Below are positions 1-64,000 of a stretch of 64,000 nucleotides of DNA, in pieces. The stretch is from Candidatus Omnitrophota bacterium (GTDB lineage Bacteria > Omnitrophota > Gorgyraeia > Gygaellales > Profunditerraquicolaceae): NCBI GenBank assembly GCA_041650495.1, contig JBAZLB010000004.1, positions 39,281 to 103,280 on the forward strand. The letters are read 5' to 3'. Position numbers and translations under genes: made by a program. How positions within the stretch are numbered: the stretch's first letter is position 1; every line of letters begins with the position of its first letter. Below the pieces are notes generated by a model. That model had not been told where the DNA came from, ran no database searches, and was given only the letters and a program-made list of their open reading frames with translations.

Positions 1-1194
1 TTGATTATTGATAAGGAATTCATTGCCTTTTCTTTGCAATAACGGCCCCTGCTTCATGGCAAGAGGATTGATTATCACAAAGCCATTTGATTCTTCATCA
101 TATAAATTTCCCCCCTTGTTTAACTTTACCCTGAGTGTATAAAAATCACTTTTAAAAATACCAGGATCCCAAATTCCACTTACGGTTATCTTTTGATTAG
201 GGATAAGCGCAACGAATTTATTTTTTGCATATACTAAGCGGTCATTCTTATCTAGCAGTTCAAATGTCAACTTGCCTGTTTCCCTATTTTTACCTGAATT
301 AATGACTTTAACTGAGAATCTTACTTTCTCTCTCTGGTAATATGCGGCAAATTCCGTATTCACATCGTATAAAACAAGGCCATATGAAAGATAATCTATG
401 ACCCGGCGTATAGTTTTTTGAGCAATATCAGACTGCGGATCCAATGGATGGAGCCTGCCTGAAGCTCCTATAAGACACCATTTATTGGGTATGTCTTTTA
501 TATTATTTATGTATGGATTTAGCCAGCTTTTTACTAGGCATATAGATGGGTTATTCTTTTTATCGGATATATTTCTTAAATAAAAAAAATCGCGCGCCGG
601 AATCCTATAGGGGAATACGTTCCCCTTCGAAGGTATAAGAGGGGATACGCCCATACTCGTCGTAACGGTTAAGCCCACGGTTGCTAAATCAGGGGTTTCG
701 TAATACTTAATCCCTAAAGGGGCTAGAAATTCTTTGTATGAATTTATCGTATCTATTACCTCCCACCGGCCGGAGATCTTAACTACGGGTTTCCAAAACG
801 GCTTGCCAGCCACATTGAATAATCCTCCCCCATTAAAAAGATAGTCCTTTATTGCGCCAGCCGCTTCATAGGGGAAAGTTTCACCATAGGGCAAGATTAA
901 AACATCAAAATTATGCGGATTAAAATATTCTTTATTGTTTAAATCAGATATCGTTAAAAACTTTATAGAAGCACAGGGCGTAAGAAGCTGGGATAGCCAT
1001 TCTGGAGTGAAAGAATCCGGGATGCCACAAGCAGGGAATCCTTCTTCTTTAAATATCCCGATTATATATTTTGATTCACCAAAAAGAGGGCGTCGATCAT
1101 CAGCGTATACCGTATTGCCATCAAACTGAAAGACAGCAATGAAATAACCCGCTAAAAGAATAACCCGGAGAAAATTAAATATCATTTTCTGCAT
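1..1194 (-). CDS. Secreted hypothetical protein, partial (start in window, C-terminus beyond the left edge)
   Basis: My own translation of the minus strand gives an open frame from the ATG at 1194-1192 to position 1 with no stop (MQKMIFNFLRVILLAGYFIAVFQFDGNTVYADD...). The N-terminus is hydrophobic and signal-peptide-like. The ORF is absent from the track because it runs off the edge. It sits tightly packed in front of the GT4 gene. Confidence 0.5.
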   Translation of the reverse strand, partial: MQKMIFNFLRVILLAGYFIAVFQFDGNTVYADDRRPLFGESKYIIGIFKEEGFPACGIPDSFTPEWLSQLLTPCASIKFLTISDLNNKEYFNPHNFDVLILPYGETFPYEAAGAIKDYLFNGGGLFNVAGKPFWKPVVKISGRWEVIDTINSYKEFLAPLGIKYYETPDLATVGLTVTTSMGVSPLIPSKGNVFPYRIPARDFFYLRNISDKKNNPSICLVKSWLNPYINNIKDIPNKWCLIGASGRLHPLDPQSDIAQKTIRRVIDYLSYGLVLYDVNTEFAAYYQREKVRFSVKVINSGKNRETGKLTFELLDKNDRLVYAKNKFVALIPNQKITVSGIWDPGIFKSDFYTLRVKLNKGGNLYDEESNGFVIINPLAMKQGPLLQRKGNEFLINNQ

Positions 1195-1207
1195 ACAGGA
1201 TCAACCG

Positions 1208-2389
1208 TTACCGTTTCTGTTGTATCCTTATTGCTTCGTTATATGCCTTTAATAAATTAGCGGCGGTGACATCCCAGTTATATTCTTCTTCAGCACGTTT
1301 ACGTGCCAACTTGCCTAATTCATTACGTAGTCTTTCGTTATCAAGCAATGTAACAATCCCCGCCGCTAACGAATCTGCATCCCCTGGGATGGTCAATAAA
1401 CCGGCCCCTTTCAACATATGCGCAGCCTCTCCAACGTCACTGGCGACAATAGCCTTACCGGAAGCCATATACTCGGCAATTTTAAGAGGACTCTTACATA
1501 AGACCGCTTCATTCCTTTCAAAACATGCAACACATATATCTGCAGATCCGACATAATGCGGAACTTCCTCATGTGGGACTGGCCCCGTAAAGATTATCCG
1601 GTCTTCTAACTTCAACTGAGAAACAAACTTCTTTAAAACCGGTGCCTGATAGCCGTCGCCTACGATCATAAAAAATACTTCCCGCTTATGCTTATACACA
1701 AGATTATATGCTGCCCGTATAAAAAGGTCTACATATTGGCCTCCGTGGAGCTGGCCTAAATATAAAACCAACGGTTTTCTAATAGAGAACCGTTTTTTTA
1801 TACTATCCCCGTATAAAGCAGGATTGAATTTCTCACCGTCTGCTCCTACCCGTGCCTTAAAAATGCGTTTCTCATCAATGCCTCTTTTTTTACATTCCTG
1901 CTCAAGGCGTACACTTGCTACCGATATAGTATCGACAACCTTTGGGATCATTATCTCTAAAAAATTTATGTACGCGCGTATGAAATTCCTAAATATACCG
2001 CCGGATGTAGAAAGTTCAAATATCTTTGTTTCCCAATCATCCCAATCATAATGCAAAGGTTTACTGGCAAGTCTGGCCGATACTATTGCCGGTACAGCCG
2101 CATGATAAAAGCATTTTTGAATATGGATAATCTCAGCCCATCGCGCTATATCCCATAACTTGATTATATTAAAAATCAAATGGTGGATACCCGCCCTCCT
2201 GCAGAAAGGAATAGCCACCACGCGCGGGCATATTTCCTTAAGAGAAGCCGGCTCTCTTGAAAGGGGAAAATATATTATTTTTACCGTATGGCCTTTTTGC
2301 GCAAACGTCTTCGCAAGGGCAACAACGCGCACAGTCCATGGCTCAAAAGAAGAATATATATCATGGGGATGGACCATCGCAATATTCAT
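1208..2389 (-). CDS. Glycosyltransferase family 4 (GT-B, retaining type)
   Basis: 393 aa. The C-terminal region IAEYMASGKAIVASDVGE...LLTIPGDADSLAAGIVTLL is a typical GT4 nucleotide-sugar-binding block (E-x7-E neighbourhood). Confidence 0.7.
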   Translation of the reverse strand: MNIAMVHPHDIYSSFEPWTVRVVALAKTFAQKGHTVKIIYFPLSREPASLKEICPRVVAIPFCRRAGIHHLIFNIIKLWDIARWAEIIHIQKCFYHAAVPAIVSARLASKPLHYDWDDWETKIFELSTSGGIFRNFIRAYINFLEIMIPKVVDTISVASVRLEQECKKRGIDEKRIFKARVGADGEKFNPALYGDSIKKRFSIRKPLVLYLGQLHGGQYVDLFIRAAYNLVYKHKREVFFMIVGDGYQAPVLKKFVSQLKLEDRIIFTGPVPHEEVPHYVGSADICVACFERNEAVLCKSPLKIAEYMASGKAIVASDVGEAAHMLKGAGLLTIPGDADSLAAGIVTLLDNERLRNELGKLARKRAEEEYNWDVTAANLLKAYNEAIRIQQKR

Positions 2390-2501
2390 TTAGCCCCCGG
2401 GAAATATGACTATCTTTCTAATTTTTTTCATTAAAAAAAGGCATACATCTACGGGAATTACAACCAATACCAAAATGACCGTAAAGAAAATCTTAGAACG
2501 G

Positions 2502-3458
2502 CTATAGAGAGAGCGCATCGATTATCTTCCTGATCTGTTTTGCCATGACTTTATTAAAACGCGGCCCCGGGTGCCCGTCCAGGGTTCTATCATTAAGCGC
2601 ATCGTTATCAAGCAATTCATAGGCGTTAAAATAGTAGACATTCTTCTGGAAACAATACTGCTTTAACCAAAGGGCATATTTTTCAATACGGTAATCAACA
2701 TCGTAAACGATTACAATTATTTTTGTTTTGTCCTGAGAGATACCCGAAAGAAGCTTATCCAAAGGATACTGTATATATTCCCGGAAGCGGGTTTGTGATA
2801 AATCCCGATATATCCGCGCATATACCTGGCTAAGGGCATACTGAATAATTCTGTTTTTGCTAAAAATCCCGGTAAACGGCCACACAACATAACGATAATC
2901 CGCTTCTATTTGCATTTTTATTTTACGTTCAATAATTGCAGAGGCACAAATATCATTTTTTAAAAAAATCTCAAAAATGATTAACCGGGGCTGGTTTATT
3001 TCGGAAGATTTTAGAAAATACCTACTTACGGAATCACAAACATTATTCCCTGGTAATGAGAGATTTATATAACGCCTTTTTAAATCGCCCTGGTTTAAGA
3101 AATAGGAAATTGTTTCGGCATCACCCGCTCCTACACCGAAAAAGAATGAATCCCCCAATAAAACGACTGGATTCTTATCTTTCTTTGATACTTCAAATAT
3201 ATCCCGTGCACCCAAGGCATTAATATGAGCGTAGAAACGACGGCCAGATGTATCTGTATACGGTATTTCTCCCCCCGGAGAAAACCCCGCCACACAAAAG
3301 TCGTCTTTATTTGGAGTGTAATGAATAGGTTCGATTTTTTTTAAATCGGGAAATCTATATTTTATAAGAAGTTGACATATCAACAGAACCTGGAGTAATA
3401 CACATCCCCCTATGCCTACCAATATAAAAAACCCTATTCTTCTTACAAATGCACTCAT
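2502..3458 (-). CDS. SGNH/GDSL-family hydrolase with N-terminal membrane anchor
   Basis: N-terminal TM helix. Block I is VVLLGDSFFFG and C-terminal block V is LDGHPGPRFNKVMAKQI (DxxH). 318 aa. Confidence 0.6.
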   Translation of the reverse strand: MSAFVRRIGFFILVGIGGCVLLQVLLICQLLIKYRFPDLKKIEPIHYTPNKDDFCVAGFSPGGEIPYTDTSGRRFYAHINALGARDIFEVSKKDKNPVVLLGDSFFFGVGAGDAETISYFLNQGDLKRRYINLSLPGNNVCDSVSRYFLKSSEINQPRLIIFEIFLKNDICASAIIERKIKMQIEADYRYVVWPFTGIFSKNRIIQYALSQVYARIYRDLSQTRFREYIQYPLDKLLSGISQDKTKIIVIVYDVDYRIEKYALWLKQYCFQKNVYYFNAYELLDNDALNDRTLDGHPGPRFNKVMAKQIRKIIDALSL

Positions 3459-3533
3459 TGTACTTGCTAACTCGCTTATTGCTAATCAGCTATTCGATCG
3501 CCATATGGCAGATTTATTTTATTGCCAGGCATG

Positions 3534-5261
3534 TTAACGCAAAAATCTGTAAAGCCCGAACCGGTAGAGATTATCAAGATTTGTTATCAATGTTTGATGA
3601 TTATCGCAATGCTCACAATGTTCATCGTATAATTTAACACCGTTTAAAAAAGTATATCCTTTATTTTCTTTAAGAAATTTTGCTTTTATCCTATACCTGC
3701 GATATTCCCGGGAATTCCAGAGTTCTTTAAAAGACTGCTTGTTCAAATCGCCAACAGTCCTTAAATGACAGCACATACTCACGTCATAGAGGGCCGGTAT
3801 AAGACAAAAATACCATCCTATCGTACATCCCTCTTGAAGAAAAATATCCTTCGACCATGCCCCCGTGTCTTTGTCGTAATGCTCAAGTTGAAACATAATA
3901 TTATCAACGAAATCTATGCCATTCTCCATGAATATTTTAGTCGCAATCGGTAAGTCCTTCTTAATAACTTCTATTTCCCGTTCGCTCAGTTTAAGGGATT
4001 GATTATTATCGTCTAGCCTAATAAGATAGAAGCGGGCAGCATCCGCTCCTATTTCCGCATCAACCTTAGCCATTTCAATAAGTTCGTGATAATTAAGGGC
4101 ATGGATAACATGCGTCATTTTCAGGCGGGGCTCTAATTTACCCTGTTCCTTTCTGATCCGCACCAATGTTTTAAGATTTACTATTATAGTATTAAATGTC
4201 GCCTCGGTGCCGATTGTGGTCACCTGGGCATATGTAGCAGACGTGCCGGATGGAAAGCTGCAATAAATTTCCTTTACCCCCAAATCTATTAATTCCCTTG
4301 ATTCTTTTTCATGAATCAATGAACCGTTTGTAAAAAAAAGTACACCAATATCCTTACTCCGAGCGTATCTAAGCATATCAAAGAATTTATCATAAAGAAG
4401 CGGTTCCCCGTCTCCTTGCAAGATAATACCATCGACCTTAAGCTCTGCAGAATCGTCAATAATGCTTTTAAACTTTTCTAGGCTAAATTTTCGCTCCAAG
4501 AATCCTTCTCTGTGCTGTATAGCTGGGTTATGCACAAAACAATGCCTGCATTGTATATTGCAGCGATGATAAGGATCAAAGACTATTGTCTGCGGCCCTA
4601 TAAAGGCATGCTCGGCGATGACCCCTAATAATCTTACCAGGTCTCTATCTGAAACTTTTTCTCTTTGCATGTGAAACTGAATGATCTGTAAGATTTCAAT
4701 TAACTCCTCATCGCATAAAAATAACTCGATGGAGGCGTTTTCTATTGCCTCCTGTATCCCCCGAATATATTCTATGAAATTGTGGATTATTTTATCAACC
4801 GGAAAGACATTAAAAGACTCCTCCAGAGACCGACAATCAACCCCTTTAAGACGCATACACAGTTTTACCATCTCATTGATACAGAAGAAGTTATGGCGAG
4901 TTACGCCTATCTTAAAAACAACATTTTTATCTAGCACCGCCATTGATTCCAATCGTTTTATTGTCTCATCGAAGGTACCGTCTTTTCCAATTATTCTTTC
5001 ATGCAGTTCATCAAAATGACCAAAGATACATTCATTATCCTGTTTCAACCCGGGATCAAAAGGCAAAAGATTCATTAATATTTCTAACTCGGTGCGATTT
5101 GCCATTATTATATTCATGTATTCATTGAGTCTTTTAGGGTCATTCAGGCGGACAACCACATCATCCAGTCTTTTCAAGATAGTCCGCAGGCTAAGCCTCC
5201 TGGTTCTTATGGATTCTTTACCCCGCACTGTAATCTTTCTCTCCCAAACATTCTTCCTCAT
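3534..5261 (-). CDS. Radical SAM protein, family B (SPASM-like C-terminus) with ~230-aa N-terminal extension
   Basis: CxxxCxxC at HRCNIQCRHCF. The GDGEPLL SAM motif is present. The C-terminal Cys-rich block GCTIGWYFCLIPALYDVSMCCHL...EHCEHCDNHQ matches the paralogs at 21179..22636 and 17294..18502. Confidence 0.75.
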   Translation of the reverse strand: MRKNVWERKITVRGKESIRTRRLSLRTILKRLDDVVVRLNDPKRLNEYMNIIMANRTELEILMNLLPFDPGLKQDNECIFGHFDELHERIIGKDGTFDETIKRLESMAVLDKNVVFKIGVTRHNFFCINEMVKLCMRLKGVDCRSLEESFNVFPVDKIIHNFIEYIRGIQEAIENASIELFLCDEELIEILQIIQFHMQREKVSDRDLVRLLGVIAEHAFIGPQTIVFDPYHRCNIQCRHCFVHNPAIQHREGFLERKFSLEKFKSIIDDSAELKVDGIILQGDGEPLLYDKFFDMLRYARSKDIGVLFFTNGSLIHEKESRELIDLGVKEIYCSFPSGTSATYAQVTTIGTEATFNTIIVNLKTLVRIRKEQGKLEPRLKMTHVIHALNYHELIEMAKVDAEIGADAARFYLIRLDDNNQSLKLSEREIEVIKKDLPIATKIFMENGIDFVDNIMFQLEHYDKDTGAWSKDIFLQEGCTIGWYFCLIPALYDVSMCCHLRTVGDLNKQSFKELWNSREYRRYRIKAKFLKENKGYTFLNGVKLYDEHCEHCDNHQTLITNLDNLYRFGLYRFLR

Positions 5262-7806
5262 AACAACAATTAATAATCTGATGGCAATTTTTATTACATT
5301 TTTTCACTTCTTCCCTGATTTTCTCCGCTGTCTCGGAAAACCATATGTCATAAATATCCCTCTCAAGAACATTCCCGATTGAATCCATCTCTTCGCAGAA
5401 CGTAACATTACCTTTCTCATTGATGCTCAGGAATGAATATCCCATATTGCAGGTGATATGCTTACGGATATATTGATTCGGGTCCGCATAGTACTTTTTA
5501 TAATTCACCAGTTGAGAAACGGGATTGCCTAACTTGTGGTATCCGGACATCTTCATTTCAATTAATTTATCAATGATGTCGTGTAACTGCTGCTTGTCCT
5601 GAGGCCATAACGTTTTACTTCCCGGCCTTTTATACCACCCTGCATCTTTTTCATACCCGCGCGGCTGGATCAAGCCTAAGAAATTTATAAGATTAATCTT
5701 TTTATTCCCTTGGACCCATGTTAAGAGCGGAATAACATCATCCAAATTCTCTTGCAGTATTATCATAAGTAAATTTATTTCTGTTTGCGGGGCATAGCGA
5801 TGCAACAATTCTATTGCCTCCATGACTTTAACATAAGACCCGTCTACGCCCCTTATGAAATCATGCCGCTCCTTATTGAGACTATCTAAAGAAAGCGCGA
5901 TTGTCCGTAACCCCGATTCCCCTATAGATTGCGCCTGCTTTTTATCAATTAAATAGCCATTAGAACATACCGCGGTCAAAAACCCGTTATCATTAGCAAA
6001 TCTAATTAAGTCAGTTAAGCCTTCTTTTAAAAACGGTTCTCCGCCGGCAAAATTTATCTGGCAATGGTTATCGGCTACGCGTTTAAAAGCAAGCAAAAAA
6101 TCTTTCCATTGCCCTGATGTAAGTTCTTCATTGCTATCCTGCTTCCAGATTTGACACATCTTACATCTAAAATTACACCTATATACTATTCCTAATGCAC
6201 AAAAACGCGGCCTTATGATTTCCAGGGCTTCTTGGCGGGATAAATGCTTACTATAAGAACCGGAAGACACGCACGCCAGATCGTAACGGCGCTTCTCCCG
6301 CATCGCTTTATCTAGCTCTCTTTTAAGTTCTTCCCGACGGGGGGCCATCTTTAGGGCTTCCTTCAATTCTCTTATAGCTTCATCAAATTGATGCTGTTTT
6401 AAGAATATGCCGCTTAAGCCGATATACGAATCTATTGATCCGGAGGCTATCTGCCTGAAATCTAAATACAGCTGCTTTGCCTCTTCATACCGATTATATT
6501 GTTTATATATACTCGCTAAGCCGTTCAACGCGCTGATATCTCCGGGATCAATATCCGACATTCTCTTATAGGCTGCTTCAGCTCTATCATAGTCTTTTCT
6601 CTCATAACAAAGTTCCGCTAAACAACCTAACGCTGGCTTACTTCTGCTGTCTATCTTAAGAATATCTTCACATAGCTGTTCTGAGGAATCGTATAGTTTG
6701 TTTTCTTTATAGCAGGCCGCAAGCAGTTCCATTGTTTTTATATCTCCGGGAGAGAGGACTAATATTCTTTCATATAAACCTGCGGCTTTGCCGGGTAGCG
6801 TTTGGCTATAATATAAATCAGCGAGCTGCTTAAGCAATGTTATACAAGCAGGCTCTAAACGTAATCCATGATGATAAAGTGCGATTGCTTTATCGTAACC
6901 GCCGTGTCTCTGATAGGCCTGAGCTAATTTCTCCAGCCATACCAATCTCTCCCCGCCCTTGTTAAAGAACGCCTTAATTAATCTTTCGGCTTCTTTAAGC
7001 CGCTGCTGCTGCAATAAATAATTACCTACTGCAGAGATACCCTCGGTAGTGCTCCTGTCAAGCCTCAACCCTTTGCGATAAACCTTGATGCCTTGGCTTG
7101 TCTTGCCCATTTTCACTAAGGCACCGCCGTGTCTCTGATAGGCCTGAGCTAATTTCTCCAGCCATACCAATCTCTCCCCGCCCTTGTTAAAGAACGCCTT
7201 AATTAATCTTTCGGCTTCTTTAAGCCGCTGCTGCTCTAATAAATAATTACCTACTGTAGAGATACCCTCGGTAGTGCTCCTGTCAAGCCTCAACCCTTTG
7301 CGATAAACCTTGATGCCTTGGCTTGTCTTGCCCATTTTCACTAAGGCACCGGCTAACCCTTTATACACAGGACTTCCTGATGGCATGGTCTTTAATGCCT
7401 TGCGAAACATGTTTTTAGCTTCTTTATATTGCCCAGCCATATCGAGTAAAACCCCTAAATTATACTGGGCCCACCCATGATTTTTGTTTATTAGCAATAT
7501 TTCCTGGCTTAAACGTAGAGAATCGGAATATTGTCCTGTTTGTCTGGAAATATCTGCCAAGCCATACAAGGCTGTTTCGTTTTTCGTATCAAGTGCAATG
7601 GCTTCCTTAAAATACTCTGCGGCCTCTGTATATCTGCTTTGTTCTCTTAAAGTTTGCCCCATAAAAATAAAAACATCGGGATCAGAAGATCCTTTGCTAA
7701 GGATTTCTTTAAAACATTTAACGGCCTCAGTATACTCTCCGGCAAAAAAATGCGACCTACCTCTTGTTTTAAGATCGGAATGGGTTGTTTTGGTTTCTAG
7801 TGGCAT
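5218..7806 (-). CDS. TPR-repeat (~520 aa) fused to family-A radical SAM domain
   Basis: 862 aa. The N-terminal half is TPR-like helical repeats with a duplicated 75-aa segment. The C-terminal half carries FCALGIVYRCNFRCKMCQIW (CxxxCxxC), FAGGEPFL and the terminal motif CNKNCHQIINC shared with the five stand-alone family-A paralogs. Confidence 0.8.
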   Translation of the reverse strand: MPLETKTTHSDLKTRGRSHFFAGEYTEAVKCFKEILSKGSSDPDVFIFMGQTLREQSRYTEAAEYFKEAIALDTKNETALYGLADISRQTGQYSDSLRLSQEILLINKNHGWAQYNLGVLLDMAGQYKEAKNMFRKALKTMPSGSPVYKGLAGALVKMGKTSQGIKVYRKGLRLDRSTTEGISTVGNYLLEQQRLKEAERLIKAFFNKGGERLVWLEKLAQAYQRHGGALVKMGKTSQGIKVYRKGLRLDRSTTEGISAVGNYLLQQQRLKEAERLIKAFFNKGGERLVWLEKLAQAYQRHGGYDKAIALYHHGLRLEPACITLLKQLADLYYSQTLPGKAAGLYERILVLSPGDIKTMELLAACYKENKLYDSSEQLCEDILKIDSRSKPALGCLAELCYERKDYDRAEAAYKRMSDIDPGDISALNGLASIYKQYNRYEEAKQLYLDFRQIASGSIDSYIGLSGIFLKQHQFDEAIRELKEALKMAPRREELKRELDKAMREKRRYDLACVSSGSYSKHLSRQEALEIIRPRFCALGIVYRCNFRCKMCQIWKQDSNEELTSGQWKDFLLAFKRVADNHCQINFAGGEPFLKEGLTDLIRFANDNGFLTAVCSNGYLIDKKQAQSIGESGLRTIALSLDSLNKERHDFIRGVDGSYVKVMEAIELLHRYAPQTEINLLMIILQENLDDVIPLLTWVQGNKKINLINFLGLIQPRGYEKDAGWYKRPGSKTLWPQDKQQLHDIIDKLIEMKMSGYHKLGNPVSQLVNYKKYYADPNQYIRKHITCNMGYSFLSINEKGNVTFCEEMDSIGNVLERDIYDIWFSETAEKIREEVKKCNKNCHQIINCCYEEECLGEKDYSAG
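6901..7350. repeat. Direct tandem duplication, 2 x 225 bp, in-frame, inside the TPR region of the TPR-rSAM gene
   Basis: Sequence 6901-7125 is repeated at 7126-7350 with only about 2 mismatches (ctgcaataaa/ctctaataaa; ctgcagag/ctgtagag). In the protein, ...GGALVKMGKTSQGIKVYRKGLRLDRSTTEGIS.VGNYLL.QQRLKEAERLIKAFFNKGGERLVWLEKLAQAYQRHGG appears twice. Confidence 0.85.
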
Positions 7807-7820
7807 ATAAACAGCCTAAA

Positions 7821-8828
7821 TTAATAAATGTACACTTCTGAAGGGTCAAAATTACAATTGACCATGGATTGACAATTCCGTTTGCACTGCGCTATCTTTT
7901 CCCGTATCATTTCCGCTTTTGAGGAATTCCACACGGTGTTAATATCGTCATATTTAATGTTTCCGATCGGTTCCATGTAAAAACATATCCTTATTTCTCC
8001 CGTAGGAGTTATGTTAATGGCCTGGGTGTCAATATGGCACTTTTTCTGCTTAACAAAGTCATTGGGATTATGAAAATATGCTTTAAATACCTGCAGTTGG
8101 GGCAAAGAATTTCCAAGCTTGTTAAACCCGGATTCTTTCATCTTGATAAGCCCGTTCATAATTTTGTCAACTTTTTTAAGGTCTATAGGCCATAAGGAAC
8201 TATACCGGCTGTCAGTATACCAGTGCAAATCTTCTGGTGTACTAAACGGTTGTGTGATAGCCTGAAATCCCATTCCGTCTATCTTGTCATTCTCCTGTAT
8301 CCACCTGACAATATCCACAAGTTCATCAAGGTTTTCATTAGAAATAACGGTGCATATGCCTATCTTTACATCGCTGCTGTATTTATCCAGAAGCTCGATA
8401 GCCCTCATAACCTTCTGATATGCCCCTCTAACACCGCGGAGAGAATCATGGCGGTCTTCCCTGAGACTGTCTAAAGATATATTCACAGTGGTAACGCCTG
8501 AAGCCGCTATGTTCTCTGCCATTGTCTCATCGATAAGGAAGGCGTTAGTAGCAAGTAACGTAACAAAGCCATGTTTATGGGCATAGTTGATTAATTCCAA
8601 TGTTTCCGCACGTGCCAATGGCTCTCCTCCTGCAAAGTTTATTTGGGATTTATCTTTCATAAGAGAACGTAACGAATCAATAAAATACCTCCAGCGCTCT
8701 ATCGTTGGCTCAAGAGGATCCCGGGCCTTGATATCAGATTTCCACTTATAACACATACGACATCGCAAGAAGCAGCTTTCCAATAACGCTATACAGCAAT
8801 AAACAGGAGCTGATATATTTTTTTGCAT
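7821..8828 (-). CDS. Radical SAM protein, family A (MoaA/twitch-like, ~335 aa)
   Basis: N-terminal LLESCFLRCRMCYKW (CxxxCxxC at residues ~17-24), FAGGEPLA, and C-terminal Cys motif CKRNCQSMVNC. Confidence 0.8.
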   Translation of the reverse strand: MQKNISAPVYCCIALLESCFLRCRMCYKWKSDIKARDPLEPTIERWRYFIDSLRSLMKDKSQINFAGGEPLARAETLELINYAHKHGFVTLLATNAFLIDETMAENIAASGVTTVNISLDSLREDRHDSLRGVRGAYQKVMRAIELLDKYSSDVKIGICTVISNENLDELVDIVRWIQENDKIDGMGFQAITQPFSTPEDLHWYTDSRYSSLWPIDLKKVDKIMNGLIKMKESGFNKLGNSLPQLQVFKAYFHNPNDFVKQKKCHIDTQAINITPTGEIRICFYMEPIGNIKYDDINTVWNSSKAEMIREKIAQCKRNCQSMVNCNFDPSEVYIY

Positions 8829-8881
8829 AGGCCCTACGATACCGTCCTTACCATGCAGTGCATTGATAAATACTAACCTAC

Positions 8882-9877
8882 CTACTCAGAGTCTCCATGG
8901 TAATAACAATTGACAAGAAAATGGCAATTTTTATCACACGCCGCAATACGTCTTTTTACCGTATCTGCTTTCTCTGAAAGCCATATATTCTGCATGGTAT
9001 CATCTTTTATGTTTCCTATGTCCCCCATTTCATCGCATAAGGAAACATGGCCATCCCAAGTGATCCTTATGGCATTGTCACCAAGATGGCACCTGCGTGG
9101 TTTTATGAATCCTTGCGGGTTCATTAAGTATAACTTAAATAATTCGAGCTGATATATCGGATTGCCTATTTTGAAGCCATCATGGTGTGACTGTCTTAAC
9201 GCAATCAACTCATCTATAACAAGGTTTGCCGCATTATTATCACTGGGCCATAAACCGGCGTATTCATCCAGAATATGCCACTCCTCAGGCACATGGGCAT
9301 TAAACGGTTTCTGTATTACCTGAAAGATTACGCCGTCTAACTTAGGATGGTTGTAAACCCATTTTGTGAAATATATTATTTCTGAGATGTTAATACCCAT
9401 GATTATCGTAAGGATATTTATGATAGAATCGGGGCAATAACGGTCAATAAGGTCTATTGCCCGCATAGCCCGATCCCAACAGCCTTGCTTGCCTCTCAGA
9501 TAATCATGCGTATACTTATCAAGGCTATCAAGAGAAATACCGATAGTGTTAACCCCTGCCTGCGATATTTCCCTGACCTTATCCTCATCCAATAAATAGG
9601 CATTGGTGGATAGGCAACTTTTAAATCCTAAGTCTTGACAAATCTTAAGGATCCCCAAAAAATTGTGGTTAAGCAGTGGTTCCCCTCCCCCAAAACTAAC
9701 AAAAAACGGGTCTTCTACAAAATCCCGCAGTTCATATAAGAATTTTTTATAGGCCTTAAGATCAAGCCAGTTTGTTTCATGGAATGAACGGGTATCCTGC
9801 CAGATATGGCACATTTTACACCGCAACATACACTGGTGGGATATCGCTATATCGCAATGTCTTGGCTTATATATCAT
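8882..9877 (-). CDS. Radical SAM protein, family A
   Basis: ISHQCMLRCKMCHIW, FGGGEPLL, C-terminal CDKNCHFLVNC. Its start overlaps the upstream gene stop by 4 nt (ATGA coupling). Confidence 0.8.
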   Translation of the reverse strand: MIYKPRHCDIAISHQCMLRCKMCHIWQDTRSFHETNWLDLKAYKKFLYELRDFVEDPFFVSFGGGEPLLNHNFLGILKICQDLGFKSCLSTNAYLLDEDKVREISQAGVNTIGISLDSLDKYTHDYLRGKQGCWDRAMRAIDLIDRYCPDSIINILTIIMGINISEIIYFTKWVYNHPKLDGVIFQVIQKPFNAHVPEEWHILDEYAGLWPSDNNAANLVIDELIALRQSHHDGFKIGNPIYQLELFKLYLMNPQGFIKPRRCHLGDNAIRITWDGHVSLCDEMGDIGNIKDDTMQNIWLSEKADTVKRRIAACDKNCHFLVNCYYHGDSE

Positions 9878-11364
9878 GGATATAGTTGATTAACGTCAGT
9901 GCGTTCAGGAGGAGCATCCTCTTCAAATATTTCAAGATCTAAACATGCATAGACCGGGATACCTAAATCCTCACAGTATTTCACTGCGGTGGTATACCTT
10001 TTCTTCCTGACCTTGTAGGTATTTGTACCATCCAAGGTCATCCAATCAGTATATCCGCGTCCATGAAACATGTACTTGTATTTTAACGGCTCCGCCCTGA
10101 GAGCTGAACCAACAGGTGCCCCGCAAATATTCATACTGCATACCCTATCAATATAGGCAACATTTCTCTTGATATACGCTAACGTTTCCTGGAAATCTTC
10201 CTCTGTTTCTCCCGGATACCCGACAATCAATGCAATATCGTTTCTTATCCCCGCCTCTTTACTGAACCTAAGAAATCTTTCAGCCTCAAAGGCGGTATAT
10301 CCTTTGCCCATAAGTGATAAGACATGGTCAGAAAAACTTTCAAGGCCCAGCGAGAACTCCGTACAGCCCGCTTTTCTTAATTTCAGGAATAACTGCGCAT
10401 CAATTTCTGGCCTTATTTGTGCCTGTCCATACCACTTAACCTGCAATCCCTCATCTACAATACAATCACAAAGCTCTTCAAGAAACTTCAGGTCCGCATT
10501 AAATGCTAAATCATTAAGCCTAAAACAGCTATTATTATACCGACTCTGGTTTAAAACCATTTCTCTTAAAACATGGCCTGCCTTCCGGCAACGATAAGGA
10601 TGTGACAATATTCTATCGCTGCAGAATGTGCAGTTTCGAGTACATCCCTTGCTAAATATGAGCGGGAGCGTAAAATCACAACACAGCATTCCTTCCGTAT
10701 ATAAAGATAAATCAAACCCCTCAAATGTAGGAAATGGGACTGCATCAAGGTCAGTAGGAAGCATGGACTTAATGCAGACTGCCCTGTCCCCCGCGTGGTC
10801 CTTCCACACTCTAAAGATACCCCGATCGGATAACCGCAACTTCCCTTTATCCCTTAGGCCGTTCAATATCTCCAGTAATGCAAATTCTCCGTCTCCTATG
10901 ACAAAATAATCTACGTATCCTTTCACAAAGTCATTTTTTCTTATCTCGTCAAAAAATGTTGCCGGCCCGCCGATGACGATTATTTTATCAGGGGCTTTAT
11001 TCTTTAAAATCCTAAGGATTTGATTTAAAAACGGTATGGAGTCCATTGTAGCCGAAAACCCGATAACCGGCATATCATATGATGCTATTGTATCGCCCAT
11101 GCCTTCAAACAACGGCATATGCCCGTTGCTGGACCGACCCGCCTTCCACCAATGGCTATCATTACCGTTCCACCCCCTTTGCAAAACTCCCGAGTTATAC
11201 AGCTCAATATTTAAATCGCGCACCTCTACCATTATGCCCCTTGATTTTAAAAAGGTAGCCAGATACGCTATACCCAAAGGCGCCACCCGATGATCCCAGG
11301 GGGGCAATTGGATCAACAAGATACCGGGTAATTCTTGCCTCCTTTTCTTAAACAGATTCAGCAT
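9874..11364 (-). CDS. B12-binding domain radical SAM protein (class B)
   Basis: 496 aa. The N-terminal Rossmann-like B12-binding region (VIGFSATMD...IIVIGGPATF) is followed by the rSAM core FSKGCTRNCTFCSD (CxxxCxxC). Confidence 0.75.
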   Translation of the reverse strand: MLNLFKKRRQELPGILLIQLPPWDHRVAPLGIAYLATFLKSRGIMVEVRDLNIELYNSGVLQRGWNGNDSHWWKAGRSSNGHMPLFEGMGDTIASYDMPVIGFSATMDSIPFLNQILRILKNKAPDKIIVIGGPATFFDEIRKNDFVKGYVDYFVIGDGEFALLEILNGLRDKGKLRLSDRGIFRVWKDHAGDRAVCIKSMLPTDLDAVPFPTFEGFDLSLYTEGMLCCDFTLPLIFSKGCTRNCTFCSDRILSHPYRCRKAGHVLREMVLNQSRYNNSCFRLNDLAFNADLKFLEELCDCIVDEGLQVKWYGQAQIRPEIDAQLFLKLRKAGCTEFSLGLESFSDHVLSLMGKGYTAFEAERFLRFSKEAGIRNDIALIVGYPGETEEDFQETLAYIKRNVAYIDRVCSMNICGAPVGSALRAEPLKYKYMFHGRGYTDWMTLDGTNTYKVRKKRYTTAVKYCEDLGIPVYACLDLEIFEEDAPPERTDVNQLYP

Positions 11365-11373
11365 GTCTTATTA

Positions 11374-12381
11374 CTATGTGACAGGTTCACAAATTTTAGG
11401 GAAATCTTTTTGGAATTCATCAAAACAATTTATCAGGTGGTGGCAATTCTTTGTACAGCCGGCGATATCATTTCTTACCTTACCTGCTTTTTCTGAGTAC
11501 CAAACGTCTATAAGGCGGTCGCTCTTAATGTTGCCTATGCGTTCAAAATCATAACATAAATAGATATCCCCGACGGAACTGACCAAAACGCACCTATCAA
11601 GATTACACTGCCTTCTTTTCAAGAACTTCTTGGGATTTCTGTAATATGACTGAAAGGCCAGCAGTTGGCTAACGGGATTCCCGATCTTAAAGCCTTTGTT
11701 TTTTAGACGGATAAGCTCTGCGATGATCTGTATAGTCCTGGCTGGATTCTTAGGCCAGATAAACCCTAAATCACCATCCCACCAATTATCTTCGGGAAAA
11801 GTATTATTTGGCTGCATCGCTGCCATAAAATTTATCGAACCGATCCTTTTATCCTGATGAGCCCATTCAACCAAATCTAAGATCGTGTCTTGATTAATTT
11901 CATAAAATACGCAACACAGGTTTATATAGAGACCCTCGCAATAGGTATGAAGATAGGCAATGGCATCCATGGCCCTGCGATACACGCCAGTAACTCCCCT
12001 TAAATGATCGTGGACCTCTTCTTTTATACTATCCAGCGATATGCTTATCGACTTTAGGCCTGAGCCTGCTATCTTGCGAGCCATCTCTTCATCAATAAGA
12101 TACCCGTTGGAAGCTATCGAGGTATTAAAGCCCTTATCGACACTAAAACGGATAACATCTAATATCCCGTCAAACATTAACGCCTCCCCGCCTCCAAGAT
12201 CCAATTCAAATGGAAAATCAACCATCTGAGCTAGATCAGAAATACATTGCTTCCAATGTACAAGAGAGGGGGCCTGAGAGTAGTTCTTGACATAAATGTC
12301 ATCTTTCCATTTATAGCACATTTTACATCGCAGCATACATTTGTCGGTAATACCAAAACAACAAAACCCCGGTTTAATCAT
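11374..12381 (-). CDS. Radical SAM protein, family A
   Basis: FCCFGITDKCMLRCKMCYKW, LGGGEALM, C-terminal CTKNCHHLINC. Confidence 0.8.
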   Translation of the reverse strand: MIKPGFCCFGITDKCMLRCKMCYKWKDDIYVKNYSQAPSLVHWKQCISDLAQMVDFPFELDLGGGEALMFDGILDVIRFSVDKGFNTSIASNGYLIDEEMARKIAGSGLKSISISLDSIKEEVHDHLRGVTGVYRRAMDAIAYLHTYCEGLYINLCCVFYEINQDTILDLVEWAHQDKRIGSINFMAAMQPNNTFPEDNWWDGDLGFIWPKNPARTIQIIAELIRLKNKGFKIGNPVSQLLAFQSYYRNPKKFLKRRQCNLDRCVLVSSVGDIYLCYDFERIGNIKSDRLIDVWYSEKAGKVRNDIAGCTKNCHHLINCFDEFQKDFPKICEPVT

Positions 12382-12410
12382 ACTGACCCCCTCCTAAACA
12401 CATAGCCATG

Positions 12411-13457
12411 CTATATGGAGAATGGCAGATCCCCTTCAAAGAAACAATTGAGAAGAAAATGGCAATTCTGCCTGCAGTTTCTCACCGCTTCACGCGCCAG
12501 TTTAGCTTTATGAGAATACCACAAATATTCTATGCTATCTTTCGTTATATTGCCTAATTTATCTTGTTGGAAACAGATAAACACATCACCGACAGAGCTA
12601 ACATGGATCGCCCTGGATAAATTACACTCTGAAATTTTTATAAACCGCTCAGGGCATATAAAATACCTCCTGAAAGCCTTAAGCTGCGACAGATGATTAA
12701 CGATTTTCCATCCCTTTCTTTTAAGCTCTATCAAACGGCCTATCAGATCATAAACCTGTTTTATCTCCTGGGGCCAGAGATGACTGAAATCTTTTTGATA
12801 CCACCTGGAATCCATACCGGTATTATTCGGCTGCATCACTGCCATAAAATAAATCCAGTCCAAGCGGTTATCTCTTTGCACGCGCTCAGTTAATTCCAGG
12901 ATATCCCCGGCACTTAGGCTGCTTATCACACAACAGATTCCTTTTTGCAGCTCAGGACAGTATGTATCTAAATAGTCGACCGCCAGCATAACTCTTTTAT
13001 AAACCCCCTCAACGCCCCTTAAGTAATCATGGGTTGTATCTTTAAAGCTGTCTAAAGATAAATTTATGGTTGTAAGCCCCGATTCGGCTATTGCCTTTGC
13101 AAGCGGCTCGTCAATCAAGTAGGCATTTGTAGCAATATTGGTCTTCAACCCTATGTTACCGGCAAATCTTACTAGTTCTAACAACTCTTCCATTAAAAAA
13201 GGCTCACCCCCGCCGAAATTAACCGTAAAACCACTGCCCGCTAATTTACGGATAGAGGCGATTGCATTTCTCCAGTCAGTAACCGTAGGATGGTTATTTC
13301 TCGGGGGCAACGCTGACACATCATCTTTCCATTTAAAGCACATCCGGCACTTTAAAGTGCACCGTTCAGTTACGCTCAGGCAGCAAAAATTTGGCCTTGT
13401 CTGCTGACCGGGGAGATTTTCTAGCCATTTAACCGTATTTATGAATAACTTTCGCAC
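12411..13457 (-). CDS. Radical SAM protein, family A
   Basis: CCLSVTERCTLKCRMCFKW, FGGGEPFLM, C-terminal CRQNCHFLLNCFFEGD. Confidence 0.8.
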   Translation of the reverse strand: MRKLFINTVKWLENLPGQQTRPNFCCLSVTERCTLKCRMCFKWKDDVSALPPRNNHPTVTDWRNAIASIRKLAGSGFTVNFGGGEPFLMEELLELVRFAGNIGLKTNIATNAYLIDEPLAKAIAESGLTTINLSLDSFKDTTHDYLRGVEGVYKRVMLAVDYLDTYCPELQKGICCVISSLSAGDILELTERVQRDNRLDWIYFMAVMQPNNTGMDSRWYQKDFSHLWPQEIKQVYDLIGRLIELKRKGWKIVNHLSQLKAFRRYFICPERFIKISECNLSRAIHVSSVGDVFICFQQDKLGNITKDSIEYLWYSHKAKLAREAVRNCRQNCHFLLNCFFEGDLPFSI

Positions 13458-13460
13458 GGG

Positions 13461-14456
13461 CTATTCCTTTTGAATACCGGACGGCAACAAATTTCGTTTG
13501 AACATCTCTTTCAGAATTACGTTTGCAGCTAATTCATGCCCCTTCACATTAGGATGCAAGCCGTCTCCTATGCTTAATTCACCTACCGTAACTTTGGCAT
13601 TGAGAAAAGTAGGAGTCAAATCCAGAGAAGTTATATGCAAGTCTCTGATGATTTCGCGTATATAAGCATACCTGGTATTATCCTGTTCATTATACGGATC
13701 TTTCATGTAGGGGAATACCGCAACAAAAAATGATACCCCTCTTTCGGCTAAAAGGTCCCGCATTCGAGTTAATGATTCCTTGACTATCCGATAGCACTTT
13801 TCCTTCTCATCGAAATTTTCCCGAAAATATAGGAAGAAAATGATGCGCCGGTAAAGATAAGAATATTTAAACAACAATGGATTGATAAAACCAGCCGCAT
13901 CGTTTCGCGGCCAATAGACTACCGGCCTTCCCTTGTCCTTAATCACCACTGGAGTTACCTGAAAATCGTTTAAGCAAAATTGAAGAAGGACTAAGTCGGG
14001 CTTAAAATTAATACACCTCTGCTGTAAAAACGCTAATTCCTGCGCCGTATTATACCCCGGGACCCCGCAATTCCATATCTCAATATGCCCTGTTTTATCC
14101 TTTAAGGCATCTTCGATAAATTTCACATAAGTCATACCGCCGCCGCCGGTAATAGAATCACCTAATGCTATGATCCTGAATTCAGAGGCCTTTTTTTCTA
14201 TAGTTCGTTCCCTGTCAAATATGCCCAATGAATTTACTTTATATCCCCCGCTGCCTCTGCGGGGAATTAACTCATACCCCATAGCTCTAGACGCCTTTAT
14301 AAGAGTTGGAAGATCGGCGCTGTCATGTTTCCATTCTTCACTTGAAGTATCAAAAAATGGTTGGTAACCAATAGGCTGCAGTATCCGGGCACCCGCCTCT
14401 ATAAGCAGAAGCGAGAGAAAAACTGATACCACCGACAATGCAATATTTTGTTTCAC
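13461..14456 (-). CDS. SGNH/GDSL-family hydrolase (secreted or membrane-anchored)
   Basis: Signal-like N-terminus, block I IIALGDSITGGGG, block V IGDGLHPNVKGHELAANVI. The stop lies 4 nt before the upstream rSAM start. Confidence 0.65.
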   Translation of the reverse strand: MKQNIALSVVSVFLSLLLIEAGARILQPIGYQPFFDTSSEEWKHDSADLPTLIKASRAMGYELIPRRGSGGYKVNSLGIFDRERTIEKKASEFRIIALGDSITGGGGMTYVKFIEDALKDKTGHIEIWNCGVPGYNTAQELAFLQQRCINFKPDLVLLQFCLNDFQVTPVVIKDKGRPVVYWPRNDAAGFINPLLFKYSYLYRRIIFFLYFRENFDEKEKCYRIVKESLTRMRDLLAERGVSFFVAVFPYMKDPYNEQDNTRYAYIREIIRDLHITSLDLTPTFLNAKVTVGELSIGDGLHPNVKGHELAANVILKEMFKRNLLPSGIQKE

Positions 14457-14465
14457 GTCTTATCC

Positions 14466-16199
14466 TTATCGTAATATCTTCAACAAAGAGATAAAAGCCC
14501 GCTGCGCCAAATCACTCTCATACTTCAATTGAACTTCCGGGACAGATTTTATTGCACCCGTATCTGCAAAAAGATACTGTAGATCGCCTTTTAATCTCTG
14601 CCGGGTTATTACAATAAGATAATCGTTTTTAGTTACCGCTTGGAGAAAATCCGGGGATGATCTCCAAAAAGTCTCTACCCGGTATTTTTTCTGCAAGAAA
14701 ACCCTGATTAAATGCCCCATACGCATACTCATATCAGCGACCCACATCCCACGGAACCGCGGCGACTCTCCATCAAAAATAATTATACCCGGGACATAGT
14801 TTAAACCGGAATTATTATCATAATCTATGGTTTCGGCAATATGCCTAGCTGCCTCAATAAAATTTGATTTGACAGGCCGATGTGCGATAATCCCTTCTTC
14901 TAAATTCTCAAGGTAATGACGCCGAGAATAAGAAAAATACGAATAAAACAGTACAGTTATTATGCCCAAGGTCACTATGCTGTATTCCTTCCATTGCTGC
15001 TGTTTTAAAAAACGCTCAAGAAAAAAACCTGAACTTAAGGCAAAAAGAGGCAAAAGCGGCACTATAAAACTTCCCCATTTGATATGAAACAGCGTCAAAA
15101 GTATATAGCTCACACAAAACCATACCCCAAAAGATAACCGGGTTTGAAAGGATAACGCCCTGTCCTTCAATAGCCAAACTAAAGATAAGGCCCCGAGCAG
15201 GAAAAATAACGGGGAGGTGTAGTACATTATTTCCATGATGTAGAACAAAAAAGTATTTATGTTTATCCCCGCGTTAATTGTCTGGGTGCACGGACAAAAG
15301 GCATCTTGTGAGGCAAAAAGAAAAAGCTCTTTCCTCCCGTCAGCGACACTGCCGACCCAATTGCTTGATTTGAATACCAGGCTTTTACATGCCTCTATAA
15401 ATCCGTCCTTAAGATTCAAAAAAACATGCGCATAATTATTATCAAAATAAAGACCGAAAAATATCGCTGCAAGAAATAAAAAAATTACCGCATCCAATAT
15501 ATGCCTTGCCCTTAACTTAGGATCCAACAAAACAATCCCCGCGTGTAAACAGAATAAAGGGATAAAGAATACCAGATAAAGTCCTCCCGATAACACGCCG
15601 CAGATAAAAATAAAAGCTAAGAACACGGAGCGCAATACGGCCGGCATATACTTCCAGCGGAGAAAAATAAGTATAGAAATAAGCACAAAGAACGTAACAA
15701 GCAATGCAGAGTTTGTTTTCCGGGAAAGGCCGACCATGCCGGGGTAAAATGATAAGATAAGGGCTGACCTTATTCCTATTTGCTCACTAAAAATAACCTT
15801 GCCGAATATATATGTTGCAACAAGTACCAGCATAAACTGCAAAAATAAAACAATATTGATTAAAAATAATTTATGGCCGCCCGAAAGAGGCGCCATAATA
15901 GGAAAGGCAACGGCTAAAGATGCCAAATTAAAGTTAATTGCGGAGAAGGCATAGCCAAAATGGCTTACTTTTAGGAAATCCATGGTCTTAAATAATTTTT
16001 CCGCCGCAGACAAACGGTCATTAGCGATCATATCGCTATATTCAAATGCATTCTCTTCATGCCATACCGAATAACAGCCGTGCTGTATATAACCATCTTT
16101 TGAAAACCAGAAGATGTTATTGCAGAAAAGAAATAATATGAAAACAGCTGCGCTGATTCTTCTGTCGTGCAGGATTTGCTTAACGCTATTATGCGGCAT
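14466..16199 (-). CDS. Polytopic integral membrane protein; possible GT-C-type (ArnT/PMT-like) glycosyltransferase or polymerase
   Basis: 577 aa with 10 or more hydrophobic helices throughout and a C-terminal soluble region. No catalytic motif was recognised. The call rests only on architecture and context (glycan genes). Confidence 0.35.
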   Translation of the reverse strand: MPHNSVKQILHDRRISAAVFILFLFCNNIFWFSKDGYIQHGCYSVWHEENAFEYSDMIANDRLSAAEKLFKTMDFLKVSHFGYAFSAINFNLASLAVAFPIMAPLSGGHKLFLINIVLFLQFMLVLVATYIFGKVIFSEQIGIRSALILSFYPGMVGLSRKTNSALLVTFFVLISILIFLRWKYMPAVLRSVFLAFIFICGVLSGGLYLVFFIPLFCLHAGIVLLDPKLRARHILDAVIFLFLAAIFFGLYFDNNYAHVFLNLKDGFIEACKSLVFKSSNWVGSVADGRKELFLFASQDAFCPCTQTINAGININTFLFYIMEIMYYTSPLFFLLGALSLVWLLKDRALSFQTRLSFGVWFCVSYILLTLFHIKWGSFIVPLLPLFALSSGFFLERFLKQQQWKEYSIVTLGIITVLFYSYFSYSRRHYLENLEEGIIAHRPVKSNFIEAARHIAETIDYDNNSGLNYVPGIIIFDGESPRFRGMWVADMSMRMGHLIRVFLQKKYRVETFWRSSPDFLQAVTKNDYLIVITRQRLKGDLQYLFADTGAIKSVPEVQLKYESDLAQRAFISLLKILR

Positions 16200-16231
16200 G
16201 GATCGGCCTACTGCGAAGTATGATTATCGTT

Positions 16232-17278
16232 TCATATAACCTGGAACGGATAATCACCTTCAAAAAAACAATTTAAAAGATGATGGCAGTTTCTTTTGCA
16301 ATTTATTATATTATTTCTAACGGCGCATGCCTTCTTAGAATACCAGGCCATAGCCAGGTCATCATGCATGATATTGCCTATCCTTTCCCACTCATAGCAT
16401 ATGTATATATTGCCAATTGCATCCACATGGACTGCGCGATCCAAATTACAGGCTGTCTTCTTTACGAATCTATCGGGGGAATCAAAATATTGTTTAAACG
16501 CTTCCAGCTGACAAAATTGGTTATTTATCTTAGACCCCTGTTTTTTCATCCCGATTAAACGATCTATAACGGTTGTTATCCGTGCGGTATCGTCAGGCCA
16601 TAAATACTGGAATTCTTCCCGGTACCAGCGAGGATTAGGCCTGGTATTATTCGGCTGCATCGCCGCCATAAAATAAACCCATTTAATCCGCGGATGCTTA
16701 TTCACCCATTCCGCAACCGATACAACTTCATCCATATTAATCTTGTATATGACACAACAGATAATAATTTCAAACTCTCCCGGGCAATACTTATCGAGAT
16801 ACTCAATGGCATCCATGACTTTATGGTATACCCCCGGCACTCCACGTAAATAATCATGCGTAGACGGATTCATGCTATCCAGCGAAATATTAATGCTCGA
16901 CAGCCCGGACCTTCCTATTCTGCGAGCCATAGGTTCATCAATCAAGCAAGCGTTGCTGGCGATGTTAGTACGCAAACCGTTCTCTGCAGCAAAATGCACG
17001 ATATCCAATAGCCCTTCTAATAGAAGCGCTTCCCCCCCGCCAAAGTTTATAAGAAAATCCCTGCCCGCTATTGAGCGCAACGACGATATAGCTCTTTTCC
17101 ATAAGGTTATATCCGGTTTCGGTATGTCCCTGGGGACATTAAGGTCGGGTCTCCACTTTTGACACATTTTGCAGCGTAAAAAACACTCATCGACTACGCC
17201 AAAACAACAGAAACCAGGCCTTAATGTAGCCCGGAAATCCATCTTGACATCCTCGCTGCTATTGATTTGTCCGCTCAT
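16232..17278 (-). CDS. Radical SAM protein, family A
   Basis: FCCFGVVDECFLRCKMCQKW, FGGGEALLL, C-terminal CKRNCHHLLNCFFEGD. This is the closest paralog of 12411..13457. Confidence 0.8.
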   Translation of the reverse strand: MSGQINSSEDVKMDFRATLRPGFCCFGVVDECFLRCKMCQKWRPDLNVPRDIPKPDITLWKRAISSLRSIAGRDFLINFGGGEALLLEGLLDIVHFAAENGLRTNIASNACLIDEPMARRIGRSGLSSINISLDSMNPSTHDYLRGVPGVYHKVMDAIEYLDKYCPGEFEIIICCVIYKINMDEVVSVAEWVNKHPRIKWVYFMAAMQPNNTRPNPRWYREEFQYLWPDDTARITTVIDRLIGMKKQGSKINNQFCQLEAFKQYFDSPDRFVKKTACNLDRAVHVDAIGNIYICYEWERIGNIMHDDLAMAWYSKKACAVRNNIINCKRNCHHLLNCFFEGDYPFQVI

Positions 17279-17293
17279 GGAAGATATATTATC

Positions 17294-18502
17294 CTAAAAC
17301 CACTCCACCGTGGCTAAGGTTTTCAACAGCCTGACTTGTACTGGGCTGAGTTTATTTATCTTTTGATGCATGATCATATTCCTTCCTAAGTCATCGCAAC
17401 TTTTATAACAACCGATTTTCTTACCGGGGTCATTGCCTATAAAAGAAAGTAAATCATGGTCTTTTACTTTCGACTGCATGCATCTGCGGAACATCCGCTG
17501 TTTTGCATTATTCCATATTTTATCAAAATTATCTTTGTATAAATTCCCTATCGGGATCCTATGTGATTTAAGGCAGGAATTGACATTGCCATCAGCCAAA
17601 ACCCGGGCAAAAAGCCACCCAACATAACAGGGGATACTATCAATAAAACCGCGGTCATACTCTGCGGCACCTGCGTATTCGCTCTCTACGCGCCTCATAA
17701 ATTGTTCAAAATTAGAAATAATCAGCCGGCCTTTCTGAGTACAATATTCCTTATTCTCTTTCATAAGCCTGCACATCGCCAAGACATCATCAGCTTGGCC
17801 CTGCTGAAATAATAACGTATCGGTACACCCGGGGATAGTATCAACTACAGTAAATTCAACTTCTTCAGAAGCTGTTTCCAAGCAAAACTCGGCCATTTTA
17901 AGCAATTCTTGGTAATTTAAGTTAGAGATGACATTATAGATCTTTACTTTAGGAAAACACCCCTTGGTTCTATTGAGCAAGGTGAGTAGCTGCCTTATGC
18001 GTATAAAGTCATCCTGCGTTTTATTAGGATGTGTTTTTACATAAGTTTCCGCTGTAGCCGCCCATAAGCTTACAACAAGATAATCGAGTTTTATCCGTTT
18101 GAATGCCGCTAACATATCTTCGTCCACTAAAGTAAAATTTGTATGTAGGTGACACTTAAATCCCCGTTTCTTAGCATAAGAGATTATCTCTATGGCCGCC
18201 GGGTGCATTAAAGGTTCCCCTCCCCCGCTGAAATATAATTCCGCAGTATGCATTTTCTTAAGGGTATCTATCAAGCGTTTAGCCACTCGGTAATCAATAC
18301 TCTGCCGTTTAACGGCTTGGGGGGTCGCTTTATCTTTCAGTAATGGCGAGTTACACCAACAGGCAATGCAATTATTGTTGCAGTCATTCGTTAAATCAAT
18401 CTGGACGCAATCCGGCCCTTTATACGCATATTCGCCATTAAATATGCCCATAATAGTCATGGCGTTTCTTAGTGTCTTGCCGCAAATGAGGCTTTTATTC
18501 AT
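17294..18502 (-). CDS. Radical SAM protein, family B-like (402 aa, SPASM-like C-terminus)
   Basis: DLTNDCNNNCIACW (CxxxCxxC), FSGGGEPLMHP. The C-terminus IPCYVGWLFARVLADGNVNSC...GCYKSCDD is alignable to the C-termini of 3534..5261 and 21179..22636. Confidence 0.7.
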   Translation of the reverse strand: MNKSLICGKTLRNAMTIMGIFNGEYAYKGPDCVQIDLTNDCNNNCIACWCNSPLLKDKATPQAVKRQSIDYRVAKRLIDTLKKMHTAELYFSGGGEPLMHPAAIEIISYAKKRGFKCHLHTNFTLVDEDMLAAFKRIKLDYLVVSLWAATAETYVKTHPNKTQDDFIRIRQLLTLLNRTKGCFPKVKIYNVISNLNYQELLKMAEFCLETASEEVEFTVVDTIPGCTDTLLFQQGQADDVLAMCRLMKENKEYCTQKGRLIISNFEQFMRRVESEYAGAAEYDRGFIDSIPCYVGWLFARVLADGNVNSCLKSHRIPIGNLYKDNFDKIWNNAKQRMFRRCMQSKVKDHDLLSFIGNDPGKKIGCYKSCDDLGRNMIMHQKINKLSPVQVRLLKTLATVEWF

Positions 18503-18518
18503 GCCATCAGGGATACTT

Positions 18519-20981
18519 TTATTGTTGAATATTCAGTAAATACTTTATGCTTTTTATGACGGTACGCACAAAACCTTTTGATTTTATATTATTCCTAAAG
18601 GCAACCCGTAATTCCCGGTCAAACGGTATATTATAGAAAGAGCGCCGCGAGCGCATATAGTATTTCCACTTCTTCAATGCTTCGTCTTTGGCATGTTCTA
18701 AATCTTCCGGAGAAAGAAATTCGGTTCTGATGACGCTTCTTGATGCCCCGTCATAACAAGACCAGTCTTTCGAGATAATATGCCCCTTCTTTTCCAGCGC
18801 CTCATAATATTCTGTCCCCGGGTAAGGAGTCATAATGGAGAACTGCAGGGAATCAGGCTTAAAACTTAACGCGTAGTCTATTGTCCTTTTTATGGTATCC
18901 TGTGTTTCCCCGGGCAGGCCAAAGGCAAAAGTGAGGTGTATCTTTATCCCTAAGGCTTGAGTCGCATATATCATACGTTCCGCATGCCGCAAATCCATGC
19001 CCTTCTTCGCGTTATCAAGCAGCTTCTGTTCTGCGGACTCTAATCCATACTTTACTGCGTATAATCCGGATTGTTTCATCGCAAGAAGCATTTCTTCATC
19101 CATAGTATCCGCGCGGGCCATAATCGCCCAAGGCACAACCAAGTTTCTCTCCCGGATCTCCCCGCAAAACTTTAATACATTTTCTTTGTCAATATTGAAG
19201 GTATCATCGTCAAAATAAATCGACTTAAAATTACGTTCTTTTACCAGGTATTCCATCTCATCGACAACAGCGGCGGGACTGCGGACCCGGTAGCGGTTGC
19301 TATTATACATGAGCTGCGGCCAGGCGCAAAAAATGCATTGGAAAGGACACCCCCGGCTTGCAACCATCTGAACACTAGGAAAAGCGATCTTCCCGGGCGC
19401 ATCTTTATACCGTTCCATACATAATTGTTCTCTTAATGGCCATGGCAAATCATCCAAATCCTCAAGTAAGGCTCGCGCAGGGGTGATCCTGACAGTATTG
19501 TTTTCCCGATAAAGGATTCCTGATACGCCCTGCAGACTTCTGCCGTTCTGTATGGCTTGGAATAATTCAAATGCCGCGTATTCATATTCACCGACAATAA
19601 CAAAATCTATAAAATTGTTCTCGGCCAGGAAAGATGGCTGCCTGATATTAAAGTCTAGCCCGCAAACAGCTATTTTTGTATGTTTTCCTGATATTTGCTT
19701 TAAGATTTCCAGGTCATTCTTCAAAGAGGGGGTAGAGACCTCCGCAACCAACAGTTCCGGCTCAAGCTCATTCACCAGCCTTACAAATTCTCCTTCTTCG
19801 ATCTGCTCAGCTATGGCGTCAATTATTCTTACGCTAACGCCTCTTTCCAAAAAGACAGCTGCGGAATAAGCCAAAAAGAACGGGAAAGGAAGATACGCCT
19901 CTTCGCCAGCGTCTTTTATATGCGGCCATCGAGACCCTGCCCTGACTCCCCATCTATTCCCCTGTTTCCAAGGCAGGTTTATTAACACTACCTTCACAGG
20001 CTTTAGGACATTCGTTAAATATTTCTTATTCATCTTCTCTTCTATGAATGGCAGCCGTTGGCGGTATAATCTCTTCTTGGAATCAAGCATATGTTGATCG
20101 ATTATTTTTTCATCTTGAATTATGTGTATGCTATTTGACAAAATATTCCGGCTCATGCCAGCCGCATAAAAATCCCGCGGACTATGCGGCTTAACCTGAA
20201 TTAATAATGCGCGTAAATTCGCGCTATAATCACTATTCCTGATAATAGGCCTTATGTCTTCCTTTGGGCTATCCGCCTCCAAAATAATCGCTGGTTTATA
20301 CTCATTATTGCAAAACGTGCTCCGCACTCCCAAAGAACGCGAGGAAAGATTCCAAAAATTTATATCCTGCCATCCTTCTTGCGTAGGTTTTATCGGTGGA
20401 AATGTCCCCCCTTCATAAGAACTTATCCAGCCGGTATAATCTGAAGATACCAAAAGAGCCGCTTCCTTTTCTCCGAGAGAAATATTTCTTTTAGGGGTTA
20501 TGTCTATCTTCCAATCGATAAGCCTCTCTCCTTGCACCGTAATCTGCCAAGACTGTTTAAGCGCAAAGAAAGGCCAGGTGAGTATTATTTCCGTATAACA
20601 AGGCAAAACACGTAGTACCTCCCAGCGCGCCTGATTCGAATATAGCCTGCCGCGCATAAAACGCTTATCATTCAGCACAGTTACAAAACCCGGGGCTTGA
20701 GTAAGCTTTATGTCATTCCAAAATAAATCTATACACCTACGCGCAGGATGAATCGATAACTTTAATCTACCGGCAATTAATAATATTGTCCGGGCGTCTT
20801 CTTGGCAACCAAGCTTAGAACTAATAAACCGCGAGAATATATACCGCAGGCCACCATTACCTATGGTATAGACGATAAACGCAAAGGCGCGATAAAAAGC
20901 ATAGAACACCCCCTTATGGCGAAGGTAATATAAGAATCTTCCGGCTATAAAATTGATAAATCCTTGTTTATGTATTTTCAT
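18519..20981 (-). CDS. B12-binding radical SAM protein (class B) with ~330-aa N-terminal domain of unknown function
   Basis: 820 aa. A B12-binding-like region (VLINLPW...IAVCGLDFN) is followed by ASRGCPFQCIFCAWP (CxxxCxxC). The N-terminal third has no recognisable motif. Confidence 0.7.
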   Translation of the reverse strand: MKIHKQGFINFIAGRFLYYLRHKGVFYAFYRAFAFIVYTIGNGGLRYIFSRFISSKLGCQEDARTILLIAGRLKLSIHPARRCIDLFWNDIKLTQAPGFVTVLNDKRFMRGRLYSNQARWEVLRVLPCYTEIILTWPFFALKQSWQITVQGERLIDWKIDITPKRNISLGEKEAALLVSSDYTGWISSYEGGTFPPIKPTQEGWQDINFWNLSSRSLGVRSTFCNNEYKPAIILEADSPKEDIRPIIRNSDYSANLRALLIQVKPHSPRDFYAAGMSRNILSNSIHIIQDEKIIDQHMLDSKKRLYRQRLPFIEEKMNKKYLTNVLKPVKVVLINLPWKQGNRWGVRAGSRWPHIKDAGEEAYLPFPFFLAYSAAVFLERGVSVRIIDAIAEQIEEGEFVRLVNELEPELLVAEVSTPSLKNDLEILKQISGKHTKIAVCGLDFNIRQPSFLAENNFIDFVIVGEYEYAAFELFQAIQNGRSLQGVSGILYRENNTVRITPARALLEDLDDLPWPLREQLCMERYKDAPGKIAFPSVQMVASRGCPFQCIFCAWPQLMYNSNRYRVRSPAAVVDEMEYLVKERNFKSIYFDDDTFNIDKENVLKFCGEIRERNLVVPWAIMARADTMDEEMLLAMKQSGLYAVKYGLESAEQKLLDNAKKGMDLRHAERMIYATQALGIKIHLTFAFGLPGETQDTIKRTIDYALSFKPDSLQFSIMTPYPGTEYYEALEKKGHIISKDWSCYDGASRSVIRTEFLSPEDLEHAKDEALKKWKYYMRSRRSFYNIPFDRELRVAFRNNIKSKGFVRTVIKSIKYLLNIQQ

Positions 20982-21044
20982 TATGATAAAAAGGCGGTGT
21001 CTATGTTTAACTTTTTGCAGATTCTTTGTGCTTTATCTTATCTT

Positions 21045-21107
21045 TCAACCCACAAGAACCCTATCCGCCACATAATATACTTTAAGCCCCGGTAAAAAGA
21101 GTAACAT
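21045..21107 (-). CDS. Candidate 20-aa small ORF (MLLFLPGLKVYYVADRVLVG) in the only sizeable intergenic gap of the rSAM array
   Basis: ATG preceded by GAGGG at -6 to -10. It lies in the 197-bp gap between the family-B rSAM and the class-B rSAM. There is no Cys and no homolog support. It is a speculative precursor-peptide or leader candidate. Confidence 0.15.
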   Translation of the reverse strand: MLLFLPGLKVYYVADRVLVG

Positions 21108-21178
21108 AAGCCGCCCTCTTTATAATGCTTTTTCCATCTCTGCAATAGTGTTTCTCGCATGGTAAGTATATTTATTTA

Positions 21179-22636
21179 TTACAGGAACTTCTCCAGCGAG
21201 TATCTTTTAATAATCTTGAGCATATGAAGATGCTGATTAATGTTCTCGCAGGAATGGCATTTGTCATCAAATAACTCTTCTCCGCGGACAAACCTAGTCC
21301 CTCCTTCCTGTTCTAAACGTTTTGCTGCAATTCGATACGAATTGTACTCATCAGAGAACCATATAGTATCAAAATCAGATCTTTGCAAGCTGCCGACCAT
21401 TTTGTTTCCGCAGCAAAAAAGAACCTCCCCTGCCGCCTGGATGTTACAGAATACCCACCCTGTTAAGCACCCGTTATCTTTAAAAAAATCCTTCGTCCTT
21501 AACCCATCGCGGTTGTTATAGTAATCCAAATAAATAGTGGATAAATGATCTGTCCTGATCCCGTGGTTTTCTAATTTTTTTATTGACGCTGGCAAGTTAG
21601 TCTTGAGATAATCAACCTGCGGTTCGGTTAATTTAAGATAAGCATTGTGTCCTTCAATCTGAATTGGTTTAAATGTCACCGCATCGACCCCAAGGTCAAT
21701 ATCCATATCCACAAAGCTTGACAAATCGTAACAATTAAGACTATGTATGACATGGGTTATCTGAATCTGGGTCGTCCCTTTTGAGGTGTTTTTATATTCT
21801 ACAAGCGACCTTATATTATGCCTGATCTTTTCAAAATCGCTCATTGGGCTCATTGGGCAGATTTGATGGTATCGCAGCCTAGAGGCAGCAGGAAGGCTAA
21901 CCGTAACAATAGCTATTCCGGAATCAACCATCAGTTTTGAAAGCGCATCATTCATAAAAACCCCGTTGGTCACTGTCTCAAACCCCAAGCCATTATCCCG
22001 GCAGATACGGATAGCATCTTTTATATTCGGGTGCATCAGCGGTTCGCCGTTGGCAAGCAGGCTTATCTGTCGTGTACCTATTTTCTTCGCCCTCACTGCA
22101 ATATTTCTAAACATATCGATACCCATCGTCTGCCGGAGATAGGCGATATCTTTCTCCTGGGTACTCGGCGCATGAATCCAACAATGCAAACAATTAGTAT
22201 TGCATCTATGCAACAAGTCAACGACAACTAAAGACGGGCCGATAAACGTATCTTCACAAATAGCGCCTAGCGCCATTAAAACATCCTGCCTGGTATCGTC
22301 ATCAGTCTCTTTTATCTTGCTTAGACCTAAAAGCAGCTGCGCCAATTCCCGGTCATCCAATAGAATTTGGATACAAAATTTGGAAAGCCTGGCATTCATT
22401 GTACTGATATATTCCATCCAACGCATTAGTATATTATCCGTAGGAAAGACTGAGAAAGGATCGACCTCCTCCACTGCGGGCATTCTTTCGCGTAACAAGC
22501 AATCCAGTCTTAAGAAATTGTATTTATTCGCTCGCAATAATCCTGCCGCTGTTTTGTAAAAACCGCCCTTACTATTAAGGGTACAATGAGAACGCTCTGC
22601 AAATTTGAGGTATCGTGCGGATAAACCAGGCAACAT
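21179..22636 (-). CDS. Radical SAM protein, family B (SPASM-like) with N-terminal extension
   Basis: LHRCNTNCLHCW (CxxxCxxC), ANGEPLMHP. The C-terminus is GCLTGWVFCNIQAAGEVLFCCGN...DDKCHSCEN. Its N-terminal region is alignable to the N-terminus of 3534..5261 (AEHAFIGPQT / CEDTFIGPSL). Confidence 0.75.
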   Translation of the reverse strand: MLPGLSARYLKFAERSHCTLNSKGGFYKTAAGLLRANKYNFLRLDCLLRERMPAVEEVDPFSVFPTDNILMRWMEYISTMNARLSKFCIQILLDDRELAQLLLGLSKIKETDDDTRQDVLMALGAICEDTFIGPSLVVVDLLHRCNTNCLHCWIHAPSTQEKDIAYLRQTMGIDMFRNIAVRAKKIGTRQISLLANGEPLMHPNIKDAIRICRDNGLGFETVTNGVFMNDALSKLMVDSGIAIVTVSLPAASRLRYHQICPMSPMSDFEKIRHNIRSLVEYKNTSKGTTQIQITHVIHSLNCYDLSSFVDMDIDLGVDAVTFKPIQIEGHNAYLKLTEPQVDYLKTNLPASIKKLENHGIRTDHLSTIYLDYYNNRDGLRTKDFFKDNGCLTGWVFCNIQAAGEVLFCCGNKMVGSLQRSDFDTIWFSDEYNSYRIAAKRLEQEGGTRFVRGEELFDDKCHSCENINQHLHMLKIIKRYSLEKFL

Positions 22637-25518
22637 TATGAGCAGTCTCCAAGCATTATTTCACCGTGAAAATAGTGATACTTACCTTCTGCCAGTTTTT
22701 GCTTATCCGTGGCGTTGATACTCTCAAATCCCAACTTTCTGCTTTTGAAGATACGATTTGTATTCTCCACGGTTGCAGTGATGCCGCCAGGGCCGCTAAA
22801 GCAGGAAAAGGACAGGCCGGGTAAAATATCCGCTCCTTGCCCCTGCTGTTTGATGCCAGCGCTCAAGCGGTCAATCTCATCCCGGGCATAAAGAATATCC
22901 CACCGCGATACAGCATAACTATCCGGGAATGATCCGGACATATTATCAGCCGCACGCCAATGGTTATAGATACCGGAAAGCATAATATTAGCCTGTTGTT
23001 TTATTATTGTGGTTGATTCAAAAATCTCCATTTCGACATCCCAAATGAAACCATTTGTTTTATTTTTAACCTCCCATACCTGCACCAAAGGGATATATGG
23101 CCACGTCCCTCGCAGTAACAAACTGTCCTTACGGGAAGCGATTATCTCCCAGCTGGCATCCAAAGAAACGTACCACTGGCCCTGGTTGTTATGTCCTTTC
23201 GAGTAAACCGAGGTATAGAGACCAAAGGCGCTGGTAATTTCTTCGTTGCGATGCTTTATTCTCCCGTTCCCCCGGTCAAAAATAAATATATACGGACCAT
23301 TCTCAATGGTTGATCTTTTACGTACGGACGGGGCAAGACACGAAGATAATTCAACGCCTCTTTTCTCTATAATATACCCCTTCAGATCGGGCTCCGTGCC
23401 AATGGTTATTGAGAAATCCCCGGCTAAATATGAACCTTTAAAATAATTTATTGATTCTTTTGAATCTATACTCATAAAATAAAGGTGGTTTGCTAACTCA
23501 GTATTTCCTGAGGCATCTGCGAATACAGTCGCATTCCAGTCTAACTTTCTTTCCAGAGAATTAAATTTAGGGGGCCGGGAAGCGTCATGTATCAATACCG
23601 CCGGTAAAGCTGCGTTATCCTGCCCTGATGATGTCAAACCAAGGATATGCAGCAAATCATTCTTCATGAGCGTACTCTTAAAATCCTGACCGGTTATATC
23701 TTCACCTGTATCACCGGACTCACTACTGGTAAACCATCCCCGGTAATCCGCAGAAAACATTACTCGAAATTCATTGTTTCTAATTACCGTGTCTTCTAAA
23801 ATCACTAAGCGGACCTGGCAAGTAATGGTATTGTTACCTGCGATTTTAAAATCCCATATTTGTTGTATAGGTAACCCCGGCCATCTGATATAAACCGAAA
23901 GGCGGGCTGCAGAGACCCGGTGTATCATCCAGAAGGCATCGGAACTCTGGTATTCCTTACCTTGGTAATAAAAACTGGTTTTAAACCCCTTTCCGGCGGT
24001 TATCTTTGCCCCTCTCCAGTATAAATGGATCATCTTGTCATTATATGCATGTAACAATACAGTATCGTCCTTGCCTTGAATAATCTTAGGCAACATTAAT
24101 TTAGGAAAATTCTGGAGCCTATGAGTAAGTAAACGTTTGTTTCCAACCATAATTTTCAAGTGAAACAACGTACTTTTTCCGGATTCAAGACTCAAAGATT
24201 GCGCATCAGGATTGATAATACGGGATTGCAAAGCCCGGGCCATAAATACCTGGTTGGTATTATGGACTTCTAATAATTTAGTATCGGTATACACCTCGTC
24301 TATGAAAGCGATCGATGGTAATTGGGAACTAGGCCCTCCAGGCGCATTCAAGCCGATGAAATTAACAGCCGGTATTTGTTTGTCCGCGCATTGCCAAAAA
24401 ATCTCCTCTCTCAAATCGCTTGTCTCAAAGCACCCATTTATGAAAGGATTGAACCACTGCCTATATTCATCCCTTAACATGATACAGGCCGTAAATTCGT
24501 CAATTACACACGCCTGGCGAATATTCATTTCTATTACACAGTCGATTACACCCGCATCATTATCAAAGTATATTTCCCATACCTGCGAAAGCGGTAAATG
24601 CCACATTGTCCCTTCCACAACTATCTTGCTATCATCCCGTTTTCTTAACAGCCAATCTGCCTGAAAAGAACAGTGCTGGTTACCTGCGCTTAATATGGAT
24701 ATGTACCCTCCCAATCCGGCAGTTATTGTATCCTGGCCGAAACTAAACGAGAGTTTCCCATTATTAAAAATAACGCCCAATGAGTCCTTTTGGAGCATGG
24801 CGATGCCCCGCTTATCACCTACCGTCTCCAGGTAATATGAACAAACCTCCCTGATCCCTCCGTCTTGAACCACCTTTCCGTCTTTAAGTAAGACCCCCCT
24901 GGAACAAAAACGTTTCGCTATTTCTAAATTATGAGTAACCAGGATTATCGATTTCCCTTTCTCCTTGAGTTTAAGCATCCTGTCTATGCATTTACGCTGC
25001 GCATACAAATCACCCACAGCAAAGATGTCATCGATCAATAGGATGTCCGGCTCAATGTGTATCGCTATAGCAAACGCCAAGCGCATATACATGCCTTGTG
25101 AATAACTCTTCACGGGCGCATTAATAAACCTACCGAGGGCGGCAAACTCTACTATATCATTAAACCGTGATTTTATCGCATGCTTAGCAAGGCCGAACAG
25201 TGATGAAATAAGGTAAATATTCTCTTTGCCCGTTAACTCCGCATGGAATCCTGCCCCGATATTAAGAAGCGGGGCGATCGTCCCATTGATAAAAACACTG
25301 CCTGTATCAGGCTTAAACATACCGGCGATTATCTTAAGAAGAGTGGTTTTGCCAGCGCCGTTATCGCCGATAATACATACACTCTCTCCTCTTGGAATAT
25401 CTAACGTTACTCCCTGCAATGCCCAGAAGTCTTCCGGGAAGATTTTGTTATCTTCTTTAAAGTCTATTCTGTATTTTAAACCCACGCCCCTTAAAGATAC
25501 TGCATTCATCGATCTCAT
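22636..25518 (-). CDS. ABC transporter ATP-binding protein, Wzt/TagH-like, with ~700-aa C-terminal triple-repeat domain
   Basis: The N-terminal ~240 aa carry Walker A GDNGAGKTTLLK, the signature-region LSGGMYMR-like block YSQGMYMRLAFA, and Walker B ILLIDD. The remaining ~700 aa hold three divergent ~200-aa repeats each containing a W..P.(L/I).Q(V/I)W(E/D) core. The gene start overlaps the upstream stop by 1 nt. Confidence 0.75.
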   Translation of the reverse strand: MRSMNAVSLRGVGLKYRIDFKEDNKIFPEDFWALQGVTLDIPRGESVCIIGDNGAGKTTLLKIIAGMFKPDTGSVFINGTIAPLLNIGAGFHAELTGKENIYLISSLFGLAKHAIKSRFNDIVEFAALGRFINAPVKSYSQGMYMRLAFAIAIHIEPDILLIDDIFAVGDLYAQRKCIDRMLKLKEKGKSIILVTHNLEIAKRFCSRGVLLKDGKVVQDGGIREVCSYYLETVGDKRGIAMLQKDSLGVIFNNGKLSFSFGQDTITAGLGGYISILSAGNQHCSFQADWLLRKRDDSKIVVEGTMWHLPLSQVWEIYFDNDAGVIDCVIEMNIRQACVIDEFTACIMLRDEYRQWFNPFINGCFETSDLREEIFWQCADKQIPAVNFIGLNAPGGPSSQLPSIAFIDEVYTDTKLLEVHNTNQVFMARALQSRIINPDAQSLSLESGKSTLFHLKIMVGNKRLLTHRLQNFPKLMLPKIIQGKDDTVLLHAYNDKMIHLYWRGAKITAGKGFKTSFYYQGKEYQSSDAFWMIHRVSAARLSVYIRWPGLPIQQIWDFKIAGNNTITCQVRLVILEDTVIRNNEFRVMFSADYRGWFTSSESGDTGEDITGQDFKSTLMKNDLLHILGLTSSGQDNAALPAVLIHDASRPPKFNSLERKLDWNATVFADASGNTELANHLYFMSIDSKESINYFKGSYLAGDFSITIGTEPDLKGYIIEKRGVELSSCLAPSVRKRSTIENGPYIFIFDRGNGRIKHRNEEITSAFGLYTSVYSKGHNNQGQWYVSLDASWEIIASRKDSLLLRGTWPYIPLVQVWEVKNKTNGFIWDVEMEIFESTTIIKQQANIMLSGIYNHWRAADNMSGSFPDSYAVSRWDILYARDEIDRLSAGIKQQGQGADILPGLSFSCFSGPGGITATVENTNRIFKSRKLGFESINATDKQKLAEGKYHYFHGEIMLGDCS

Positions 25519-25534
25519 CCCGTGTGTACGTGCC

Positions 25535-26317
25535 TCAGATTTGTTTTAAAGCATCCTTCTCTTTTTTCGTGAATATGTAATGGCCCAGCCATATGCTCGC
25601 CAAGCTAAATCCAAACGCAAACAACCACATAACGCTGTCTCCTTTTGAGCCGTTATAAAGTATAGCGCGATAAAGAAGGGTATAACAGGTAGCTGGATTT
25701 GCAATCATAATAACCTGATGCCCCTTTGAGATACTTTCTAAAGGGTAAAATATGGGGGTCAACCAAAATAAAAACATTAAACCAATATTCAATAACTGCG
25801 CTAAATCCTTATAATAGAGATTACCGATGCTTACCATGAGCGATATGCCCAATGTAAAAACAAAGTGGAGCAGCAGGACGAGCGGCAATAATGCTAAGGA
25901 ATTTATGATTCTGGTATTACATAGAATAAAAACGGGCAAGAGACCTATAAAACCAACTAAAAAATTTACAAAGTTTGCTAAAACCACCGAGAGGGGTATT
26001 GCCTCATTCATAATAACGAACTGATTTAATACGGCACTATTATTCTTAATGGAAACTGCCGCTTCTGATAATGAGTTTGCAAAGAAAGACCAGGCCAAGA
26101 GAGCACTCAATATAAAAAGGGGGAAATTACTTATCCGGGTAGGCATTATTTGTGTGAAAACGAAGTTAATGGCACACATAATAAGCAGGGGATTAAGAAC
26201 TGCCCAAAAAATACCTATGGTAGAGCCAATATATTTATCACTTAAATTACGCTGCACCAGGCTCTTAATTACGTTTTTCTGTGCGCTTATCTTAACAAGT
26301 TTATCTCGTAGAGTCAT
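25535..26317 (-). CDS. ABC-2 type transporter permease (Wzm/TagG-like)
   Basis: 260 aa with 6 predicted TM helices in the ABC-2 arrangement. It lies directly upstream of the Wzt-like ATPase. Confidence 0.7.
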   Translation of the reverse strand: MTLRDKLVKISAQKNVIKSLVQRNLSDKYIGSTIGIFWAVLNPLLIMCAINFVFTQIMPTRISNFPLFILSALLAWSFFANSLSEAAVSIKNNSAVLNQFVIMNEAIPLSVVLANFVNFLVGFIGLLPVFILCNTRIINSLALLPLVLLLHFVFTLGISLMVSIGNLYYKDLAQLLNIGLMFLFWLTPIFYPLESISKGHQVIMIANPATCYTLLYRAILYNGSKGDSVMWLFAFGFSLASIWLGHYIFTKKEKDALKQI

Positions 26318-27015
26318 TGGTAAATATGAAAATACTCCTTTAAAATAGCGGATGCAATATTCTCCGCTAAAAGCCGATTTCCTTTTTTAGTACAATGCCC
26401 GAAGTTTCCTGCGAACATATCAACAAAATACTCTCTGTAGCTTTCTCTTTTTATTGCCTTCTGAAAGATCCCCTCATTATCTACAAAGATGATACCGTCT
26501 TGCTGTCCAGCAAAGATCCCCTTTAATGATGCCAAACTCCGAAGCGGATACTGGACACAAACCAATTGTATTTTATTTTTACTTAATATTCCCCTGATCT
26601 TATGGTAATTGCTATATGTCTTTGTCGTAATATTATGCCTAAAAAGTTTATCAACTTTTTTGGCATATTTACTCGCTACAGTATCCATCCCCATTTCATT
26701 GTATACTACAGCCAGCCCCCCATACGCATAATCTTGCAACGGATCTACCTTGGCCGCCTGGTTAAATGTCTCTATAGCCAAAGTAAACTTCCTTTCGGAA
26801 ACATAGTTTTCGCCTAATACAACATACGCCCAATAGTCTCTCGGATCCAGCTCTATGGCTTGTTTTAGCGACACCTCGGATGCCGGATATTTCCCCTGGT
26901 ATCTATAACACTGCCCCAACAAAAAATACGCTTTGCCGTTTTCCGGATTTAAGGCAACGGCTTTCTTCAATGCCTCTTCGGCGTCTGGATAATTATAATT
27001 ATAGATAAACGCCAT
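26314..27015 (-). CDS. C-terminal part of a split SGNH-TPR protein (TPR repeats plus SGNH block V)
   Basis: TPR-like repeats (AEEALKKAVALNPENGKAYFLLGQCY...). The C-terminus carries FVDMFAGNFGHCTKKGNRLLAENIA, which resembles SGNH block V (DxxH). The frame stays open for ~19 codons upstream of its ATG into the preceding ORF region. Confidence 0.5.
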   Translation of the reverse strand: MAFIYNYNYPDAEEALKKAVALNPENGKAYFLLGQCYRYQGKYPASEVSLKQAIELDPRDYWAYVVLGENYVSERKFTLAIETFNQAAKVDPLQDYAYGGLAVVYNEMGMDTVASKYAKKVDKLFRHNITTKTYSNYHKIRGILSKNKIQLVCVQYPLRSLASLKGIFAGQQDGIIFVDNEGIFQKAIKRESYREYFVDMFAGNFGHCTKKGNRLLAENIASAILKEYFHIYQ

Positions 27016-27068
27016 CGCTAAACCTATATAGGCCTCATCATTCTGAGGGTTTATCTCTATTTTCTTCT

Positions 27069-28121
27069 TTAATAGGCTTCTATTTCAGTAATCTTGCCTC
27101 TGTCCCTATAAATCCGTACCAGCTCAAGATATGGCCGAGGATCTTCCGGGCCACTCTCTATAGCTTTCTGCAGTGGCTCCTCCGCAGGAAAATATCTGCC
27201 TTGGTCGATATAGCATCTCCCCAATAGAAAATATGCCATATCATTTTTCGGATTCAACACAAGAGCCCTTTTAAGGGCATCCTCCGCTTCACGGTATCGA
27301 CCCTGGGAATGATAAAGTTGAGCTAACTCAATATATATTACATCGTAACCCGGCCTCAGTATTAGAGCTTTTTGCAGCAGCCTTTCATATTGGATATAGT
27401 CTCCTAGGTCGCGATATCCCCGCCCTAAACCAATATATTCTTCTGCCTGCTCTTTGTTGACATCTTGTGCGCCGCGCATAGAATCTCCATAACTAAAATA
27501 ATTGCCGCGCTTAATATAACTCTTACGTGGATCACTGAGGCCGGAAATGGGCGGAAACCCGTTTATCTCTTGCACGCTGGGGATCCGACAAGCCAGTTTT
27601 TTCGCCATAACATGCTCCCTCAACAGTATCAATAATTTATAGACCTTCAAAGACTGCAGATAAGAAATTATTTTATCTTCCGATGTTCGTTGGTTCACAA
27701 TATGCCTGGACCTATCGTTGATACCAAGCATCGCCACCACTATATCTGGTTTATACTTCGCAATGTTTTCTTCTAAATGCAAAGCTACATATGAAGTATC
27801 AATATCAGGAATGCCTTTATTAATTACACTAAATCTTAATCCTTTATTATTTTGATTTAATACAACTTCGAGTTGACTGGGGTAGCAACTTTCGCCGCCT
27901 ATCGCATACGCAGTCGTCGATTCCCCAACGCACATAATGCGATATGAGCTTTTCTGCTGCAGAGAAATCCTGTTTCTTCCTTCCTGTAAAGATGAAAATA
28001 TAAAACCTGCTAAACGCATCCCGGCCTCCAGAAAGACAACGCCAAGGCATATCCCTGCGATAATAAGTGCTGTCTTCTGGCAGAGAGATATAGCGGACGT
28101 ATGAGTATTATTACAGCGCAT
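27069..28121 (-). CDS. N-terminal part of a split SGNH-TPR protein (TM anchor, SGNH blocks I-III, TPR repeats)
   Basis: TM helix. Block I is IMCVGESTTAY, block III is VAMLGINDRS, followed by TPR repeats (YIGLGRGYRDLGDYIQYERLLQKALILRP...). It stops at 27069-27071, whereas the downstream TPR/SGNH-block-V ORF is open in another frame from about 27072. This suggests a frameshift (true pseudogene, sequencing error or recoding). Confidence 0.5.
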   Translation of the reverse strand: MRCNNTHTSAISLCQKTALIIAGICLGVVFLEAGMRLAGFIFSSLQEGRNRISLQQKSSYRIMCVGESTTAYAIGGESCYPSQLEVVLNQNNKGLRFSVINKGIPDIDTSYVALHLEENIAKYKPDIVVAMLGINDRSRHIVNQRTSEDKIISYLQSLKVYKLLILLREHVMAKKLACRIPSVQEINGFPPISGLSDPRKSYIKRGNYFSYGDSMRGAQDVNKEQAEEYIGLGRGYRDLGDYIQYERLLQKALILRPGYDVIYIELAQLYHSQGRYREAEDALKRALVLNPKNDMAYFLLGRCYIDQGRYFPAEEPLQKAIESGPEDPRPYLELVRIYRDRGKITEIEAY

Positions 28122-28277
28122 TGATCGCTCGATATGACAGGTCAGCCATTTGTACCACTAACAAGGCGAGAGAGATTTTCTCTTTTGTAAAGCCGATCTT
28201 ATACAGCCGAGGTCGAATAAAATTTTTGGGATTGTTGCTGTTCGGAAGAATAATGTGTAACCCCATGAAAATATATC

Positions 28278-29100
28278 CTAGCAGGCAATAAAAGGTAAGT
28301 GGAGCAATATGCTGAATAATGATTCGTTCTTAATAATCGTTCGATAGCGGTTTTTTATTAAATCAGCGTACAATTCATTGCTAAGATATCTGCGTGCATA
28401 CGTTTTATTGATGCCCGACGCCGTCCGGACGCTGGCACCACGCATATGGTACGCCACAGCATCAGGTATATAATAAGCCTTCCAGCCCATATTGTAAGCC
28501 CGCCAAGCGATATCTAAATCCTAATAAAAGAATCGAAAGTCACTATCAAAATATTCAACCCCCATTTTGAGGTCTTCCAGCATCGCTCTACGATAAAAAG
28601 CAACTGCTCCGCTTACTCCGAATATATACCCTGCGCGATTGTAAAGTTGCCCTTTTTTAGTGCCGTAGCCCCTTTCCCGGACTGAACGATACAGATTCAA
28701 CGATAATCCGGTACTATCTAACGTTATCCCGTCAAAACGAAAGACTTTGCCATCCACCATGCCAATCTTTGAGCTAACAGTAAAACCAATAATTGCTTTT
28801 TCAATAAATTTTTCATCTAAAATGACATCGTCATTAAGACAAAGAATAAAGTCCCCGTTACTCTGGCTGATTCCACAATTTAACCCTACGCAGTAGGATT
28901 TTTTCTCGGCATCCGTATACACAGTAACTTCCGGATAATGACGGTGTATGCTTTGGCTGACCTCGGGGTTACATGCATTATCAACAACGATGATTTCGTG
29001 AAAAGAGTGTGTCTGGACACATAATGAGTCTCAACATGATTCCCAGCAACGAAATGCTCCGGAGGTAACAACAATACTTACTTTCCTGTTTGAGCCTTCC
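28278..29100 (-). pseudogene. Disrupted GT2-family glycosyltransferase (three or more frame fragments)
   Basis: Three consecutive minus-strand ORF fragments in different frames. The 5-prime piece starts MTQEGSNRKVSIVVTS..., the middle piece has LNCGISQSNGDFILCLNDDVILD (DxD region), and the 3-prime piece has GWKAYYIPDAVAYHMRGAS (GT2 C-terminal motif). Confidence 0.6.
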
Positions 29101-29666
29101 TGTGTCATAGACTATAAATCTTACGATTATGTTTATTGTAGAAATGTACGCAGGCTGATCTCACTTGAAGAATCGCCTCTTCCATAAGCCCTCTGCGGCT
29201 ACCCCCGGTTTAACATATGGATATCGCTATTATCAGTAATATGCAAAAACCATGCGCTGAGAAACGTTTATGCGTTTCCGCCCCCTTCAGGATATAATCT
29301 GCCGGGAGTTGATGCTTCAGAACAAGATAAAATAAGCAGCAATATTTCAACGGGCTTACGATTATTTTACCACCAAAAACTGCATTATTAAATTAAAAAC
29401 TTTACTGAAAAGACGAGGGCACGGGAAAAATCAGAGGATTTTTACCGGAAGGGCTCAAACCGGTCCGAACTGATGAGAGGGATTATAACTACTTGCAATT
29501 ACACAAGATACATCGCTTTAAAATGAGATTGACAATAAAGAGAAAATTTTGCAGCGATCACGAAACAGGATTGTCCGTCTTGTCAGTATTTTTCTTTCTA
29601 AAATCACGTAGCTCTTTAATATGTAAACAGTAACACATTGTCTACCGCAAAAAACGGACATTTAAC

Positions 29667-30938
29667 TCATTTACTCCAAATCAACCAAACAAACAAAGAA
29701 GCAGTTATAACGGCAACAAGGGTAAACGGCAAGCCTATCTTAAGAAACTGGTTGAATTTAACAATATGCCCTTCTTTTTTTAAAATACCGCATGCGACTA
29801 TATTGGCTGAAGCGCCAATCGGCGTTATATTTCCCCCTACGCTTGCGCCGATAAGAAGACCAAATAATAAAAGCGAAGGATTAATCGCCAACCGGCTAGA
29901 CATGGAAAGAGCTACCGGGAGCATCGCGGCGAGAAAGGGGACATTGTCTATAAAGGCAGAAAAAAGAACAGCAAAAAAAACAAACATGACATAGCCGAGT
30001 AATAGGTTTATCCCCACTAAACCAGACAAAAACTTTGAAAAATAACTAACCCAGCCATTAACAGTAAGCGCCCCCACAATAACAAATACTCCCACCAAAA
30101 ACAAACTCGTATCCCAATCTAATGATCTGATACTTTTTAATATAAATCCCCGTTTGAAAAACTTCTCGTAGGATAACGATGCTATCCCAAATAGCATACA
30201 AATCAATCCCCCCATATAACTGAATCCGGTATCAAAAAAAGATGAAATTGCCAAAGAAAAAATCATAAGAAGTAAAATAAACGTAGGGACCCATGATTTC
30301 ACCTGCTCTGTTTTAAGCAGCTGCGTTCTTTCCTTGTGGCGCCTAAATATAAAATACAACACAACAAAAGATGCTATCGCGCCTAATTCAACGGCAAAAA
30401 AGATACTTGGTCTTCCCCTATAGACAAAAAAATCCATAAAATTCATTTTGGCAAAACCACCCAGAAGCATACTTGGGGGGTCCCCGATCAACGTAGCCGC
30501 ACCCTGAAGATTGCTCGAAATAGCAACCCCGATCATTATATTCATAGGATTGATCTTTAGCTTATGAGATAAAGTAAGCGCAATAGGAGCAACGATTAAA
30601 ACTGTCGCCACATTTTCTACAAAAGCAGAAATAAAACTAGTGAGCACGCATATAGCTACCATAGCCCAGGCGGTATTTCTTGCACGGTTAACAATTATTT
30701 CTGCAATATACGCCGGTACTCTGCTTTCCATAAAAGTATCCGCAACAACCAATGTGCCAATAAATATCCCCATGACGTTCCAATTAATCGCCCCCAAGGC
30801 TTCTTGGAAAGTAACGGCCGTGGTTACCACAAGTAGGATACTTGCCCCAAAAGCAACAAAAGACCTTCGGGCAGGGAATACCACAAATAAAATGTAAGCT
30901 GTCAGGAAGACTGCTAATGTAAGGATACTTTTATCCAT
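29667..30938 (-). CDS. ArsB/NhaD-superfamily anion permease (CitMHS/ArsB-like transporter)
   Basis: 423 aa with about 11-12 TM helices. Internal motifs ISSNLQGAATLIGDPPSMLLGG and GASVGGNITPIGASANIV are typical of the ArsB/NhaD permease fold. Confidence 0.6.
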   Translation of the reverse strand: MDKSILTLAVFLTAYILFVVFPARRSFVAFGASILLVVTTAVTFQEALGAINWNVMGIFIGTLVVADTFMESRVPAYIAEIIVNRARNTAWAMVAICVLTSFISAFVENVATVLIVAPIALTLSHKLKINPMNIMIGVAISSNLQGAATLIGDPPSMLLGGFAKMNFMDFFVYRGRPSIFFAVELGAIASFVVLYFIFRRHKERTQLLKTEQVKSWVPTFILLLMIFSLAISSFFDTGFSYMGGLICMLFGIASLSYEKFFKRGFILKSIRSLDWDTSLFLVGVFVIVGALTVNGWVSYFSKFLSGLVGINLLLGYVMFVFFAVLFSAFIDNVPFLAAMLPVALSMSSRLAINPSLLLFGLLIGASVGGNITPIGASANIVACGILKKEGHIVKFNQFLKIGLPFTLVAVITASLFVWLIWSK

Positions 30939-30949
30939 AATACTGTCAA

Positions 30950-31096
30950 TTACTGGTTTGTTTCGGAAGGTTTATTTTGCTCTTTCTTATTCTTCTTATC
31001 CTGCATATTACCTTTTACAATTACATACCCAAAAAAGAATACTATAACACCTAAAAACACATACACCGGCCAATCCTGCCATAAGTTTCCAGTCAT
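30950..31096 (-). CDS. Small membrane protein, 48 aa (MTGNLWQDWPVYVFLGVIVFFFGYVIVKGNMQDKKNKKEQNKPSETNQ)
   Basis: Not in the ORF track (<60 aa). Strong RBS (GAGGAGG 8 nt upstream of ATG). One TM helix plus a Lys-rich tail. It sits between rnfA and the permease and ends 12 nt before the permease start. Confidence 0.4.
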   Translation of the reverse strand: MTGNLWQDWPVYVFLGVIVFFFGYVIVKGNMQDKKNKKEQNKPSETNQ

Positions 31097-31131
31097 ACTT
31101 AAAACCTCCTCATTAGTCTAGTCCGCTTGAA

Positions 31132-31740
31132 CTAAAATTTGAAACCATTAAACCCCATAAATGCAAGGCTCATTATAGAAGCAATGATAAATGCCAAAGG
31201 TAAAATCTTGAATGCCTTGGGCGGATTACAAAGCTCAAGCCGCTCCCTAATACCTGACATCAAAAGCATGGCCAGGGTATAGCCTATCCCAACGCATAAT
31301 CCCTGGAATACCGAAAATATGAAGCCCCCGGATACTGTCTTACTGTTTACAAAGAACATATCGACATTGAGAACCGCTACGCCTAATACGGCGCAGTTCG
31401 TAGTAATCAAAACAAGATAAATACCGAAGGCGCGATAAAGAGCGGGGCTCGTCTTTCTTATTATCATTTCCACCAGTTGCACAAAAGCAGCAATGATTAG
31501 GATAAAGACTAAGGTACGCAAATATGTCAATTGAAACGGGATCAAAAGAAACTTGTAGACTAACCACGTTATAGCAGAAGATATTGTGGTTACAAACGTA
31601 ACTGCCATACTCATCGCAAACGCCTGCCTTGTGTCTTTAGATATGGCGACAAAAGGACACAGTCCCAAGAAACGCGACAGAATAACATTGTTAATAAAAA
31701 CTGCTGAAATAAAAATAGTTAAAAGCTGCGCAGAATTCAT
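31132..31740 (-). CDS. rnfA: Rnf/Nqr family membrane subunit, RnfA/RsxA-like
   Basis: 202 aa. FLGLCPFVAISKDT...TNCAVLGVAVLN...SLAFMGFNG closely follows the RnfA/NqrE consensus (FLGLCPF, TNCAVLG, LAFMGF). No other rnf genes are in the window. Confidence 0.8.
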   Translation of the reverse strand: MNSAQLLTIFISAVFINNVILSRFLGLCPFVAISKDTRQAFAMSMAVTFVTTISSAITWLVYKFLLIPFQLTYLRTLVFILIIAAFVQLVEMIIRKTSPALYRAFGIYLVLITTNCAVLGVAVLNVDMFFVNSKTVSGGFIFSVFQGLCVGIGYTLAMLLMSGIRERLELCNPPKAFKILPLAFIIASIMSLAFMGFNGFKF

Positions 31741-31744
31741 TTTC

Positions 31745-31873
31745 TTACTTTTTCATGCCATTTAATCTTGCTTTTTCATTTCTTGCCTTTATATTGTTCC
31801 TAGTAGTAAACAGCAGTGAGAATAAAATCGCAAGAACAATAACCCCTAACTGTTCTAATATGCTCGTTGACAC
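31745..31873 (-). CDS. Small membrane protein, 42 aa, GTG start (VSTSILEQLGVIVLAILFSLLFTTRNNIKARNEKARLNGMKK)
   Basis: AGGAGGGG RBS 5 nt upstream of GTG. One TM helix. The stop lies 4 nt before the rnfA ATG. It is missed by the ATG-only ORF track. The overlapping plus-strand ORF 31755..32048 is rejected. Confidence 0.35.
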   Translation of the reverse strand: MSTSILEQLGVIVLAILFSLLFTTRNNIKARNEKARLNGMKK

Positions 31874-32147
31874 AGGCCCCTCCTATTTTCTAAGTCGATT
31901 TAATGTCTTGGAATCTTTCCCGCCCAGGCCTTTTCTAAATATCCTGCTGAAACAAAATATCAGCATACTCAAAATAAATGTCCACGAGATTATCATGAAT
32001 ATCCATCCGCTTAATTTCAATCCACACCCCCTTCATCGGATATTATGAGTAATCGCAAAAGCCACACACAATATCCCAGTTGAAATACAGACTTCCATTA
32101 TAATAAATATAACCGCCTTCCTTTATCCATGCCTCTCCTTTATTAAT

Positions 32148-32228
32148 AAAAAACCGCCACCTGACTTTAAAAGCCAGATGGCGGCCCGACCATCCAAGTC
32201 CTCCGGAAATATACCCTTCCGGACCCTT
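32148..32228 (-). terminator. Conserved two-hairpin element, copy A; distal hairpin plus U6 is an intrinsic terminator for treT
   Basis: Minus-strand RNA: hairpin UCCGGAA-GGGUAUA-UUCCGGA, then conserved core GAUGGUCGGGCCGCCAUCU, then hairpin CCGCCAUCUG/CAGGUGGCGG (10 bp with 1 G-U) followed by UUUUUUAUU. Confidence 0.7.
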
Positions 32229-32313
32229 GCATTAACAAGAAAACCGCTATGTGATAACTTTTAAACGATTTTCAGCGGTTGGAATTCCAGTTTTTGAAAT
32301 TCCATGCTATGAA

Positions 32314-33528
32314 TTAACAGAGATGAACGATATCTTCAGGATGATATAACGAAAGAAACAATAACATATAATCTCTTAAATGACGCGTAATCAGAAAATT
32401 ATTTTTTATATGCTCCCGACCGTTCTCTCCCAGTTTCTTGGCGTATTCGGGACTACTTAACAGCTGTTTTATGGCAAAACTGGCCCCCTCAACAGAATGG
32501 CACAATAATCCTGAATATTTATGTTTTATTTGCAAAGGGATGCCTCCCACATTTGAAGCAATAACTGGTTTTGCTTTCCATAAGGCCTCTGCTACGGTTA
32601 AACCAAAGCCCTCCCGAAGAGACTTTTGGATAATTACATCCGAAGACCTTTGCAACGCATTAACCTCTATATCATTATGAGGTAATAGTAAAATATGGAT
32701 ACCGGGGTCGTTCTTAGCTTTTTCTCTGACTTCACCGAGGACCTTGAATCCTTCCGGGTCATCCCCTGCGGTGCCGCCAGCCAACACCAGCTGGCAATCA
32801 GTATATTTTTTTACCTGCAGGTATGCTTCAATTACGCCTATCGGATCCTTTAGACGGTCAAAGCGGGATACTTGGGTGATGATCGGCTTATCTTTTTTGA
32901 TATTATATTTTTTCAAGACCGCATCTATTGTTTCCTGAGGCAATTCTTTGTTTTTATCGCTTAAGGGGTCAATGGAAGGAGAAATTAGAAATTGCCTAAT
33001 GGGTAATTTCCGGGAAAAGGCAGGGGCAGAAAACACTGCGGAATCGTATTGAGTGATAAAATCCATAAGAAATCCCCAGACCCTTTCATCAGGATTAGAT
33101 ACGTCAATATGGCAGCGCCAAAGCCATTTGTTAGCGGCTTTCTTTTTTATCAGGGCTATTGGCTGCGGGTCATGGACAAAAACTATATCTCCATAGGTAT
33201 CAACATTATCGATATTCTCCCGGCTTGTCTGCATAAATATCTCAAAATCTCTTTGAGTTATTTCTTCGGCCTTGCCGTGTAAGGCGTTATGAAACTTCTT
33301 TGTCACATCAAAGAACTGCTCTCCGCCTTTTATGACGTCCCATTTCGTATCTACGCCTAATTCCACGAGCAGCGGGACCATACGGTTCAATATCTCGGCA
33401 ACTCCACCACCTACAGGAGTAGAATTTATATGCTGGATAACCTTGCCTTTTAACCGCTCGCCAAGCAATCTTAAATCGTCAATAATAGACTGCCCTACCA
33501 AAGGAATATATTTTTCTATCTCTGTCAT
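32314..33528 (-). CDS. treT: Trehalose synthase (nucleotide-sugar:glucose trehalose glycosyltransferring synthase, GT4)
   Basis: 404 aa. HINSTPVGGGVAEILNRMVPLLVELGVDTKWDVIKGGEQFFDVTKKFHNALHG matches the conserved TreT N-terminal block. The C-terminus has the GT4 E-x7-E region. Confidence 0.7.
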   Translation of the reverse strand: MTEIEKYIPLVGQSIIDDLRLLGERLKGKVIQHINSTPVGGGVAEILNRMVPLLVELGVDTKWDVIKGGEQFFDVTKKFHNALHGKAEEITQRDFEIFMQTSRENIDNVDTYGDIVFVHDPQPIALIKKKAANKWLWRCHIDVSNPDERVWGFLMDFITQYDSAVFSAPAFSRKLPIRQFLISPSIDPLSDKNKELPQETIDAVLKKYNIKKDKPIITQVSRFDRLKDPIGVIEAYLQVKKYTDCQLVLAGGTAGDDPEGFKVLGEVREKAKNDPGIHILLLPHNDIEVNALQRSSDVIIQKSLREGFGLTVAEALWKAKPVIASNVGGIPLQIKHKYSGLLCHSVEGASFAIKQLLSSPEYAKKLGENGREHIKNNFLITRHLRDYMLLFLSLYHPEDIVHLC

Positions 33529-33529
33529 T

Positions 33530-34201
33530 TTATTGCGAAATTCTTCTTTCGATTATTTGGATAATCGTTTTCCTTAAATCCTCTAAAGTGCGCGTATAGG
33601 GGTCAAAGCCGGCAATAGCATCTCCCAATTCTTTATCGCCTAAAGAATTCTCTATCCAAAACGAGAAGTCATTGGTTGGTTTCTCAAGCCTAAGCCGCGC
33701 CTCAAAAATATGAAAATAAATCGAATCTATGGTGATTTTCTTCAGGATATCCGCAAATTCCTTTAAATCATAGGCAGTATAATTTTTCGGCAGAATAAAA
33801 CTGACTGATTTGATAAAATGGAATTCTTCTCCGGGACGCGCGAATTTTAATTTGGCAAATGAGCTGCCGCTTAAATATTCCTCAATAGTTTGCGCGATCT
33901 TGTCCCGCAGGCTGCGTATAGTTGAATATTGCATAGTGTCAATGCTGGCTAATTTTTCTCCGAGCTCATCTTCTCCCAGGATATCCGTTACCCAATATGC
34001 AAAGTCATTCGGGGGTTCGGGAGAAAGATATTGGTGTTGTTGCAAGAATCTATGGGTGTGGTGATAGATGCATGAACCAGGCACTTCCTTAATAAGAGCC
34101 AACAATTGGCCCAAGGTGGCGGCTCGTAATCCAGTCAGCTCTGACAAGTGCAATCTCGTGCAAAACCTAAATGGCTCTTTGGTTCTTATTAATTCTGTCA
34201 T
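33530..34201 (-). CDS. Hypothetical protein with internal duplication, co-clustered with trehalose genes
   Basis: 223 aa. Two ~90-aa repeats: NDFAYWVTDILGEDELGEKLASIDTMQYSTIRSLRDKIAQTIEE and NDFSFWIENSLGDKELGDAIAGFDPYTRTLEDLRKTIIQIIE. Its stop lies 2 nt from the treT start. Confidence 0.5.
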   Translation of the reverse strand: MTELIRTKEPFRFCTRLHLSELTGLRAATLGQLLALIKEVPGSCIYHHTHRFLQQHQYLSPEPPNDFAYWVTDILGEDELGEKLASIDTMQYSTIRSLRDKIAQTIEEYLSGSSFAKLKFARPGEEFHFIKSVSFILPKNYTAYDLKEFADILKKITIDSIYFHIFEARLRLEKPTNDFSFWIENSLGDKELGDAIAGFDPYTRTLEDLRKTIIQIIERRISQ

Positions 34202-34203
34202 AA

Positions 34204-35073
34204 TTAGTTATGTTTTAAGTCCAATATTAAACGTAAAAACCGAGTTACCTCTTCCGGGCCCTTCAGGTAATAGCCCGCCTTGGAGCTACCCGGCTCTCCC
34301 ACAAATACCGTCAGCCCTTTTCTTTTTAATACCTTAAAAGCGTCTTCATCGGTTACATCGTCTCCTATATACACAGGAAAAACCATTTTTTTCCCCAAGG
34401 CGGATTGCTGCCTTGTCAAAAGCCATAAGACAACCTTACCCTTATCCCATTCAACAGGGGGTTTTATCTCATAAACCTTTTTACCGGGATTAACCTTTAT
34501 CTTATCGCGCACTATATAAGGGGTAGTGACTTCGGCAATGATCTTCTCAAACGCAGGCAGATCTTTTTTGGCGACTAAACGATAGTGGATACTTAAGGTT
34601 AATCCTTTGTCCTCAACCAACGCGCCTTTGATGCCTGAAATCTGCTTTTGTATTTCCGCGGCAATATTCCGCATAATTGATTTTAACCGCGGGGAAACCT
34701 GGCTTTCAAATTTCATCTTTGGACCTTCGATTTCCAGGCCGTGGTTACCCGCATAAATAACGCCTTCTATCCCCATAACATTCTTTATGTCCTCCAAAGA
34801 CCTGCCGCTGATAATGCCTAACTTGCAATAATCACTTCTGGACAGCTTCTGCAATAATTCTTTGGTTTCTTTAGAGATAACTGCCTTCTTAGGGTCTTCT
34901 ACAATCGGGGTTAATGTCCCGTCGTAATCCAACAAAAGTAAAATAAAATTACTACATAATTGTTCATTTATTTTACTAAATTTAGTAAACAAATACTCCA
35001 CGCTTAAACCCCGCTCCTGCCTAACTAAACCTTCTTCAATGCTGTTAATTCCGTGATTATGTTGCCCGCCCAA
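34204..35073 (-). CDS. otsB: Trehalose-6-phosphate phosphatase (HAD family)
   Basis: LLLDYDGTLTPIV (HAD motif I DxDGT), K...GDDVTDEDAF (motif III). 289 aa. Confidence 0.8.
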   Translation of the reverse strand: MGGQHNHGINSIEEGLVRQERGLSVEYLFTKFSKINEQLCSNFILLLLDYDGTLTPIVEDPKKAVISKETKELLQKLSRSDYCKLGIISGRSLEDIKNVMGIEGVIYAGNHGLEIEGPKMKFESQVSPRLKSIMRNIAAEIQKQISGIKGALVEDKGLTLSIHYRLVAKKDLPAFEKIIAEVTTPYIVRDKIKVNPGKKVYEIKPPVEWDKGKVVLWLLTRQQSALGKKMVFPVYIGDDVTDEDAFKVLKRKGLTVFVGEPGSSKAGYYLKGPEEVTRFLRLILDLKHN

Positions 35074-37262
35074 CGATAAATATTATTTTCGGCAATGGTC
35101 TTCCTCATATTCTCCATACGTTTTTTCTTTTCATCCGGGGGCATTTCAACGGATACATTTATAGCATCGGCAAATTCTTCGATTGCATAAGGATTGAACT
35201 GGACCGCATCAGTCAATTCCCGGGCGGCGCCTGTAAACTGGCTTAAAATAAGCACGCCGGATAGATCTTTTTTTGTAGCCACGTATTCTTTAGCAACAAG
35301 ATTCATCCCGTCATCCAGAGAGCTAACCAGACAAAAATCAGCCATTTTGTAAAAAGGGATAATCTCATCGGCAGAAAAATGCTTCTTAAGATAAATGATC
35401 GGTTTCCAGCTCCCGTCCATATGTTTCCAGTTTTTCTTTTCAATCAGCTCATCGATCTCTGCCATAAGGTCGTGGTAACGCTTAATATGGACACGGCTGG
35501 GCGCGGCCATCTGGATAAAAACTACTTTTTTCTTATAGTGGGGGTATTTTTCAAAAAATCTGTCAATGGCAAGCACCCGTTCAATAATGCCTTTTGTATA
35601 ATCAATCCTATCCACCCCAACGCCGATAATCTTGTCTTCTAATTCAAATTCGGTTTTAATCTTCGCTATCTGCTTGTCCAAATCCGGCATCCCAGCTTCC
35701 TTATTCATATATCCGTTAACGCTGATAGGGAATGCCCTGATAAAAGTTTCCTTATTTAACCTGACAACGCTGAATTTTTCCGTGTCTACCCTTGACTCAA
35801 GGAGCCTGTTTGCCGTATCCAAGAAGTTATTGCAGTGGTTCTGCACATGAAATCCCACCAAGTCACAACCAAGCATTCCGTCTAAGATTTCTTTGCGGTA
35901 AGGGCATATGGAAAATGACTCTGGGGTCGGCCAGGGGATATGCCAGAATAAAGCGATAGTGGCATCAGGTCTTTTTTCTTTAATTATCCTGGCTAAGAGC
36001 GTAAAGTGGTAATCCTGAATAAACACAAAAGGGTCCTTAACAGGCAATTCCTCTAACAGGCTATCAGCAAACTTTTGGTTTACTTTTTTGTAGACATTCC
36101 AATCCGCTTCTCTAAAAATAGGACGCGTATGCGTATTGTGACAAAGCGGCCACAGCCCTTCATTGGAAAAACCGTAATAGTAACCATCCTCCTCTTCCTT
36201 ATTCAGCCATACTCTCTTTAAAATATAGCGGTTATCTTCTGGCGGGACACCAAGCTTATTTTTTGAATTTACAAATTTTCTGTCTGCATTACCGGCGCCA
36301 TGGGCTATCCATGTCCCTCCGCAGGCGCATAGAATCGGATGTATAGCAGTGACAACACCGCTTGCCGGTCTTATACACTTAGTTATCCCCGTGACCTCGT
36401 CTATAACATGCATATACGGTTCCCGGTTCGAAACTACAAATAATGCGTTCTCGCCCAACTTTGCATTAACGAGGTCTCTTAATTTTACTTCTGTCCATGT
36501 CTCTTCTTTTTGCAGCCGCGCAGACGCTTCATCAGAAATTGTCCTGCGGGCGACCCTAAGGCTCAATGCCACCTGTTCTACTTCGCTAGCAAGTTTACCA
36601 AGTTCTCCCCTTTCTTTGATCGGATGGAAATCATCGGTTTCTCCTCTTTGAAAATGTTCAAACCAGGCTGTCAAACGCTGCAGGGGAATAGCAAATATCT
36701 GCTGATGCAGAAAAATTGCTATAATAAAGATTATTATCACCAGGACTATGAGCGTTGCACTGATTCTCTTCCATAGCTCTGTCAATCGGGTAAATACGTA
36801 AGAAGTATCATATACAACTTCGACTAATCCCAAAACCTGCCCTTCGTCGTCTGTTATGGGGAGGATATAGCTATAAACGGTATAACCTTTAAATTTCTCC
36901 AGTTCACCTCTGGGGGTCTTGTTTAACAACAAATCTTTCAGATAAGGCTTCTCTTTTTCTTTCCAGTCATTGAAACGTTTAGTAATGGCCATGATGTTTC
37001 CGTCTTTATCGTATAAAACACATCCCTGCAGCCTTTCCCGTGTCTCGAATTTTTCGGCAAGGTAATTGGCATTTCTCATGTCTTTTGCAAAGAAGATACC
37101 CTTCGCCGATAACTCCATGCTTTCTGCGATGTGTTTGGATTTACGCTTCAAATCATCGATGAGCCTCTCTTCTTCAAAGCGGACTTGGAAGTAGCCAAAA
37201 AGGGTAAAGGCCGCGGCAACAACGATGAGGATAGGTAAAATAAATAACAAAATGCGCCTCAT
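35025..37262 (-). CDS. otsA: Membrane sensor-HAMP domain fused to trehalose-6-phosphate synthase (GT20)
   Basis: 745 aa. TM1 (res 5-25), ~140-aa extracytoplasmic region, TM2 (LIVLVIIIFIIAIFL), HAMP-like segment (IPLQRLTAWFEHFQRGETDDF...LASEVEQVALSL), then the OtsA core (NEGLWPLCHNTHTRP, ...ILSQFTGAA...). Confidence 0.75.
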   Translation of the reverse strand: MRRILLFILPILIVVAAAFTLFGYFQVRFEEERLIDDLKRKSKHIAESMELSAKGIFFAKDMRNANYLAEKFETRERLQGCVLYDKDGNIMAITKRFNDWKEKEKPYLKDLLLNKTPRGELEKFKGYTVYSYILPITDDEGQVLGLVEVVYDTSYVFTRLTELWKRISATLIVLVIIIFIIAIFLHQQIFAIPLQRLTAWFEHFQRGETDDFHPIKERGELGKLASEVEQVALSLRVARRTISDEASARLQKEETWTEVKLRDLVNAKLGENALFVVSNREPYMHVIDEVTGITKCIRPASGVVTAIHPILCACGGTWIAHGAGNADRKFVNSKNKLGVPPEDNRYILKRVWLNKEEEDGYYYGFSNEGLWPLCHNTHTRPIFREADWNVYKKVNQKFADSLLEELPVKDPFVFIQDYHFTLLARIIKEKRPDATIALFWHIPWPTPESFSICPYRKEILDGMLGCDLVGFHVQNHCNNFLDTANRLLESRVDTEKFSVVRLNKETFIRAFPISVNGYMNKEAGMPDLDKQIAKIKTEFELEDKIIGVGVDRIDYTKGIIERVLAIDRFFEKYPHYKKKVVFIQMAAPSRVHIKRYHDLMAEIDELIEKKNWKHMDGSWKPIIYLKKHFSADEIIPFYKMADFCLVSSLDDGMNLVAKEYVATKKDLSGVLILSQFTGAARELTDAVQFNPYAIEEFADAINVSVEMPPDEKKKRMENMRKTIAENNIYRWAGNIITELTALKKV

Positions 37263-38317
37263 TTTTCACCTCTTTCCTGGCTGTAATTCATAGCCCTGAT
37301 AGGATAGGGGATAACAATCCCTTCCTTTTTATAGCGCTCCTGAAGCCTCTTGATAAATTCATGCTTAACCAGGTACTGATCCACAAATTCTTTAGCCCTC
37401 AATATTACGGTAAGATTGATACCAGAATCTCCGAAACTGCCATACCTAATAAAAGGCTCGCATTCTGGCACTCCCCCCGGCACATTGTCCATTACTTCTT
37501 TCGCGACTTCGCAGGTAACTTTTTCCACGCGCTTCAGATCGCTCTTATAATGGACGCTTAAATTAACCAGCACTGCCATTGCCTTATCCGGCAAGTAGTA
37601 GTTAGTAACGGTTGCCTTGGTTAACTTCTCATTAGGCACCAAGATAACATTATTAGGCAGCATCTTTATCTTGGTAGTGCGCCAAGTGATATCCGTAATG
37701 TATCCTTCCTCTCCTGAGTCTAGTCTTACATAATCGCCGATTCTAACTTGTTTGGATATAATAATATGAAATCCCGAGAAAAGATTGGAAAGCGTGTTTT
37801 GTAAAGCTAAGGCAACCGCAATGCCGCCTACTCCTAAAGTAGCCAGTATCGGTGTAATAGAAATTCCTAGGCTGTGCAGGATAATTAAGATCCCGATAAT
37901 GAATACAAGTATCCGGCTAATGTTTTGCGTAAGGGAAGTAACTGGTAAAGCAGCCTCGATTTTACTGGAATATACACTAACTAATTTAGCCGAGATATTA
38001 GCCAAGACAAAGGTAATAGAAAGAACGCCCAGGACAAGCAAGAGTTTATCTATTACATGTACTAGATTTTCCGGCAACCTTGAAAACTCGAGAGCAAAAT
38101 AAATACCCAGCATTAAAAACCAGACTATGAACGGCCCTTTTATTGAATCTATAATAACATCGTCAACTTTGGTCTTGGTATGTTTTGACCAGCGGCTAAG
38201 GCGGGCAAAAACAATCTTTCTTACAATAAACCCGCAGAGCAAGGTTATAAGACATACCCCCAGCGGCACTAAGGTTTTAAATAAATTCTCGATAGAAAGG
38301 ATTGAAATAATATTCAC
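37259..38317 (-). CDS. Small-conductance mechanosensitive channel (MscS family)
   Basis: 352 aa. Three N-terminal TM helices plus the conserved MscS pore/beta region (GIAVALALQNTLSNLFSGFHIIISKQVRIGDYV). Confidence 0.75.
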   Translation of the reverse strand: MNIISILSIENLFKTLVPLGVCLITLLCGFIVRKIVFARLSRWSKHTKTKVDDVIIDSIKGPFIVWFLMLGIYFALEFSRLPENLVHVIDKLLLVLGVLSITFVLANISAKLVSVYSSKIEAALPVTSLTQNISRILVFIIGILIILHSLGISITPILATLGVGGIAVALALQNTLSNLFSGFHIIISKQVRIGDYVRLDSGEEGYITDITWRTTKIKMLPNNVILVPNEKLTKATVTNYYLPDKAMAVLVNLSVHYKSDLKRVEKVTCEVAKEVMDNVPGGVPECEPFIRYGSFGDSGINLTVILRAKEFVDQYLVKHEFIKRLQERYKKEGIVIPYPIRAMNYSQERGEK

Positions 38318-38338
38318 TTTATTGTCCCTTCAGAAATC

Positions 38339-38419
38339 AAAAACCACCACCTGCATTCATATGCAAGATGGCGGCCCGACCATCTTAAAAATAACCTCTG
38401 GAGGCAGCTATCTCCAGAC
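38339..38419 (-). terminator. Conserved two-hairpin element, copy B; terminator downstream of the tRNA-Val/tRNA-Asp unit
   Basis: Same architecture as copy A, with an identical 19-nt core (gatggcggcccgaccatc on the plus strand). The flanking hairpins are conserved in structure with compensatory changes (UCUGGAG/CUCCAGA; CCGCCAUCUUGC/GCAGGUGGUGG), followed by UUUUUGAUUU on the minus strand. Confidence 0.65.
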
Positions 38420-38702
38420 CACTTATTATCTTAATCGTTGCAGATATCATTATACATCAAACAGGCACTTTTACAATCTCCTTGTTATCTTAGATTACAA
38501 GGCGTTTGTTTGTTCCTCATCAACCCTGTTATTCTTTGATATCAAAGGGGGTAAGAACTTATTTTCCGATTATTTTCTATAAAATCTTACGGCCAAATTG
38601 TGGCCGGCCGGGGACCAAAAATATGCTAAGATGCCGCCTATCCCCATGATTATCTACAAACAGGAAATCCCCGAAATTGCTTACGGGGATTAGTGTTATA
38701 TA

Positions 38703-38778
38703 CGGGCCCGACGAGATTTGAACTCGCGGTCTTCAGATCGACAATCTGACGTGCTAAACCAGACTGCACCACGGGCCC
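38703..38778 (-). tRNA. tRNA-Asp (anticodon GTC)
   Basis: Manual cloverleaf: GGGCCCG acceptor stem, D-arm GCAGTCTGGTTTAGC, anticodon stem-loop TCAGA-TTGTCGA-TCTGA (GUC), T-arm GCGAGTTCAAATCTCGT, discriminator G. The 3-prime CCA is not encoded. Confidence 0.85.
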
Positions 38779-38862
38779 GAACAGCAGGATATAGATTTTA
38801 AGCTAAAGTCCTGTTTTTTGCAACAGTTATTTACCCCTAGCTTAAACACTCAAAAATTTCTA

Positions 38863-38937
38863 TGGGCGGTACAGGACTTGAACCTGTAAACCTCCTGAAT
38901 GTAAGTCAGGCGCGCTAACCAATTGCGCCAACCGCCC
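38863..38937 (-). tRNA. tRNA-Val (anticodon TAC)
   Basis: Manual cloverleaf: GGGCGGT acceptor, D-arm GCGCAATTGGTTAGCGC, anticodon stem-loop CCTGA-CTTACAT-TCAGG (UAC), T-arm CAGGTTCAAGTCCTG, discriminator A. CCA is not encoded. Confidence 0.85.
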
Positions 38938-38950
38938 GGAAATATTCTAT

Positions 38951-38979
38951 ATTATATACTCAGCCGGTTCGTAAGTCAA
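38951..38979 (-). promoter_or_regulatory. Sigma70-type promoter for the tRNA-Val/tRNA-Asp operon
   Basis: Minus strand: TTGACT (38979-38974), 17-bp spacer, TATAAT (38956-38951). The predicted TSS is about 7 nt downstream, immediately before tRNA-Val. It lies just after the atpD stop codon. Confidence 0.7.
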
Positions 38980-38980
38980 T

Positions 38981-39601
38981 CTAATGGCTGCGGACAATCT
39001 CCTTGACCCGCATCAGGCGCACAAGATTGCCGCGTTCAAATTCATTCAGTTTCTGGGTAATATAGCGGATGGTATCCTGTATGGAGGGAATAAGTATATA
39101 CTCCAGGGCATTCACCCGGCGGCGGGTGCGTTCAATTTCATAAGAGAGAATATCCAGGGTCTTTACAAGCTGCGCCAGTTTTAAGAGTGATTGTATATAA
39201 TCCCTGGCCTGAGCTACTGCCATATCCAGCTGGGCTGAGGCCTTGAAGAAATCATAGCCCTTTTCTATTTTTATCTTCTGTATGTCAAATACAGGGACCT
39301 TGACATTCATAACCCTTCTGGTATCTACTTTAATGTCGATATCGGAATTGATTTTTGCCAAAGAACCCACAAAATCTACGGATGAACTGCTAACACGAAA
39401 ATAAAGCAGGTCCCGGAAAATCCCCCTGGTGCGTGACATAAAATCCTCTTTGGAATAATGGATATCTTTAACCAGAGACAGGAACCGGCGCATCATCTCT
39501 TCAAGTTTATCCTGCAGGAGTTTATGCCCCCTTTGCGCAAGCAGAAGCCTGCGCCTGAGCCGGAGCAATTCCATCCTGTTGGGATTGACACGCAGTATCA
39601 T
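38981..39601 (-). CDS. atpD: A/V-type ATP synthase subunit D
   Basis: 206 aa, coiled-coil rich, [29 protein letters not shown] is typical of V-type D. It is the last gene of the operon and overlaps atpB by 4 nt. Confidence 0.8.
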
Positions 39602-40974
39602 CGTTTTCCTTCATAATATTTATCCAGGTATTCTTCCCTGATACGCTTCAATTCCTGCCGGGGAATTAAACGTAAAAGCCCCCATCCCGTATCCAGGGTC
39701 TGAATGATAGAGCGCTCCTCGGATTCTTCCTGCCGGACGAATTTATCCTCAAAACCGTCGGCGAATTTTAAATAAAGTTTATCCAAATCCGAGAGGGCTG
39801 CCTCACCCAGGATCACCGCCAGTTCCCTGGATTCTTTGCCTTTAGCATAGCAGGCAAAGAGCTGGTTTAAAACATCGGAGTGGTCCTGGCGGGTCTTGTC
39901 TTTACCAATGCCTTTGTCTTTGAGCCGGGAGAGGCTGGGCAAAACATCTACCGGCGGATATACCCCCTTGCGGTGCAATTCGCGGGAGAGCATAATCTGG
40001 CCTTCGGTAATGTATCCGGTCAAATCCGGTATGGGGTGGGTTTTATCATCCTCAGGCATTGTTAATACCGGCAGGAGGGTAATAGAGCCGCTCTTACCTT
40101 TAATGCGGCCCGCCCTTTCATAAAGGGTAGATAAGTCCGTATAAAGATACCCTGGATAACCCCTGCGGCCGGGAATTTCCTTGCGGGCAGCGGAAACCTC
40201 GCGCAAGGATTCACAATAAAATGCCATATCAATAAGTATGACCAAGACATGCATATCCAAATCAAAAGCCAGGTATTCGGCACAGGTAAGCGCAAGGCGG
40301 GGGGTAGAGATTCTCTCTATCGCAGGGTCATTGGCTAAATTTATGAATAAAACGCTTCTCTCAATGGCGCCGGTATTGCGGAAATCACGCATAAAGAAAT
40401 CCGCCTCTTCAAAGGTAATCCCCATAGCCCCGAAGACAACCGCGAAGCCTTCATCTTTACCCAAAACCTTAGCTTGACGGGCAATCTGGGCGGTGAGTTG
40501 CGCATGCGGCAGGCCCGAGGCAGAAAATATAGGAAGTTTCTGCCCGCGGACCAAAGGGTTCATCCCGTCAATGGTAGAGATGCCGGTTTGAATAAACTCC
40601 GAAGGATATGCCCGGGCGCTGGGATTAATGGGGCTGCCGTTGATATCTATCCGTTTATCGGCGATAACCTGCGCCCCGCCGTCGCGGGGACGGCCTGCGC
40701 CGTTAAAGATACGCCCGATTAAATCCCGTGATACGGATAATTCCTGCGTGCGGCCTAAGAAACGCACCTTGGAATCTGCTATATCCATACCGATAGTCCC
40801 CTCAAACATCTGCACCAGGGCCTTATCTTCATAAACCTCAAGGACCTTCCCCCGGCGGGAATGGCCGTCTGAGAATTCAACTTCCACAAGCTCCGCGTAT
40901 TTAATATTCTCGGTTTTCTCCACTATCACCAGGGGCCCGGAAACCGAAGTAACAGTATGGTATTCTCTAATCAT
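39598..40974 (-). CDS. atpB: A/V-type ATP synthase subunit B (regulatory)
   Basis: 458 aa. The P-loop-like region is degenerate, as in B subunits. The [10 protein letters not shown]...[22 protein letters not shown] block is conserved. Confidence 0.9.
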
Positions 40975-42709
40975 ATGCGCTCCTTAACTCTTCTTCTAAC
41001 CTATCGAATTCTCCTGAGGCTTCCTCAGGGATATATTTGACCCGGCTTATCCTTTCCCGCAACGGCATCTTTACGATATCGTCAAACTCCAAGCCCTCTT
41101 TAAGCCTTATTTTAGCGAAGGAATGAAACCCCATGATTATCTTTAACATACGGTATTGCTTGGCCAGAGAGGTATAGGTATCCACTTCATGAAAGGCATT
41201 CTGATGCAGGAAATCCTCACGGATAGATTTGGCAGTCTCTAAAACCAGGCGGTCGTCAAACGAAAGAGACTCCACCCCCACCAGGCGGGCAATTTCCAAT
41301 AACGAAGACTCCTCCTCAAGCAGACGCATTGCCTCCTGCTTTAAAGAAATGAATTCTTCGGCAATATTCTTATTTAAGAACTCTTCCAGGCTGGTGTGGT
41401 AAAGGGAATAGCTCAACAACCAGTTGATGGCCGGGAAATGCCGGGCATTGGCTAATTTATCATCCAGCCCCCAAAAGACCTTGGCTACGCGCAACGTCGC
41501 CTGCACTACCGGATCAGATAAGTCCCCTCCCGGAGGAGAAACCGCCCCCATAATGCTTAATGCGCCCTGACGGTTGTCGCTGCCTAAACAGGTAACTTTT
41601 CCGGAGCGTTCGTAAAATTCCGCCAACCGTGAAGATAAATAGGCAGGGTAGCCTTCCTCCCCCGGCATCTCTTCGAGCCTGCCGGAAATCTCACGCAATG
41701 CCTCTGCCCAACGGGAGGTGGAATCCGCCATCAAGGCAACGGAATAGCCCATATCGCGGAAATACTCAGCAATAGTAATGCCCGTATAGATGGATGCCTC
41801 CCGGGCTGCCACCGGCATATTGGAAGTATTGGCAATGATAACCGTGCGCTCAAGCAGGGGACGGCCGGTGCGCGGGTCCTTCAATTGCGGAAAACTTAAA
41901 AGCAGGTCAGCGCATTCATTGCCTCTTTCTCCGCACGCCACATAAACAATGACCTGCGCGTCAGACCACTTAGCCACCTCATGCATAGTAACCGTCTTGC
42001 CTGCGCCAAAAGGCCCGGGGATACAGGCTGTGCCCCCCTTGGCAATAGGAAAGAAGGTATCAATGACCCTCTGCCCCGTGGTCAACGGCTCATCAGGGGC
42101 GAATTTTTCCTGGATAGGCCTGGCCTTTCTTACTGACCAGCGCTGCGACATAAGAATATCCTTGAATCCCTGGCTTGTCTTGACCCTGGCCACTGCCTCC
42201 CGTATAGTAAAATCACCTGCGCGTATATCCACTACCTCGCCGGTTATCCCGGGGGGGACCATAACCTTGTGTTCAATCAAAGCTGTCTCCTCAACCACTC
42301 CCAGTATATCTCCTGAGACAACTTGCTGACCCATAGAGGCCTTGGGCTTAAAATGCCACTTCTTCAGGGCGTCTAATCCCGCAATATCAATCCCGCGCGG
42401 GATAAAATCACCGCAAGACTGCATAATAACATTCAGGGGGCGTTGTATGCCGTCATAAATAGAATTAATCAAGCCGGGGCCCAATTCCACGCTTAAAGGT
42501 TCGTTAGTCAAATAAACCGGCTCCCCTGGGCCTATGCCAGAGGTCTCTTCATATACCTGTATGTAAGCCAGGTCGTTTTTAAGTTCCACGATTTCACCGA
42601 TTAATTTCTTGGCGGAAACCCGCACCATATCATACATCTTAGCGCCCTTACAGCCGCAGGCGACTACCAAAGGCCCGGATACCTTGATGATCTTAGCTTG
42701 TTTTGTCAT
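40967..42709 (-). CDS. atpA: A/V-type ATP synthase subunit A (catalytic)
   Basis: 580 aa. Walker [31 protein letters not shown], and the non-homologous insert region typical of A subunits. Confidence 0.9.
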
Positions 42710-43038
42710 TATAATGCTCCTGTGGCTCTTATTTGAATGCCCTTAACCATCTTATCCAAAAAATCCGTCCCTCCGTCTTTAGAAAAAGGAATAAAAATCG
42801 GAAGGGGCATTTTTTTATAACTGTTTATCCTCTCTTCCTGCGCCTGGTATATATTATCCTGCACCAGGCATACCCCGGTCTGGTTATTGACTATATCTTC
42901 CAGCGCCTTCTCAAACTGTGGTATTTCCTTGGCGGTATAGACCTTAAAACCCAGGGCAGAAAAACCCAAGACTATATCCTCATCCCCGATAATCGCCAAG
43001 GCATTGCCTACAACAAATCCTTCAGGCATAGACGGCAT
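42709..43038 (-). CDS. atpF: A/V-type ATP synthase subunit F
   Basis: ~109 aa. The start is set at the ATG preceded by AAGGAG (7-nt spacer), internal to the longer track ORF 42709..43065. It lies between atpC and atpA. Confidence 0.7.
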   Translation of the reverse strand: MPSMPEGFVVGNALAIIGDEDIVLGFSALGFKVYTAKEIPQFEKALEDIVNNQTGVCLVQDNIYQAQEERINSYKKMPLPIFIPFSKDGGTDFLDKMVKGIQIRATGAL

Positions 43039-43822
43039 TGATCCGCTCCTTAAGCAGTCCCACATCCAGGTTATTAAGTTTGGCCAATATAGTCATGCGG
43101 ATTAAATTTATCTCATTGGCCCTGGCAAAATAATAAGCCAGCACCGGCTCCGGGCCAAAAGTAAAATACTTAGCGGGCTTAAGGGCCCCTATCAATAAAC
43201 TGCTCATTGCTTTCTCTAAGGCAATGAAGGATTTTTTCTCTACCGCCTGGTTTATACCCCCCCTTAAAACCGAGGCGTAATCCAGGGTCTCATTGCGTTT
43301 ATGCACATATTCCAGCCTATGCATAAAAACCGCTAAGTCCTGGCTGTAAAGCCTAATAAAATCCCCTTTGGGGATGAACCCTGCGCATTGGATAACTTTA
43401 TAAAGTTCATCCAATGGTTCTTTTAAAACATAAAGGCGCAGGAAACTCTTAATATTATGCATGTCTATTACCTGGCTTAAATAGTCTTCCAGAAAGTCAC
43501 TGCGGTAATGCTCTAAGGCGCGTTTTAAACAGGGCAGGTCATTTAATTCCAAAAGCCCCAATAGCCGCTTATCCAAAAGCAGGCTGCCGATGAGGTCCTT
43601 TAAACCGGCTGATTCCTGAGTTAATATCTCTTCCAGGCGGCGGCTGTCCCGGACATGTAAAAGCTCATCGCTATAAAGGCCTGACTCGGCAAAAAGCCTT
43701 AATGCCTCATCCAAAGCGGATTCCACTGCCTCAATAAACACCTCCTGCTTAATCAAAAACCTCTCCAGCGCCCTGATCTTTGCCACGGCAAAGGTATAAT
43801 TTAAAGGCGATATCCCGCTCAT
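43022..43822 (-). CDS. atpC: A/V-type ATP synthase subunit C (d-type central stalk)
   Basis: 266 aa, all-helical, placed between E and F as in the canonical atpHIKECFABD order. Confidence 0.7.
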   Translation of the reverse strand: MSGISPLNYTFAVAKIRALERFLIKQEVFIEAVESALDEALRLFAESGLYSDELLHVRDSRRLEEILTQESAGLKDLIGSLLLDKRLLGLLELNDLPCLKRALEHYRSDFLEDYLSQVIDMHNIKSFLRLYVLKEPLDELYKVIQCAGFIPKGDFIRLYSQDLAVFMHRLEYVHKRNETLDYASVLRGGINQAVEKKSFIALEKAMSSLLIGALKPAKYFTFGPEPVLAYYFARANEINLIRMTILAKLNNLDVGLLKERINAVYA

Positions 43823-44229
43823 TTAAAGAGTATCCCGGCTATTTCGTTTTCGTATTGAAGCCTCAAGCCCGCAAGGTAAAAATCAACCCCCTCAGAAGCC
43901 TCCTGGACTTTGTCCAATGACACTATCTCTTTCTTAATCTTGTTTCTGGCCAGCTGTGGCTTTGCCTTGTCAAAAATAGAGCCGATTATTCCCTGTTTTG
44001 CCTCTAGTATTTTTTTCTTCTGTTTAAGGCGCGCATTGACGACCAACCTCTTCCTTTGGCGTTCTAGCAAGGAATTTTCTTTCTTTAGACTGTCACGGTA
44101 ATAACCTTCTGCCTCAATCCCGGCCTGCTGGATTATCTCCTGGGCCTTAAGCCTCGCCTCTTTTAGTATGCCTTCTTTCCGGGCATCCGCTTCATTCAGG
44201 ATATGCGCTAAAATAGATTCTAGTGACAT
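43819..44229 (-). CDS. atpE: A/V-type ATP synthase subunit E (peripheral stalk)
   Basis: 136 aa, charged coiled-coil N-terminus (EADARKEGILKEARLKAQEII). It is short for subunit E but positionally consistent. Confidence 0.6.
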   Translation of the reverse strand: MSLESILAHILNEADARKEGILKEARLKAQEIIQQAGIEAEGYYRDSLKKENSLLERQRKRLVVNARLKQKKKILEAKQGIIGSIFDKAKPQLARNKIKKEIVSLDKVQEASEGVDFYLAGLRLQYENEIAGILFK

Positions 44230-44233
44230 ATGA

Positions 44234-44707
44234 TTATATCTTTACGCTTAAGAGCAGAAGAAACGCGGCTGCCAGGCCTAATATCGCGTATATCTCCACA
44301 AAAATAGGTAAAACCAGGGCCTTGCCTGCTTCTTCCGGTCTTTTGGCCACGATGTATATAGAGGATACGGAAACCTTGCCCTGCCAAACCGCGGATATGG
44401 ACTCAACCAGGCTGACTACCAGGCATATGGAGAATATCTGCAGGCCCTGATACAGGCTGGGAGACTTGATATCCACCCCTAAAAGGTTCAGTTTATTTAA
44501 CACTAAAAACCCGATGAGAAACCCGTAAAACCCCTGTGTGCCGGACATACCGATAAGCGGTATCATTTTGCCAAACTTCTCCGGATCCTCTGACATTACC
44601 CCGCCGGCAGCCTGGCCTGCCAAGGCTACACCTATAGCCGAACCCACGCCCGATATGGCCATCACTATCGCTGCCCCTGCAACCGCAAAAGCTAAACCCG
44701 CCTCCAT
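44234..44707 (-). CDS. atpK: A/V-type ATP synthase proteolipid subunit K (c-subunit)
   Basis: The start is set at the internal Met (MEAGLAFAVAGAAIVMAISGVG...) preceded by AAGGAGGG, giving ~157 aa with two helical hairpins. This avoids the 89-nt overlap with atpI implied by the longer track ORF. Confidence 0.75.
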   Translation of the reverse strand: MEAGLAFAVAGAAIVMAISGVGSAIGVALAGQAAGGVMSEDPEKFGKMIPLIGMSGTQGFYGFLIGFLVLNKLNLLGVDIKSPSLYQGLQIFSICLVVSLVESISAVWQGKVSVSSIYIVAKRPEEAGKALVLPIFVEIYAILGLAAAFLLLLSVKI

Positions 44708-44720
44708 ATCACCCTCCTTC

Positions 44721-46742
44721 TTATTCCAGATTAATATATTTGGTTTCCACTTTAAAAGGCCTAAAAGGCCTGCCTCCGCTCTTAAAAAACTTGGAGAAAA
44801 ACTCCACAAACTGCAGCCTCACGGGGTGAACAAAGGCACCCAGGAGATTCATAAAAAAAGCAACCGTATGCCCCAGGATAAAAACAGACAAGATGATCGC
44901 AGCCCCCAGCACAACCCGTACTGAATTTATGCGCCCAAGGAAGGCAAAGGTAGAAAAGAATATCGCGCTAAACTGCACGCTGATAAGGTTAATAGTATTG
45001 GCCATAACCCCTGTGACCAGTCCCAGCGCCCAGAGACGGCTGTAAGAGAGGACGTCGCTGAGATAACCGGACAGGCCGCTGTAAAGACTATAGGCGCCGA
45101 AGAAAAGTTTCGCCCCTAAGCCATTTTCCGAGCGGCCCTGGGTTAAAACCAAGGAGACTGAACCGGCCAACGCCAAATATTTAAATAAGGCGGCGTTGCG
45201 CGCATCCCCTAATTTCAAGAATATCAACCCCAGACCGGTCAGGCCGGATAAAAAGACAAGTGTGACAATCTGGTCTAAAACTATGGCCAGGTAACGTTTA
45301 TTCTTAAAGTTTCCTATCGCCGCCACGATATTGCCGAACCATACCTGAAATATGCCCAAACAAAGCGCAACCCCCAGGAGCCTGGTCGGCTGCTTTAAGG
45401 GGTCCAGTATAACCAGGGAATCCTTAAGGCGTTTAATAGAAAACATAAACTTATTGTTTTGGCTGGCCATATCCAGCAGGTTACCGAACCAGCTTCCGGT
45501 AAGGGCGCCTGCTATTACCGTAGATATGCCGCAGAACAAAAACAGCCTGAAAAACCTCACCCCCTGCGGCCCGAGATGGATTTTTTTCAGCACAAAGAAA
45601 CACATAAGGATAATAAGCAGGCCGTAGCCGGCATCCGATACGCAGAAGCCGAAATACACAAAAAAGAAGGGGGCGAGAAAAGGGGTAGGGTCCAATTCAT
45701 TATATTTAGGCAACCCGTATATCTTGGTGATAAACTCAAACGGTTGTATTAAAAAATTATTCTCCAGGGCAACCGGTATCTCATCCGGCCCTTCTACAGG
45801 TTCAGTGATAAATAAAACGATGCCCTCAAAACCGCTGACTGCTTTCTCTAAAATCGCGATGTCCCTGGCTTTGATCCATCCAGCCAGGCTAAAAGTAAAC
45901 TGCTGTTTGGCCAAATGCCCGTCTGCCTGGCGTATCCCCCGGATATTGGCCAGATAATCATAAATAAGGGCGAGTTTAAACTGTTCCTGTGCCAAACCCT
46001 TTATTTTATATTTTATATTCTCCGCTTCATCATCGGCAATAAGGACTGCGAAATTTATCTCCAGGAGCCTGTCTCTTACAGCCTGATTGTGACGGGGCAG
46101 GGTAACAAAATTAAAATGATGACCTTTAAACACAGCCTCCAGTTGCTCAAAATCCTGCTTAAGGTATATGACTGAAAGAAAGATACTGGCCTGATCTTGA
46201 TGGACGATGTCTGAAAAAAAAGCGATTTCCTTTTGCCGGCATTCCTCCTCTAATGCCGTGTAACCTCCTGTATTCAATACCCCTAGAAAAACACCGCAAT
46301 TATGCGTGGCCTTAACCTGATCCAGGGAAAGAGATAACTTACGCCAGGGCGAAAGCAGCTGCCTTTCCTGGATTAATTTCTCCTTATGCTGATGGAGTTC
46401 CCTCAAATGGCTGCGTAATTCAGAAATCCCCTGTAATAATTTTACATAATCAAAATTGTCCAGGACGCCCTTCAGCTGCTCGTTGTACACCAGGGGCTTG
46501 AATTTAACCATACCCTCCCAGAACCCGGACTTTTCTTTGAAGCTGTTTAAATAGGAAATAGCCTCTTCAATTTCCAGGAGATTTATTTCCTTCTCATCCG
46601 GCGCCTGTATCTGGATCCCCGGGCCTTGGGCAGAGGAAGAAATAAGCTCTACCATTTCTAATTTCTGCAGGCAGGCTAAGAGCCTCTCCTTATCTTGCTT
46701 TAAACCCAAAATCTCTACCTTATTTATCCTGGCAACGCCCAT
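44721..46742 (-). CDS. atpI: A/V-type ATP synthase subunit I (a-subunit, membrane stator)
   Basis: 673 aa. A hydrophilic N-terminal half is followed by a multi-TM C-terminal half with conserved Arg-containing helices. Confidence 0.85.
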   Translation of the reverse strand: MGVARINKVEILGLKQDKERLLACLQKLEMVELISSSAQGPGIQIQAPDEKEINLLEIEEAISYLNSFKEKSGFWEGMVKFKPLVYNEQLKGVLDNFDYVKLLQGISELRSHLRELHQHKEKLIQERQLLSPWRKLSLSLDQVKATHNCGVFLGVLNTGGYTALEEECRQKEIAFFSDIVHQDQASIFLSVIYLKQDFEQLEAVFKGHHFNFVTLPRHNQAVRDRLLEINFAVLIADDEAENIKYKIKGLAQEQFKLALIYDYLANIRGIRQADGHLAKQQFTFSLAGWIKARDIAILEKAVSGFEGIVLFITEPVEGPDEIPVALENNFLIQPFEFITKIYGLPKYNELDPTPFLAPFFFVYFGFCVSDAGYGLLIILMCFFVLKKIHLGPQGVRFFRLFLFCGISTVIAGALTGSWFGNLLDMASQNNKFMFSIKRLKDSLVILDPLKQPTRLLGVALCLGIFQVWFGNIVAAIGNFKNKRYLAIVLDQIVTLVFLSGLTGLGLIFLKLGDARNAALFKYLALAGSVSLVLTQGRSENGLGAKLFFGAYSLYSGLSGYLSDVLSYSRLWALGLVTGVMANTINLISVQFSAIFFSTFAFLGRINSVRVVLGAAIILSVFILGHTVAFFMNLLGAFVHPVRLQFVEFFSKFFKSGGRPFRPFKVETKYINLE

Positions 46743-46751
46743 AGCACCCCA

Positions 46752-47069
46752 TTAATCCTGGCCGATTTTACCCCTGATAAATTCTAGCGCCTCTTCCATC
46801 TTAAGGAGCGATTTCTCCTCTAACGCCGCTATATCTTTTTGGCCCTGCCCTTCAATCAAAGACACCTCTTGATTGGTTTCATTGTCTATACGAGCTTTCA
46901 TTTTCTGCGCTTCTGTCCTTGCTTCTTCAGCGCGCTTTTTGATAATGCGTTCCTTCTCTGCCGTAGCCTGAGCTATGATACCCTGCGCCTGCCTTTGGGC
47001 CTCCTCTACTATTTGCTTTGCCCTGGCTTCTGCCGACTGAATTTCACCTAATGCCGCCTTCGCGTCCAT
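46752..47069 (-). CDS. atpH: A/V-type ATP synthase subunit H/G-like (small coiled-coil stalk protein)
   Basis: 105 aa, entirely charged coiled coil (AEARAKQIVEEAQRQAQGIIAQATAEKERIIKKRAEEARTEAQ). It is the first gene of the ATPase operon and starts 5 nt after the pyrF stop. Confidence 0.6.
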   Translation of the reverse strand: MDAKAALGEIQSAEARAKQIVEEAQRQAQGIIAQATAEKERIIKKRAEEARTEAQKMKARIDNETNQEVSLIEGQGQKDIAALEEKSLLKMEEALEFIRGKIGQD

Positions 47070-47073
47070 AGTC

Positions 47074-47742
47074 TTACCTAAAACCCCTTAATGCATCAAG
47101 CGGATGAGCGGCTTCTAATATGGGCCTGCCCACCACCAGAAAATCGCTTCCTGCCTTTACGGCATCCCTGGCCGTGGCATGCCTCTTCTGATCATCCTTA
47201 GCGCAAACACGCGGCCTGATACCCGGAGTAACAATAAGAAATCTTTTATTCTTTATGCGCTTTCTTAAAAACGCCGCTTCCTTTACTGAACATACTATTC
47301 CGTCTAAGCCGCACCCCAGGCCTTTTTTTGCCAGCGCTAAAACCTCTTCCCGTTTCGCCTCTTTGCTGGTTAAGACCGTAACCCCGATCAATAACGGCCT
47401 TTGAGTATGGGCCTTTGCCGCCTCCTCTTTCCCTGCCTCAACCGCAGCCTTAAGCATCTCTTGCCCTCCCAAGATATGGAGCGTAAGCATCTTTACCCTC
47501 TGCCTTAATGCCATACGCACAGCCTGGGCTGTAGTGTTAGGTATATCAAAGAATTTCAAATCCAAGAACACCTCAGCGCCTTTCTGGCGCACCATTTCAA
47601 TAGCCTTGGGGCCACAGGCGGTAAAAAGTTGAGGGCCGATCTTGAAGACCTTTACCCGGGGATAAAGCTTATCCAGGAAATACCTGGCCTTCTTGAGGTT
47701 ATCCACATCTAAGGCAAGGATTATTTCTGTTTTGCGTTTCAT
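47074..47742 (-). CDS. pyrF: Orotidine 5-prime-phosphate decarboxylase
   Basis: 222 aa. IILALDVDN...KVFKIGPQLF (catalytic D-x-K-x-x-D region) and C-terminal PGIRP...VVGRPI. Confidence 0.85.
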   Translation of the reverse strand: MKRKTEIILALDVDNLKKARYFLDKLYPRVKVFKIGPQLFTACGPKAIEMVRQKGAEVFLDLKFFDIPNTTAQAVRMALRQRVKMLTLHILGGQEMLKAAVEAGKEEAAKAHTQRPLLIGVTVLTSKEAKREEVLALAKKGLGCGLDGIVCSVKEAAFLRKRIKNKRFLIVTPGIRPRVCAKDDQKRHATARDAVKAGSDFLVVGRPILEAAHPLDALRGFR

Positions 47743-48695
47743 ATCTTCAGGCTGCCTGTAATCCTTTTGATATCGTTTATCTTATTCTTCATTAAATACC
47801 TCCTGATGCCATGAATGATCTCCCTGGTAACCGCAGGGTTAATAAAATTAGCCGTGCCGACACTTACAGCAGAGGCTCCTGCGATAATGAATTCCATGGC
47901 GCTGGAAGTATCCATTATACCACCCATGCCGATAATGGGAATCGTAATATTACGGTATACCTCCCAGACCGCCCTGATTGCCAGGGGCCTGATCGCAGGT
48001 CCGCTTAAGCCGGCGGTTACCGCGGCCACCCGCGGCCTCCTTTTTTCTACATCTATACTCATACCGATAAACGTATTCACCAGTGACACCGCATCGCTCC
48101 CGCCTGCCTCAGCTGCCAGGGCGATCTCGGAAATAGAGGTAACATTCGGGGAGAGTTTGGTAATAATAGTTTTACCGGTTTCCCTGCGCACTGCCTTAAC
48201 CAAATTATAGGTTGCCTCAATATCCTGGGATATCAAGCCGCAGCCTCCCCTGTCTATCACCGAAAATCCGTCTGCCGAATTACGCCTCCTGATATTGGGG
48301 CAGGATATATTCAATTCTATTGCCATTACTTCCTTTATTGTATCCAGCCTCCTGGCCAAGGCCATAAATTCAGCCGGGTCATCTTCTGAAGCAATACTGA
48401 CAATAATAGGGATACCTAACCCGCACAAGAAGGGAATTTTCTGAGAGATAAAGTTATCAATCCCGGGGTTTTCTAAACCAATGGAGTTAAGCAGGCCTGC
48501 CGGGGTCTCGCAGGTCCGGGGCGCAGGATTGCCTTTCCTGGGGTTTAAGGTTATGGTTTTAGTCACTATGGCCCCCAGCTCTTTAAGATTCATAAAATCC
48601 CGGTATTCATCGCCATAGCCGAAAGTGCCGGAGGCAACCATGACCGGATTTTTCAGGATGAGTTTTCCTATCTTTACGCTGAGCCTAAGCGCCAT
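47739..48695 (-). CDS. pyrD: Dihydroorotate dehydrogenase catalytic subunit (class 1B)
   Basis: 318 aa. KNPVMVASGTFGYG, GAIVTKTITL, ELNISCPN (catalytic Cys), GGI...DA.EFIIAGASAV. It is paired with pyrK in the window. Confidence 0.85.
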   Translation of the reverse strand: MALRLSVKIGKLILKNPVMVASGTFGYGDEYRDFMNLKELGAIVTKTITLNPRKGNPAPRTCETPAGLLNSIGLENPGIDNFISQKIPFLCGLGIPIIVSIASEDDPAEFMALARRLDTIKEVMAIELNISCPNIRRRNSADGFSVIDRGGCGLISQDIEATYNLVKAVRRETGKTIITKLSPNVTSISEIALAAEAGGSDAVSLVNTFIGMSIDVEKRRPRVAAVTAGLSGPAIRPLAIRAVWEVYRNITIPIIGMGGIMDTSSAMEFIIAGASAVSVGTANFINPAVTREIIHGIRRYLMKNKINDIKRITGSLKI

Positions 48696-48708
48696 ATGAC
48701 CCTTCTGT

Positions 48709-49074
48709 TTATTTTGCCAGTATCATCTGCATGGAAACAACGAGTAAAAAAACCCCGAACAGCTTTTTTAGGATAGGCCCGGGGACATTCTGCACGAGGT
48801 GCGCGCCAACTAAGCCACCTGCGATAAATCCGAGGCAGATAAAACCGGCTGCCCCCAGTTTCACATTCCCGCTATAATAATAACGCAGCGCCGCCAATAA
48901 GCCTATGGGAGGCACCATTGCTGCCAGGGTTGTCCCCTGGGCCTGGTGCTGAGTGAGGCCGCATAAATATACCAGCGCCGGTACTAAAATAGCGCCGCCT
49001 CCGATGCCAAACATCCCGCCAAGAATACCGGCGGATAAACCTATAATAACATATAACCATGGGCCCATCTTCAC
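48709..49074 (-). CDS. TauE/SafE-family (DUF81) membrane protein, short form
   Basis: 121 aa with 4 TM helices. GMFGIGGGAILVPALVY is the TauE/SafE signature. It is about half the usual length, possibly one half of a split duplication. Confidence 0.5.
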   Translation of the reverse strand: MKMGPWLYVIIGLSAGILGGMFGIGGGAILVPALVYLCGLTQHQAQGTTLAAMVPPIGLLAALRYYYSGNVKLGAAGFICLGFIAGGLVGAHLVQNVPGPILKKLFGVFLLVVSMQMILAK

Positions 49075-49115
49075 CCCCTCCTAAAAATAATAAAAGCTTA
49101 AGCCGTAAAAACAAG

Positions 49116-50267
49116 TTAAAAACTAGGCTCAATACAAAGTATCTTGTATTTGGAAAATTCTTTCAATCCGCCCTTGATAAAACTGAGGTTAGTCAGGTAT
49201 TTCATCTTAAACCAAACCCAGAATTTGTCTTTAGGCTCCATGCCGAAATTCCATCTCACATATTGATACGCAAAATAAGAAAACGCCCCCAGGGACAAGA
49301 GGTTAAAAATCATTATTCCTGTGCCGGAAACAAAAAAATTCACCGCAACACCCGCAAGAAAAAGCAGGGCAAAAAAATGCATCAGATGAAAGTTGCCTAT
49401 ATAGACAAAGCCCCTGATAGGAAAAGGCAGAATAAAAGAAGGCGTTGCTTTTAAAAACTGCAATATTACCTCTAGCCCCCTTTTCCGCACATACTTATCA
49501 ATCAAGGGCAGATGGGCCTGCCCATAGCTCACCCAGACCTTAAGCAGGGCCTTTAAGTCTGCCCGGTGCATATGGTCCACCTTGGCCCGGGGGGCAAAAT
49601 AAAACTTAAAGCCGCGGCTACGGTGTTGATAACTTAAATCCATATCCTCCCCCGTCGGCCGTTCCCAGAACCTTGCGCCTATATCCTGCATAGCGCTCCT
49701 GCGGTAAGCGACATTACAGGTGCCGAAGAAATATGCCTTGTGCCCGCCTATATCTGAGGGGCGCGGGTCTTTCGGAAAATCCGGATAATAGCCTTCCCGG
49801 ATAAACCCATAGCGGGGAGAAACCATATTAAAACGGAAGTGTTCACACCAGGCCTCCACTAAATTATCCGGGTCAACCTTTAAGGTAAAAACTTCCCCCC
49901 CTACCGCAGCTATCCTGGGCTCATCCTGGAAGTGCCTGAGCATCTCTGTTATCCATCCCCTGCAGGGCGCGCAATCAGCGTCAGTGAAAAAAAGATACTC
50001 CCCTTCAACCGCCTCCAGCGCTTTATTACGGGCATAACCCGGAGAAGGACAATCAGGTATCTCTACTAGTTTAATAAAACGGTATTTTTTCTGCCAGTTT
50101 CTTATAATCTCAACAGTCCTGTCGTTGGAGCCTCCGTCAGCAATTACCCATTCCCAGGAGTCATGCGGATAGTCTACCTGCAATAAATATTCAAATGTCT
50201 TTTCGATAGTGCGCTCAAAATTTTTCACCGGGATAATCACGGATACTAAAGGCATACTGCCCATCAT
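49116..50267 (-). CDS. Glycosyltransferase family 2 with C-terminal TM helices
   Basis: VSVIIPVKNFERTIEK..., ADGGSNDRT, FFTDADC (DxD). The C-terminal ~100 aa are hydrophobic. Confidence 0.7.
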   Translation of the reverse strand: MMGSMPLVSVIIPVKNFERTIEKTFEYLLQVDYPHDSWEWVIADGGSNDRTVEIIRNWQKKYRFIKLVEIPDCPSPGYARNKALEAVEGEYLFFTDADCAPCRGWITEMLRHFQDEPRIAAVGGEVFTLKVDPDNLVEAWCEHFRFNMVSPRYGFIREGYYPDFPKDPRPSDIGGHKAYFFGTCNVAYRRSAMQDIGARFWERPTGEDMDLSYQHRSRGFKFYFAPRAKVDHMHRADLKALLKVWVSYGQAHLPLIDKYVRKRGLEVILQFLKATPSFILPFPIRGFVYIGNFHLMHFFALLFLAGVAVNFFVSGTGIMIFNLLSLGAFSYFAYQYVRWNFGMEPKDKFWVWFKMKYLTNLSFIKGGLKEFSKYKILCIEPSF

Positions 50268-50292
50268 TACCTCCTGTAAATAATCATCCTCA

Positions 50293-51105
50293 TCAATCCC
50301 AGATTATCTCTCCTGCCTTGAATACCGGGCCCTCTTTACAGGCCCTCTTTAAACCCTGGGTTGTTGCTACCGCGCACCCCATACAGGCGCCTATCCCGCA
50401 GGCCATATGCCTTTCCAAGGATATCTGAGCCGGTATGCGGTAAACCCGGCAAAGCCCGCTGACCGCCTCCAGCATAGGGCGCGGGCCGCAACTGTAAACC
50501 GCAAGCGGCATAAACCTGCCCTTGCCCCTGATTGATTTTCCACGGGATAAAATACGCTTTAATAAATCCGTGGCCCTACCTTTAAATCCTTTTGAGCCGT
50601 TATCCGTGGCTATATTGACCTTACAACCTAATGCCCGAAATTCCTTTTCGCAAAGGACTTGTTTTTTGTTCCTGGCCCCTATTAATACCAACGGCCTCTC
50701 TGATACCCCCGGACAGTTAACCAGCCTTTCTGCGAGGAATAATAAAGGAGCGGCCCCCATGCCGCCTGCCACCAAAACAGAGACACAAGGCCCAGACCCC
50801 TGGGGGCTGAAATCAAAGCCTTTGCCTAAGGGGCCGATAATATCTAAATATTCACCGCATCGTCTGCGGGATAAAATTTCAGTACCCCTGCCTACTACTT
50901 CATAGAGAACTTTTATTACTGAGCCATTTATTTGATGTATACTAAAAGGCCTTCTTAAAAACGGGGTGTTATCTGGGCCTATTTTTATTTCCAGAAATTG
51001 ACCGGGAGAGGCGCTTCTGGCAATAGGAGAAGATCTCACTTCCAGGCAATAGCATTTGTCTGTAACCTGCTTATTATCAATTATTTTTGTTTCTGTCTGA
51101 ATCAT
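50293..51105 (-). CDS. pyrK: Dihydroorotate dehydrogenase electron-transfer subunit (FAD plus 2Fe-2S)
   Basis: FNR-like fold (RPFSI...), C-terminal cluster ligands MACGIGACMGCAV. The start is set at the internal Met (MIQTETK...) to avoid a 77-nt overlap with the upstream gene. The track ORF extends to 51153. Confidence 0.75.
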   Translation of the reverse strand: MIQTETKIIDNKQVTDKCYCLEVRSSPIARSASPGQFLEIKIGPDNTPFLRRPFSIHQINGSVIKVLYEVVGRGTEILSRRRCGEYLDIIGPLGKGFDFSPQGSGPCVSVLVAGGMGAAPLLFLAERLVNCPGVSERPLVLIGARNKKQVLCEKEFRALGCKVNIATDNGSKGFKGRATDLLKRILSRGKSIRGKGRFMPLAVYSCGPRPMLEAVSGLCRVYRIPAQISLERHMACGIGACMGCAVATTQGLKRACKEGPVFKAGEIIWD

Positions 51106-51790
51106 TTTTATATAAATACTTTGTCCGTCTGATGAGATAAATAACCAGGACAATAAATAATAACAGTACGCCGATTATTGCCGCCGCTTCATGCAGATAA
51201 ACCCTAAGGCCTGTATTAAGGCTGCTTGAGGACCTTAAAAAGAAAACAATAAAAAGCACGGCAAATATTGAGCCGATTTCCTTTTTGATCCAAGGCAGCT
51301 GAATAGGCAGGTATTCCCCGATATTTTTAGACAATAGCACCTGCCAAGAAGGCAGCATCCGATGCACCCTGGACTCATATTGACGGTATTCCTGCGGGAA
51401 TATTTTCCTCAATTTCTTTTCCTCTTCAAAAGTAAGCGGGAGGTAGCGCAAAACGAAAATAATCATCAATACGGCTGCGACCCATAATTTAAAAAGTACC
51501 AAGGTGATCCCTGAACCGATCAAAAATATACCTAAATACATGGGGTTACGCACCAGGAGATAAGGCCCTCCCACAATCAGGAGGCTGCCTTCGCGGGAGT
51601 GTTGAGCCTTGTAACCGCGCGCAGAGACCCGCAGTACCTGGCCTAAAAGGATCAGGGAAATACCGAATATTTTCAGTATTTCTGCCGGCCAACCCCAAGA
51701 ATTAACGCGTATAAACACGCGGGGGAAGAAGACAACCAACAAAACAGTTACACTGATCAGGATCCCGTTTATCTTCAGGCGCACTTTCAT
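51077..51790 (-). CDS. Isoprenylcysteine carboxyl methyltransferase (ICMT)/phospholipid methyltransferase-family membrane protein
   Basis: 237 aa, multi-TM. VRNPMYLGIFLIGSGITLV matches the ICMT/PEMT family core motif. Confidence 0.55.
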   Translation of the reverse strand: MKVRLKINGILISVTVLLVVFFPRVFIRVNSWGWPAEILKIFGISLILLGQVLRVSARGYKAQHSREGSLLIVGGPYLLVRNPMYLGIFLIGSGITLVLFKLWVAAVLMIIFVLRYLPLTFEEEKKLRKIFPQEYRQYESRVHRMLPSWQVLLSKNIGEYLPIQLPWIKKEIGSIFAVLFIVFFLRSSSSLNTGLRVYLHEAAAIIGVLLLFIVLVIYLIRRTKYLYKNDSDRNKNN

Positions 51791-51797
51791 TATATTC

Positions 51798-52598
51798 CTA
51801 TTTCTGGCAAAGGGGGCAAAAATAAGTGCCCCGGCCGGCCAGAGAGGACCGTTGTATTATAGAGCCGCAGGCAAAGCAAGGTTTACCCTCTCTGCCATAA
51901 ACCTTATGATACCGCAGGTAATCTCCTGGCCCGCCGCTTAAGCGCACATACTGGTCAATCGATGAGCCTTTATGCGCTATGGCTTCCTTCAAGGTAGCCT
52001 TGATGTTGCGAAAGAGGCTTGTTTTTTCTTTATCGCTTAAACTCGAGCCCGCCCGCCAGGGGTTGATCCTTGCCCGGAATAAAATCTCTGCGGCATAAAG
52101 ATTCCCTATGCCAGAGATAAATGACTGGTCCATTAACAGAGACTTTATTTTACTCTTTTTACCGGCCAACATACCTTTAAACTCATTTAAGGTCAAATCA
52201 AAAGGCTCAGGACCCAGCCTCTGGATGAACCTTAAATTGCGCCAGTCATCTAAGAGCCTTAGTTCCGCAAAAAGGCGCTGGTCATTAAAATCCAGGACCC
52301 TGCCGCCGGATAGAAGAAAACTTACCCTGCTCTTTCTACCGTCCCCGGGATAAACCAGCTGCCCGGTCATCTTCAGATGAATCACCAGGGATTTGCCGTT
52401 AGATAGCTCCAGTATTAACACCTTGGCCTTGCGCAGTATGCGCTGAAAAGTTGCGCCCTCCAGGCCTTTCCTAAACTTATCAGGGGTGATCCCCCGCACC
52501 ACCGCAGGATGATGGATAGAGACCTTGATTATTTTCCTGCCCGGCAGTGTTTTTTCTAATTCCCTTTTTATCGTCTCGACTTCCGGTAGTTCAGGCAT
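51798..52598 (-). CDS. mutM: Formamidopyrimidine-DNA glycosylase
   Basis: N-terminal MPELPEVETIKRELEK (catalytic Pro2/Glu3), C-terminal zinc finger CFACGSIIQRSSLAGRGTYFCPLCQ. 266 aa. Confidence 0.9.
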   Translation of the reverse strand: MPELPEVETIKRELEKTLPGRKIIKVSIHHPAVVRGITPDKFRKGLEGATFQRILRKAKVLILELSNGKSLVIHLKMTGQLVYPGDGRKSRVSFLLSGGRVLDFNDQRLFAELRLLDDWRNLRFIQRLGPEPFDLTLNEFKGMLAGKKSKIKSLLMDQSFISGIGNLYAAEILFRARINPWRAGSSLSDKEKTSLFRNIKATLKEAIAHKGSSIDQYVRLSGGPGDYLRYHKVYGREGKPCFACGSIIQRSSLAGRGTYFCPLCQK

Positions 52599-52615
52599 AT
52601 CTTATTTAAAAACGG

Positions 52616-55600
52616 CTATTTACGGTTAGGTTTATCTTTTCGGCCTTGCTTTTTGTGCCTTGATCTTAACCTTGGCCGAAGGGCCCCTCTCGCCCGCTGC
52701 GTAGTTTTATGGTATTCTTGCAGAGACTTGACCCCCAAATCTTCCTTAATCAAAACCTCAATGCCGTTTACAGTGGCCTGCGCTCCGGCGATAGTAGTAG
52801 TGTAAGGTATGTTGTACAATATGACCTGGGAGCGGATTTTTATCTCATCCTGACGCGGTATCCTGCCGGTAGGGGTATTGATTACCAGCTGGATCTTGCC
52901 GTCTTTCATCAAGTCTATTATATTGGGCCTGCCTTCGGCGATCTTCGGCAAGACCTTTACCTGAATCCTGCTCTTCTGTAGGCTAGCGGCGGTACCTGAG
53001 GTGGCATAAACATGAAACCCTAGGTCCTTTAGTTTTTTGGCGATAAAGACTACTGCGGCCTTATCCCGGTCGCGCACAGAAATAAAAACATTTCCTTTAC
53101 GGGGCAGGTTTTGACCGGCAGCAATCTGGCTTTTTATGTAGGCCCGGGCAAAGTCCTTATCAATACCCATAACCTCTCCGGTAGATTTCATTTCCGGGCC
53201 CAGGATTATATCCACCCCCGGAAAGCGGTTAAAGGGAAAGACTGACTCCTTGACCGCAACGTGTTTGGGTATAATCTCCTGGGTAAAACCTAAGTCCTTT
53301 AGTTTCTCACCCAGCATAATTTTAGTAGCCAGTTTCGCCAGTTGCACGCCTATTACCTTTGAAACAAAAGGCACTGTGCGGGAGGCCCTGGGGTTTACCT
53401 CCAGCACATAGACCTTGCCGTCTTTTACCGCATACTGCACATTCATTAAGCCTGCCACGTTTAACTCGCGGGCCATTTTGTAAGTCGCCCCCCGTATTTC
53501 ATTGAGAATATCCGCGGACAGGGTGTAGGTAGGCAAGGCCATGGCTGAGTCTCCGGAATGAATGCCCGCCTCTTCAATATGCTCCATGATACCTCCGATT
53601 ACAAAGGATTCCCCGTCACCTATTAAGTCCACATCCACCTCAATAGCATCCTCCAGGAACTTATCTATAAGTATGGGGTGATCCCCTGAAACACTGGCTG
53701 CCTCGGTAATGAACTTTTCAAGCGTAGTTTCATCATAGACAATCTCCATCGCCCTGCCACCCAAGACATAGGACGGCCTGACCAGGACGGGGTACCCTAT
53801 TTTTTTTGCCACCTGTTCTGCCTCTTGAAAATTAAAGGCCGTGCCGTTTTCCGGCTGAAACAGGCTTAGTTTATCCAGCATCTGTTTGAAACGCTTCCTG
53901 TCTTCGGCTATATCGATATTATCGGCGCTTGTGCCTAATATAGATACCCCGGCTTTCAACAGAGGCAACGCCAGATTAAGCGGGGTCTGCCCGCCGAATT
54001 GGACAATGACACCTATGGGCTTTTCCACCTCAATTATATTCATGATGTCTTCCATGGTCAGCGGCTCAAAATAAAGCCTATCCGAAGTATCGTAATCAGT
54101 CGAAACTGTCTCTGGATTACAATTCACCATAATGCTGTCTATGCCTTCTTCCTTCAAGGCATAGGCGGCGTGGCAACAGCAATAGTCGAACTCAATCCCC
54201 TGGCCGATACGGTTGGGCCCGCCCCCCAAAATAATCACTTTTTTGTTATTGCTTGGCCTGGCCTCCTGGGCGCTTTCATATGTGGAATAGAAATAAGGCT
54301 GTCTGGCATTAAACTCTCCGGCGCAGGTATCCACCAGTTTATACACCGGTTTTAACCCTTTTTTCTTACGTAAGTTACGCACAGCTTCCTCCTTAACACC
54401 CAGCAGATAAGAAAGCTGCCGGTCAGAAAAACCAGCTTCTTTAGCCTCAATGAGCAAATCTGCCGGGATCTTTATTTCTTCTTCTATGTTATGCTCAAAT
54501 TTCTTTATCCGTTCTTCCAATTCAACCAGCTGTTTCATATTGTCGATAAACCAATGGTCTATATGAGAAAGGCCGTATATCTCATCTATAGATAACCCCG
54601 CCTTAAGCCCGTAGCGGATATAAAATATCCTCTCGTCATTAGGAAGGCGTATCTTATCCTTGATTGCCTTCATCAGGCCGTTACTTGGGGCTTTAAGCAT
54701 CTCGTCGGTAATCTTATCTTTGCCGTCTGCGCCAAAACCAAAACGCGCGGTCTCAATAGAACGCAGGCCCTTTTGCAGCGCCTCTTTAAAATTCCTGCCT
54801 ATGGCCATGGCCTCCCCTACGGCTTTCATAGAAGTATTAAGGATGCGCTCGGCCCGGGGAAATTTTTCAAAAGTGAAACGGCAGATTTTAAAAACGCAGT
54901 AATCCACCGTGGGCTCAAAGAAAGAGGTAGTCTTTCCGGTAATCTGATTCATCACCTCAGGTAAGGTCAAGCCCACTGCCAACTTTGTGGCTACCCGGGC
55001 AATGGGAAAACCCGTGGCCTTAGATGCCAGGGCAGAGGAGCGGGAAAGCCGGGGATTTACTTCAATAATGACTATGCCCCCGTCGCGGGGGTTCTGGGCA
55101 AACTGTATATTCGCTCCTCCCCCGGAAATGCCTATCCTGCGGATTATCCTTTTAGATAAATTCACAAAGTTAGTATATTCCTCGCAGGTCAAGGTCTGGG
55201 CAGGGGCTACCACCATACTGTCTCCGGTGTGTACGCCCATGGGGTCAACGTTTTCCATAGAAGTAATCATAATCACATTATCCGCACAATCGCGCATCAC
55301 CTCAAATTCAATCTCCTTCCAGCCCAATACGGACTGCTCAACCAAGATCTGATGCACGGGGCTGGTTTCCAGGCCTTTAGCCAGAGATTTTTCCAATTCT
55401 TCCTTATTATAGACAATCGCCCCTCCGCTTCCGCCCAGGCAATAGGCAGGCCGTAGAATAAGAGGAAAACCTATATCCATGCCAATCTTCATCCCCTGCT
55501 TAAGGCTGTTGGCTATACCGCTTTTAGGCACGCCTACGCCTATTTCCTGCATTGCCTTTTTAAAAAGCTCCCTGTCCTCGGCACAAGATATAGCCTCTAC

Positions 55601-55957
55601 GGAAGCACCGATGGATTCCACAGAATATTTCTTCAAAATACCCTGTTTCATCAGGAAAAAAACCAAATTTAAACCGGTCTGTCCCCCTAAAGTAGGCAGG
55701 ATAGCATCAGGGCGTTCTTTAGCGATAATTTTAGTAATCATCTCAACAGATAAAGGCTCTATATAAGTAACATCCGCGAGATTAGGGTCAGTCATAATGG
55801 TGGCCGGATTGGAATTAACCAGTATGGTAAAATAACCTTCTTCTTTCAGGGCCTTACAGGCCTGTGATCCGGAATAGTCAAATTCGCAGGCCTGCCCGAT
55901 AATAATGGGCCCTGAGCCGACCATCAGCACCCGCGTGATATCTTTTCTTTTAGGCAT
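52616..55957 (-). CDS. carB: Carbamoyl-phosphate synthase large subunit
   Basis: 1113 aa. Duplicated ATP-grasp halves ([13 protein letters not shown] / [13 protein letters not shown]), an oligomerisation domain and a C-terminal MGS-like domain. Confidence 0.95.
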
Positions 55958-55980
55958 TGTGTATCCTCCTAAAAATTCCG

Positions 55981-57051
55981 TTATAGTAGTTTGCTGAACC
56001 TTGTAAAAACGCTATGGACCTCGTTGAACCCGGGGCTTACAGGATAATACTGCACCCCGATAAACCTGCGCCGCCTGCTTTCTATCTCCTCAACGCTGTG
56101 GTCATTCAAATTATAGGCGGTAATCCGCACATCTTTTATTTTATTGAGGGATTCGATATCTACTACATAGGAATGATTCTGCACGGTGATCTCCCCCTTA
56201 TAAGAAACAGGGCTATGGATAGGATAGTTTACGCCGTGGTGGCCTACCTTCATTTTAGACACCTTCGCACCCAACGCCAAAGACAACACCTGACAGCCCG
56301 TAGAAATCGCAAGTATAGGCAGCTCACCCAGTAAGGGCTTGATATTATCCGCTACCTCTTTTAAGGCGGGATCCTGCTCTGGGCCATTGGATATGACCAG
56401 GGCATCCGGTTTAATCTTGCGGATTTTATCCGCAGGCGTATTATAAGGAAATAAAACCATGGAAAAACCTAAAGATTTAATCTGCCTTATTATGCTTCTG
56501 GTTATACCTAAATCCAATACCGCCAACTTCCTGCCCCGGGCCTTGCCTAAAGACACGGGCTTAGATACGCACACCCTGGGTAGCTGACTTTCAGCAGGCT
56601 TATTGCGTAAGGCGGCTATCTTATCCCGTAACTGTTTAACATCAAAACAGCGTGTTGAGATAACCCCTAACATCCGGCCTTTCTGCCGCAAATGCACCGC
56701 GAGAGTGCGCGTGTCCAACGCGCTGATAACCGGCAGGGAAGATGCCTTGGCGAAATCCCCAAAGCCTTCCTTGGCCTGCCAGTTGGAAAATATACGGGAC
56801 TTCTCCTTAATAACCATACCCGCAAGCCAAACCCTTGATGACTCATTAAATTTCTGGGCACAACCATAGTTTCCGATCAAAGGATAAGTCAAGATAAGGA
56901 TCTTGCCTATATTGGCAGGGTCAGTCATCATCTCTTGATATCCGACCACCGCGGTATTGGGCATCAATTCGCCTATCGCTTCTCCTTGAGCACCCGAAGA
57001 TTCACCTTCAAAAATACGCCCGTCTTCCAATACCAGAATTGCCTTCATCAA
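55981..57051 (-). CDS. carA: Carbamoyl-phosphate synthase small subunit (glutaminase)
   Basis: 356 aa. A class-I glutamine amidotransferase C-terminal domain with the GxCxG nucleophile elbow (STGCQVL-type) and the HxxE region. Confidence 0.9.
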
Positions 57052-57088
57052 ATGCTCCTTTTTAAAATAGCGCCTGCGTTTATCTGCA

Positions 57089-57547
57089 TCAAGGTGCCGA
57101 CAAAAATGCCTTTACTTTTTTTACCGCCCCCTCAACTGTCTTGACCTTAATTACCCCCTCTATATCCCAGGACCCCAGGCTAATCACCGGTATGCCAAAC
57201 TGCAGGCAATAAGCAATCTCAGAAAGCGTGCCGGATTCACCAGGCAAGGCTACTACTATATCCGCACTTTTTACCACCAATACATTCCTGGCCAGGCCTA
57301 AGCCTGTGGGTATAACAATATCCACAAAAGGATTGGCGTCTTCTTTATGATATCCAGGAATAATCCCGATGGTCAAGCCTCCTGCAGAATGAAAACCCTG
57401 GCATACCGCCTTCATTGTCCCACTCAACCCTCCAGAAACTAATATATTCACCACTTTAGCCAGTTTTTTGCCTAATTTTTGGGCTAATTGCTCCACTCTA
57501 CCTGAACAATCATGCCCGCCAATCACACTTACTATCTTCTTACGCAT
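57089..57547 (-). CDS. TIGR00725/LOG-family Rossmann-fold nucleotide-binding protein
   Basis: 152 aa. VSVIGGHDCSG...VSGGLSGTMKAVCQGF...ALPGESGTLSEI matches the LOG/TIGR00725 PGGxGTxxE motif family. Confidence 0.6.
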   Translation of the reverse strand: MRKKIVSVIGGHDCSGRVEQLAQKLGKKLAKVVNILVSGGLSGTMKAVCQGFHSAGGLTIGIIPGYHKEDANPFVDIVIPTGLGLARNVLVVKSADIVVALPGESGTLSEIAYCLQFGIPVISLGSWDIEGVIKVKTVEGAVKKVKAFLSAP

Positions 57548-57584
57548 ATGGTAACTTTTTATCTGGTTAATTTATGCGCCTGGG

Positions 57585-57656
57585 CCGAATCGAACGGCCA
57601 CACATGGCTCCGGAGGCCATTGCGCTATCCGTTGCGCTACAGGCGCATCAATATCC
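57585..57656 (-). tRNA. tRNA-Arg (anticodon CCG)
   Basis: Manual cloverleaf: GCGCCTG acceptor, D-arm GCGCAACGGATAGCGC, anticodon stem-loop ATGGC-CTCCGGA-GCCAT (CCG), T-arm GGCCGTTCGATTCGGCC, discriminator A. CCA is not encoded. 72 nt. Confidence 0.8.
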
Positions 57657-57926
57657 GGCTTCAAACAGAATCTCATATCGAAATATAGTATGCACTATCT
57701 TATAGTCTATATTTTCCAACACCGTATCAAAGGCGCGGGTGGACCTGGCTTCAAAATCATGTATCCGGATAAAACCGCTGCCCAAACACTGGGAACGGTC
57801 AAAAACCACGATTTTAAAAATCGTACACCGGTAACTCTTACCGGTAGGATTTGTTATTTCTCCCATCGCTGTTACTGAGCCTTGGGGCCCTTTTTTAAAA
57901 GTAACGTTGTAAACGGGGAATGTCAT
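57648..57926 (-). CDS. Hypothetical protein (92 aa)
   Basis: An ORF with no recognisable motif. Its 3-prime end overlaps the 5-prime end of tRNA-Arg by 9 nt, which lowers confidence. Confidence 0.25.
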   Translation of the reverse strand: MTFPVYNVTFKKGPQGSVTAMGEITNPTGKSYRCTIFKIVVFDRSQCLGSGFIRIHDFEARSTRAFDTVLENIDYKIVHTIFRYEILFEAGY

Positions 57927-57983
57927 TTAATATGTAACCAGTATTCATCATCCAGCTTAAACGTCTAAAGGTGCCTACGGGGG

Positions 57984-59222
57984 TCAAAAAAGGCTAAGCT
58001 GTTTTTCTTCCTTGTCCTTTGAGTTCTCATCCCCAAAGATAGAAATTTTGCCGTATTCACCGTCAAAACCGGGATCAATATGAACCCTGCCCTGGCGCAC
58101 CCTGATTATTGCCTCCGCCAGCTTGTGCGGAAGGTGTTTGCATAAATCTTCCTGGGAAAGCCGCATCAAAATATCAAACTCATTACCCATGTTAGCCAGA
58201 TAACCGCGGTAATCCCTTTCCACGGTCACAGAAACCTTATTAACCCCTTTTACTTCGGCGATAATCTCTTCCAAAGGGATAAGGCTGCGGTAAGGTATGG
58301 CGCCTGAAGGTTTATACCCTTCGGGCCTATCCGCTATTGCCTCCACCCGATTAAGCACCCCCACTGTTACCGGCTTTGCGCATTTAGGGCACCTGCCCTG
58401 ATATTTCCTGGTCTCCTGAGGGGAAAGCCTAACATCACAAAGGCGGTGCCCGTCAAAATGGTATTTTCCTTCCTCGGGGAAGAATTCTATCGTATACAAA
58501 AACCTCTTTCTATCCTTAGTCTTTAACACCTCCCGGATAGAACGATAATCCAGTTCACAATCAAAGACATTCGCCTCCCGCCCTATTTTGGAAGGAGAAT
58601 GAGAGTCAGAATTAGAGATAAGGCTGAAATTATCCAGGGCGCTCAAACGCCAATTCATCGCCGGGTCACTGGAAAGCCCTGTCTCCAGGGCAAATATTTT
58701 CGGGGTCTGCTCTTCAAAACAGTCGCTAATCCGGTCGAACCCGGACATAGAACCGAATAAAGAAAACCAGGGTGTCCATATATGCCCGGGCACTACCATG
58801 CAGTTTTCATCTATATCAAAGATAATCCGCGCCAACTCTTTGGCATCCAGGCCTAAGATGGGGCGGCCATCGCTGGCCAGATTACCGCAACGGCTGAGCG
58901 TCTCATTGATTTTATCCGTGGTCTTAAAAGACGGGCTAAAGACCATATTATGGATGCGGTACGTCCTGCCTTTTTTGGAGTAAATACTGCTGATCTCGCT
59001 GGTAAGAATGAAATATACCTCCTGGTATTTAAACAAACCGTTCCCCAGGTCCTGGAGGTTATGTTTTAATTCCTCCAGCCACAGGTGGTGGGTAAAATCT
59101 CCCGTGCCCATTAAGGTTACGCCTTTCAATTTTGCCCACTCGGCAATATGGCGTATGTCCATATCCTTACTGGTAGCCCGGCTGTATTTGGAATGTATAT
59201 GAAAATCGGCTATAAATTCCAT
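57984..59222 (-). CDS. PHP-domain protein, endonuclease Q-like (COG1379) with C-terminal zinc finger
   Basis: 412 aa. N-terminal PHP metal motif ADFHIHSKYS, GTGDFTHH. The zinc-finger-like CPKCAKP follows the PHP core. Confidence 0.6.
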   Translation of the reverse strand: MEFIADFHIHSKYSRATSKDMDIRHIAEWAKLKGVTLMGTGDFTHHLWLEELKHNLQDLGNGLFKYQEVYFILTSEISSIYSKKGRTYRIHNMVFSPSFKTTDKINETLSRCGNLASDGRPILGLDAKELARIIFDIDENCMVVPGHIWTPWFSLFGSMSGFDRISDCFEEQTPKIFALETGLSSDPAMNWRLSALDNFSLISNSDSHSPSKIGREANVFDCELDYRSIREVLKTKDRKRFLYTIEFFPEEGKYHFDGHRLCDVRLSPQETRKYQGRCPKCAKPVTVGVLNRVEAIADRPEGYKPSGAIPYRSLIPLEEIIAEVKGVNKVSVTVERDYRGYLANMGNEFDILMRLSQEDLCKHLPHKLAEAIIRVRQGRVHIDPGFDGEYGKISIFGDENSKDKEEKQLSLF

Positions 59223-59233
59223 CTCGCTCCTCT

Positions 59234-60508
59234 TTATGCCTTATAGGCGATCTTACCACCCAAGAAGGTATATTCTACTTTTCCTTTTAATTTCCGGCCC
59301 AGGAAAGGACAATTGCGGGATTTAGAGATTAGGCCTTCCCTCTCCACCAGCCACTCTTTCTCTTTGTCTATAATCACCAGGTCAGCATCTTTACCGGGTG
59401 AAAGTGTACCTTTGTCTATGCCCAGGATCCGCGCCGGGTTAAGCGCCAGTTTTTCTACTAAAGACGGCCAGTCCAAAAATCCGGGTTCCACCAGCTCTGT
59501 AATACCCACTGCCAGTATCGTCTCCAGCCCTATCACCCCGAACTCGGCGCGTTCAAACTCAATTTCTTTTTCGTTTTCCGTATGCGGGGCATGGTCTGAG
59601 GCGATAACGTCTATAATGCCCTCCTTCAGGCCCTTTTTAAGCGCCTGGACATCTTCTTTGCTCCTCAAGGGCGGATTCATTTTAAAATTCGTGTCGTAAC
59701 CTAAGACCGCTTCTTCGTTTAAAGACAGGTGATGGGGTGTTGCCTCGGCAGTAATCCGCACGCCTTTTTTCTTGGCCAGAGAAATAATCTTAACCGACTC
59801 CTGAGAGCTGATATGGGCTAGGTGCAGCGGGCAGCTGTATTCTTTAGCCAGTTCTACATCGCGCGCTACCCTTTTGTATTCCGCCTCATCCGCCATACCC
59901 CGCAACCCCATACGGGTAGAAATAATGCCCAGGTTGACCATGCCGCCAGAGGACAGTGCCTTGTCTTCGCTGTGGCATATCACCAACACCTTATTCAGCC
60001 CGGCTTTTTTCAAGGCCTCTGCCATAACCTCTTTATCATCCACCGATGAGCCGTCGTCAGAAACAGCCACTACGCCTTCCTGTTGTAATCCGGATATATC
60101 GCTAACCTCTTTCCCCTGGCGGCCCTTGGTAATAGCGGCGCATATAAATACATTGGCCTGTGCATCTTTTTTCAGGATCCCTTTCAGTAATTTAATATTA
60201 ACCGCCGAGTCCATGGGAGGCTGGGTATTGGGCATGGCCAGGAGGCTGGTAACGCCCCCTTTTAAAGCAGCCTTTGTGCCGCTATAAATGGTCTCCTTAT
60301 CTTCCCTGCCCGGCTGCCTTAAATGCACATGCATATCCACCAGCCCGGGCATAACTATCCTGCCGCTGGCATCTATGGTAACATCTGCCGCAGACCGGAT
60401 ATTTTCAGATACCTTCGATATCACCTTGCCGTCTATCAATATATCCCTGATGCCGCAAATACCATTAGCCGGGTCTATGACATAGCCGTTTTTAATGAGC
60501 GTCTTCAT
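59234..60508 (-). CDS. pyrC: Dihydroorotase
   Basis: 424 aa. PGLVDMHVHLRQPG (HxH metal site), ...ASDHAPH.... It overlaps pyrB by 17 nt. Confidence 0.9.
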   Translation of the reverse strand: MKTLIKNGYVIDPANGICGIRDILIDGKVISKVSENIRSAADVTIDASGRIVMPGLVDMHVHLRQPGREDKETIYSGTKAALKGGVTSLLAMPNTQPPMDSAVNIKLLKGILKKDAQANVFICAAITKGRQGKEVSDISGLQQEGVVAVSDDGSSVDDKEVMAEALKKAGLNKVLVICHSEDKALSSGGMVNLGIISTRMGLRGMADEAEYKRVARDVELAKEYSCPLHLAHISSQESVKIISLAKKKGVRITAEATPHHLSLNEEAVLGYDTNFKMNPPLRSKEDVQALKKGLKEGIIDVIASDHAPHTENEKEIEFERAEFGVIGLETILAVGITELVEPGFLDWPSLVEKLALNPARILGIDKGTLSPGKDADLVIIDKEKEWLVEREGLISKSRNCPFLGRKLKGKVEYTFLGGKIAYKA

Positions 60509-61442
60509 TATTCTTTATCCTGTCGTTGGCCTGGGCTACTAAAAATAGGACCGCCATCCTTACGGCAATACCGTTAGTTACCTGTTCTAAAATCACGGAG
60601 CTCATCCCATCGGCGACTTCGCTGGACATCTCAATGCCGCGGTTAATAGGCCCGGGGTGCATTACAATAATATCTTTTTTGGCCTTCTTGAGCCTTTCCT
60701 GCGTTATGCCGAAATTGCTAAAATAATCCAGCTGCCGGGGAAAGGCGTTTTCTCCGTCGCGCTCAAACTGCATCCGTAAGACATTGACCGCATCAGCCCC
60801 TGATAATGCCAGGTCTATATCCTCAGTCACTCCAACCCCCATTTCTTCAATAGCAGCGGGTATGAGCATTTTAGGCGCACAAACAGTAACCTGAGCGCCC
60901 AATTTAACCAACCCCCATATATTGGAACGGGCCACCCGCGAATGCGCTATATCACCGACTATACTTACCTTCAAGCCCTGGATACGGCCAAGTTTTTCTC
61001 TTAATGTGAACATATCCAGGAGGGCCTGGGTGGGATGTTCATGCCAGCCATCCCCGGCATTGACTACGCTTGCCTTGAGGTGCCGTGCCAGCATCTGTGC
61101 TGCCCCGGAGTAATTATGCCTTATCACTATAATATCTACTTTCAGGGCCTCGATATTCCTGCCGGTATCTACCAGGGTCTCCCCCTTGCGCACGCTAGAG
61201 GTCTCTGAGGCGATATTGATGACATCCGCCGAAAGCCTCTTGGCCGCTATCTCAAAAGATACACGGGTGCGGGTAGAGGGCTCGTAAAAAAGATTGACCA
61301 CGGTCTTGCCGCGTAAGGCAGGGACTTTTTTTATTTCCCGGCTGGAGACCTCTTTAAAAGAAGAGGCGGTATCCAGGATAAACTCAATCTCTTCCCTGCT
61401 TAACCCCTCCAGCCCCAACAAATCTTTACTTGACCAAACCAT
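60492..61442 (-). CDS. pyrB: Aspartate carbamoyltransferase catalytic subunit
   Basis: 316 aa. STRTRVSFE (carbamoyl-phosphate site), HPTQAL, ...MHPGP... (HxLP-type). Confidence 0.9.
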   Translation of the reverse strand: MVWSSKDLLGLEGLSREEIEFILDTASSFKEVSSREIKKVPALRGKTVVNLFYEPSTRTRVSFEIAAKRLSADVINIASETSSVRKGETLVDTGRNIEALKVDIIVIRHNYSGAAQMLARHLKASVVNAGDGWHEHPTQALLDMFTLREKLGRIQGLKVSIVGDIAHSRVARSNIWGLVKLGAQVTVCAPKMLIPAAIEEMGVGVTEDIDLALSGADAVNVLRMQFERDGENAFPRQLDYFSNFGITQERLKKAKKDIIVMHPGPINRGIEMSSEVADGMSSVILEQVTNGIAVRMAVLFLVAQANDRIKNNEDAH

Positions 61443-61467
61443 TTTATCTTTATCTATCCCCTATATA

Positions 61468-62004
<537 letters not shown>

Positions 62005-62030
62005 CTAAAAACAGCCCCAAATGCGCATAA

Positions 62031-62072
62031 ACAAAAAACCCGACCGCTTTCTTTGCTTAAAGCAGCCGGGTT
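62031..62072 (-). terminator. Intrinsic terminator in the pyrR leader (attenuator)
   Basis: Minus RNA: CCCGGCUGCUUU-AAGCAAAG-AAAGCGGUCGGG (12-bp stem including 2 G-U) followed by UUUUUUGUUU, ending about 27 nt upstream of the pyrR ATG. Confidence 0.7.
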
Positions 62073-62151
62073 CGTTTTCTGGTCAATAATTAAGTGCATG
62101 TTTTATCCTTACTAGTTTCTCGCGAACTAGTTTAAAGGTTATATTCAATAT

Positions 62152-62180
62152 AATATACCATCGCTATCGCGCCTTGTCAA
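62152..62180 (-). promoter_or_regulatory. Sigma70-type promoter for the pyr operon
   Basis: Minus strand: TTGACA (62180-62175), 17-bp spacer, TATATT (62157-62152), about 110 nt upstream of the leader terminator. An ACUAGU...ACUAGU inverted repeat (possible antiterminator or PyrR-binding hairpin) lies between the promoter and the terminator. Confidence 0.6.
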
Positions 62181-62187
62181 GATTAAA

Positions 62188-62586
62188 TTAGGCAGGGGGA
62201 TGAGCCTTGGATGTTCCTTCAAGCAGTTCGATAATATTATTGACCCTATTGACCAGAGGATGGATGATATCGTTCTTCCTGATAACCAGGCGCTGGGAAT
62301 AATCGCCTGCGATAACCTTATCCAGCACGCCTTCTATGCGCGGCATGAGACCGAGGCTACGGTTTAAAATAACCATCAGGCTGGCTAAAAAAGCAAATAT
62401 GATGCCTACAAAACACATCTGGACTATGATCAGATTCACCCGCCAAAGCAGTGAATATTGCGTTTCCGTAACTACCTTCACAAGGGCATAGAAGTTGATC
62501 AGGGCAAAAAGTGTAGATATTACCAAGGTTATATTAAGAAAACGAAAGGTAACATTTACCTTCCATATCTTTCTTCTCTGTTTCAT
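62188..62586 (-). CDS. Small membrane protein with stand-alone HAMP domain
   Basis: 132 aa. Two TM helices, then the HAMP-like segment LGLMPRIEGVLDKVIAGDYSQRLVIRKNDIIHPLVNRVNNIIELL. No output domain. Confidence 0.5.
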   Translation of the reverse strand: MKQRRKIWKVNVTFRFLNITLVISTLFALINFYALVKVVTETQYSLLWRVNLIIVQMCFVGIIFAFLASLMVILNRSLGLMPRIEGVLDKVIAGDYSQRLVIRKNDIIHPLVNRVNNIIELLEGTSKAHPPA

Positions 62587-62687
62587 AACCCCTCCTTTTT
62601 GGGCCCCTTTAAGCCTAAAACCGCAGGTGTCTACTCTAGGTTAACATACATCCTTTTATGCCGCAAGCCTTATTTAACCACCTGCCT

Positions 62688-63350
62688 TTATATCACTACC
62701 ACAAATTCCCCCCTTGGCCTTTGCTGAATAAACCCTGCGATCAGCCTGCTGACCTTGTCCCGTTTGACCTCTTCAAACTTCTTGGTTAATTCCCGGCACA
62801 GGGCGATGTCAATATCCCCAAAAACCTCTTGAATATCCGCCAGGGTAGCGGCAATCCGGTGGGGAGACTCGTAAAAAACAAGGGTGGTTGCAAGTTTTCT
62901 TAATTCCTGAAGACGGCGCCTGCGGCTTAACGGCTTTGCGGGAAGGAATCCGCAAAATACAAATTTATGCGCCGGCTTTCCGGAAGAAACCAGACCCAAG
63001 ACAAAGGCAGCCGGCCCGGGGATTACAGTAAGAGGGATATTTTCTTTGATGGCTGAATTAATAATATGGTAGCCCGGGTCGAGTATCCCGGGCGTGCCTG
63101 CATCGGAAACCAGGGCAACGGACTTGCCTTCTTTTAAGAGGCGCAAAAGGTATTGGCCCTTAACGGCTTTATTGTGCTGGAAATAACTGGTAGTGGGAGT
63201 AGTTATTCCGTAATGCAGAAGCAATATCCTGGTATGCCGCGTGTCTTCGCAGGCAATCATATCTACCGATTTCAGGACTTCGATAGCCCGCAAGGTAATA
63301 TCCTTAAGGTTCCCTATGGGGGTAGCTACGATATAAAGCATCCTACTCAT
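62688..63350 (-). CDS. rsmI: 16S rRNA (cytidine1402-2-prime-O)-methyltransferase
   Basis: LYIVATPIGNLKDITLRAIEVLK...IACEDTRHT...VSDAGTPGI are the RsmI/tetrapyrrole-methylase-fold signature motifs. 220 aa. Confidence 0.8.
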   Translation of the reverse strand: MSRMLYIVATPIGNLKDITLRAIEVLKSVDMIACEDTRHTRILLLHYGITTPTTSYFQHNKAVKGQYLLRLLKEGKSVALVSDAGTPGILDPGYHIINSAIKENIPLTVIPGPAAFVLGLVSSGKPAHKFVFCGFLPAKPLSRRRRLQELRKLATTLVFYESPHRIAATLADIQEVFGDIDIALCRELTKKFEEVKRDKVSRLIAGFIQQRPRGEFVVVI

Positions 63351-63600
63351 CCTTTACCCGGCATATCTTCACTTCAGGGTGGTGCGGCCATGGCCATGTC
63401 CCCCAGGGACTCGCATAGGCGGTCAAATTAAAAATCCGGGGCTTAAAAATACCGGCGTCTAAATAATGCCGGCTTTGCAGAATGCTGGATTGCTCGCCAG
63501 GATGCAGGCTGCCGCAAGGCAGGCCAAAACCTAACCCCGGGCCCCCGAATGAAAATGCCGTCAAGAAAATCAATATAAATATTAGCCGCAACCCGGACAC
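63343..63600 (-). CDS. Hypothetical small protein (85 aa), signal-like N-terminus
   Basis: ORF only. Hydrophobic N-terminus. Overlaps the rsmI start by 8 nt. Confidence 0.3.
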   Translation of the reverse strand: MSGLRLIFILIFLTAFSFGGPGLGFGLPCGSLHPGEQSSILQSRHYLDAGIFKPRIFNLTAYASPWGTWPWPHHPEVKICRVKDE

Positions 63601-63617
63601 TGATATGACGGGGAGGG

Positions 63618-63998
63618 TTAAAAACTGGTTATATTACCGTCTTGATCAATAAAAAAACCGGTGTTTTTAGTCCGACGGGTTGCCCGCACGCGAAGCGTCA
63701 AGGCGGTTGCTTCTTCCACCTCATACCCATACCAATTATCCTTATTGGGGTCGTCTATGGACAAAGCCGTTAAATCGTTGGTATATCTGTTTTTCCAGGT
63801 AAAGTAGTTCGTCTCTGCCTGCAGTATGACTTTTAAGGCACTCTGGGCATTACGGGCATATTCCTTTTCTACTTGCGCCTGCCAGCCCATGCCGGCGATG
63901 CCGGCCATAATGCCGATAATAATAATGACCAGGAGCAGTTCAAAAAGAGTAACGCCTTTATTTTTCAATACCTTACATCCCGCTTGAAAAGTGCACAT
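63618..63998 (-). CDS. Prepilin-type N-terminal cleavage/methylation domain protein (type IV pilin/pseudopilin-like)
   Basis: KGVTLFELLLVIIIIGIMAGIA is the class III signal peptide/N-methylation motif (G-F/V-T-L-x-E plus hydrophobic helix). 126 aa. Confidence 0.7.
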   Translation of the reverse strand: MCTFQAGCKVLKNKGVTLFELLLVIIIIGIMAGIAGMGWQAQVEKEYARNAQSALKVILQAETNYFTWKNRYTNDLTALSIDDPNKDNWYGYEVEEATALTLRVRATRRTKNTGFFIDQDGNITSF

Positions 63999-64000
63999 GG

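Follow-up and report, generated by a model that had tools for sequence, protein, structure and literature searches.

In a gene of an uncultured Candidatus Omnitrophota bacterium that encodes a predicted radical SAM/SPASM enzyme with an N-terminal arm of tetratricopeptide repeats (TPR), a segment of 225 nt is present twice in direct succession. We regard this most probably as a microhomology-mediated tandem duplication, which added two TPR hairpins and a seam of seven residues to the arm and whose copy number differs between assemblies. The following features of the analysed stretch of 64 kb (in the following termed the window) are concerned:

5218..7806, minus strand: host gene, 862 aa, with N-terminal TPR arm and radical SAM/SPASM part (ORF translation, Pfam)
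6898..7122, minus strand: copy A of the 225-nt unit, the C-terminal copy (aa 229-303), which has the differences at 7011, 7012 and 7032
7123..7347, minus strand: copy B of the 225-nt unit, the N-terminal copy (aa 154-228), the same as the single copy in a contig from ENA

The array was reported by Tandem Repeats Finder with a period of 225 bp and 2.0 copies at 6898-7351 (98% matches, no indels, score 887), and a repeat search returned 6898-7122 and 7123-7347 as directly abutting segments of 99% identity without a spacer. Base-by-base comparison of copies A and B revealed three mismatches (7011 G/C, 7012 C/T and 7032 C/T against 7236, 7237 and 7257). An identity of 222 in 225 bases greatly exceeds what chance would produce. 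A 43-nt probe over the variable part matched at these two copies only and in none of 100 shuffles. A preliminary description of this DNA had mentioned about two substitutions, of which the near-identity stands while the count has to be raised to three. Its register of 6901-7125 and 7126-7350 is equally valid, falling within a four-base ambiguity (ACCG) at the ends of the array. On the minus strand, the unit corresponds to 75 amino acids and starts at codon phase 0. Since 225 nt are 75 codons, the reading frame is preserved, and both repeat finding and codon phase confirm what had been described as an in-frame tandem duplication in the TPR part of the gene. Three codons differ between the copies: ACA/GCA replaces T by A, GAG/CAG replaces E by Q, and TTA/TTG is synonymous (Leu), so that two of the three differences change an amino acid. 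Within the 64-kb window the array is the sole tandem repeat, and no short repeat tract is found anywhere in it. The segment with the A variant occurs nowhere else in the window, which means that a third copy as donor for gene conversion was not found there.

The identity between the copies continues for four bases past the array, with the result that the tetranucleotide ACCG is found three times in register:

6898..6901, no strand assigned: ACCG microhomology arm at the left end of the array
7123..7126, no strand assigned: ACCG microhomology arm at the novel junction, ...AAGGC ACCG CCGTG...
7348..7351, no strand assigned: ACCG microhomology arm directly beyond the right end of the array

Flanking microhomology of at least four bases is expected by chance with p = 0.0156. 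In the one-copy allele from ENA, ACCG stands on either side of the unit. The tandem junction is diagnosed by the sequences AAGGCACCGCCGTG and CACTAAGGCACCGCCGTGTCTC, and the one-copy contig lacks 'AAGGC ACCG CCGTG'. Abutting copies, a flanking ACCG arm and a single-copy counterpart are the features by which microhomology-mediated tandem duplications are recognized. The segment between two ACCG tetranucleotides would thus have been doubled in head-to-tail orientation, and strand slippage or template switching during replication is the probable cause. An origin by slippage or illegitimate recombination had been proposed before and is supported by the 4-nt microhomology. Unequal crossing-over between homologous TPR units was considered as well and rejected because the unit comprises 75 and not 68 aa and its breakpoints are 7 residues off the TPR register. 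Hairpin-forming inverted repeats are represented by two weak pairs of 10-11 nt close to the breakpoints, which we judged irrelevant.

The host protein is identical over 862 of 862 residues to NCBI entry MFA5090190.1, annotated as 'MAG: tetratricopeptide repeat protein [Candidatus Omnitrophota bacterium]'. Its domains are located as follows:

6265..7782, minus strand: TPR arm, aa 9-514 (Pfam and AlphaFold2 models)
7102..7131, minus strand: seam, aa 226-235, GGALVKMGKT (AlphaFold2 two-copy model)
6154..6177, minus strand: radical SAM cluster motif C544-x3-C548-x2-C551, CNFRCKMC (translation)
5281..5451, minus strand: C-terminal Fe-S (auxiliary-cluster) domain of the SPASM type, aa 786-842 (match to PF13186 with 29.3 bits; cut-off 21.5)

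Judged by this motif and the profile matches, among them Radical_SAM (PF04055) with 75.4 bits against a cut-off of 29.5, the protein is a radical SAM/SPASM enzyme. C544, C548 and C551 are unchanged across an alignment of five family members. None of the named subfamilies (GeoRSP, NirJ, AhbD, PqqE, MoaA and others) reaches its curated NCBIfam cut-off; the best match, GeoRSP_rSAM, scores 98.4 bits against 400, and the rest also stay far under. The nearest solved structure is SkfB (E = 2.8e-11), matching over the core only. No signal peptide is seen in the first residues of the translated protein, and because of this and of the oxygen-sensitive Fe-S domains the enzyme is probably cytoplasmic. The gene is situated within a block of 11 radical SAM genes that adjoins a TagH/Wzt-type polymer exporter. 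A literature search on Omnitrophota with radical SAM retrieved nothing on the host gene, and searches under the run, assembly and protein accessions retrieved no papers.

Profiles above their curated cut-offs (TPR_2 with 146.5 bits against 27, TPR_19 with 131.7 and TPR_1 with 115.3 bits) together with the stacked hairpins of the structural models identify the arm as a TPR array. AlphaFold2 placed 28 helices in the two-copy form, corresponding to 14 hairpins and a capping helix, and 24 helices or 12 hairpins in the one-copy form, with a spacing of 34-35 residues and a pLDDT of about 90 outside the seam. By the duplication, the TPR solenoid gains two helix-turn-helix hairpins. Seven residues are left over at the junction, because the breakpoints are 7 residues out of the TPR register, and they are modelled as part of a long loop. 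In the model the seam is a 10-residue loop (226-235) between an A helix (209-225) and a B helix (236-246), where a normal TPR turn has 3-4 residues. The pLDDT is below 50 at residues 227-249, and the hairpin is irregular with 42 residues; the flanking helices are confident. The input alignment comprised five sequences, with few aligned partners for the second copy, and this may in part be responsible for the low pLDDT of the seam. The earlier statement that TPR units had been added is hence true for the gain of two hairpins but not for clean whole units, as 75 aa equal two hairpins of 34 aa plus 7. Arm length also varies within the family: the part ahead of the Cys motif measures 468 or 543 aa in the two forms described here, and relatives have 543, 573, 632 and 666 aa.

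The one-copy form was detected in ENA contig ERZ27247363 k141_822032 (172 kb), which aligns to window positions 1-47262 in three overlapping pieces. Outside the repeat there are no substitutions in 46,808 positions and one indel of a single base. This contig has one 225-nt unit, identical to copy B, and encodes a protein of 787 aa. The indel is a deletion in the window at about 27074, which disrupts another gene by frameshift; two guessed sequences of the truncated product were looked up and neither is on record. An exact look-up of the 862-aa protein gave no match in the contig index, though it is present in the protein collection. When genome contigs were scanned with the family alignment, nothing above 40% amino acid identity was found; most matches belonged to radical SAM paralogs that stand alone and lack the TPR arm, and a single one was a fusion. 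A scan of JGI metagenome contigs revealed nothing closer than 37%.

Support for the tandem junction also comes from raw reads. We set the prediction beforehand that a contig assembled from raw reads at k=31 should end 30 nt (k-1) inside the repeat, at window position 6927:

6898..6927, no strand assigned: first 30 nt of the unit, with the Logan contig end exactly at 6927

Logan contig SRR8542065_168957 (k=31, 18,627 bp) ends at this position as predicted. We found it by looking for an exact match to the 569-aa fragment that the prediction implies; the gene occupies locus positions 1-1710 there, and BLAST aligned locus positions 1-4710 to window 6927-2218 with 100% identity. From the stop at 6927 it follows that the reads of SRR8542065 contain the tandem junction. 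For k up to 114 there are no k-mers specific for the one-copy form, and the k=31 graph cannot separate a population with two copies only from a mixture. A second Logan contig end, predicted at 7322, was sought via the upstream gene, where only the ENA contig is on record. Taken together, the one-copy contig without substitutions over 46.8 kb and the break of the raw-read contig bear out the variation in repeat number that had been suggested, as a variation between assemblies.

As for the age of the duplication, the three differences in 225 bases between the copies have to be compared with none in 46,808 bases elsewhere. At the rate outside the repeat, two or more events within it have a probability of about 1e-4. 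For this reason the duplication should predate the split of the two genomes, and the designation as a very recent event was overstated. With three differences between the copies and no substitutions between the genomes elsewhere, the events most likely began with an older duplication, after which the copies diverged and, recently, part of the population lost one of them. The sequences thus make it more likely that the one-copy form is a reversion rather than the ancestral state. A pair of 225-nt direct repeats is unstable, since slippage or unequal recombination can delete one of them, and this matches the existence of a single-copy genome that is otherwise free of substitutions. A crossover in the identical stretch of 113 nt would yield exactly the B-type single copy that is observed. 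The argument on the order of events assumes a uniform rate and is based on two to three mutational events only; three differences could also have arisen quickly through mutagenic repair synthesis or through selection acting on the new copy.

Two explanations ascribe the difference between the assemblies to the assembly process. According to one, the duplication is fixed and was collapsed to one copy in the short-read assembly behind the ENA contig, in which case there would be no true variation in copy number. The absence of substitutions over 46.8 kb is what would be expected if the assemblies share a population or even a read set, and three differences between the copies mean that the duplication is not brand new. 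Moreover, iterative-k assemblers pass contigs from low to high k, and the unit is partly a repeat at k up to 113. We nevertheless consider such a collapse unlikely: the longest exact repeat is 113 nt, all k-mers of the two-copy allele are unique at k=119 and k=141, and assembling the one-copy contig takes k-mers that run from the left flank into the B-variant bases, 5 of them at k=119 and 27 at k=141. Reads from the two-copy allele alone cannot contain these, and a simple collapse does not account for the ENA contig. De Bruijn assemblers normally break contigs at an equal-depth loop, so here too a break would be expected instead of a clean skip within 172 kb. Should the ENA assembly, the NCBI MAG and SRR8542065 go back to the same reads, the difference may lie in an assembler that lost or retained one copy. 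According to the opposite explanation, the window itself is wrong, two strain variants three bases apart having been laid in tandem where the true gene has one copy. In favour of this, one copy is found in the only other long assembly of the genome, strain variation could be the source of the three differences, and the 1-base deletion relative to the ENA contig might hint at a lower assembly quality. Against this, the independent k=31 assembly of SRR8542065 stops 30 nt into the unit, indicating a second left-hand context in the reads; the 4 nt shared by junction and flanks are too few for a misjoin based on overlap; the unit has a length of exactly 75 codons in phase 0; and there is no other repeat or signature of misassembly within 64 kb. 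The probability of such an artefact, raised already in the preliminary description and made unlikely by the Logan contig break, is thus almost negligible.

Another explanation accepts both forms as real and sees in them a switch like that of contingency loci, reversible and under selection, in which an arm of 12 or 14 hairpins alters the binding or the site of action of the enzyme. Both lengths are present in genomes otherwise free of substitutions and have an open frame, this class of duplication reverts readily, relatives differ in arm length, and two of the three differences between the copies alter amino acids. But there are just two copies of a long unit, with neither a short tract nor an on/off frameshift, a third allele with three or more copies was not seen, and the probable cytoplasmic location would keep the enzyme away from selection by phages or predators. 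In addition, the instability of any tandem duplication accounts for both forms without selection. A switch of this kind is highly improbable, and the contingency-like length variation suggested earlier finds no support in two long copies that never switch the frame of a probably cytoplasmic enzyme. Equally slim are the chances that the two arm lengths are functionally distinct and maintained, so that a reversible insertion of 75 residues would change the reach or the partners of the TPR-tethered enzyme. If this were true, an enzyme assembly line beside a polymer exporter would have a microhomology duplication as its length switch.

Returning to a microhomology-mediated tandem duplication as the preferred reading, the case is an ordinary, well-known kind of length change. 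Microhomology tandem duplications have been reported with units of about 10-500 bp and arms down to 4 nt, and they revert more than 10 times as often as they form (10.64898/2026.02.28.708716). The repeat described here resembles them in the step from one to two copies, the head-to-tail arrangement, the short identical arms and the lack of a spacer. Its 225 bp are within the reported range, its 4-nt arm is the reported minimum, and the one-copy form coexists, as frequent reversion predicts. It differs in that the copies are already three bases apart, so that the Omnitrophota repeat is a retained rather than a transient duplication.

Solenoid repeat proteins (TPR, ankyrin, LRR) grow by tandem duplication of multi-repeat blocks. 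Likewise, a block of roughly two TPR hairpins was duplicated here within an existing array, and the arms of relatives differ in length, whereas the breakpoints lie at non-equivalent repeat positions and produce 75 instead of 68 aa with a 7-residue seam. Repeat numbers also vary in surface proteins of bacteria, for example the alpha C protein of group B streptococci or the M proteins. These share with the present case long, in-frame and near-identical DNA repeats, the copy number of which varies among close relatives, but they are exposed, many-copy and immune-selected, while here two copies are found in a probable cytoplasmic Fe-S enzyme. In the contingency loci of Neisseria, Haemophilus and Campylobacter, many units of 1-9 nt switch a gene on or off by changes of frame or promoter spacing. 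A copy number changeable by slippage is the only common property: the Omnitrophota gene has two 225-nt copies in place of many short units, it is in frame at both lengths, and neither frame nor promoter spacing is switched.

The knowledge of TPR proteins, radical SAM enzymes and repeat instability is left unchanged by this duplication. It offers a clean natural case of length change in a repeat protein, in which the duplication was kept until its copies diverged and has a one-copy counterpart in a genome that shows no substitutions elsewhere. For the annotation and comparison of MAGs it calls for caution, as one gene reads 787 or 862 aa depending on the assembly. The read-graph prediction, i.e. 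a contig end k-1 bases into the repeat, can be used for testing a duplication without access to the reads.

The preliminary description of a 225-bp tandem duplication at 6901-7350 is confirmed by our results, and its interpretation is partly supported. Tandem Repeats Finder detected a single array at 6898-7351 (period 225, 2.0 copies, 98% matches, no indels), the sole tandem repeat in the 64-kb window, and both a separate repeat search and the direct comparison of the copies agree with this. The match continues four bases beyond the second copy, placing ACCG at 6898, 7123 and 7348, and the earlier coordinates (6901-7125 and 7126-7350) are valid, being shifted only within this ambiguity. The near-identity of the copies holds as well, but direct comparison gives three base differences (7011 G/C, 7012 C/T and 7032 C/T) instead of about two; the longest exact repeat between them is 113 nt. 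The unit is in codon phase 0 and the copies encode residues 154-228 and 229-303, in which the three differences amount to T to A, a synonymous change in Leu, and E to Q. The neighbouring GC/CT difference at 7011-7012 lengthens a CTG run in copy A and may represent one templated event instead of two. The elements concerned are:

5218-7806, minus strand: host ORF of 862 aa (ORF list and translation)
6898-7122, within the host ORF: copy A
7123-7347, within the host ORF: copy B
aa 541-697 of the host protein: Radical_SAM domain (Pfam, 75.4 bits)
aa 786-842 of the host protein: SPASM domain (Pfam, 29.3 bits)

Strong TPR matches (Pfam) extend across roughly the first 500 residues of the host protein, and the CNFRCKMC motif is unchanged in an alignment of five family members. 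No NCBIfam subfamily came near its cut-off (best GeoRSP_rSAM, 98 bits against 400), and similarity to the nearest solved structures, SkfB, MoaA and BlsE, is confined to the radical SAM core. NCBI has an entry of identical sequence, MFA5090190.1, [quoted passage not shown], which is encoded on a 191,743-bp contig present also in JGI/IMG. The top database match is P0001, a one-copy form of 787 aa and thus exactly 75 residues shorter; the next-nearest relatives show 36-44% identity and come mostly from Omnitrophota MAGs.

P0001 is encoded on a 172-kb ENA contig (ERZ27247363 k141_822032), three overlapping pieces of which cover window positions 1-47262 with no mismatches outside the repeat and one 1-base gap near 27074. 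This contig carries one unit only, identical to copy B, so that all three differences belong to copy A. An otherwise substitution-free contig with a single unit supports the proposed variation in copy number; a "contingency-like" character of the length variation is not supported.

Both forms have to be weighed against assembly effects. If the one-copy contig were a collapse of the two-copy allele, it should be explicable from two-copy reads. However, since the longest exact repeat is 113 nt, no k-mer occurs twice in the two-copy allele at k=119 and k=141. In the one-copy contig, 5 (k=119) and 27 (k=141) k-mers run from the left flank into the B-variant bases, and the two-copy allele lacks them. 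De Bruijn assembly of pure two-copy reads should yield two copies or break, not a seamless one-copy path. We therefore infer that one-copy molecules are real and dominate the sample of the ENA contig, and regard a collapse as rather improbable. The opposite explanation, an assembly artefact in the window, was addressed by a prediction for k=31 de Bruijn contigs: a tandem junction gives the first all-unit k-mer two predecessors, and the left-flank contig should end at 6927 (6897 + 30). An exact-sequence look-up of translated window 5218-6927 (569 aa) found this fragment as the gene at the edge of Logan contig SRR8542065_168957 (18,627 bp), assembled from raw reads of run SRR8542065, and by BLAST the contig stops exactly at 6927. 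As this position was set before the look-up, it is very improbable that the contig ends there by chance, and the result counts strongly against an artefactual duplication, which is unlikely. Two-copy reads, alone or mixed with one-copy molecules, would give the same contig end, because up to k=114 the one-copy allele has no k-mer that the two-copy allele lacks.

The anatomy of the repeat matches microhomology-mediated tandem duplication, and the 225-nt duplication is a fresh example of a well-known type of event. Its copies are arranged head to tail without a spacer, and the one-copy allele has a 4-nt arm on either side of its unit that recurs at the junction (chance p = 0.0156), which supports the suggested origin by slippage or recombination. 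No significant hairpin-forming repeats were found at the breakpoints. In a survey of such duplications, units measured about 10-500 bp with arms down to four bases, and reversion was more than 10 times as frequent as formation (10.64898/2026.02.28.708716).

A "very recent" duplication, as had been assumed, is not supported by three differences in the unit against no substitutions in 46,808 nt between the one-copy and two-copy genomes outside the repeat; the term is apt only when measured against species divergence. At the 95% upper bound of the flanking rate, at least two mutational events in 225 nt have a probability of about 1e-4. Therefore, barring unusually fast mutation of the new copy, the duplication is considerably older than the split of the two genomes. 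The simpler history is that the duplication arose, that copies A and B accumulated differences and that a recent loss removed one of them; crossover or slippage inside the 113-nt identical stretch would delete the A-variant bases and leave exactly the B-type single copy seen.

The consequences for the protein were followed in structure models and in the length of the N-terminal TPR arm, counted as residues before the Cys motif in fusion proteins of the family:

Arm length and modelled arm structure
One-copy form: 468 aa; 24 helices, 12 hairpins; A-helix spacing 33-35 residues; pLDDT 85-95 over most of the arm, down to 69-76 near residues 200-220
Two-copy form: 543 aa; 28 helices, 14 hairpins; A-helices 42 residues apart at the seam; pLDDT about 90 at a distance from the repeat, dropping from about residue 200, 35-48 at 220-250, 55-70 over the second copy
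Relative P0004: 543 aa
Relative P0002: 573 aa
Relative P0003: 632 aa
Relative L002: 666 aa

Judging from these sequences, arm length evidently can tolerate change; the description of the arm as a docking domain is putative. In the two-copy model the seam, where the copies join, consists of a helix (209-225), a 10-residue loop (226-235, GGALVKMGKT) and a second helix (236-246). The unit starts four residues short of the end of an A-helix and ends inside an A-B turn. Its 75 aa are made up of two hairpins of 34 residues each and 7 residues left over, which rules out that two TPR units exchanged at equivalent positions. As modelled, the duplication adds no clean TPR units; a shallow alignment may be partly behind the low confidence at the seam.

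The host gene is part of a long minus-strand block (1208-28121), which contains:

11 radical SAM genes, 9 with SPASM and 2 with a B12-binding domain
three GDSL/SGNH hydrolase genes
a GT1 glycosyltransferase
an exporter made up of a 960-aa TagH/Wzt-like ABC ATPase and an ABC-2 permease
TPR proteins

None of the block proteins scanned reached a curated NCBIfam cut-off, and for a 577-aa protein amid the radical SAM genes (14466-16199, minus strand) neither Pfam nor NCBIfam gave any match. Stretches of 60-72% DNA identity (11753-12012, 12772-13031 and 16596-16858) are common to the radical SAM genes 11374-12381, 12411-13457 and 16232-17278, from which it follows that the block grew partly via whole-gene duplication. 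In the case of the radical SAM gene that lies directly upstream of the host gene (7821-8828, minus strand), the maximal ORF of 335 aa against a 265-aa call on identical ENA sequence is a start-site discrepancy only. Compared with the otherwise identical ENA contig, one G is missing at 27069-27080 (about 27074; AGCCGTATT against AGCCTATT), splitting a 568-aa GDSL-hydrolase and TPR gene into ORFs 27069-28121 and 26314-27015; either a genuine frameshift or an assembly error may explain this. Adjoining the radical SAM block, at 32314-46742, are a V/A-type ATPase operon, an MscS channel and genes for trehalose synthesis (Glyco_transf_20, Trehalose_PPase, TreT), and window 34067-38731 matches a Logan contig of SRR8542065 at 100%.

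Follow-up and report, generated by a model that had tools for sequence, protein, structure and literature searches.

A tandem array of compact twitch/SPASM-type radical SAM paralogs in a probable Wzm/Wzt-type surface-glycan locus of Candidatus Omnitrophota

A 64,000-nt stretch of Candidatus Omnitrophota DNA (hereafter, the window) carries an operon of about 28 kb whose genes are co-directional, all on the minus strand, and which includes 11 radical SAM genes. Six of these genes encode paralogs (F1a to F1f) that, judged by their sequences, belong to a distinct, so far unnamed clade of compact (about 335 aa) twitch/SPASM-type radical SAM enzymes; the five others come from two further families, F2 and B12, as assigned with Pfam and NCBIfam. 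The operon also encodes a Wzm/Wzt polysaccharide ABC exporter, a GT4 glycosyltransferase, three SGNH proteins and TPR proteins, and, by its transporter and accessory genes, it is probably an ABC-transporter-dependent (Wzm/Wzt) surface-glycan locus. We are inclined to think that, before a lipid-linked glycan is exported, each F1 paralog carries out one radical tailoring step of its own on it.

Six copies of one radical SAM family

Five F1 proteins stand alone, namely F1a (335 aa; 7821-8828), F1b (331 aa; 8882-9877; its start overlaps the stop of the B12a gene by 4 nt), F1c (335 aa; 11374-12381), F1d (348 aa, with a GTG start; 12411-13457) and F1e (348 aa; 16232-17278), the first F1 of the array. 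The sixth copy, F1f (5218..6219), is the C-terminal domain (approximately residues 530-862) of an 862-aa fusion (whole gene 5218-7806), the rest of which is a TPR region (6220..7806). In this fusion, Pfam places Radical_SAM at residues 541-697 and SPASM at residues 786-842, with many TPR families N-terminal to them. The TPR region contains a 225-bp, two-copy tandem duplication (6898-7351), and the ENA contig version of the gene encodes 787 aa, i.e., 75 aa fewer. Contigs from ENA and Logan encode exactly the F1c protein, as does an Omnitrophota MAG at NCBI. As stated in an earlier, sequence-only reading, which had the ORF coordinates exactly right, the five separate proteins align end to end with each other and with the F1f domain of the TPR fusion, and every shared block named there was found in the six copies.

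In a MAFFT alignment of the six F1 domains, 55 columns are invariant, and identity to the first sequence is 37-43%. Their pairwise identity, computed over HMM match columns, ranges from 34 to 50%, a moderate level as had been judged by eye (about 30-45%). The invariant columns include C19/C23/M25/C26 (CxxxCxMC), G67-G68-E69, S118-L-D-S121, H127-D128 and R131-G132, followed by C264, G277, C282, C315, N318, C319, N324 and C325. In a set of 263 non-redundant members from 69 loci, conservation reaches 100% for the radical SAM cysteines, 99% for C264, C282, C315, C319 and G277, and 96% for C325. Because of this near-complete conservation the C-terminal cysteine motif survives proper gap placement, which had been set beforehand as the refuting test. 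As to the wording of that motif, C-x2-N-C-H-x-(L/I)-(L/I/V)-N-C, the cysteines stand, the histidine does not (the protein at 7821 reads CKRNCQSMVNC) and there is variation at the L/I positions.

All six F1 match Pfam Radical_SAM (PF04055) at 60-89 bits (cutoff 29.5), and five of the six match SPASM (PF13186) at 25-37 bits (gathering cutoff 21.5), the copy at 16232 lying just below with 21.2 bits. The full SPASM motif has seven cysteines, CX9-15GX4C - CX2CX5CX3C - C, which accommodate two auxiliary clusters. The F1 proteins have only five conserved C-terminal cysteines and no seventh: C264-x12-G277-x4-C282, which fits the first half of SPASM, is followed by C315-x3-C319-x5-C325, and the proteins end about 10 residues after the last cysteine. 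This is a twitch-domain architecture, made up of a two-cysteine beta-hairpin, a helix and more cysteines, and truncated thereafter. In the AF2 model of F1a (pLDDT 94.1; pTM 0.92), the core is a beta/alpha barrel like that of radical SAM structures, and the predicted C-terminal secondary structure runs E270-273/E278-280, H303-313 and then the cysteine triad. A profile of the F1 C-terminal domain found a sole solved protein, the BtrN twitch domain (E 1.4e-4), through an alignment that spans the two-cysteine hairpin and the following helix, with the hairpin cysteines in register. From these features, we infer that the five C-terminal cysteines most probably ligate a single auxiliary [4Fe-4S] cluster, although five cysteines alone are compatible with one or two clusters, which counts against a firm assignment.

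No NCBIfam model came near its cutoff for F1. The family was rejected as MoaA (TIGR02666, 51-73 bits versus a cutoff of 284.05, with no moa genes in the window regions examined), as PqqE (39-72 bits versus 381, with no pqq genes nearby), as the BlsE equivalog (TIGR04466, among the matches listed for only two copies out of six, scoring 36-45 bits versus 400) and as GeoRSP (TIGR04303, 73-98 bits versus 400), which is the best NCBIfam match for four of the six copies. Among PDB sequences, the best matches of F1 are SkfB (top), GDGT-MAS and MoaA. With the Pfam Radical_SAM and SPASM assignments and the BtrN twitch match, they bear out the earlier placement of F1, as one family, in the MoaA/PqqE/SkfB (SPASM/twitch) clade; as a refinement, F1 is not a member of the MoaA family itself. 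By fold, the best Foldseek match of F1a is BlsE (7vob; TM 0.71/0.73; E 6.5e-15), and the next ones are SkfB, anSME, SuiB, DesII, PqqE, MoaA and viperins.

The NirJ, AhbD and MoaA models match F1 at E 1e-14 to 1e-27, as would be expected if the array had a housekeeping task, making or maturing a cofactor (Moco, PQQ or heme d1/AhbD-type) or acting as a metalloenzyme maturase. However, the scores are of 50-96 bits versus cutoffs of 284-650, the window regions examined have no moa, pqq, ahb or nir neighbours, and the genes, six to eleven to a locus, sit within an operon for glycan export, so that this explanation is effectively refuted by scores and context. The sequence-only reading had likewise argued against a Moco or PQQ role.

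Age and spread of the F1 arrays

The F1 paralogs are old duplications rather than a recent amplification, as had been proposed: four of the six copies have orthologues in other species that are clearly closer (62-78%) than the in-window paralogs (34-50%), and a fifth reaches 50%. The orthologues of F1c are the closest, at 78% (locus L020), 76% (L003), 74% (L043) and 71% (L004); those of F1e stand at 71% (L020) and 68% (L003), versus at most 50% to the in-window paralogs, those of F1a at 62-73% and the best one of F1d at 62% (L020), while the orthologue of F1b, at 50%, occupies a colinear position in L004. F1e represents the most widely conserved orthogroup, normally located directly after F2b. 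Arrays of 9-11 F1 copies are colinear between Omnitrophota genomes, as judged by reciprocal best matches; for instance, the L026 array matches those of L037, L045 and L030 position by position at about 47-71%, the second-best matches being at or below 46%.

F1 genes occur in DPANN, CPR and Omnitrophota, with 1 to at least 11 copies per locus and up to 11 in a single 21-kb stretch; the expansion elsewhere is much larger than the six-fold one of the window. Natural fusions were found in the forms F1-F1, F1-F1-F1, F1(partial)-module X-F1 and F2-F1, module X being described below.

The exporter, its module X and the other genes of the operon

The two components of the Wzm/Wzt pathway, an ABC-2 permease and a Wzt/TagH-type nucleotide-binding domain (NBD), are both encoded by the operon. 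The Wzm-type permease (260 aa; Pfam ABC2_membrane; 25535..26317) matches A. aeolicus Wzm (PDB) at E 1.5e-19, as well as TarG, and gives a weak match to the NCBIfam galactan Wzm/RfbD model. The Wzt-type ABC ATPase (960 aa; 22636..25518) begins with an NBD that matches A. aeolicus Wzt at E 1e-60, as well as TarH/TagH and Mtb galactan Wzt, and continues with three copies (residues 253-365, 495-603 and 750-866) of a new all-beta module of about 110 aa, which we call module X. A further copy lies on the B12-binding protein B12b, whose N-terminus matches the three repeats of the Wzt C-terminus at 5e-14, 5e-6 and 2e-3 in BLASTP. In related loci, we found up to nine copies on Wzt, one to three on F2a (N-terminal) and one or two on B12b; none was detected in archaeal loci, and the F1 proteins of the window have none. 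Module X has no Pfam match and no PDB sequence match, and its AF2 model (pLDDT 87, all-beta) has the predicted fold of CAZyme galactose-mutarotase-like domains (supersandwich). A carbohydrate-binding domain fused C-terminally to the Wzt NBD is a known route of polymer recognition (PMC9445017). Two points count against this glycan reading of module X, namely that a beta-sandwich fold match is no proof of sugar binding and that the module was not detected in the archaeal loci.

Besides the six F1 copies, the operon contains five radical SAM genes that the sequence-only reading had not counted in the neighbourhood, just as it had left the glycan-export context unread. The second radical SAM/SPASM-type family comprises F2a (575 aa, with an N-terminal extension; 3534..5261), F2b (402 aa; 17294..18502) and F2c (485 aa; 21179..22636). 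The B12-binding radical SAM proteins are B12a (496 aa; 9874..11364), interleaved in the F1 array, and the HpnJ-like B12b (820 aa; 18519..20981), which scores 263 bits with the HpnJ model (TIGR03471; cutoff 577.6), shows a weak likeness to the B12 radical SAM family named "ladderane" and carries its module X at residues 84-195 (nt approximately 20397-20732). The operon head encodes a TPR protein (26314-27015) and an SGNH-TPR fusion (27069-28121). Within the F1 array lie an SGNH/GDSL hydrolase (331 aa; 13461..14456), whose N-terminus forms a membrane anchor, and a polytopic membrane protein (577 aa; 14466..16199), which has no Pfam or NCBIfam match (PMT_2, at E = 5.2, is not significant) and which, at a guess, might be GT-C-like. 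The operon tail encodes an SGNH-like protein (2502-3458), a 42-aa TM mini-ORF (2390-2518) and an EPS-type GT4 glycosyltransferase (1208-2389), and next to it begins, on the same strand, a gene for a 712-aa protein (1..1194) that is secreted or anchored, has a GH2-type sandwich domain and extends past the window.

The SGNH/GDSL proteins, which can be lipases and to that extent count against the glycan reading, would find a role if the array modified membrane or polyprenyl lipids (Tes-, HpnJ- or ladderane-type), the "lipases" and the ABC-2 pump handling the lipid. Such remodelling would suit lineages scavenging host lipids, and the distribution is DPANN, CPR and Omnitrophota; furthermore, the F1 radical SAM core matches Tes/GDGT-MAS, and B12b has the HpnJ and ladderane likenesses noted above. 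Yet all these matches are far under the family cutoffs and concern the generic radical SAM core only, and HpnJ itself works on the sugar moiety of a hopanoid. As, moreover, the closest matches of the transporter are Wzm/Wzt and TarGH, the fold of module X is of CAZyme type and the neighbours in related loci comprise glycosyltransferases and WecA-like proteins, we hold lipid remodelling to be very improbable.

The 198-nt gap between F2c and B12b harbours a conserved basic mini-ORF of 40 aa, PEP (MRETLLQRWKKHYKEGGLCYSFYRGLKYIMWRIGFLWVER; 21038..21160), the profile of which scores 49.5 bits with the window copy and 89-112 bits in 11 other loci. In these 12 loci PEP is 40-49 aa long, basic and aromatic-rich, and its usual place is immediately upstream of the first F1 gene. 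PEP could be the precursor of a RiPP in which, as in streptide, triceptides and polytheonamide, each SPASM/twitch or B12 radical SAM enzyme would install one cross-link, epimerisation or methylation, the ABC-2 pump serving product export or immunity. PEP is indeed rich in W/Y/F, K/R and Cys, which are the residues of known radical SAM cross-links; SkfB and GeoRSP are among the nearest sequence relatives of F1, the best NCBIfam match of B12a is a RiPP C-methyltransferase subfamily (113 bits, under the cutoff of 282), and one F1 is fused to TPR repeats. Several lines of evidence speak against this maturation pathway. First, many of the longest arrays lack PEP (L037, L045, L023, L028 and L035, with 8-9 F1 genes), and the gaps yielded no further family of conserved small ORFs. 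Second, its motif also occurs inside enzymes, at the N-terminus of B12b (window and L003), in the C-terminal tail of the L003 B12b and at the N-terminus of F2b, which are unexpected places for a substrate. Third, the F1 proteins leave no room for an N-terminal RRE domain, since their CxxxCxxC starts at residue 12-40. Fourth, the transporter is specifically Wzm/Wzt-like, the fold of module X is of CAZyme type, and related loci have WecA-like, Glf-like and glycosyltransferase neighbours. We thus regard RiPP maturation as improbable.

A tailoring pathway and its relation to known systems

The window has one intact GT4 and one fragmented GT2 glycosyltransferase. No WecA-type initiating phosphoglycosyl transferase gene was found in the window regions examined, and the operon has no nucleotide-sugar genes (nucleotidyltransferase, dehydratase or aminotransferase). 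On sequence inspection only, related loci appear to encode a WecA/MraY-type phosphoglycosyl transferase (seven loci), a Glf-like flavoprotein (ten loci) and GT2-looking proteins, beside GT4s matching that of the window. Few glycosyltransferases and no nucleotide-sugar genes, set against 11 radical SAM genes, argue for the tailoring of one backbone and not for many donor sugars. These absences likewise weigh against radical chemistry at the precursor level, where the substrates of the F1 enzymes would be soluble nucleotide sugars or else a sugar nucleoside, in a multistep route to one or more exotic donor sugars that are then polymerised. That route would agree with the closest folds (BlsE, DesII, viperin and MoaA all use small sugar or nucleotide substrates), with the compactness of F1 and its lack of module X, and with a fixed, colinear gene order, which fits a linear pathway. 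However, an array length of 1 to at least 11 suits optional tailoring better than one linear pathway, and the partner radical SAM enzymes bear polymer-type binding modules; we consider the precursor-level route rather unlikely.

We favour the tailoring of the lipid-linked glycan, which might proceed as follows. A few glycosyltransferases would build a simple polyprenol-linked glycan at the cytoplasmic face, on which the F2 family and the HpnJ-like B12 radical SAM enzyme would dock via the shared, carbohydrate-binding-like module X. Each F1 paralog would abstract one specific sugar C-H with the 5'-deoxyadenosyl radical, and the resulting radical could be oxidised, with the auxiliary cluster as electron acceptor, or resolved through an epimerisation, a decarboxylation or a dehydration (cf. 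BtrN, BlsE and DesII), while the B12 enzymes would add methyl groups or rearrange rings. Wzt would then recognise the finished polymer by its three module X copies and export it, and the SGNH enzymes and the membrane protein may finish it outside the cytoplasm. The nearest fold, BlsE, and the BtrN twitch match, both of enzymes with sugar-like substrates, count for glycan tailoring by F1, as do the natural fusions described above. Conversely, it is worth noting that the F1 proteins of the window lack module X and have peptide maturases (SkfB, GeoRSP) among their relatives, that F1f is joined to TPR repeats, whose usual ligands are proteins or peptides, and that PEP adjoins the array in 12 loci, all of which count against it. 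That F1 arrays turn up again in other bacteria and archaea with very small cells suggests that sugars of the cell surface may be decorated by a radical chemistry so far unexplored.

The maturation of proteusins (polytheonamide), where one polymer receives many radical SAM modifications, is analogous in concept alone: here too, genes for several radical SAM enzymes of the SPASM and B12 types lie together, and their products possibly edit a single polymeric substrate. The proteusin substrate is, however, a ribosomal peptide with a leader, whereas the context here points to a glycan and there is no obligatory precursor gene. Among Wzm/Wzt exporters (O-antigen, teichoic acid, galactan), those dependent on a carbohydrate-binding domain bear C-terminal all-beta modules, like the Wzt of the window. 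Unlike the known Wzt jelly-roll domain, module X has a mutarotase-like fold and up to nine repeats, and its presence on both the exporter and radical SAM enzymes of the same operon is unique with respect to known Wzm/Wzt systems.

Of single enzymes, BlsE, the cytosylglucuronate decarboxylase of the blasticidin S pathway (PDB 7VOB), resembles F1 in size (about 330-345 aa), in the unusual Met of CxxxCxMC, in the GGEP motif and in a C-terminal tri-Cys near residue 320 (PMC3715490), and its substrate is the sugar ring of a sugar nucleoside. Yet the two share just 18% identity, the triad is CxCxxC in BlsE and CxxxCx5C in F1, and BlsE is one gene in a nucleoside-antibiotic cluster whereas F1 forms a tandem array in a Wzm/Wzt locus. 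BtrN, the 2-deoxy-scyllo-inosamine dehydrogenase (PDB 4M7T) and twitch archetype, acts on an aminocyclitol, a carbohydrate-like substrate, and has one auxiliary [4Fe-4S] cluster (PMC9012708), which is held by four cysteines (hairpin pair and CxxC) versus the five of F1 (hairpin pair and CxxxCx5C); the cores are very divergent, and BtrN is a single-copy antibiotic gene. The SPASM maturases (anSME, SuiB, PqqE, SkfB and GeoRSP, TIGR04303), which rank high among the matches of F1 by sequence and by fold, share with it the Pfam SPASM and Radical_SAM domains, HDxxRG and GGE, whereas F1 lacks the seven-Cys motif, an RRE or peptide-binding N-domain and an obligatory precursor peptide. Finally, MoaA (GTP 3',8-cyclase) belongs to the same broad clade, with about 330 aa and a twitch-type C-terminal cluster domain (PMC9012708), and differs from F1, which is present in six copies away from any Moco gene context, in its cysteine pattern.

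The radical SAM family F1

Every long ORF in the first 28 kb of the window lies on the (-) strand, with spacings of 0-54 nt or slight overlaps. Five of the encoded proteins (F1a, 7821-8828; F1b, 8882-9877; F1c, 11374-12381; F1d, 12411-13457; F1e, 16232-17278) align over their whole length with one another and with the last ~330 residues (F1f) of the 862-aa protein encoded by 5218-7806, as claimed by the sequence-only reading, which had described a six-fold expansion of one radical SAM family (F1). The six domains are 37-43% identical to the first sequence, with 55 invariant columns, and their pairwise identity on the profile match columns is 34-50%. The shared blocks described by that reading are all present, except that the His it regarded as invariant after the fourth Cys is a Gln in F1a. 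The invariant positions comprise the C19-x3-C23-x-M25-C26 loop, G67-G68-E69, SLDS, HD-x2-RG, C264, G277, C282, C315, N318, C319, N324 and C325. Among the 263 non-redundant members from 69 genome loci, conservation is 100% for the three radical SAM cysteines; 99% for C264, C282, C315, C319 and G277; and 96% for C325.

The Pfam models Radical_SAM and SPASM were both called on all six proteins, and none of the curated NCBIfam models scored near its cutoff: GeoRSP (TIGR04303), the best model for four of the six, reached 73-98 bits (cutoff 400); NirJ and AhbD at most 96 bits (cutoffs 500-650); MoaA 51-73 bits (cutoff 284); and PqqE 39-72 bits (cutoff 381). Since all these scores are far below cutoff, F1 stands outside every named family, and its membership of MoaA, PqqE, NirJ and AhbD is ruled out. 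Together with the gene context, the scores also effectively exclude cofactor synthesis by F1, in agreement with the earlier reading, which saw no moaC, moaD or pqq context and took the six copies as speaking against a housekeeping role.

From the following lines of evidence, we class F1 as a new clade within the twitch-type radical SAM enzymes. First, its C-terminus comprises the first half of a SPASM signature (C-x12-G-x4-C) followed by C-x3-C-x5-C, and the chain stops about ten residues further on; it thus has five cysteines versus seven in a full SPASM domain, a count that rules out a full SPASM domain with two auxiliary clusters. Second, when the C-terminal domain alone was used as a profile, one solved protein matched: the BtrN twitch domain (E 1.4e-4), whose two hairpin cysteines line up with those of F1. 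Third, the AlphaFold2 model of F1a (pLDDT 94; pTM 0.92), which shows a hairpin (270-273/278-280), a helix (303-313) and then the Cys triad, retrieved BlsE as the first Foldseek match in the PDB (7VOB, TM 0.71/0.73), followed by SkfB, anSME, SuiB, DesII, PqqE, MoaA and viperins, all the matches listed (BlsE included) being 14-20% identical to F1a. Like F1, BlsE has the unusual Met within its CxxxCxMC loop, and it also carries GGEP and, around residue 320, a triad of cysteines (PMC3715490). Fourth, the term twitch domain denotes a shortened SPASM domain that binds one auxiliary cluster (PMC9012708), and we infer that F1 binds an auxiliary cluster.

Age and spread of the F1 arrays

The window comes from a metagenomic contig, which NCBI assigns to Candidatus Omnitrophota, and its proteins have identical copies on the ENA contig ERZ27247363 k141_822032 and on a Logan contig. 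In the ENA version, the gene of the TPR-F1 fusion encodes 787 instead of 862 amino acids; this 75-aa difference and the 225-bp tandem duplication at 6898-7351 in its TPR region (2.0 copies, 98% identical) point to a strain polymorphism or an assembly artefact.

A profile search returned 323 relatives of F1 at E <= 1e-10, and 1,249 were found at E <= 1e-30 when 1.84 billion cluster representatives (50%-identity clusters) were searched exhaustively. The 69 loci recovered, with one genome per species, are labelled as Omnitrophota (35), archaea (14, mostly the DPANN groups Woese-, Nano- and Aenigmatarchaeota), 'uncultured Planctomycet*' (8), CPR/Patescibacteria (5), Deltaproteobacteria-type (4), 'uncultured bacterium' (2) and Margulisiibacteriota (1). 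F1 genes as a rule stand in tandem arrays, which reach 11 full-length copies within 21 kb (loci L055 and L030).

The closest relative found elsewhere is 78% identical for F1c, 71% for F1e, 63% for F1a, 62% for F1d and 50% for F1b, versus 34-50% among the window paralogs themselves, so that four of the six copies are clearly nearer to proteins of other species than to their own neighbours. Furthermore, the F1 proteins of locus L026 are reciprocal best hits, position by position, of those of L037, L045 and L030 (~47-71% identity; second-best at most 46%), and F1 order is kept between the window and L004. As orthologues are closer than paralogs and the arrays are colinear, the duplications are ancient, as had been suspected from the sequence, and each copy represents a separate orthogroup. 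Some homologues (P0129-P0135, P0137, P0138 and P0278) are single polypeptides, with two or three complete F1 domains or of mixed composition, of the types F1-F1, F1-F1-F1 (P0129, 1,034 aa), F1(partial)-module X-F1 and F2-F1, where F2 is a second radical SAM/SPASM-type family and module X a ~110-aa domain. Either natural fusion or the merging of gene calls could account for them; real fusions would mean that the paralogs act as a complex.

An operon with a polysaccharide exporter and a shared module

The operon runs on the (-) strand from 28121 down to 1208 in the order SGNH-TPR, TPR, ABC-2 permease, 960-aa ABC ATPase, F2c, a 40-aa mini-ORF (PEP), B12b, F2b, F1e, a 577-aa membrane protein (a sequence search gave no family assignment for it), SGNH, F1d, F1c, B12a, F1b, F1a, TPR-F1f, F2a, SGNH-like, a 42-aa TM mini-ORF and GT4, followed by a secreted protein truncated by the window edge. 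It thus carries eleven radical SAM genes: six F1, three F2 and two B12-binding (B12a and the HpnJ-like B12b, 263 bits versus a cutoff of 578). The TM mini-ORF (39-45 aa, one TM helix, ending in ...IFPGG/N) is kept in three loci (window 2390-2518 (-); L016 12549-12686; L018 12698-12817), where it ends exactly one codon ahead of the GT4 start (ATG). In the related loci, F1 recurs together with B12 radical SAMs (71 genes in 46 loci), the ABC pair, SGNH and GT4; by inspection of the sequences, these loci also contain a WecA/MraY-type phosphoglycosyl transferase-like protein (7 loci), a Glf-like flavoprotein (10 loci) and GT2-like proteins. In the window, a GT2 gene at the head of the locus, just upstream of the operon (~28278-29100, (-) strand), is split by in-frame stops, as in FFY-TAG-DLDIAWRAY, where an acidic residue is expected from the intact L016 homologue (DFFFLGEDFDLAWRAKKRGW). 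Its single-ORF part covers only the residues matching Pfam profile positions 65-167, and it is probably a pseudogene.

The nucleotide-binding domain of the transporter matched the A. aeolicus Wzt (E 1.4e-60), followed by TarH/TagH and the galactan Wzt of mycobacteria, and the permease matched Wzm (E 1.5e-19); these matches identify the transporter as a genuine exporter of polysaccharides. In this Wzt (22636-25518), the C-terminal extension of 720 residues consists of three copies of module X (residues 253-365, 495-603 and 750-866; pattern W..P..Q.W...Y..W), and a fourth occupies residues 84-195 at the N-terminus of B12b (18519-20981), which matched the Wzt repeats in BLASTP (5e-14, 5e-6 and 2e-3). 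By profile, related loci carry up to nine copies on Wzt, 1-3 at the N-terminus of F2a and 1-2 on B12b. Module X had no match in the Pfam and PDB sequences even at E <= 10, nor did a word-indexed protein search with its four copies find any; a search with the whole Wzt C-terminus yielded 8 homologues, which were fed into the module X model. With 22 domain copies as input, AlphaFold2 returned an all-beta structure (pLDDT 87), predicted to resemble the galactose-mutarotase-type supersandwich of CAZymes. In known Wzt systems, a carbohydrate-binding domain located after the nucleotide-binding domain recognises the finished polymer (PMC9445017). The sharing of module X within the operon suggests that the exporter and the radical SAM enzymes bind the same molecule, and its predicted fold suggests that this molecule is a glycan.

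The G+C content is 0.38-0.44 in window positions 1-40000 (this locus and its neighbours) and 0.46-0.51 in 40001-64000, from the V-type ATPase genes onwards; a low G+C is typical of variable surface-polysaccharide regions. A trehalose module on the (-) strand (32314-37262), comprising a TreT-like GT (32314-33528), a DUF5752 protein (33530-34201), a trehalose phosphatase (34204-35073) and a Cache-fused GT20 trehalose-6-P synthase (35025-37262), adjoins an MscS channel gene, and together they look like an osmoprotection island beside the glycan locus. Two nhaA-I (Na+-type) riboswitch matches (32176-32226 (-) and 38366-38421 (-); 46.7 and 43.8 bits, gathering threshold 37) were also found; one is located upstream of an Rnf/Nqr-subunit gene, the other of a gene encoding an MscS-like channel.

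Proposed radical tailoring of a surface glycan

We lean slightly towards the proposal that the F1 array is dedicated to the radical tailoring of a lipid-linked glycan prior to its export by Wzt. A few glycosyltransferases would build this glycan at the cytoplasmic face, where module X would dock F2a and B12b onto it. Each F1 paralog would then take one specific sugar hydrogen and resolve the resulting radical, for which there are precedents in BtrN (oxidation to the auxiliary cluster), in BlsE (decarboxylation) and in DesII, NeoN and AviX12 (deamination or epimerisation). The B12 enzymes would add methylation or rearrangement, Wzt would recognise the product and export it, and the SGNH enzymes and the membrane protein would act outside the cytoplasm. 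The eleven radical SAM genes for one intact glycosyltransferase and the lack of nucleotide-sugar genes in the operon both favour the editing of one backbone over the production of many donor sugars. The variable array length (from 1 to at least 11) has the look of optional tailoring, similar to serotype variation.

Alternatively, F1 might act on soluble nucleotide sugars, with which its nearest folds are compatible. We regard this as unlikely, as NDP-sugar genes are absent. Lipid remodelling by the array appears highly improbable.

Peptide maturation was considered because of PEP. A search for small ORFs in all gaps of 90 nt or more across the 69 loci returned this one plausible family, which matched no NCBIfam family and occurs at window 21038-21160 (-), L017 9739-9882, L024 5256-5402, L026 8768-8911, L030 7622-7768 and L033 ~8660-8801. 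These basic, aromatic-rich peptides of 40-49 aa (consensus M-ETxWQKFxKHCKxGGLFYAxYRGFKYxxWR...GIDWxQFS) usually lie directly upstream of the first F1 gene. Their charge (+6 to +11) and hydrophobic moment (0.35-0.58) are compatible with an interfacial helix, though such values prove nothing; PEP could be a docking/interfacial helix or a peptide substrate. That the array matures PEP as a RiPP would fit its adjoining the array in 12 loci, but appears very unlikely, as F1 lacks an RRE, both the transporter and module X speak for a sugar, many long arrays are without PEP, and its motif is embedded in enzymes (N-termini of the window B12b and of F2b homologues; C-terminal tail of the L003 B12b orthologue). 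The last two points also rule out PEP as a general substrate.

Returning to glycan tailoring, a bolder and rather doubtful version is that the colinear F1 arrays might be a sugar polymer-editing assembly line, the glycan counterpart of proteusin maturation, spread among Omnitrophota, CPR and DPANN. Very few nucleotide sugars would go into a simple lipid-linked polymer, either a homopolymer or a disaccharide repeat, and module X, as a new carbohydrate-binding module common to the radical SAM enzymes and Wzt, would hold it. A fixed series of radical reactions, each specific to one site (epimerisation, oxidation, decarboxylation, deoxygenation, C-methylation, ring contraction), would turn it into a chemically complex surface glycan. 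The lineages concerned have reduced genomes, and their cell surface is the interface with hosts or prey.

The enzyme superfamily and the export pathway are already known, and our full-text literature search found no description of the F1 family, of such arrays or locus type, or of module X; the Omnitrophota papers retrieved mention radical SAM only in passing, and a radical SAM/wzt co-mention in Xanthomonas is irrelevant. What is unusual is the combination, in Omnitrophota, CPR and DPANN, of long colinear radical SAM arrays in Wzm/Wzt loci with a binding module common to the tailoring enzymes and the exporter. To our knowledge, host attachment is central to these organisms, and their surface biochemistry is almost wholly uncharted. 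If our proposal is true, a large and so far unexplored repertoire of radical chemistry on carbohydrates is encoded in these loci, and their characterisation would provide a function for a sizeable part of the radical SAM 'dark matter', a new glycan-binding module coupling tailoring to export, and pointers to the surface chemistry of these cells. Even on a conservative reading, its diagnostic motif and its conserved genomic signature set F1 apart as a clean new subfamily. As far as we know, very few radical SAM enzymes that act on sugars have been characterised (BtrN, DesII, BlsE, AprD4, NeoN, AviX12 and HpnJ); each of them performs one step of an antibiotic or lipid pathway, whereas here 6-11 or more paralogs occur in a cell-envelope locus.

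Follow-up and report, generated by a model that had tools for sequence, protein, structure and literature searches.

A supersandwich module common to a B12-type radical-SAM enzyme and a Wzm/Wzt-type exporter suggests radical tailoring of a surface glycan in Omnitrophota

The hopanoid-associated B12-type radical-SAM enzyme HpnJ converts BHT-glucosamine to a cyclitol ether by contraction of its glucosamine ring, and clusters with MoeK5 and Fom3 in a published similarity network (PMC9204698); its domains have been reported only from genomes that also contain SHC and HpnH (PMC12324291). AprD4 functions in the biosynthesis of apramycin as a radical-SAM 1,2-diol dehydratase; its substrate is an aminoglycoside sugar, and it was solved with paromamine (PDB 6fd2). 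In the cobalamin-binding members of this enzyme class the structures of OxsB, TsrM and TokK define the motifs that accommodate the cobalamin tail, a Gly(-Gly) on beta4 and a Gly-Glu with which alpha5 begins (PMC9204698). In ABC-dependent export of O-antigen, the carbohydrate-binding domain (CBD) of Wzt recognizes the modified terminus of the polymer (PMC9445017). The galactose-mutarotase-like beta-supersandwich is found in aldose 1-epimerases, in accessory domains of glycoside hydrolases (GH2, GH15, GH31, GH36, GH38, GH65, GH94 and GH97), in polysaccharide lyases and in OpgG/OpgD. Here we describe a locus in which elements resembling each of these systems occur together.

The window, the whole 64-kb stretch of DNA that was analysed, derives from a MAG of an uncultured Candidatus Omnitrophota bacterium and contains, at approximately 1-28.1 kb, a tightly packed minus-strand operon (Table 1). 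The operon contains 11 radical-SAM genes, two of the B12 type and nine of the SPASM type, with a CxxxCxxC motif in all 11, in addition to a Wzm/Wzt-type glycan ABC exporter, GDSL/SGNH enzymes, a GT4 glycosyltransferase and a GT-C-like membrane protein, the last of which has no direct Pfam match. The window contains neither an initiating PF00953 transferase nor sugar-nucleotide genes, a point against the glycan reading given below. The first-pass annotation of this DNA had drawn attention to two of the 11 radical-SAM genes and overlooked the wider system.

Table 1. Features of the radical-SAM operon, with positions in the window.
Feature	Position	Strand	Basis or remark
GT4 glycosyltransferase	1208..2389	-	Pfam
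GDSL-like protein (weak match)	2502..3458	-	Pfam
575-aa rSAM-SPASM, SPASM_C class, 225-aa N-terminal extension	3534..5261	-	
862-aa fusion of TPR repeats and SPASM_A-type rSAM	5218..7806	-	
SPASM_A paralogue	7821-8828	-	First of pair spanning 7821..9877
SPASM_A paralogue	8882-9877	-	Second of pair; 4-nt overlap with 496-aa gene
496-aa second B12-rSAM, 'B12b'	9874..11364	-	Pfam, NCBIfam, motifs
SPASM_A paralogue	11374-12381	-	One of pair spanning 11374..13457
SPASM_A paralogue	12411-13457	-	One of pair spanning 11374..13457
GDSL/SGNH hydrolase-family protein	13461..14456	-	Pfam
577-aa multi-TM protein, GT-C/PMT_2-like	14466..16199	-	Sequence match to PMT_2-X-X protein P0224
348-aa rSAM-SPASM, 'SPASM_A' paralogue	16232..17278	-	
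402-aa rSAM-SPASM, 'SPASM_B' class	17294..18502	-	
820-aa X-B12-rSAM enzyme, whole gene	18519..20981	-	Pfam, NCBIfam, AlphaFold model; 100% identical to P0001 from a Candidatus Omnitrophota MAG
820-aa enzyme, residues 536-730: radical-SAM partial TIM barrel, CPFQCIFC at 545	18792..19376	-	Pfam, model
820-aa enzyme, residues 331-500: Rossmann-like B12-type domain	19482..19991	-	Pfam, consensus, model
820-aa enzyme, residues 291-316: long linker helix, X to B12-type domain	20034..20111	-	Model
820-aa enzyme, residues 66-288: X module, galactose-mutarotase-like beta-supersandwich, putative glycan-recognition domain	20118..20786	-	
820-aa enzyme, residues 1-56: three N-terminal helices, conserved KFxxHLxxxGxxYAxxRGxKY	20814..20981	-	Model, consensus
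485-aa rSAM-SPASM, 'SPASM_C' class; X-fused in other genomes	21179..22636	-	
960-aa Wzt-type ABC ATPase	22636..25518	-	Match to A. aeolicus Wzt
Wzm-type ABC-2 permease	25535..26317	-	Match to A. aeolicus Wzm
GDSL+TPR gene	26314..28121	-	Two pieces, 27069-28121 and 26314-27015

Both open reading frames to which attention had been drawn, encoding proteins of 496 and 820 aa, are present as described, as are the motifs quoted for them (LIFSKGCTRNCTFCSD and MVASRGCPFQCIFCAWP), with CTRNCTFC at residue 241 of the smaller and CPFQCIFC at residue 545 of the larger protein. Their identity as radical-SAM enzymes with a B12-binding domain (class-B type) is supported by Pfam and NCBIfam HMMs, by motifs and by an AlphaFold model of the 820-aa protein. 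Radical_SAM (PF04055) scored 57.7 and 63.0 bits in the 496- and 820-aa proteins, respectively (cut-off 29.5). The B12-binding model PF02310, which the first-pass annotation had expected in both, was matched by the 496-aa protein (40.3 bits; cut-off 32.1) but fell just under the cut-off in the 820-aa protein (30.4 bits, E 3.7e-7). In the latter the assignment is supported by full-length matches to HpnJ/BchE/PhpK-type models, NCBIfam B12-rSAM models spanning residues 348-779 (HpnJ 263 bits, BchE 175 bits), and by the model (mean pLDDT 86.6), in which a Rossmann-like domain (331-500) precedes the barrel (536-730) and which Foldseek matched to AprD4, TsrM, OxsB, CysS and TokK. In the larger protein the B12-type domain has a GVRAGSRWPH loop that is invariant; its beta4 bears G441, and alpha5 opens with G464-E465. 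The 496-aa protein displays GFSAT, IGGP and GDGE, the first of these being the downstream cobalamin motif, which is a divergent AEVSTPS in the larger enzyme. In phmmer alignments with TokK, weak in both cases (E 4.5e-4 and 0.49), G441 and G464-E465, like IGGP and GDGE, align with the TokK motifs 'aGGp' and 'GEGE'.

All NCBIfam matches lie far under the family cut-offs, so that homology does not allow a reaction to be assigned. Of the curated families, HpnJ (TIGR03471) gives the 820-aa core its highest score (263.1 bits, E 5e-78, residues 348-779), and the two share a Rossmann-like, radical-SAM and C-terminal helical layout; the score, however, falls well short of the equivalog cut-off (577.6), no hopanoid genes (SHC, HpnH) occur in the window or the sampled loci, the gene is set in a Wzm/Wzt glycan locus, and the protein carries an additional 330 residues comprising N-terminal helices and the X module described below. 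Equivalog status was likewise rejected for BchE (TIGR02026, cut-off 481.35; 175.4 bits for the 820-aa and 87.1 for the 496-aa protein) and for AprD4 (NF033070, cut-off 500; 107.8 and 25.8 bits). AprD4 is nevertheless the nearest solved structure to the 820-aa enzyme, both in sequence (E 1.2e-25) and in fold (Foldseek E 2e-25, TM 0.81 normalized to AprD4, 23% identity), although it has no X module. GenK, MoeK5 and Fom3-type sugar methylases, together with TokK, TsrM, OxsB and CysS, share the domain order and the aligned GG/GE cobalamin-tail motifs, but identity is only 14-18%, and the downstream cobalamin motif differs, S72 and W76 of TokK aligning with E414 and P418 of the 820-aa protein. From sequence, methylase and rearrangement chemistry cannot be told apart.

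It should be emphasized that AprD4, the nearest solved relative, lacks cobalamin binding (PMC12931638); the 820-aa enzyme, by contrast, retains the Gly on beta4 and the Gly-Glu that align with cobalamin-bound TokK. The two B12-type enzymes may use cobalamin; besides the example of AprD4, the sub-threshold PF02310 score of the 820-aa protein speaks against it, as does the 64-kb window, which contains no cob or btu genes and no cobalamin riboswitch, its TP_methylase gene being RsmI. Cobalamin biosynthesis has been described as 'present but not universal' across the phylum Omnitrophota (PMC10066038).

The N-terminal extension of the 820-aa enzyme, approximately 330 residues, is real, and has no Pfam or NCBIfam match even at E<=10. 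The earlier description of this region as lacking a recognizable motif therefore stands for its sequence but not for its structure, the fold of which is readily recognized: three helices are followed by a module of about 225 aa, termed X, and a linker helix in the model, and structural matching places X in the galactose-mutarotase-like supersandwich fold. The neighbouring ABC ATPase, moreover, contains three repeats with homology to the extension, a relationship that the first-pass annotation had overlooked (BLASTP E 6e-14, 7e-6 and 0.002 between the 820-aa enzyme and the Wzt tail). X is a protein family without an existing Pfam or NCBIfam model. When 1.84 billion proteins were searched with a profile built from the four copies in the window, 563 representatives were retrieved, of which 444 reached E<=1e-10. 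Among the best 150 matches, 86 are ABC ATPases carrying one to six copies of X, the other architectures including arrays of X alone, X-SPASM, X-B12rSAM, PMT_2-X-X and sulfatase-X-X. Across other genomes X is fused to this B12-rSAM, SPASM-rSAMs, GT-C glycosyltransferases and a sulfatase-family enzyme and, in 120 homologues of the B12-rSAM, may be N-terminal (one or two copies), C-terminal or lodged between fused catalytic domains. Its invariant or near-invariant positions (T94, G98, S115, W120, Q143, W145, Y182, W185, F194, W204, G218, R220 and F281) include Trp, Tyr, Gln, Ser, Thr and Arg residues. Known supersandwich accessory domains reside on glycoside hydrolases, whereas X is borne by radical-SAM barrels and an ABC ATPase.

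The exporter displays the adjoining permease and Wzt/TagH-type nucleotide-binding domain (NBD) of a glycopolymer ABC system, PF01061 and PF00005 being encoded side by side. The best PDB matches come from the A. aeolicus transporter (PDB 6oih/7k2t/8dku), the ATPase matching its Wzt at E 4e-60 and the permease its Wzm at E 1.5e-19, while the best NCBIfam matches are TagH and galactan Wzt/Wzm models, all under their cut-offs; the transporter is thus nearest to O-antigen Wzm/Wzt, and next to teichoic-acid (TarGH/TagH) and galactan systems. As in A. aeolicus, the ATPase extends beyond the NBD (residues 24-244), but the match ends at residue 251 of the 404-residue A. aeolicus Wzt chain and so covers the NBD alone, stopping where the Wzt CBD starts. 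A canonical C-terminal CBD (about 150 aa) was sought and rejected, as no Wzt_C-type Pfam model was matched; the tail consists instead of three tandem X modules (24109-24807, 23359-24087 and 22639-23316), which stand at the classic position of the Wzt carbohydrate-binding domain. With this tail and its fold in common with the exporter, the N-terminal third of the 820-aa enzyme looks like a substrate-recognition module, in keeping with the first of the two roles previously suggested for it; membrane association, the second, is not borne out, a simple Kyte-Doolittle hydropathy scan having found no TM segment in the protein.

At least 462 such cassette loci, with up to 13 radical-SAM genes each, were identified in GTDB species representatives, and across the Omnitrophota the recurrent order is Wzm, Wzt with n copies of X, X-bearing radical-SAM enzymes, further radical-SAM enzymes and glycosyltransferases. 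In a survey of 80 GTDB loci the number of radical-SAM genes in a locus reached 13, X was present in 66 and the 496-aa type of B12-rSAM in 38, while X-bearing Wzt was found in 25 of the 42 that had at least 6 kb upstream. Related loci also encode PF00953 WecA-type, GT2, GT4, GT9, PMT_2, WaaL-type Wzy_C and carbamoyltransferase proteins. No earlier description of the cassette was found in the literature.

The most probable explanation, to which we assign a probability of roughly 0.6, is that the operon directs the synthesis of a surface glycan that is tailored by radical-SAM enzymes and exported by the ABC transporter, X being the common glycan-recognition module. A lipid-linked glycan would be assembled on the cytoplasmic side of the membrane; X, acting in a manner similar to a CBM, would keep both the exporter ATPase and the radical-SAM enzymes bound to the polymer and, in the GT-C and sulfatase fusions, would hold periplasmic enzymes on it after export. 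The B12-type enzymes would carry out radical chemistry on sugar residues, either C-methylation or a ring rearrangement or dehydration resembling those of HpnJ and AprD4, the SPASM paralogues would introduce further radical edits, and the tailored polymer would then be exported by Wzm/Wzt. Sugar-directed chemistry is supported by the sugar substrates of HpnJ and AprD4, the closest relatives of the catalytic core that have a name or a solved structure. We advance more tentatively the broader proposal of a new radical-SAM 'glycan-editing' machinery in Omnitrophota and a small number of neighbouring lineages. In this machinery an array of a new carbohydrate-binding module with the mutarotase fold would have taken the place of the cap-reading CBD of Wzt, and the module would also target up to a dozen B12- and SPASM-type radical-SAM enzymes to the lipid-linked polymer. 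If true, the surface polysaccharide would be extensively modified by radical chemistry, for example with C-methyl, deoxy, carbocyclic or cross-linked sugars; to date such chemistry is known chiefly from antibiotics and the head groups of hopanoids, and not from cell-surface polymers.

It could be argued that X is a docking module, X-X or X-partner contacts recruiting the radical-SAM enzymes to the multi-X tail of Wzt in a modification-export metabolon that leaves the glycan pathway itself intact. The supersandwich also occurs in the P1 domain of YidC and the NDH subunit PnsB2, which have no known sugar role, and thus the fold alone is no proof of glycan binding by X; indeed in these two proteins, and in many glycoside hydrolases, such domains are structural or oligomerizing. 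The presence of one module on a transporter (one to six copies) and on several enzyme classes is also compatible with docking. Furthermore, enzyme-borne X was nearest to the Wzt-X of its own locus in 0 of 37 cases, clustering by carrier type across genomes, and so lacks the co-variation expected if all copies tracked one strain-specific epitope; ancient, carrier-specific subtypes of this kind would fit conserved heterotypic protein interfaces. We nevertheless consider docking unlikely: X is fused to the C termini of multi-TM GT-C proteins and to a sulfatase-family enzyme with a signal peptide or anchor, probably periplasmic and thus remote from the cytosolic tail of Wzt, its location is exactly that of the glycan-binding CBD in classic Wzt, and the copy number on Wzt does not obviously correspond to how many X-bearing enzymes a locus encodes.

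Whether the product is a glycan or a lipid had been left undecided by the first-pass annotation; the exporter, GT4, GT-C and GDSL genes of the window and the glycan genes of related loci strongly favour the former, while a lipid product has little contextual support. That the cassette tailors a hopanoid-, ladderane- or membrane-spanning-lipid-like molecule, moved by the ABC-2 transporter, thus appears improbable. Radical-SAM enzymes are prominent in lipid modification (PMC13459092), and the best NCBIfam matches of the 820-aa core include, besides HpnJ, the ladderane-associated lipid B12-rSAM TIGR04072 (115 bits), while the SPASM paralogues match the tetraether synthase model Tes at 50-68 bits. 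All of these scores, however, are far under the family cut-offs, and the target of HpnJ is itself a sugar head group, not a lipid. Moreover, neither squalene-hopene cyclase nor HpnH, nor fatty-acid or isoprenoid genes, were found in the window and sampled loci; glycosyltransferases are neighbours, the fold of X is carbohydrate-associated, and the transporter is closest to exporters of glycopolymers.

It is very improbable that X is itself catalytic, for instance as a mutarotase or epimerase acting on a sugar before or after the radical step. Aldose 1-epimerases employ His/Glu catalysis, whereas no His, Glu or Asp is invariant in X across the four window copies and 46 homologues; the module has about 225 aa against approximately 290-340 for mutarotases, is only 5-14% identical to galactose-mutarotase-like domains, has no Pfam Aldose_epim match even at E<=10, and occurs in tandem arrays of two to six copies on the ATPase tail, as is typical of binding modules. 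The least probable alternative is a RiPP cluster, with a ribosomal peptide matured by the SPASM and B12 enzymes and then exported by the ABC transporter. In its favour, peptide maturation is the typical role of SPASM enzymes, the operon encodes TPR proteins together with an ABC exporter, the best NCBIfam match of the 496-aa protein is the RiPP C-methyltransferase subfamily TIGR03975 (112.7 bits; cut-off 281.85) and tiny ORFs of 39-53 aa follow SPASM genes in two related loci (L005 and L006). However, the gaps at 20981-21179, 28121-29667 and 1-1208 contain no plausible precursor ORF, no operon protein has a PqqD/RRE domain at E<=0.01, the exporter is a Wzm/Wzt-type ABC-2 system and not a peptide exporter, glycosyltransferase and WecA-type genes are consistent neighbours, and X is fused to GT-C enzymes.

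In all four contexts seeded on X-bearing Wzt a gene lies directly downstream, encoding a radical-SAM enzyme in three (L087, L088 and L090) and, in L089, an unannotated 645-aa protein within whose gene the contig ends. The division of the GDSL+TPR gene of the window into two pieces is caused by a 1-nt indel, and a sibling assembly contains the whole 568-aa version.

A conserved operon joins an O-antigen-type ABC exporter to many radical-SAM (rSAM) enzymes, and one unmodelled supersandwich module, here termed X, is common to the exporter tail and the enzymes. From ~28.1 kb to the left edge of the window all genes lie on the minus strand, overlapping or separated by 3-112 bp, the sole exception, judged from gene coordinates, being the 197 bp upstream of the gene for the 820-aa enzyme. 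Eleven of these genes encode rSAM proteins, each with an intact CxxxCxxC motif (11/11), and six of the eleven form the class SPASM_A, ~335-aa paralogues with 33-50% mutual identity. The NBD of the 960-aa ATPase matches Aquifex aeolicus Wzt first among PDB entries (E 4e-60), with TarH and TagH next, and the top PDB match of the permease is A. aeolicus Wzm (E 1.5e-19); the top NCBIfam matches for the pair, TagH and galactan Wzt/Wzm, are concordant with PDB. By sequence similarity, the two ABC proteins form a glycopolymer exporter of the Wzm/Wzt type. The GDSL+TPR gene, split into two ORFs in the window, is unbroken (568 aa) in a sibling ENA assembly (L004). That assembly is 99.996% identical to the window across 22.5 kb and differs by one single-base indel within the GDSL+TPR stretch; the split reflects either a mistake in assembly or a genuine frameshift. 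The ORF pair at the 5' border of the operon looks like a decayed glycosyltransferase gene. At the other end, directly downstream of GT4, the partial gene encodes a signal peptide and a GH2-type Ig-like beta-sandwich, and its product may belong to the cassette as a secreted protein that acts on glycans.

Features of the window; operon positions run 5' to 3' and operon gene names are from Pfam
Coordinates	Strand	Operon position	Feature	Basis or score
28278-28922	-		70-aa and 133-aa ORFs, each with C-terminal GT2 part only	
	-	1-4	GDSL+TPR; TPR; ABC-2 permease; 960-aa ABC ATPase	Pfam
26200-28300	-		Stretch with GDSL+TPR gene in two ORFs (27069-28121, 26314-27015)	
	-	5	SPASM-rSAM, 485 aa	Pfam
21038-21160	-		40-aa ORF	
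18519-20981	-	6	820-aa B12-rSAM	Pfam
	-	7-8	SPASM-rSAM, 402 aa; SPASM-rSAM, 348 aa	Pfam
	-	9-10	577-aa multi-TM protein; GDSL	Pfam
	-	11-12	SPASM-rSAM x2	Pfam
9874-11364	-	13	496-aa B12-rSAM	Pfam
	-	14-15	SPASM-rSAM x2	Pfam
	-	16-19	862-aa TPR + SPASM-rSAM fusion; 575-aa SPASM-rSAM; GDSL-like; GT4	Pfam
1-1194	-	last	Secreted protein, GH2-type Ig-like domain; runs off left edge	PF00703, 25.9 bits
31132-31740			Rnf/Nqr-family membrane subunit gene	
32176-32226	-		nhaA-I (Na+-sensing) riboswitch	46.7 bits (Rfam gathering 37)
38366-38421	-		nhaA-I (Na+-sensing) riboswitch	43.8 bits (Rfam gathering 37)
38703-38778			tRNA gene	
38863-38937			tRNA gene	

The first-pass annotation had described the N-terminal ~330 aa of the 820-aa protein as an uncharacterised domain with no recognisable motif. 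The full-length AlphaFold model (mean pLDDT 86.6) resolves this region into three helices (residues 3-56), an all-beta domain (66-288) and a long linker helix (291-316), followed by a Rossmann-like domain (331-500), the radical-SAM barrel (536-730) and a C-terminal helical cap. When the operon proteins were compared by BLASTP, residues 82-258 matched residues 495-667 of the ATPase (E 2e-12) and, more weakly, two other ATPase segments; the tail of the ATPase thus consists of three tandem copies of one ~230-aa module, X. The X copies match no Pfam or NCBIfam family, even at E<=10, and a simple hydropathy scan found no transmembrane segment in the 820-aa protein. A word-index search with the N-terminal 332 aa alone returned no match despite the presence in the database of P0001, a protein 100% identical to the enzyme, and negatives of this search for short queries should not be taken as absence of homologues. 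P0001 is annotated in NCBI as Candidatus Omnitrophota, and the window comes from a MAG of this group. The 197-bp gap preceding the 820-aa gene contains a 40-aa ORF (MRETLLQRWKKHYKEGGLCYSFYRGLKYIMWRIGFLWVER) similar to KFxxHLxxxGxxYAxxRGxKY, the helix motif conserved at the N-terminus of this enzyme family. The 820-aa protein has one X module where its nearest relatives (~1070 aa) carry two, and the ORF may be a rearrangement relic.

A profile of the four window copies of X yielded only 563 matches, 444 of them at E<=1e-10, among 1.84 billion representative proteins, and matched proteins usually carry 2-7 copies. ABC-X(1-6) accounts for 86 of the best 150; other architectures among these are X arrays alone, many of which are probably gene fragments, X-SPASM, X-B12rSAM, PMT_2 (GT-C)-X-X and one sulfatase-family-X-X. 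As the sulfatase-family fusion has an N-terminal signal or anchor, and X is preceded by 7-10 TM segments in the GT-C fusions, the module probably functions outside the cytoplasm too. Among 120 homologues of the 820-aa enzyme, X, where it occurs, is N-terminal as one copy (proteins of ~750-830 aa) or two (~1070 aa), C-terminal (~715-740 aa), or part of B12rSAM-X-SPASM-X fusions (~1400 aa).

Scanning GTDB species representatives with the family motifs GVRAGSRWP and YLPFPFFLA identified at least 462 loci, labelled mostly as Omnitrophota or as PVC MAGs assigned to Planctomycetia, with a few labelled Patescibacteria, Margulisiibacteriota, Caldisericota, Woesearchaeota, Aminicenantes or Coatesbacteria. 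In a survey of the best 80 of these loci, seeded on the B12 enzyme, X is present in 66/80, fused to the B12 core in 44/80 and to SPASM enzymes in 14/80; the second B12-rSAM class (B12b, that of the 496-aa enzyme) occurs in 38/80, and 25 of the 42 loci whose upstream sequence extends to >=6 kb have Wzt-X there. The number of radical-SAM genes in those of the 80 loci that exceed 15 kb has a median of 4 and reaches 13 at most. The genes recur in the order Wzm, Wzt-Xn, (X-SPASM_C), X-B12 or B12-X(-SPASM_B-X), SPASM_B, SPASM_A x0-9, B12b, GT4, in which SPASM_A, SPASM_B and SPASM_C are classes of rSAM-SPASM enzymes. Since this survey was seeded on the B12 enzyme, contexts were also seeded on Wzt-X, and in three of four (L087, L088 and L090) the gene is followed directly by radical-SAM genes; L089, the fourth, breaks off at a contig end within an unannotated 645-aa gene. 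The neighbours across loci are glycan genes, which encode WecA-type (PF00953), GT2, GT4, GT9, PMT_2, Wzy_C (WaaL-type) and GH5 proteins, an amino-oxidase-family flavoprotein, a carbamoyltransferase, a DegT aminotransferase and an NDP-sugar epimerase.

Radical-SAM fusion is unusually frequent in the cassette: in many related loci (L011, L014, L022, L026, L027, L030, L038, L045, L088 and L090) three to four SPASM-type units are fused in one polypeptide of 1,200-1,400 aa, and B12-B12 and B12-SPASM fusions also occur. Giant genes lie upstream of Wzt-X, within ~8 kb in L088 (gene 1-1966) and within ~1.5 kb in L087 (1-8470), one product being called at 45,887 aa and the other exceeding 3,008 aa with a Peptidase_S74 domain. 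Six loci (L040, L048, L049, L056, L061 and L076), on contigs binned as Woesearchaeota or Methanosarcinales archaea, encode close, X-less relatives of the B12 core (about 52-54% identical across residues ~329-780), which could reflect mis-binning or horizontal transfer.

In classic Wzt a C-terminal carbohydrate-binding domain (CBD) reads the chemically modified terminus of the polymer ahead of export (PMC9445017). The A. aeolicus Wzt match to the window ATPase, in contrast, ends at residue 251, the start of the CBD, and the X array stands there instead. From this position we infer a CBM-like function for X, namely recognition of the lipid-linked polymer. X would direct the B12-type and SPASM enzymes onto the polymer on the cytoplasmic side of the membrane and, in the Wzt tail, would serve its capture by the exporter; in other genomes it would let periplasmic GT-C and sulfatase-family enzymes capture the polymer likewise. 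If all X copies read one strain-specific epitope, then enzyme-borne X and Wzt X should co-vary per genome. The nearest neighbours among 230 X modules, however, pair by carrier across genomes (Wzt-Wzt 91, B12-B12 55, SPASM-SPASM 28), and enzyme-borne X was nearest to the Wzt-X of its own locus in 0/37 cases, leaving a common strain-specific epitope unsupported. This clustering indicates that the X fusions are ancient, and it fits recognition of a phylum-conserved feature, X subtypes for different intermediates, or protein-protein docking. The last of these, in which X is a conserved docking module, accommodates clustering by carrier with no same-locus co-variation, and is the main, if rather unlikely, rival to polymer recognition.

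The two enzymes that the first-pass annotation had called class-B rSAMs are present as described, as minus-strand ORFs of 496 and 820 aa containing the motifs FSKGCTRNCTFCSD and ASRGCPFQCIFCAWP, and Pfam Radical_SAM recognises both (57.7 and 63.0 bits). The B12-binding domain claimed for each (PF02310) was detected by HMM in the 496-aa protein (40.3 bits, cut-off 32.1), but in the 820-aa protein scored just below the cut-off (30.4 bits, E 3.7e-7). NCBIfam B12-rSAM models nevertheless align residues 348-779 of the latter end to end, headed by HpnJ (263 bits), BchE (175) and the Sden_1168-type P-methylase (140), with further matches to ApyD, PhpK, a ladderane-associated lipid enzyme (115 bits) and AprD4 (108 bits), all these scores being far lower than the curated cut-offs. 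The 496-aa protein is more divergent, its top match being TIGR03975, a subfamily of RiPP C-methylases (113 bits; cut-off 282). The Pfam and NCBIfam scores place both proteins as genuine members of the B12-domain radical-SAM group and neither in a characterised family. HpnJ, a near relative of the 820-aa catalytic core, has a sugar as its substrate: it performs ring contraction on the glucosamine of the hopanoid head group and falls in one cluster with MoeK5, a sugar methylase (PMC9204698). Among solved structures the closest to the core is AprD4 (TM 0.81, 23% identity), which dehydrates a diol of paromamine. Because the nearest relatives of the core act on sugars, sugar C-methylation, ring rearrangement and dehydration are each plausible candidate reactions. 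It could be argued that the cassette instead tailors a lipid, to which sub-threshold HMM matches (HpnJ, the ladderane enzyme and Tes) point; the cassette, however, is without any lipid-pathway context, and this alternative is improbable.

The Gly-on-beta4 and Gly-Glu motifs, which contact the cobalamin (Cbl) tail in OxsB, TsrM and TokK (PMC9204698), are kept in both enzymes and align with those of TokK, and the 'downstream' GxSxT motif is present in the 496-aa protein and divergent in the 820-aa protein. The retained tail motifs, the GxSxT of the 496-aa enzyme and HMM scores that are higher for HpnJ and BchE than for AprD4 favour Cbl use. Caution is imposed by AprD4 and ArsL-type enzymes, whose similar Rossmann-like domains bind no cobalamin (PMC12931638), by the divergent motif of the 820-aa enzyme, and by the 64-kb window itself, within which there is no cobalamin riboswitch and no cob or btu gene, the sole tetrapyrrole-methylase-family gene being RsmI. 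Across the Omnitrophota, cobalamin biosynthesis is 'present but not universal' (PMC10066038).

The residues of X conserved in the four window copies and 46 homologues, positioned on the model at the level of secondary structure, are T94, G98, S115, W120, Q143, W145, Y182, W185, F194, W204, G218, R220 and F281. No His, Glu or Asp is invariant in this set, which argues for binding rather than mutarotase catalysis; a catalytic role for the mutarotase-like fold, lacking conserved acid/base residues, is very improbable. That the operon is a RiPP cluster is extremely unlikely, as neither a precursor-like ORF (in the window gaps) nor an RRE domain was found and a Wzm/Wzt-type exporter does not suit a RiPP. 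Two related loci have tiny ORFs (39, 45 and 53 aa) that bear on the RiPP reading and lie after the final SPASM gene, ahead of the glycosyltransferases (L005, 17401-17520; L006, 16079-16216 and 18522-18683).

The enzymes add new members to a known superfamily. The novelty of the system lies in the mutarotase-fold array that takes the place of the CBD in its Wzm/Wzt pathway, in the presence of this module on radical-SAM enzymes as well, and in radical-SAM gene numbers that reach 13 in a single locus. No description of the cassette was found in the searchable literature (radical SAM with Omnitrophota, Wzt/Wzm or O-antigen), and one may exist; Xanthomonas papers on Wzm and radical SAM are unrelated to it. 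The anatomy is firmly established and recurs in many genomes, but chemistry, ligand and cobalamin role are inferences. Known radical-SAM chemistry on sugars comes from a few antibiotic and hopanoid pathways, and Omnitrophota are ultra-small, often host-dependent bacteria whose surface probably mediates attachment. A conserved, phylum-wide operon of up to 13 radical-SAM genes with an O-antigen-type exporter would suggest that surface glycans include a new class with heavy radical editing. X, a new ~225-aa unmodelled module in the place of the Wzt CBD and common to exporter and enzymes, offers a concrete handle on how modification and export are coupled, and enzymologists gain a large natural set of fusions in which B12-type and SPASM enzymes have a built-in substrate-targeting domain.

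Elsewhere in the window, one of the two nhaA-I riboswitches lies upstream of the Rnf/Nqr-family gene and the other precedes an MscS channel gene, the first in an operon for trehalose synthesis (MscS, GT20/OtsA-like, trehalose phosphatase, DUF5752 and TreT); the linked genes look like a sodium/osmotic-stress regulon. G+C is ~0.38-0.44 up to ~40 kb, where the genes of the glycan cassette, the transporter and trehalose synthesis lie, and ~0.46-0.51 over 40000-64000 (V-type ATPase and pyrimidine genes), and this shift, which adjoins the two tRNA genes, may with them mark an island boundary.
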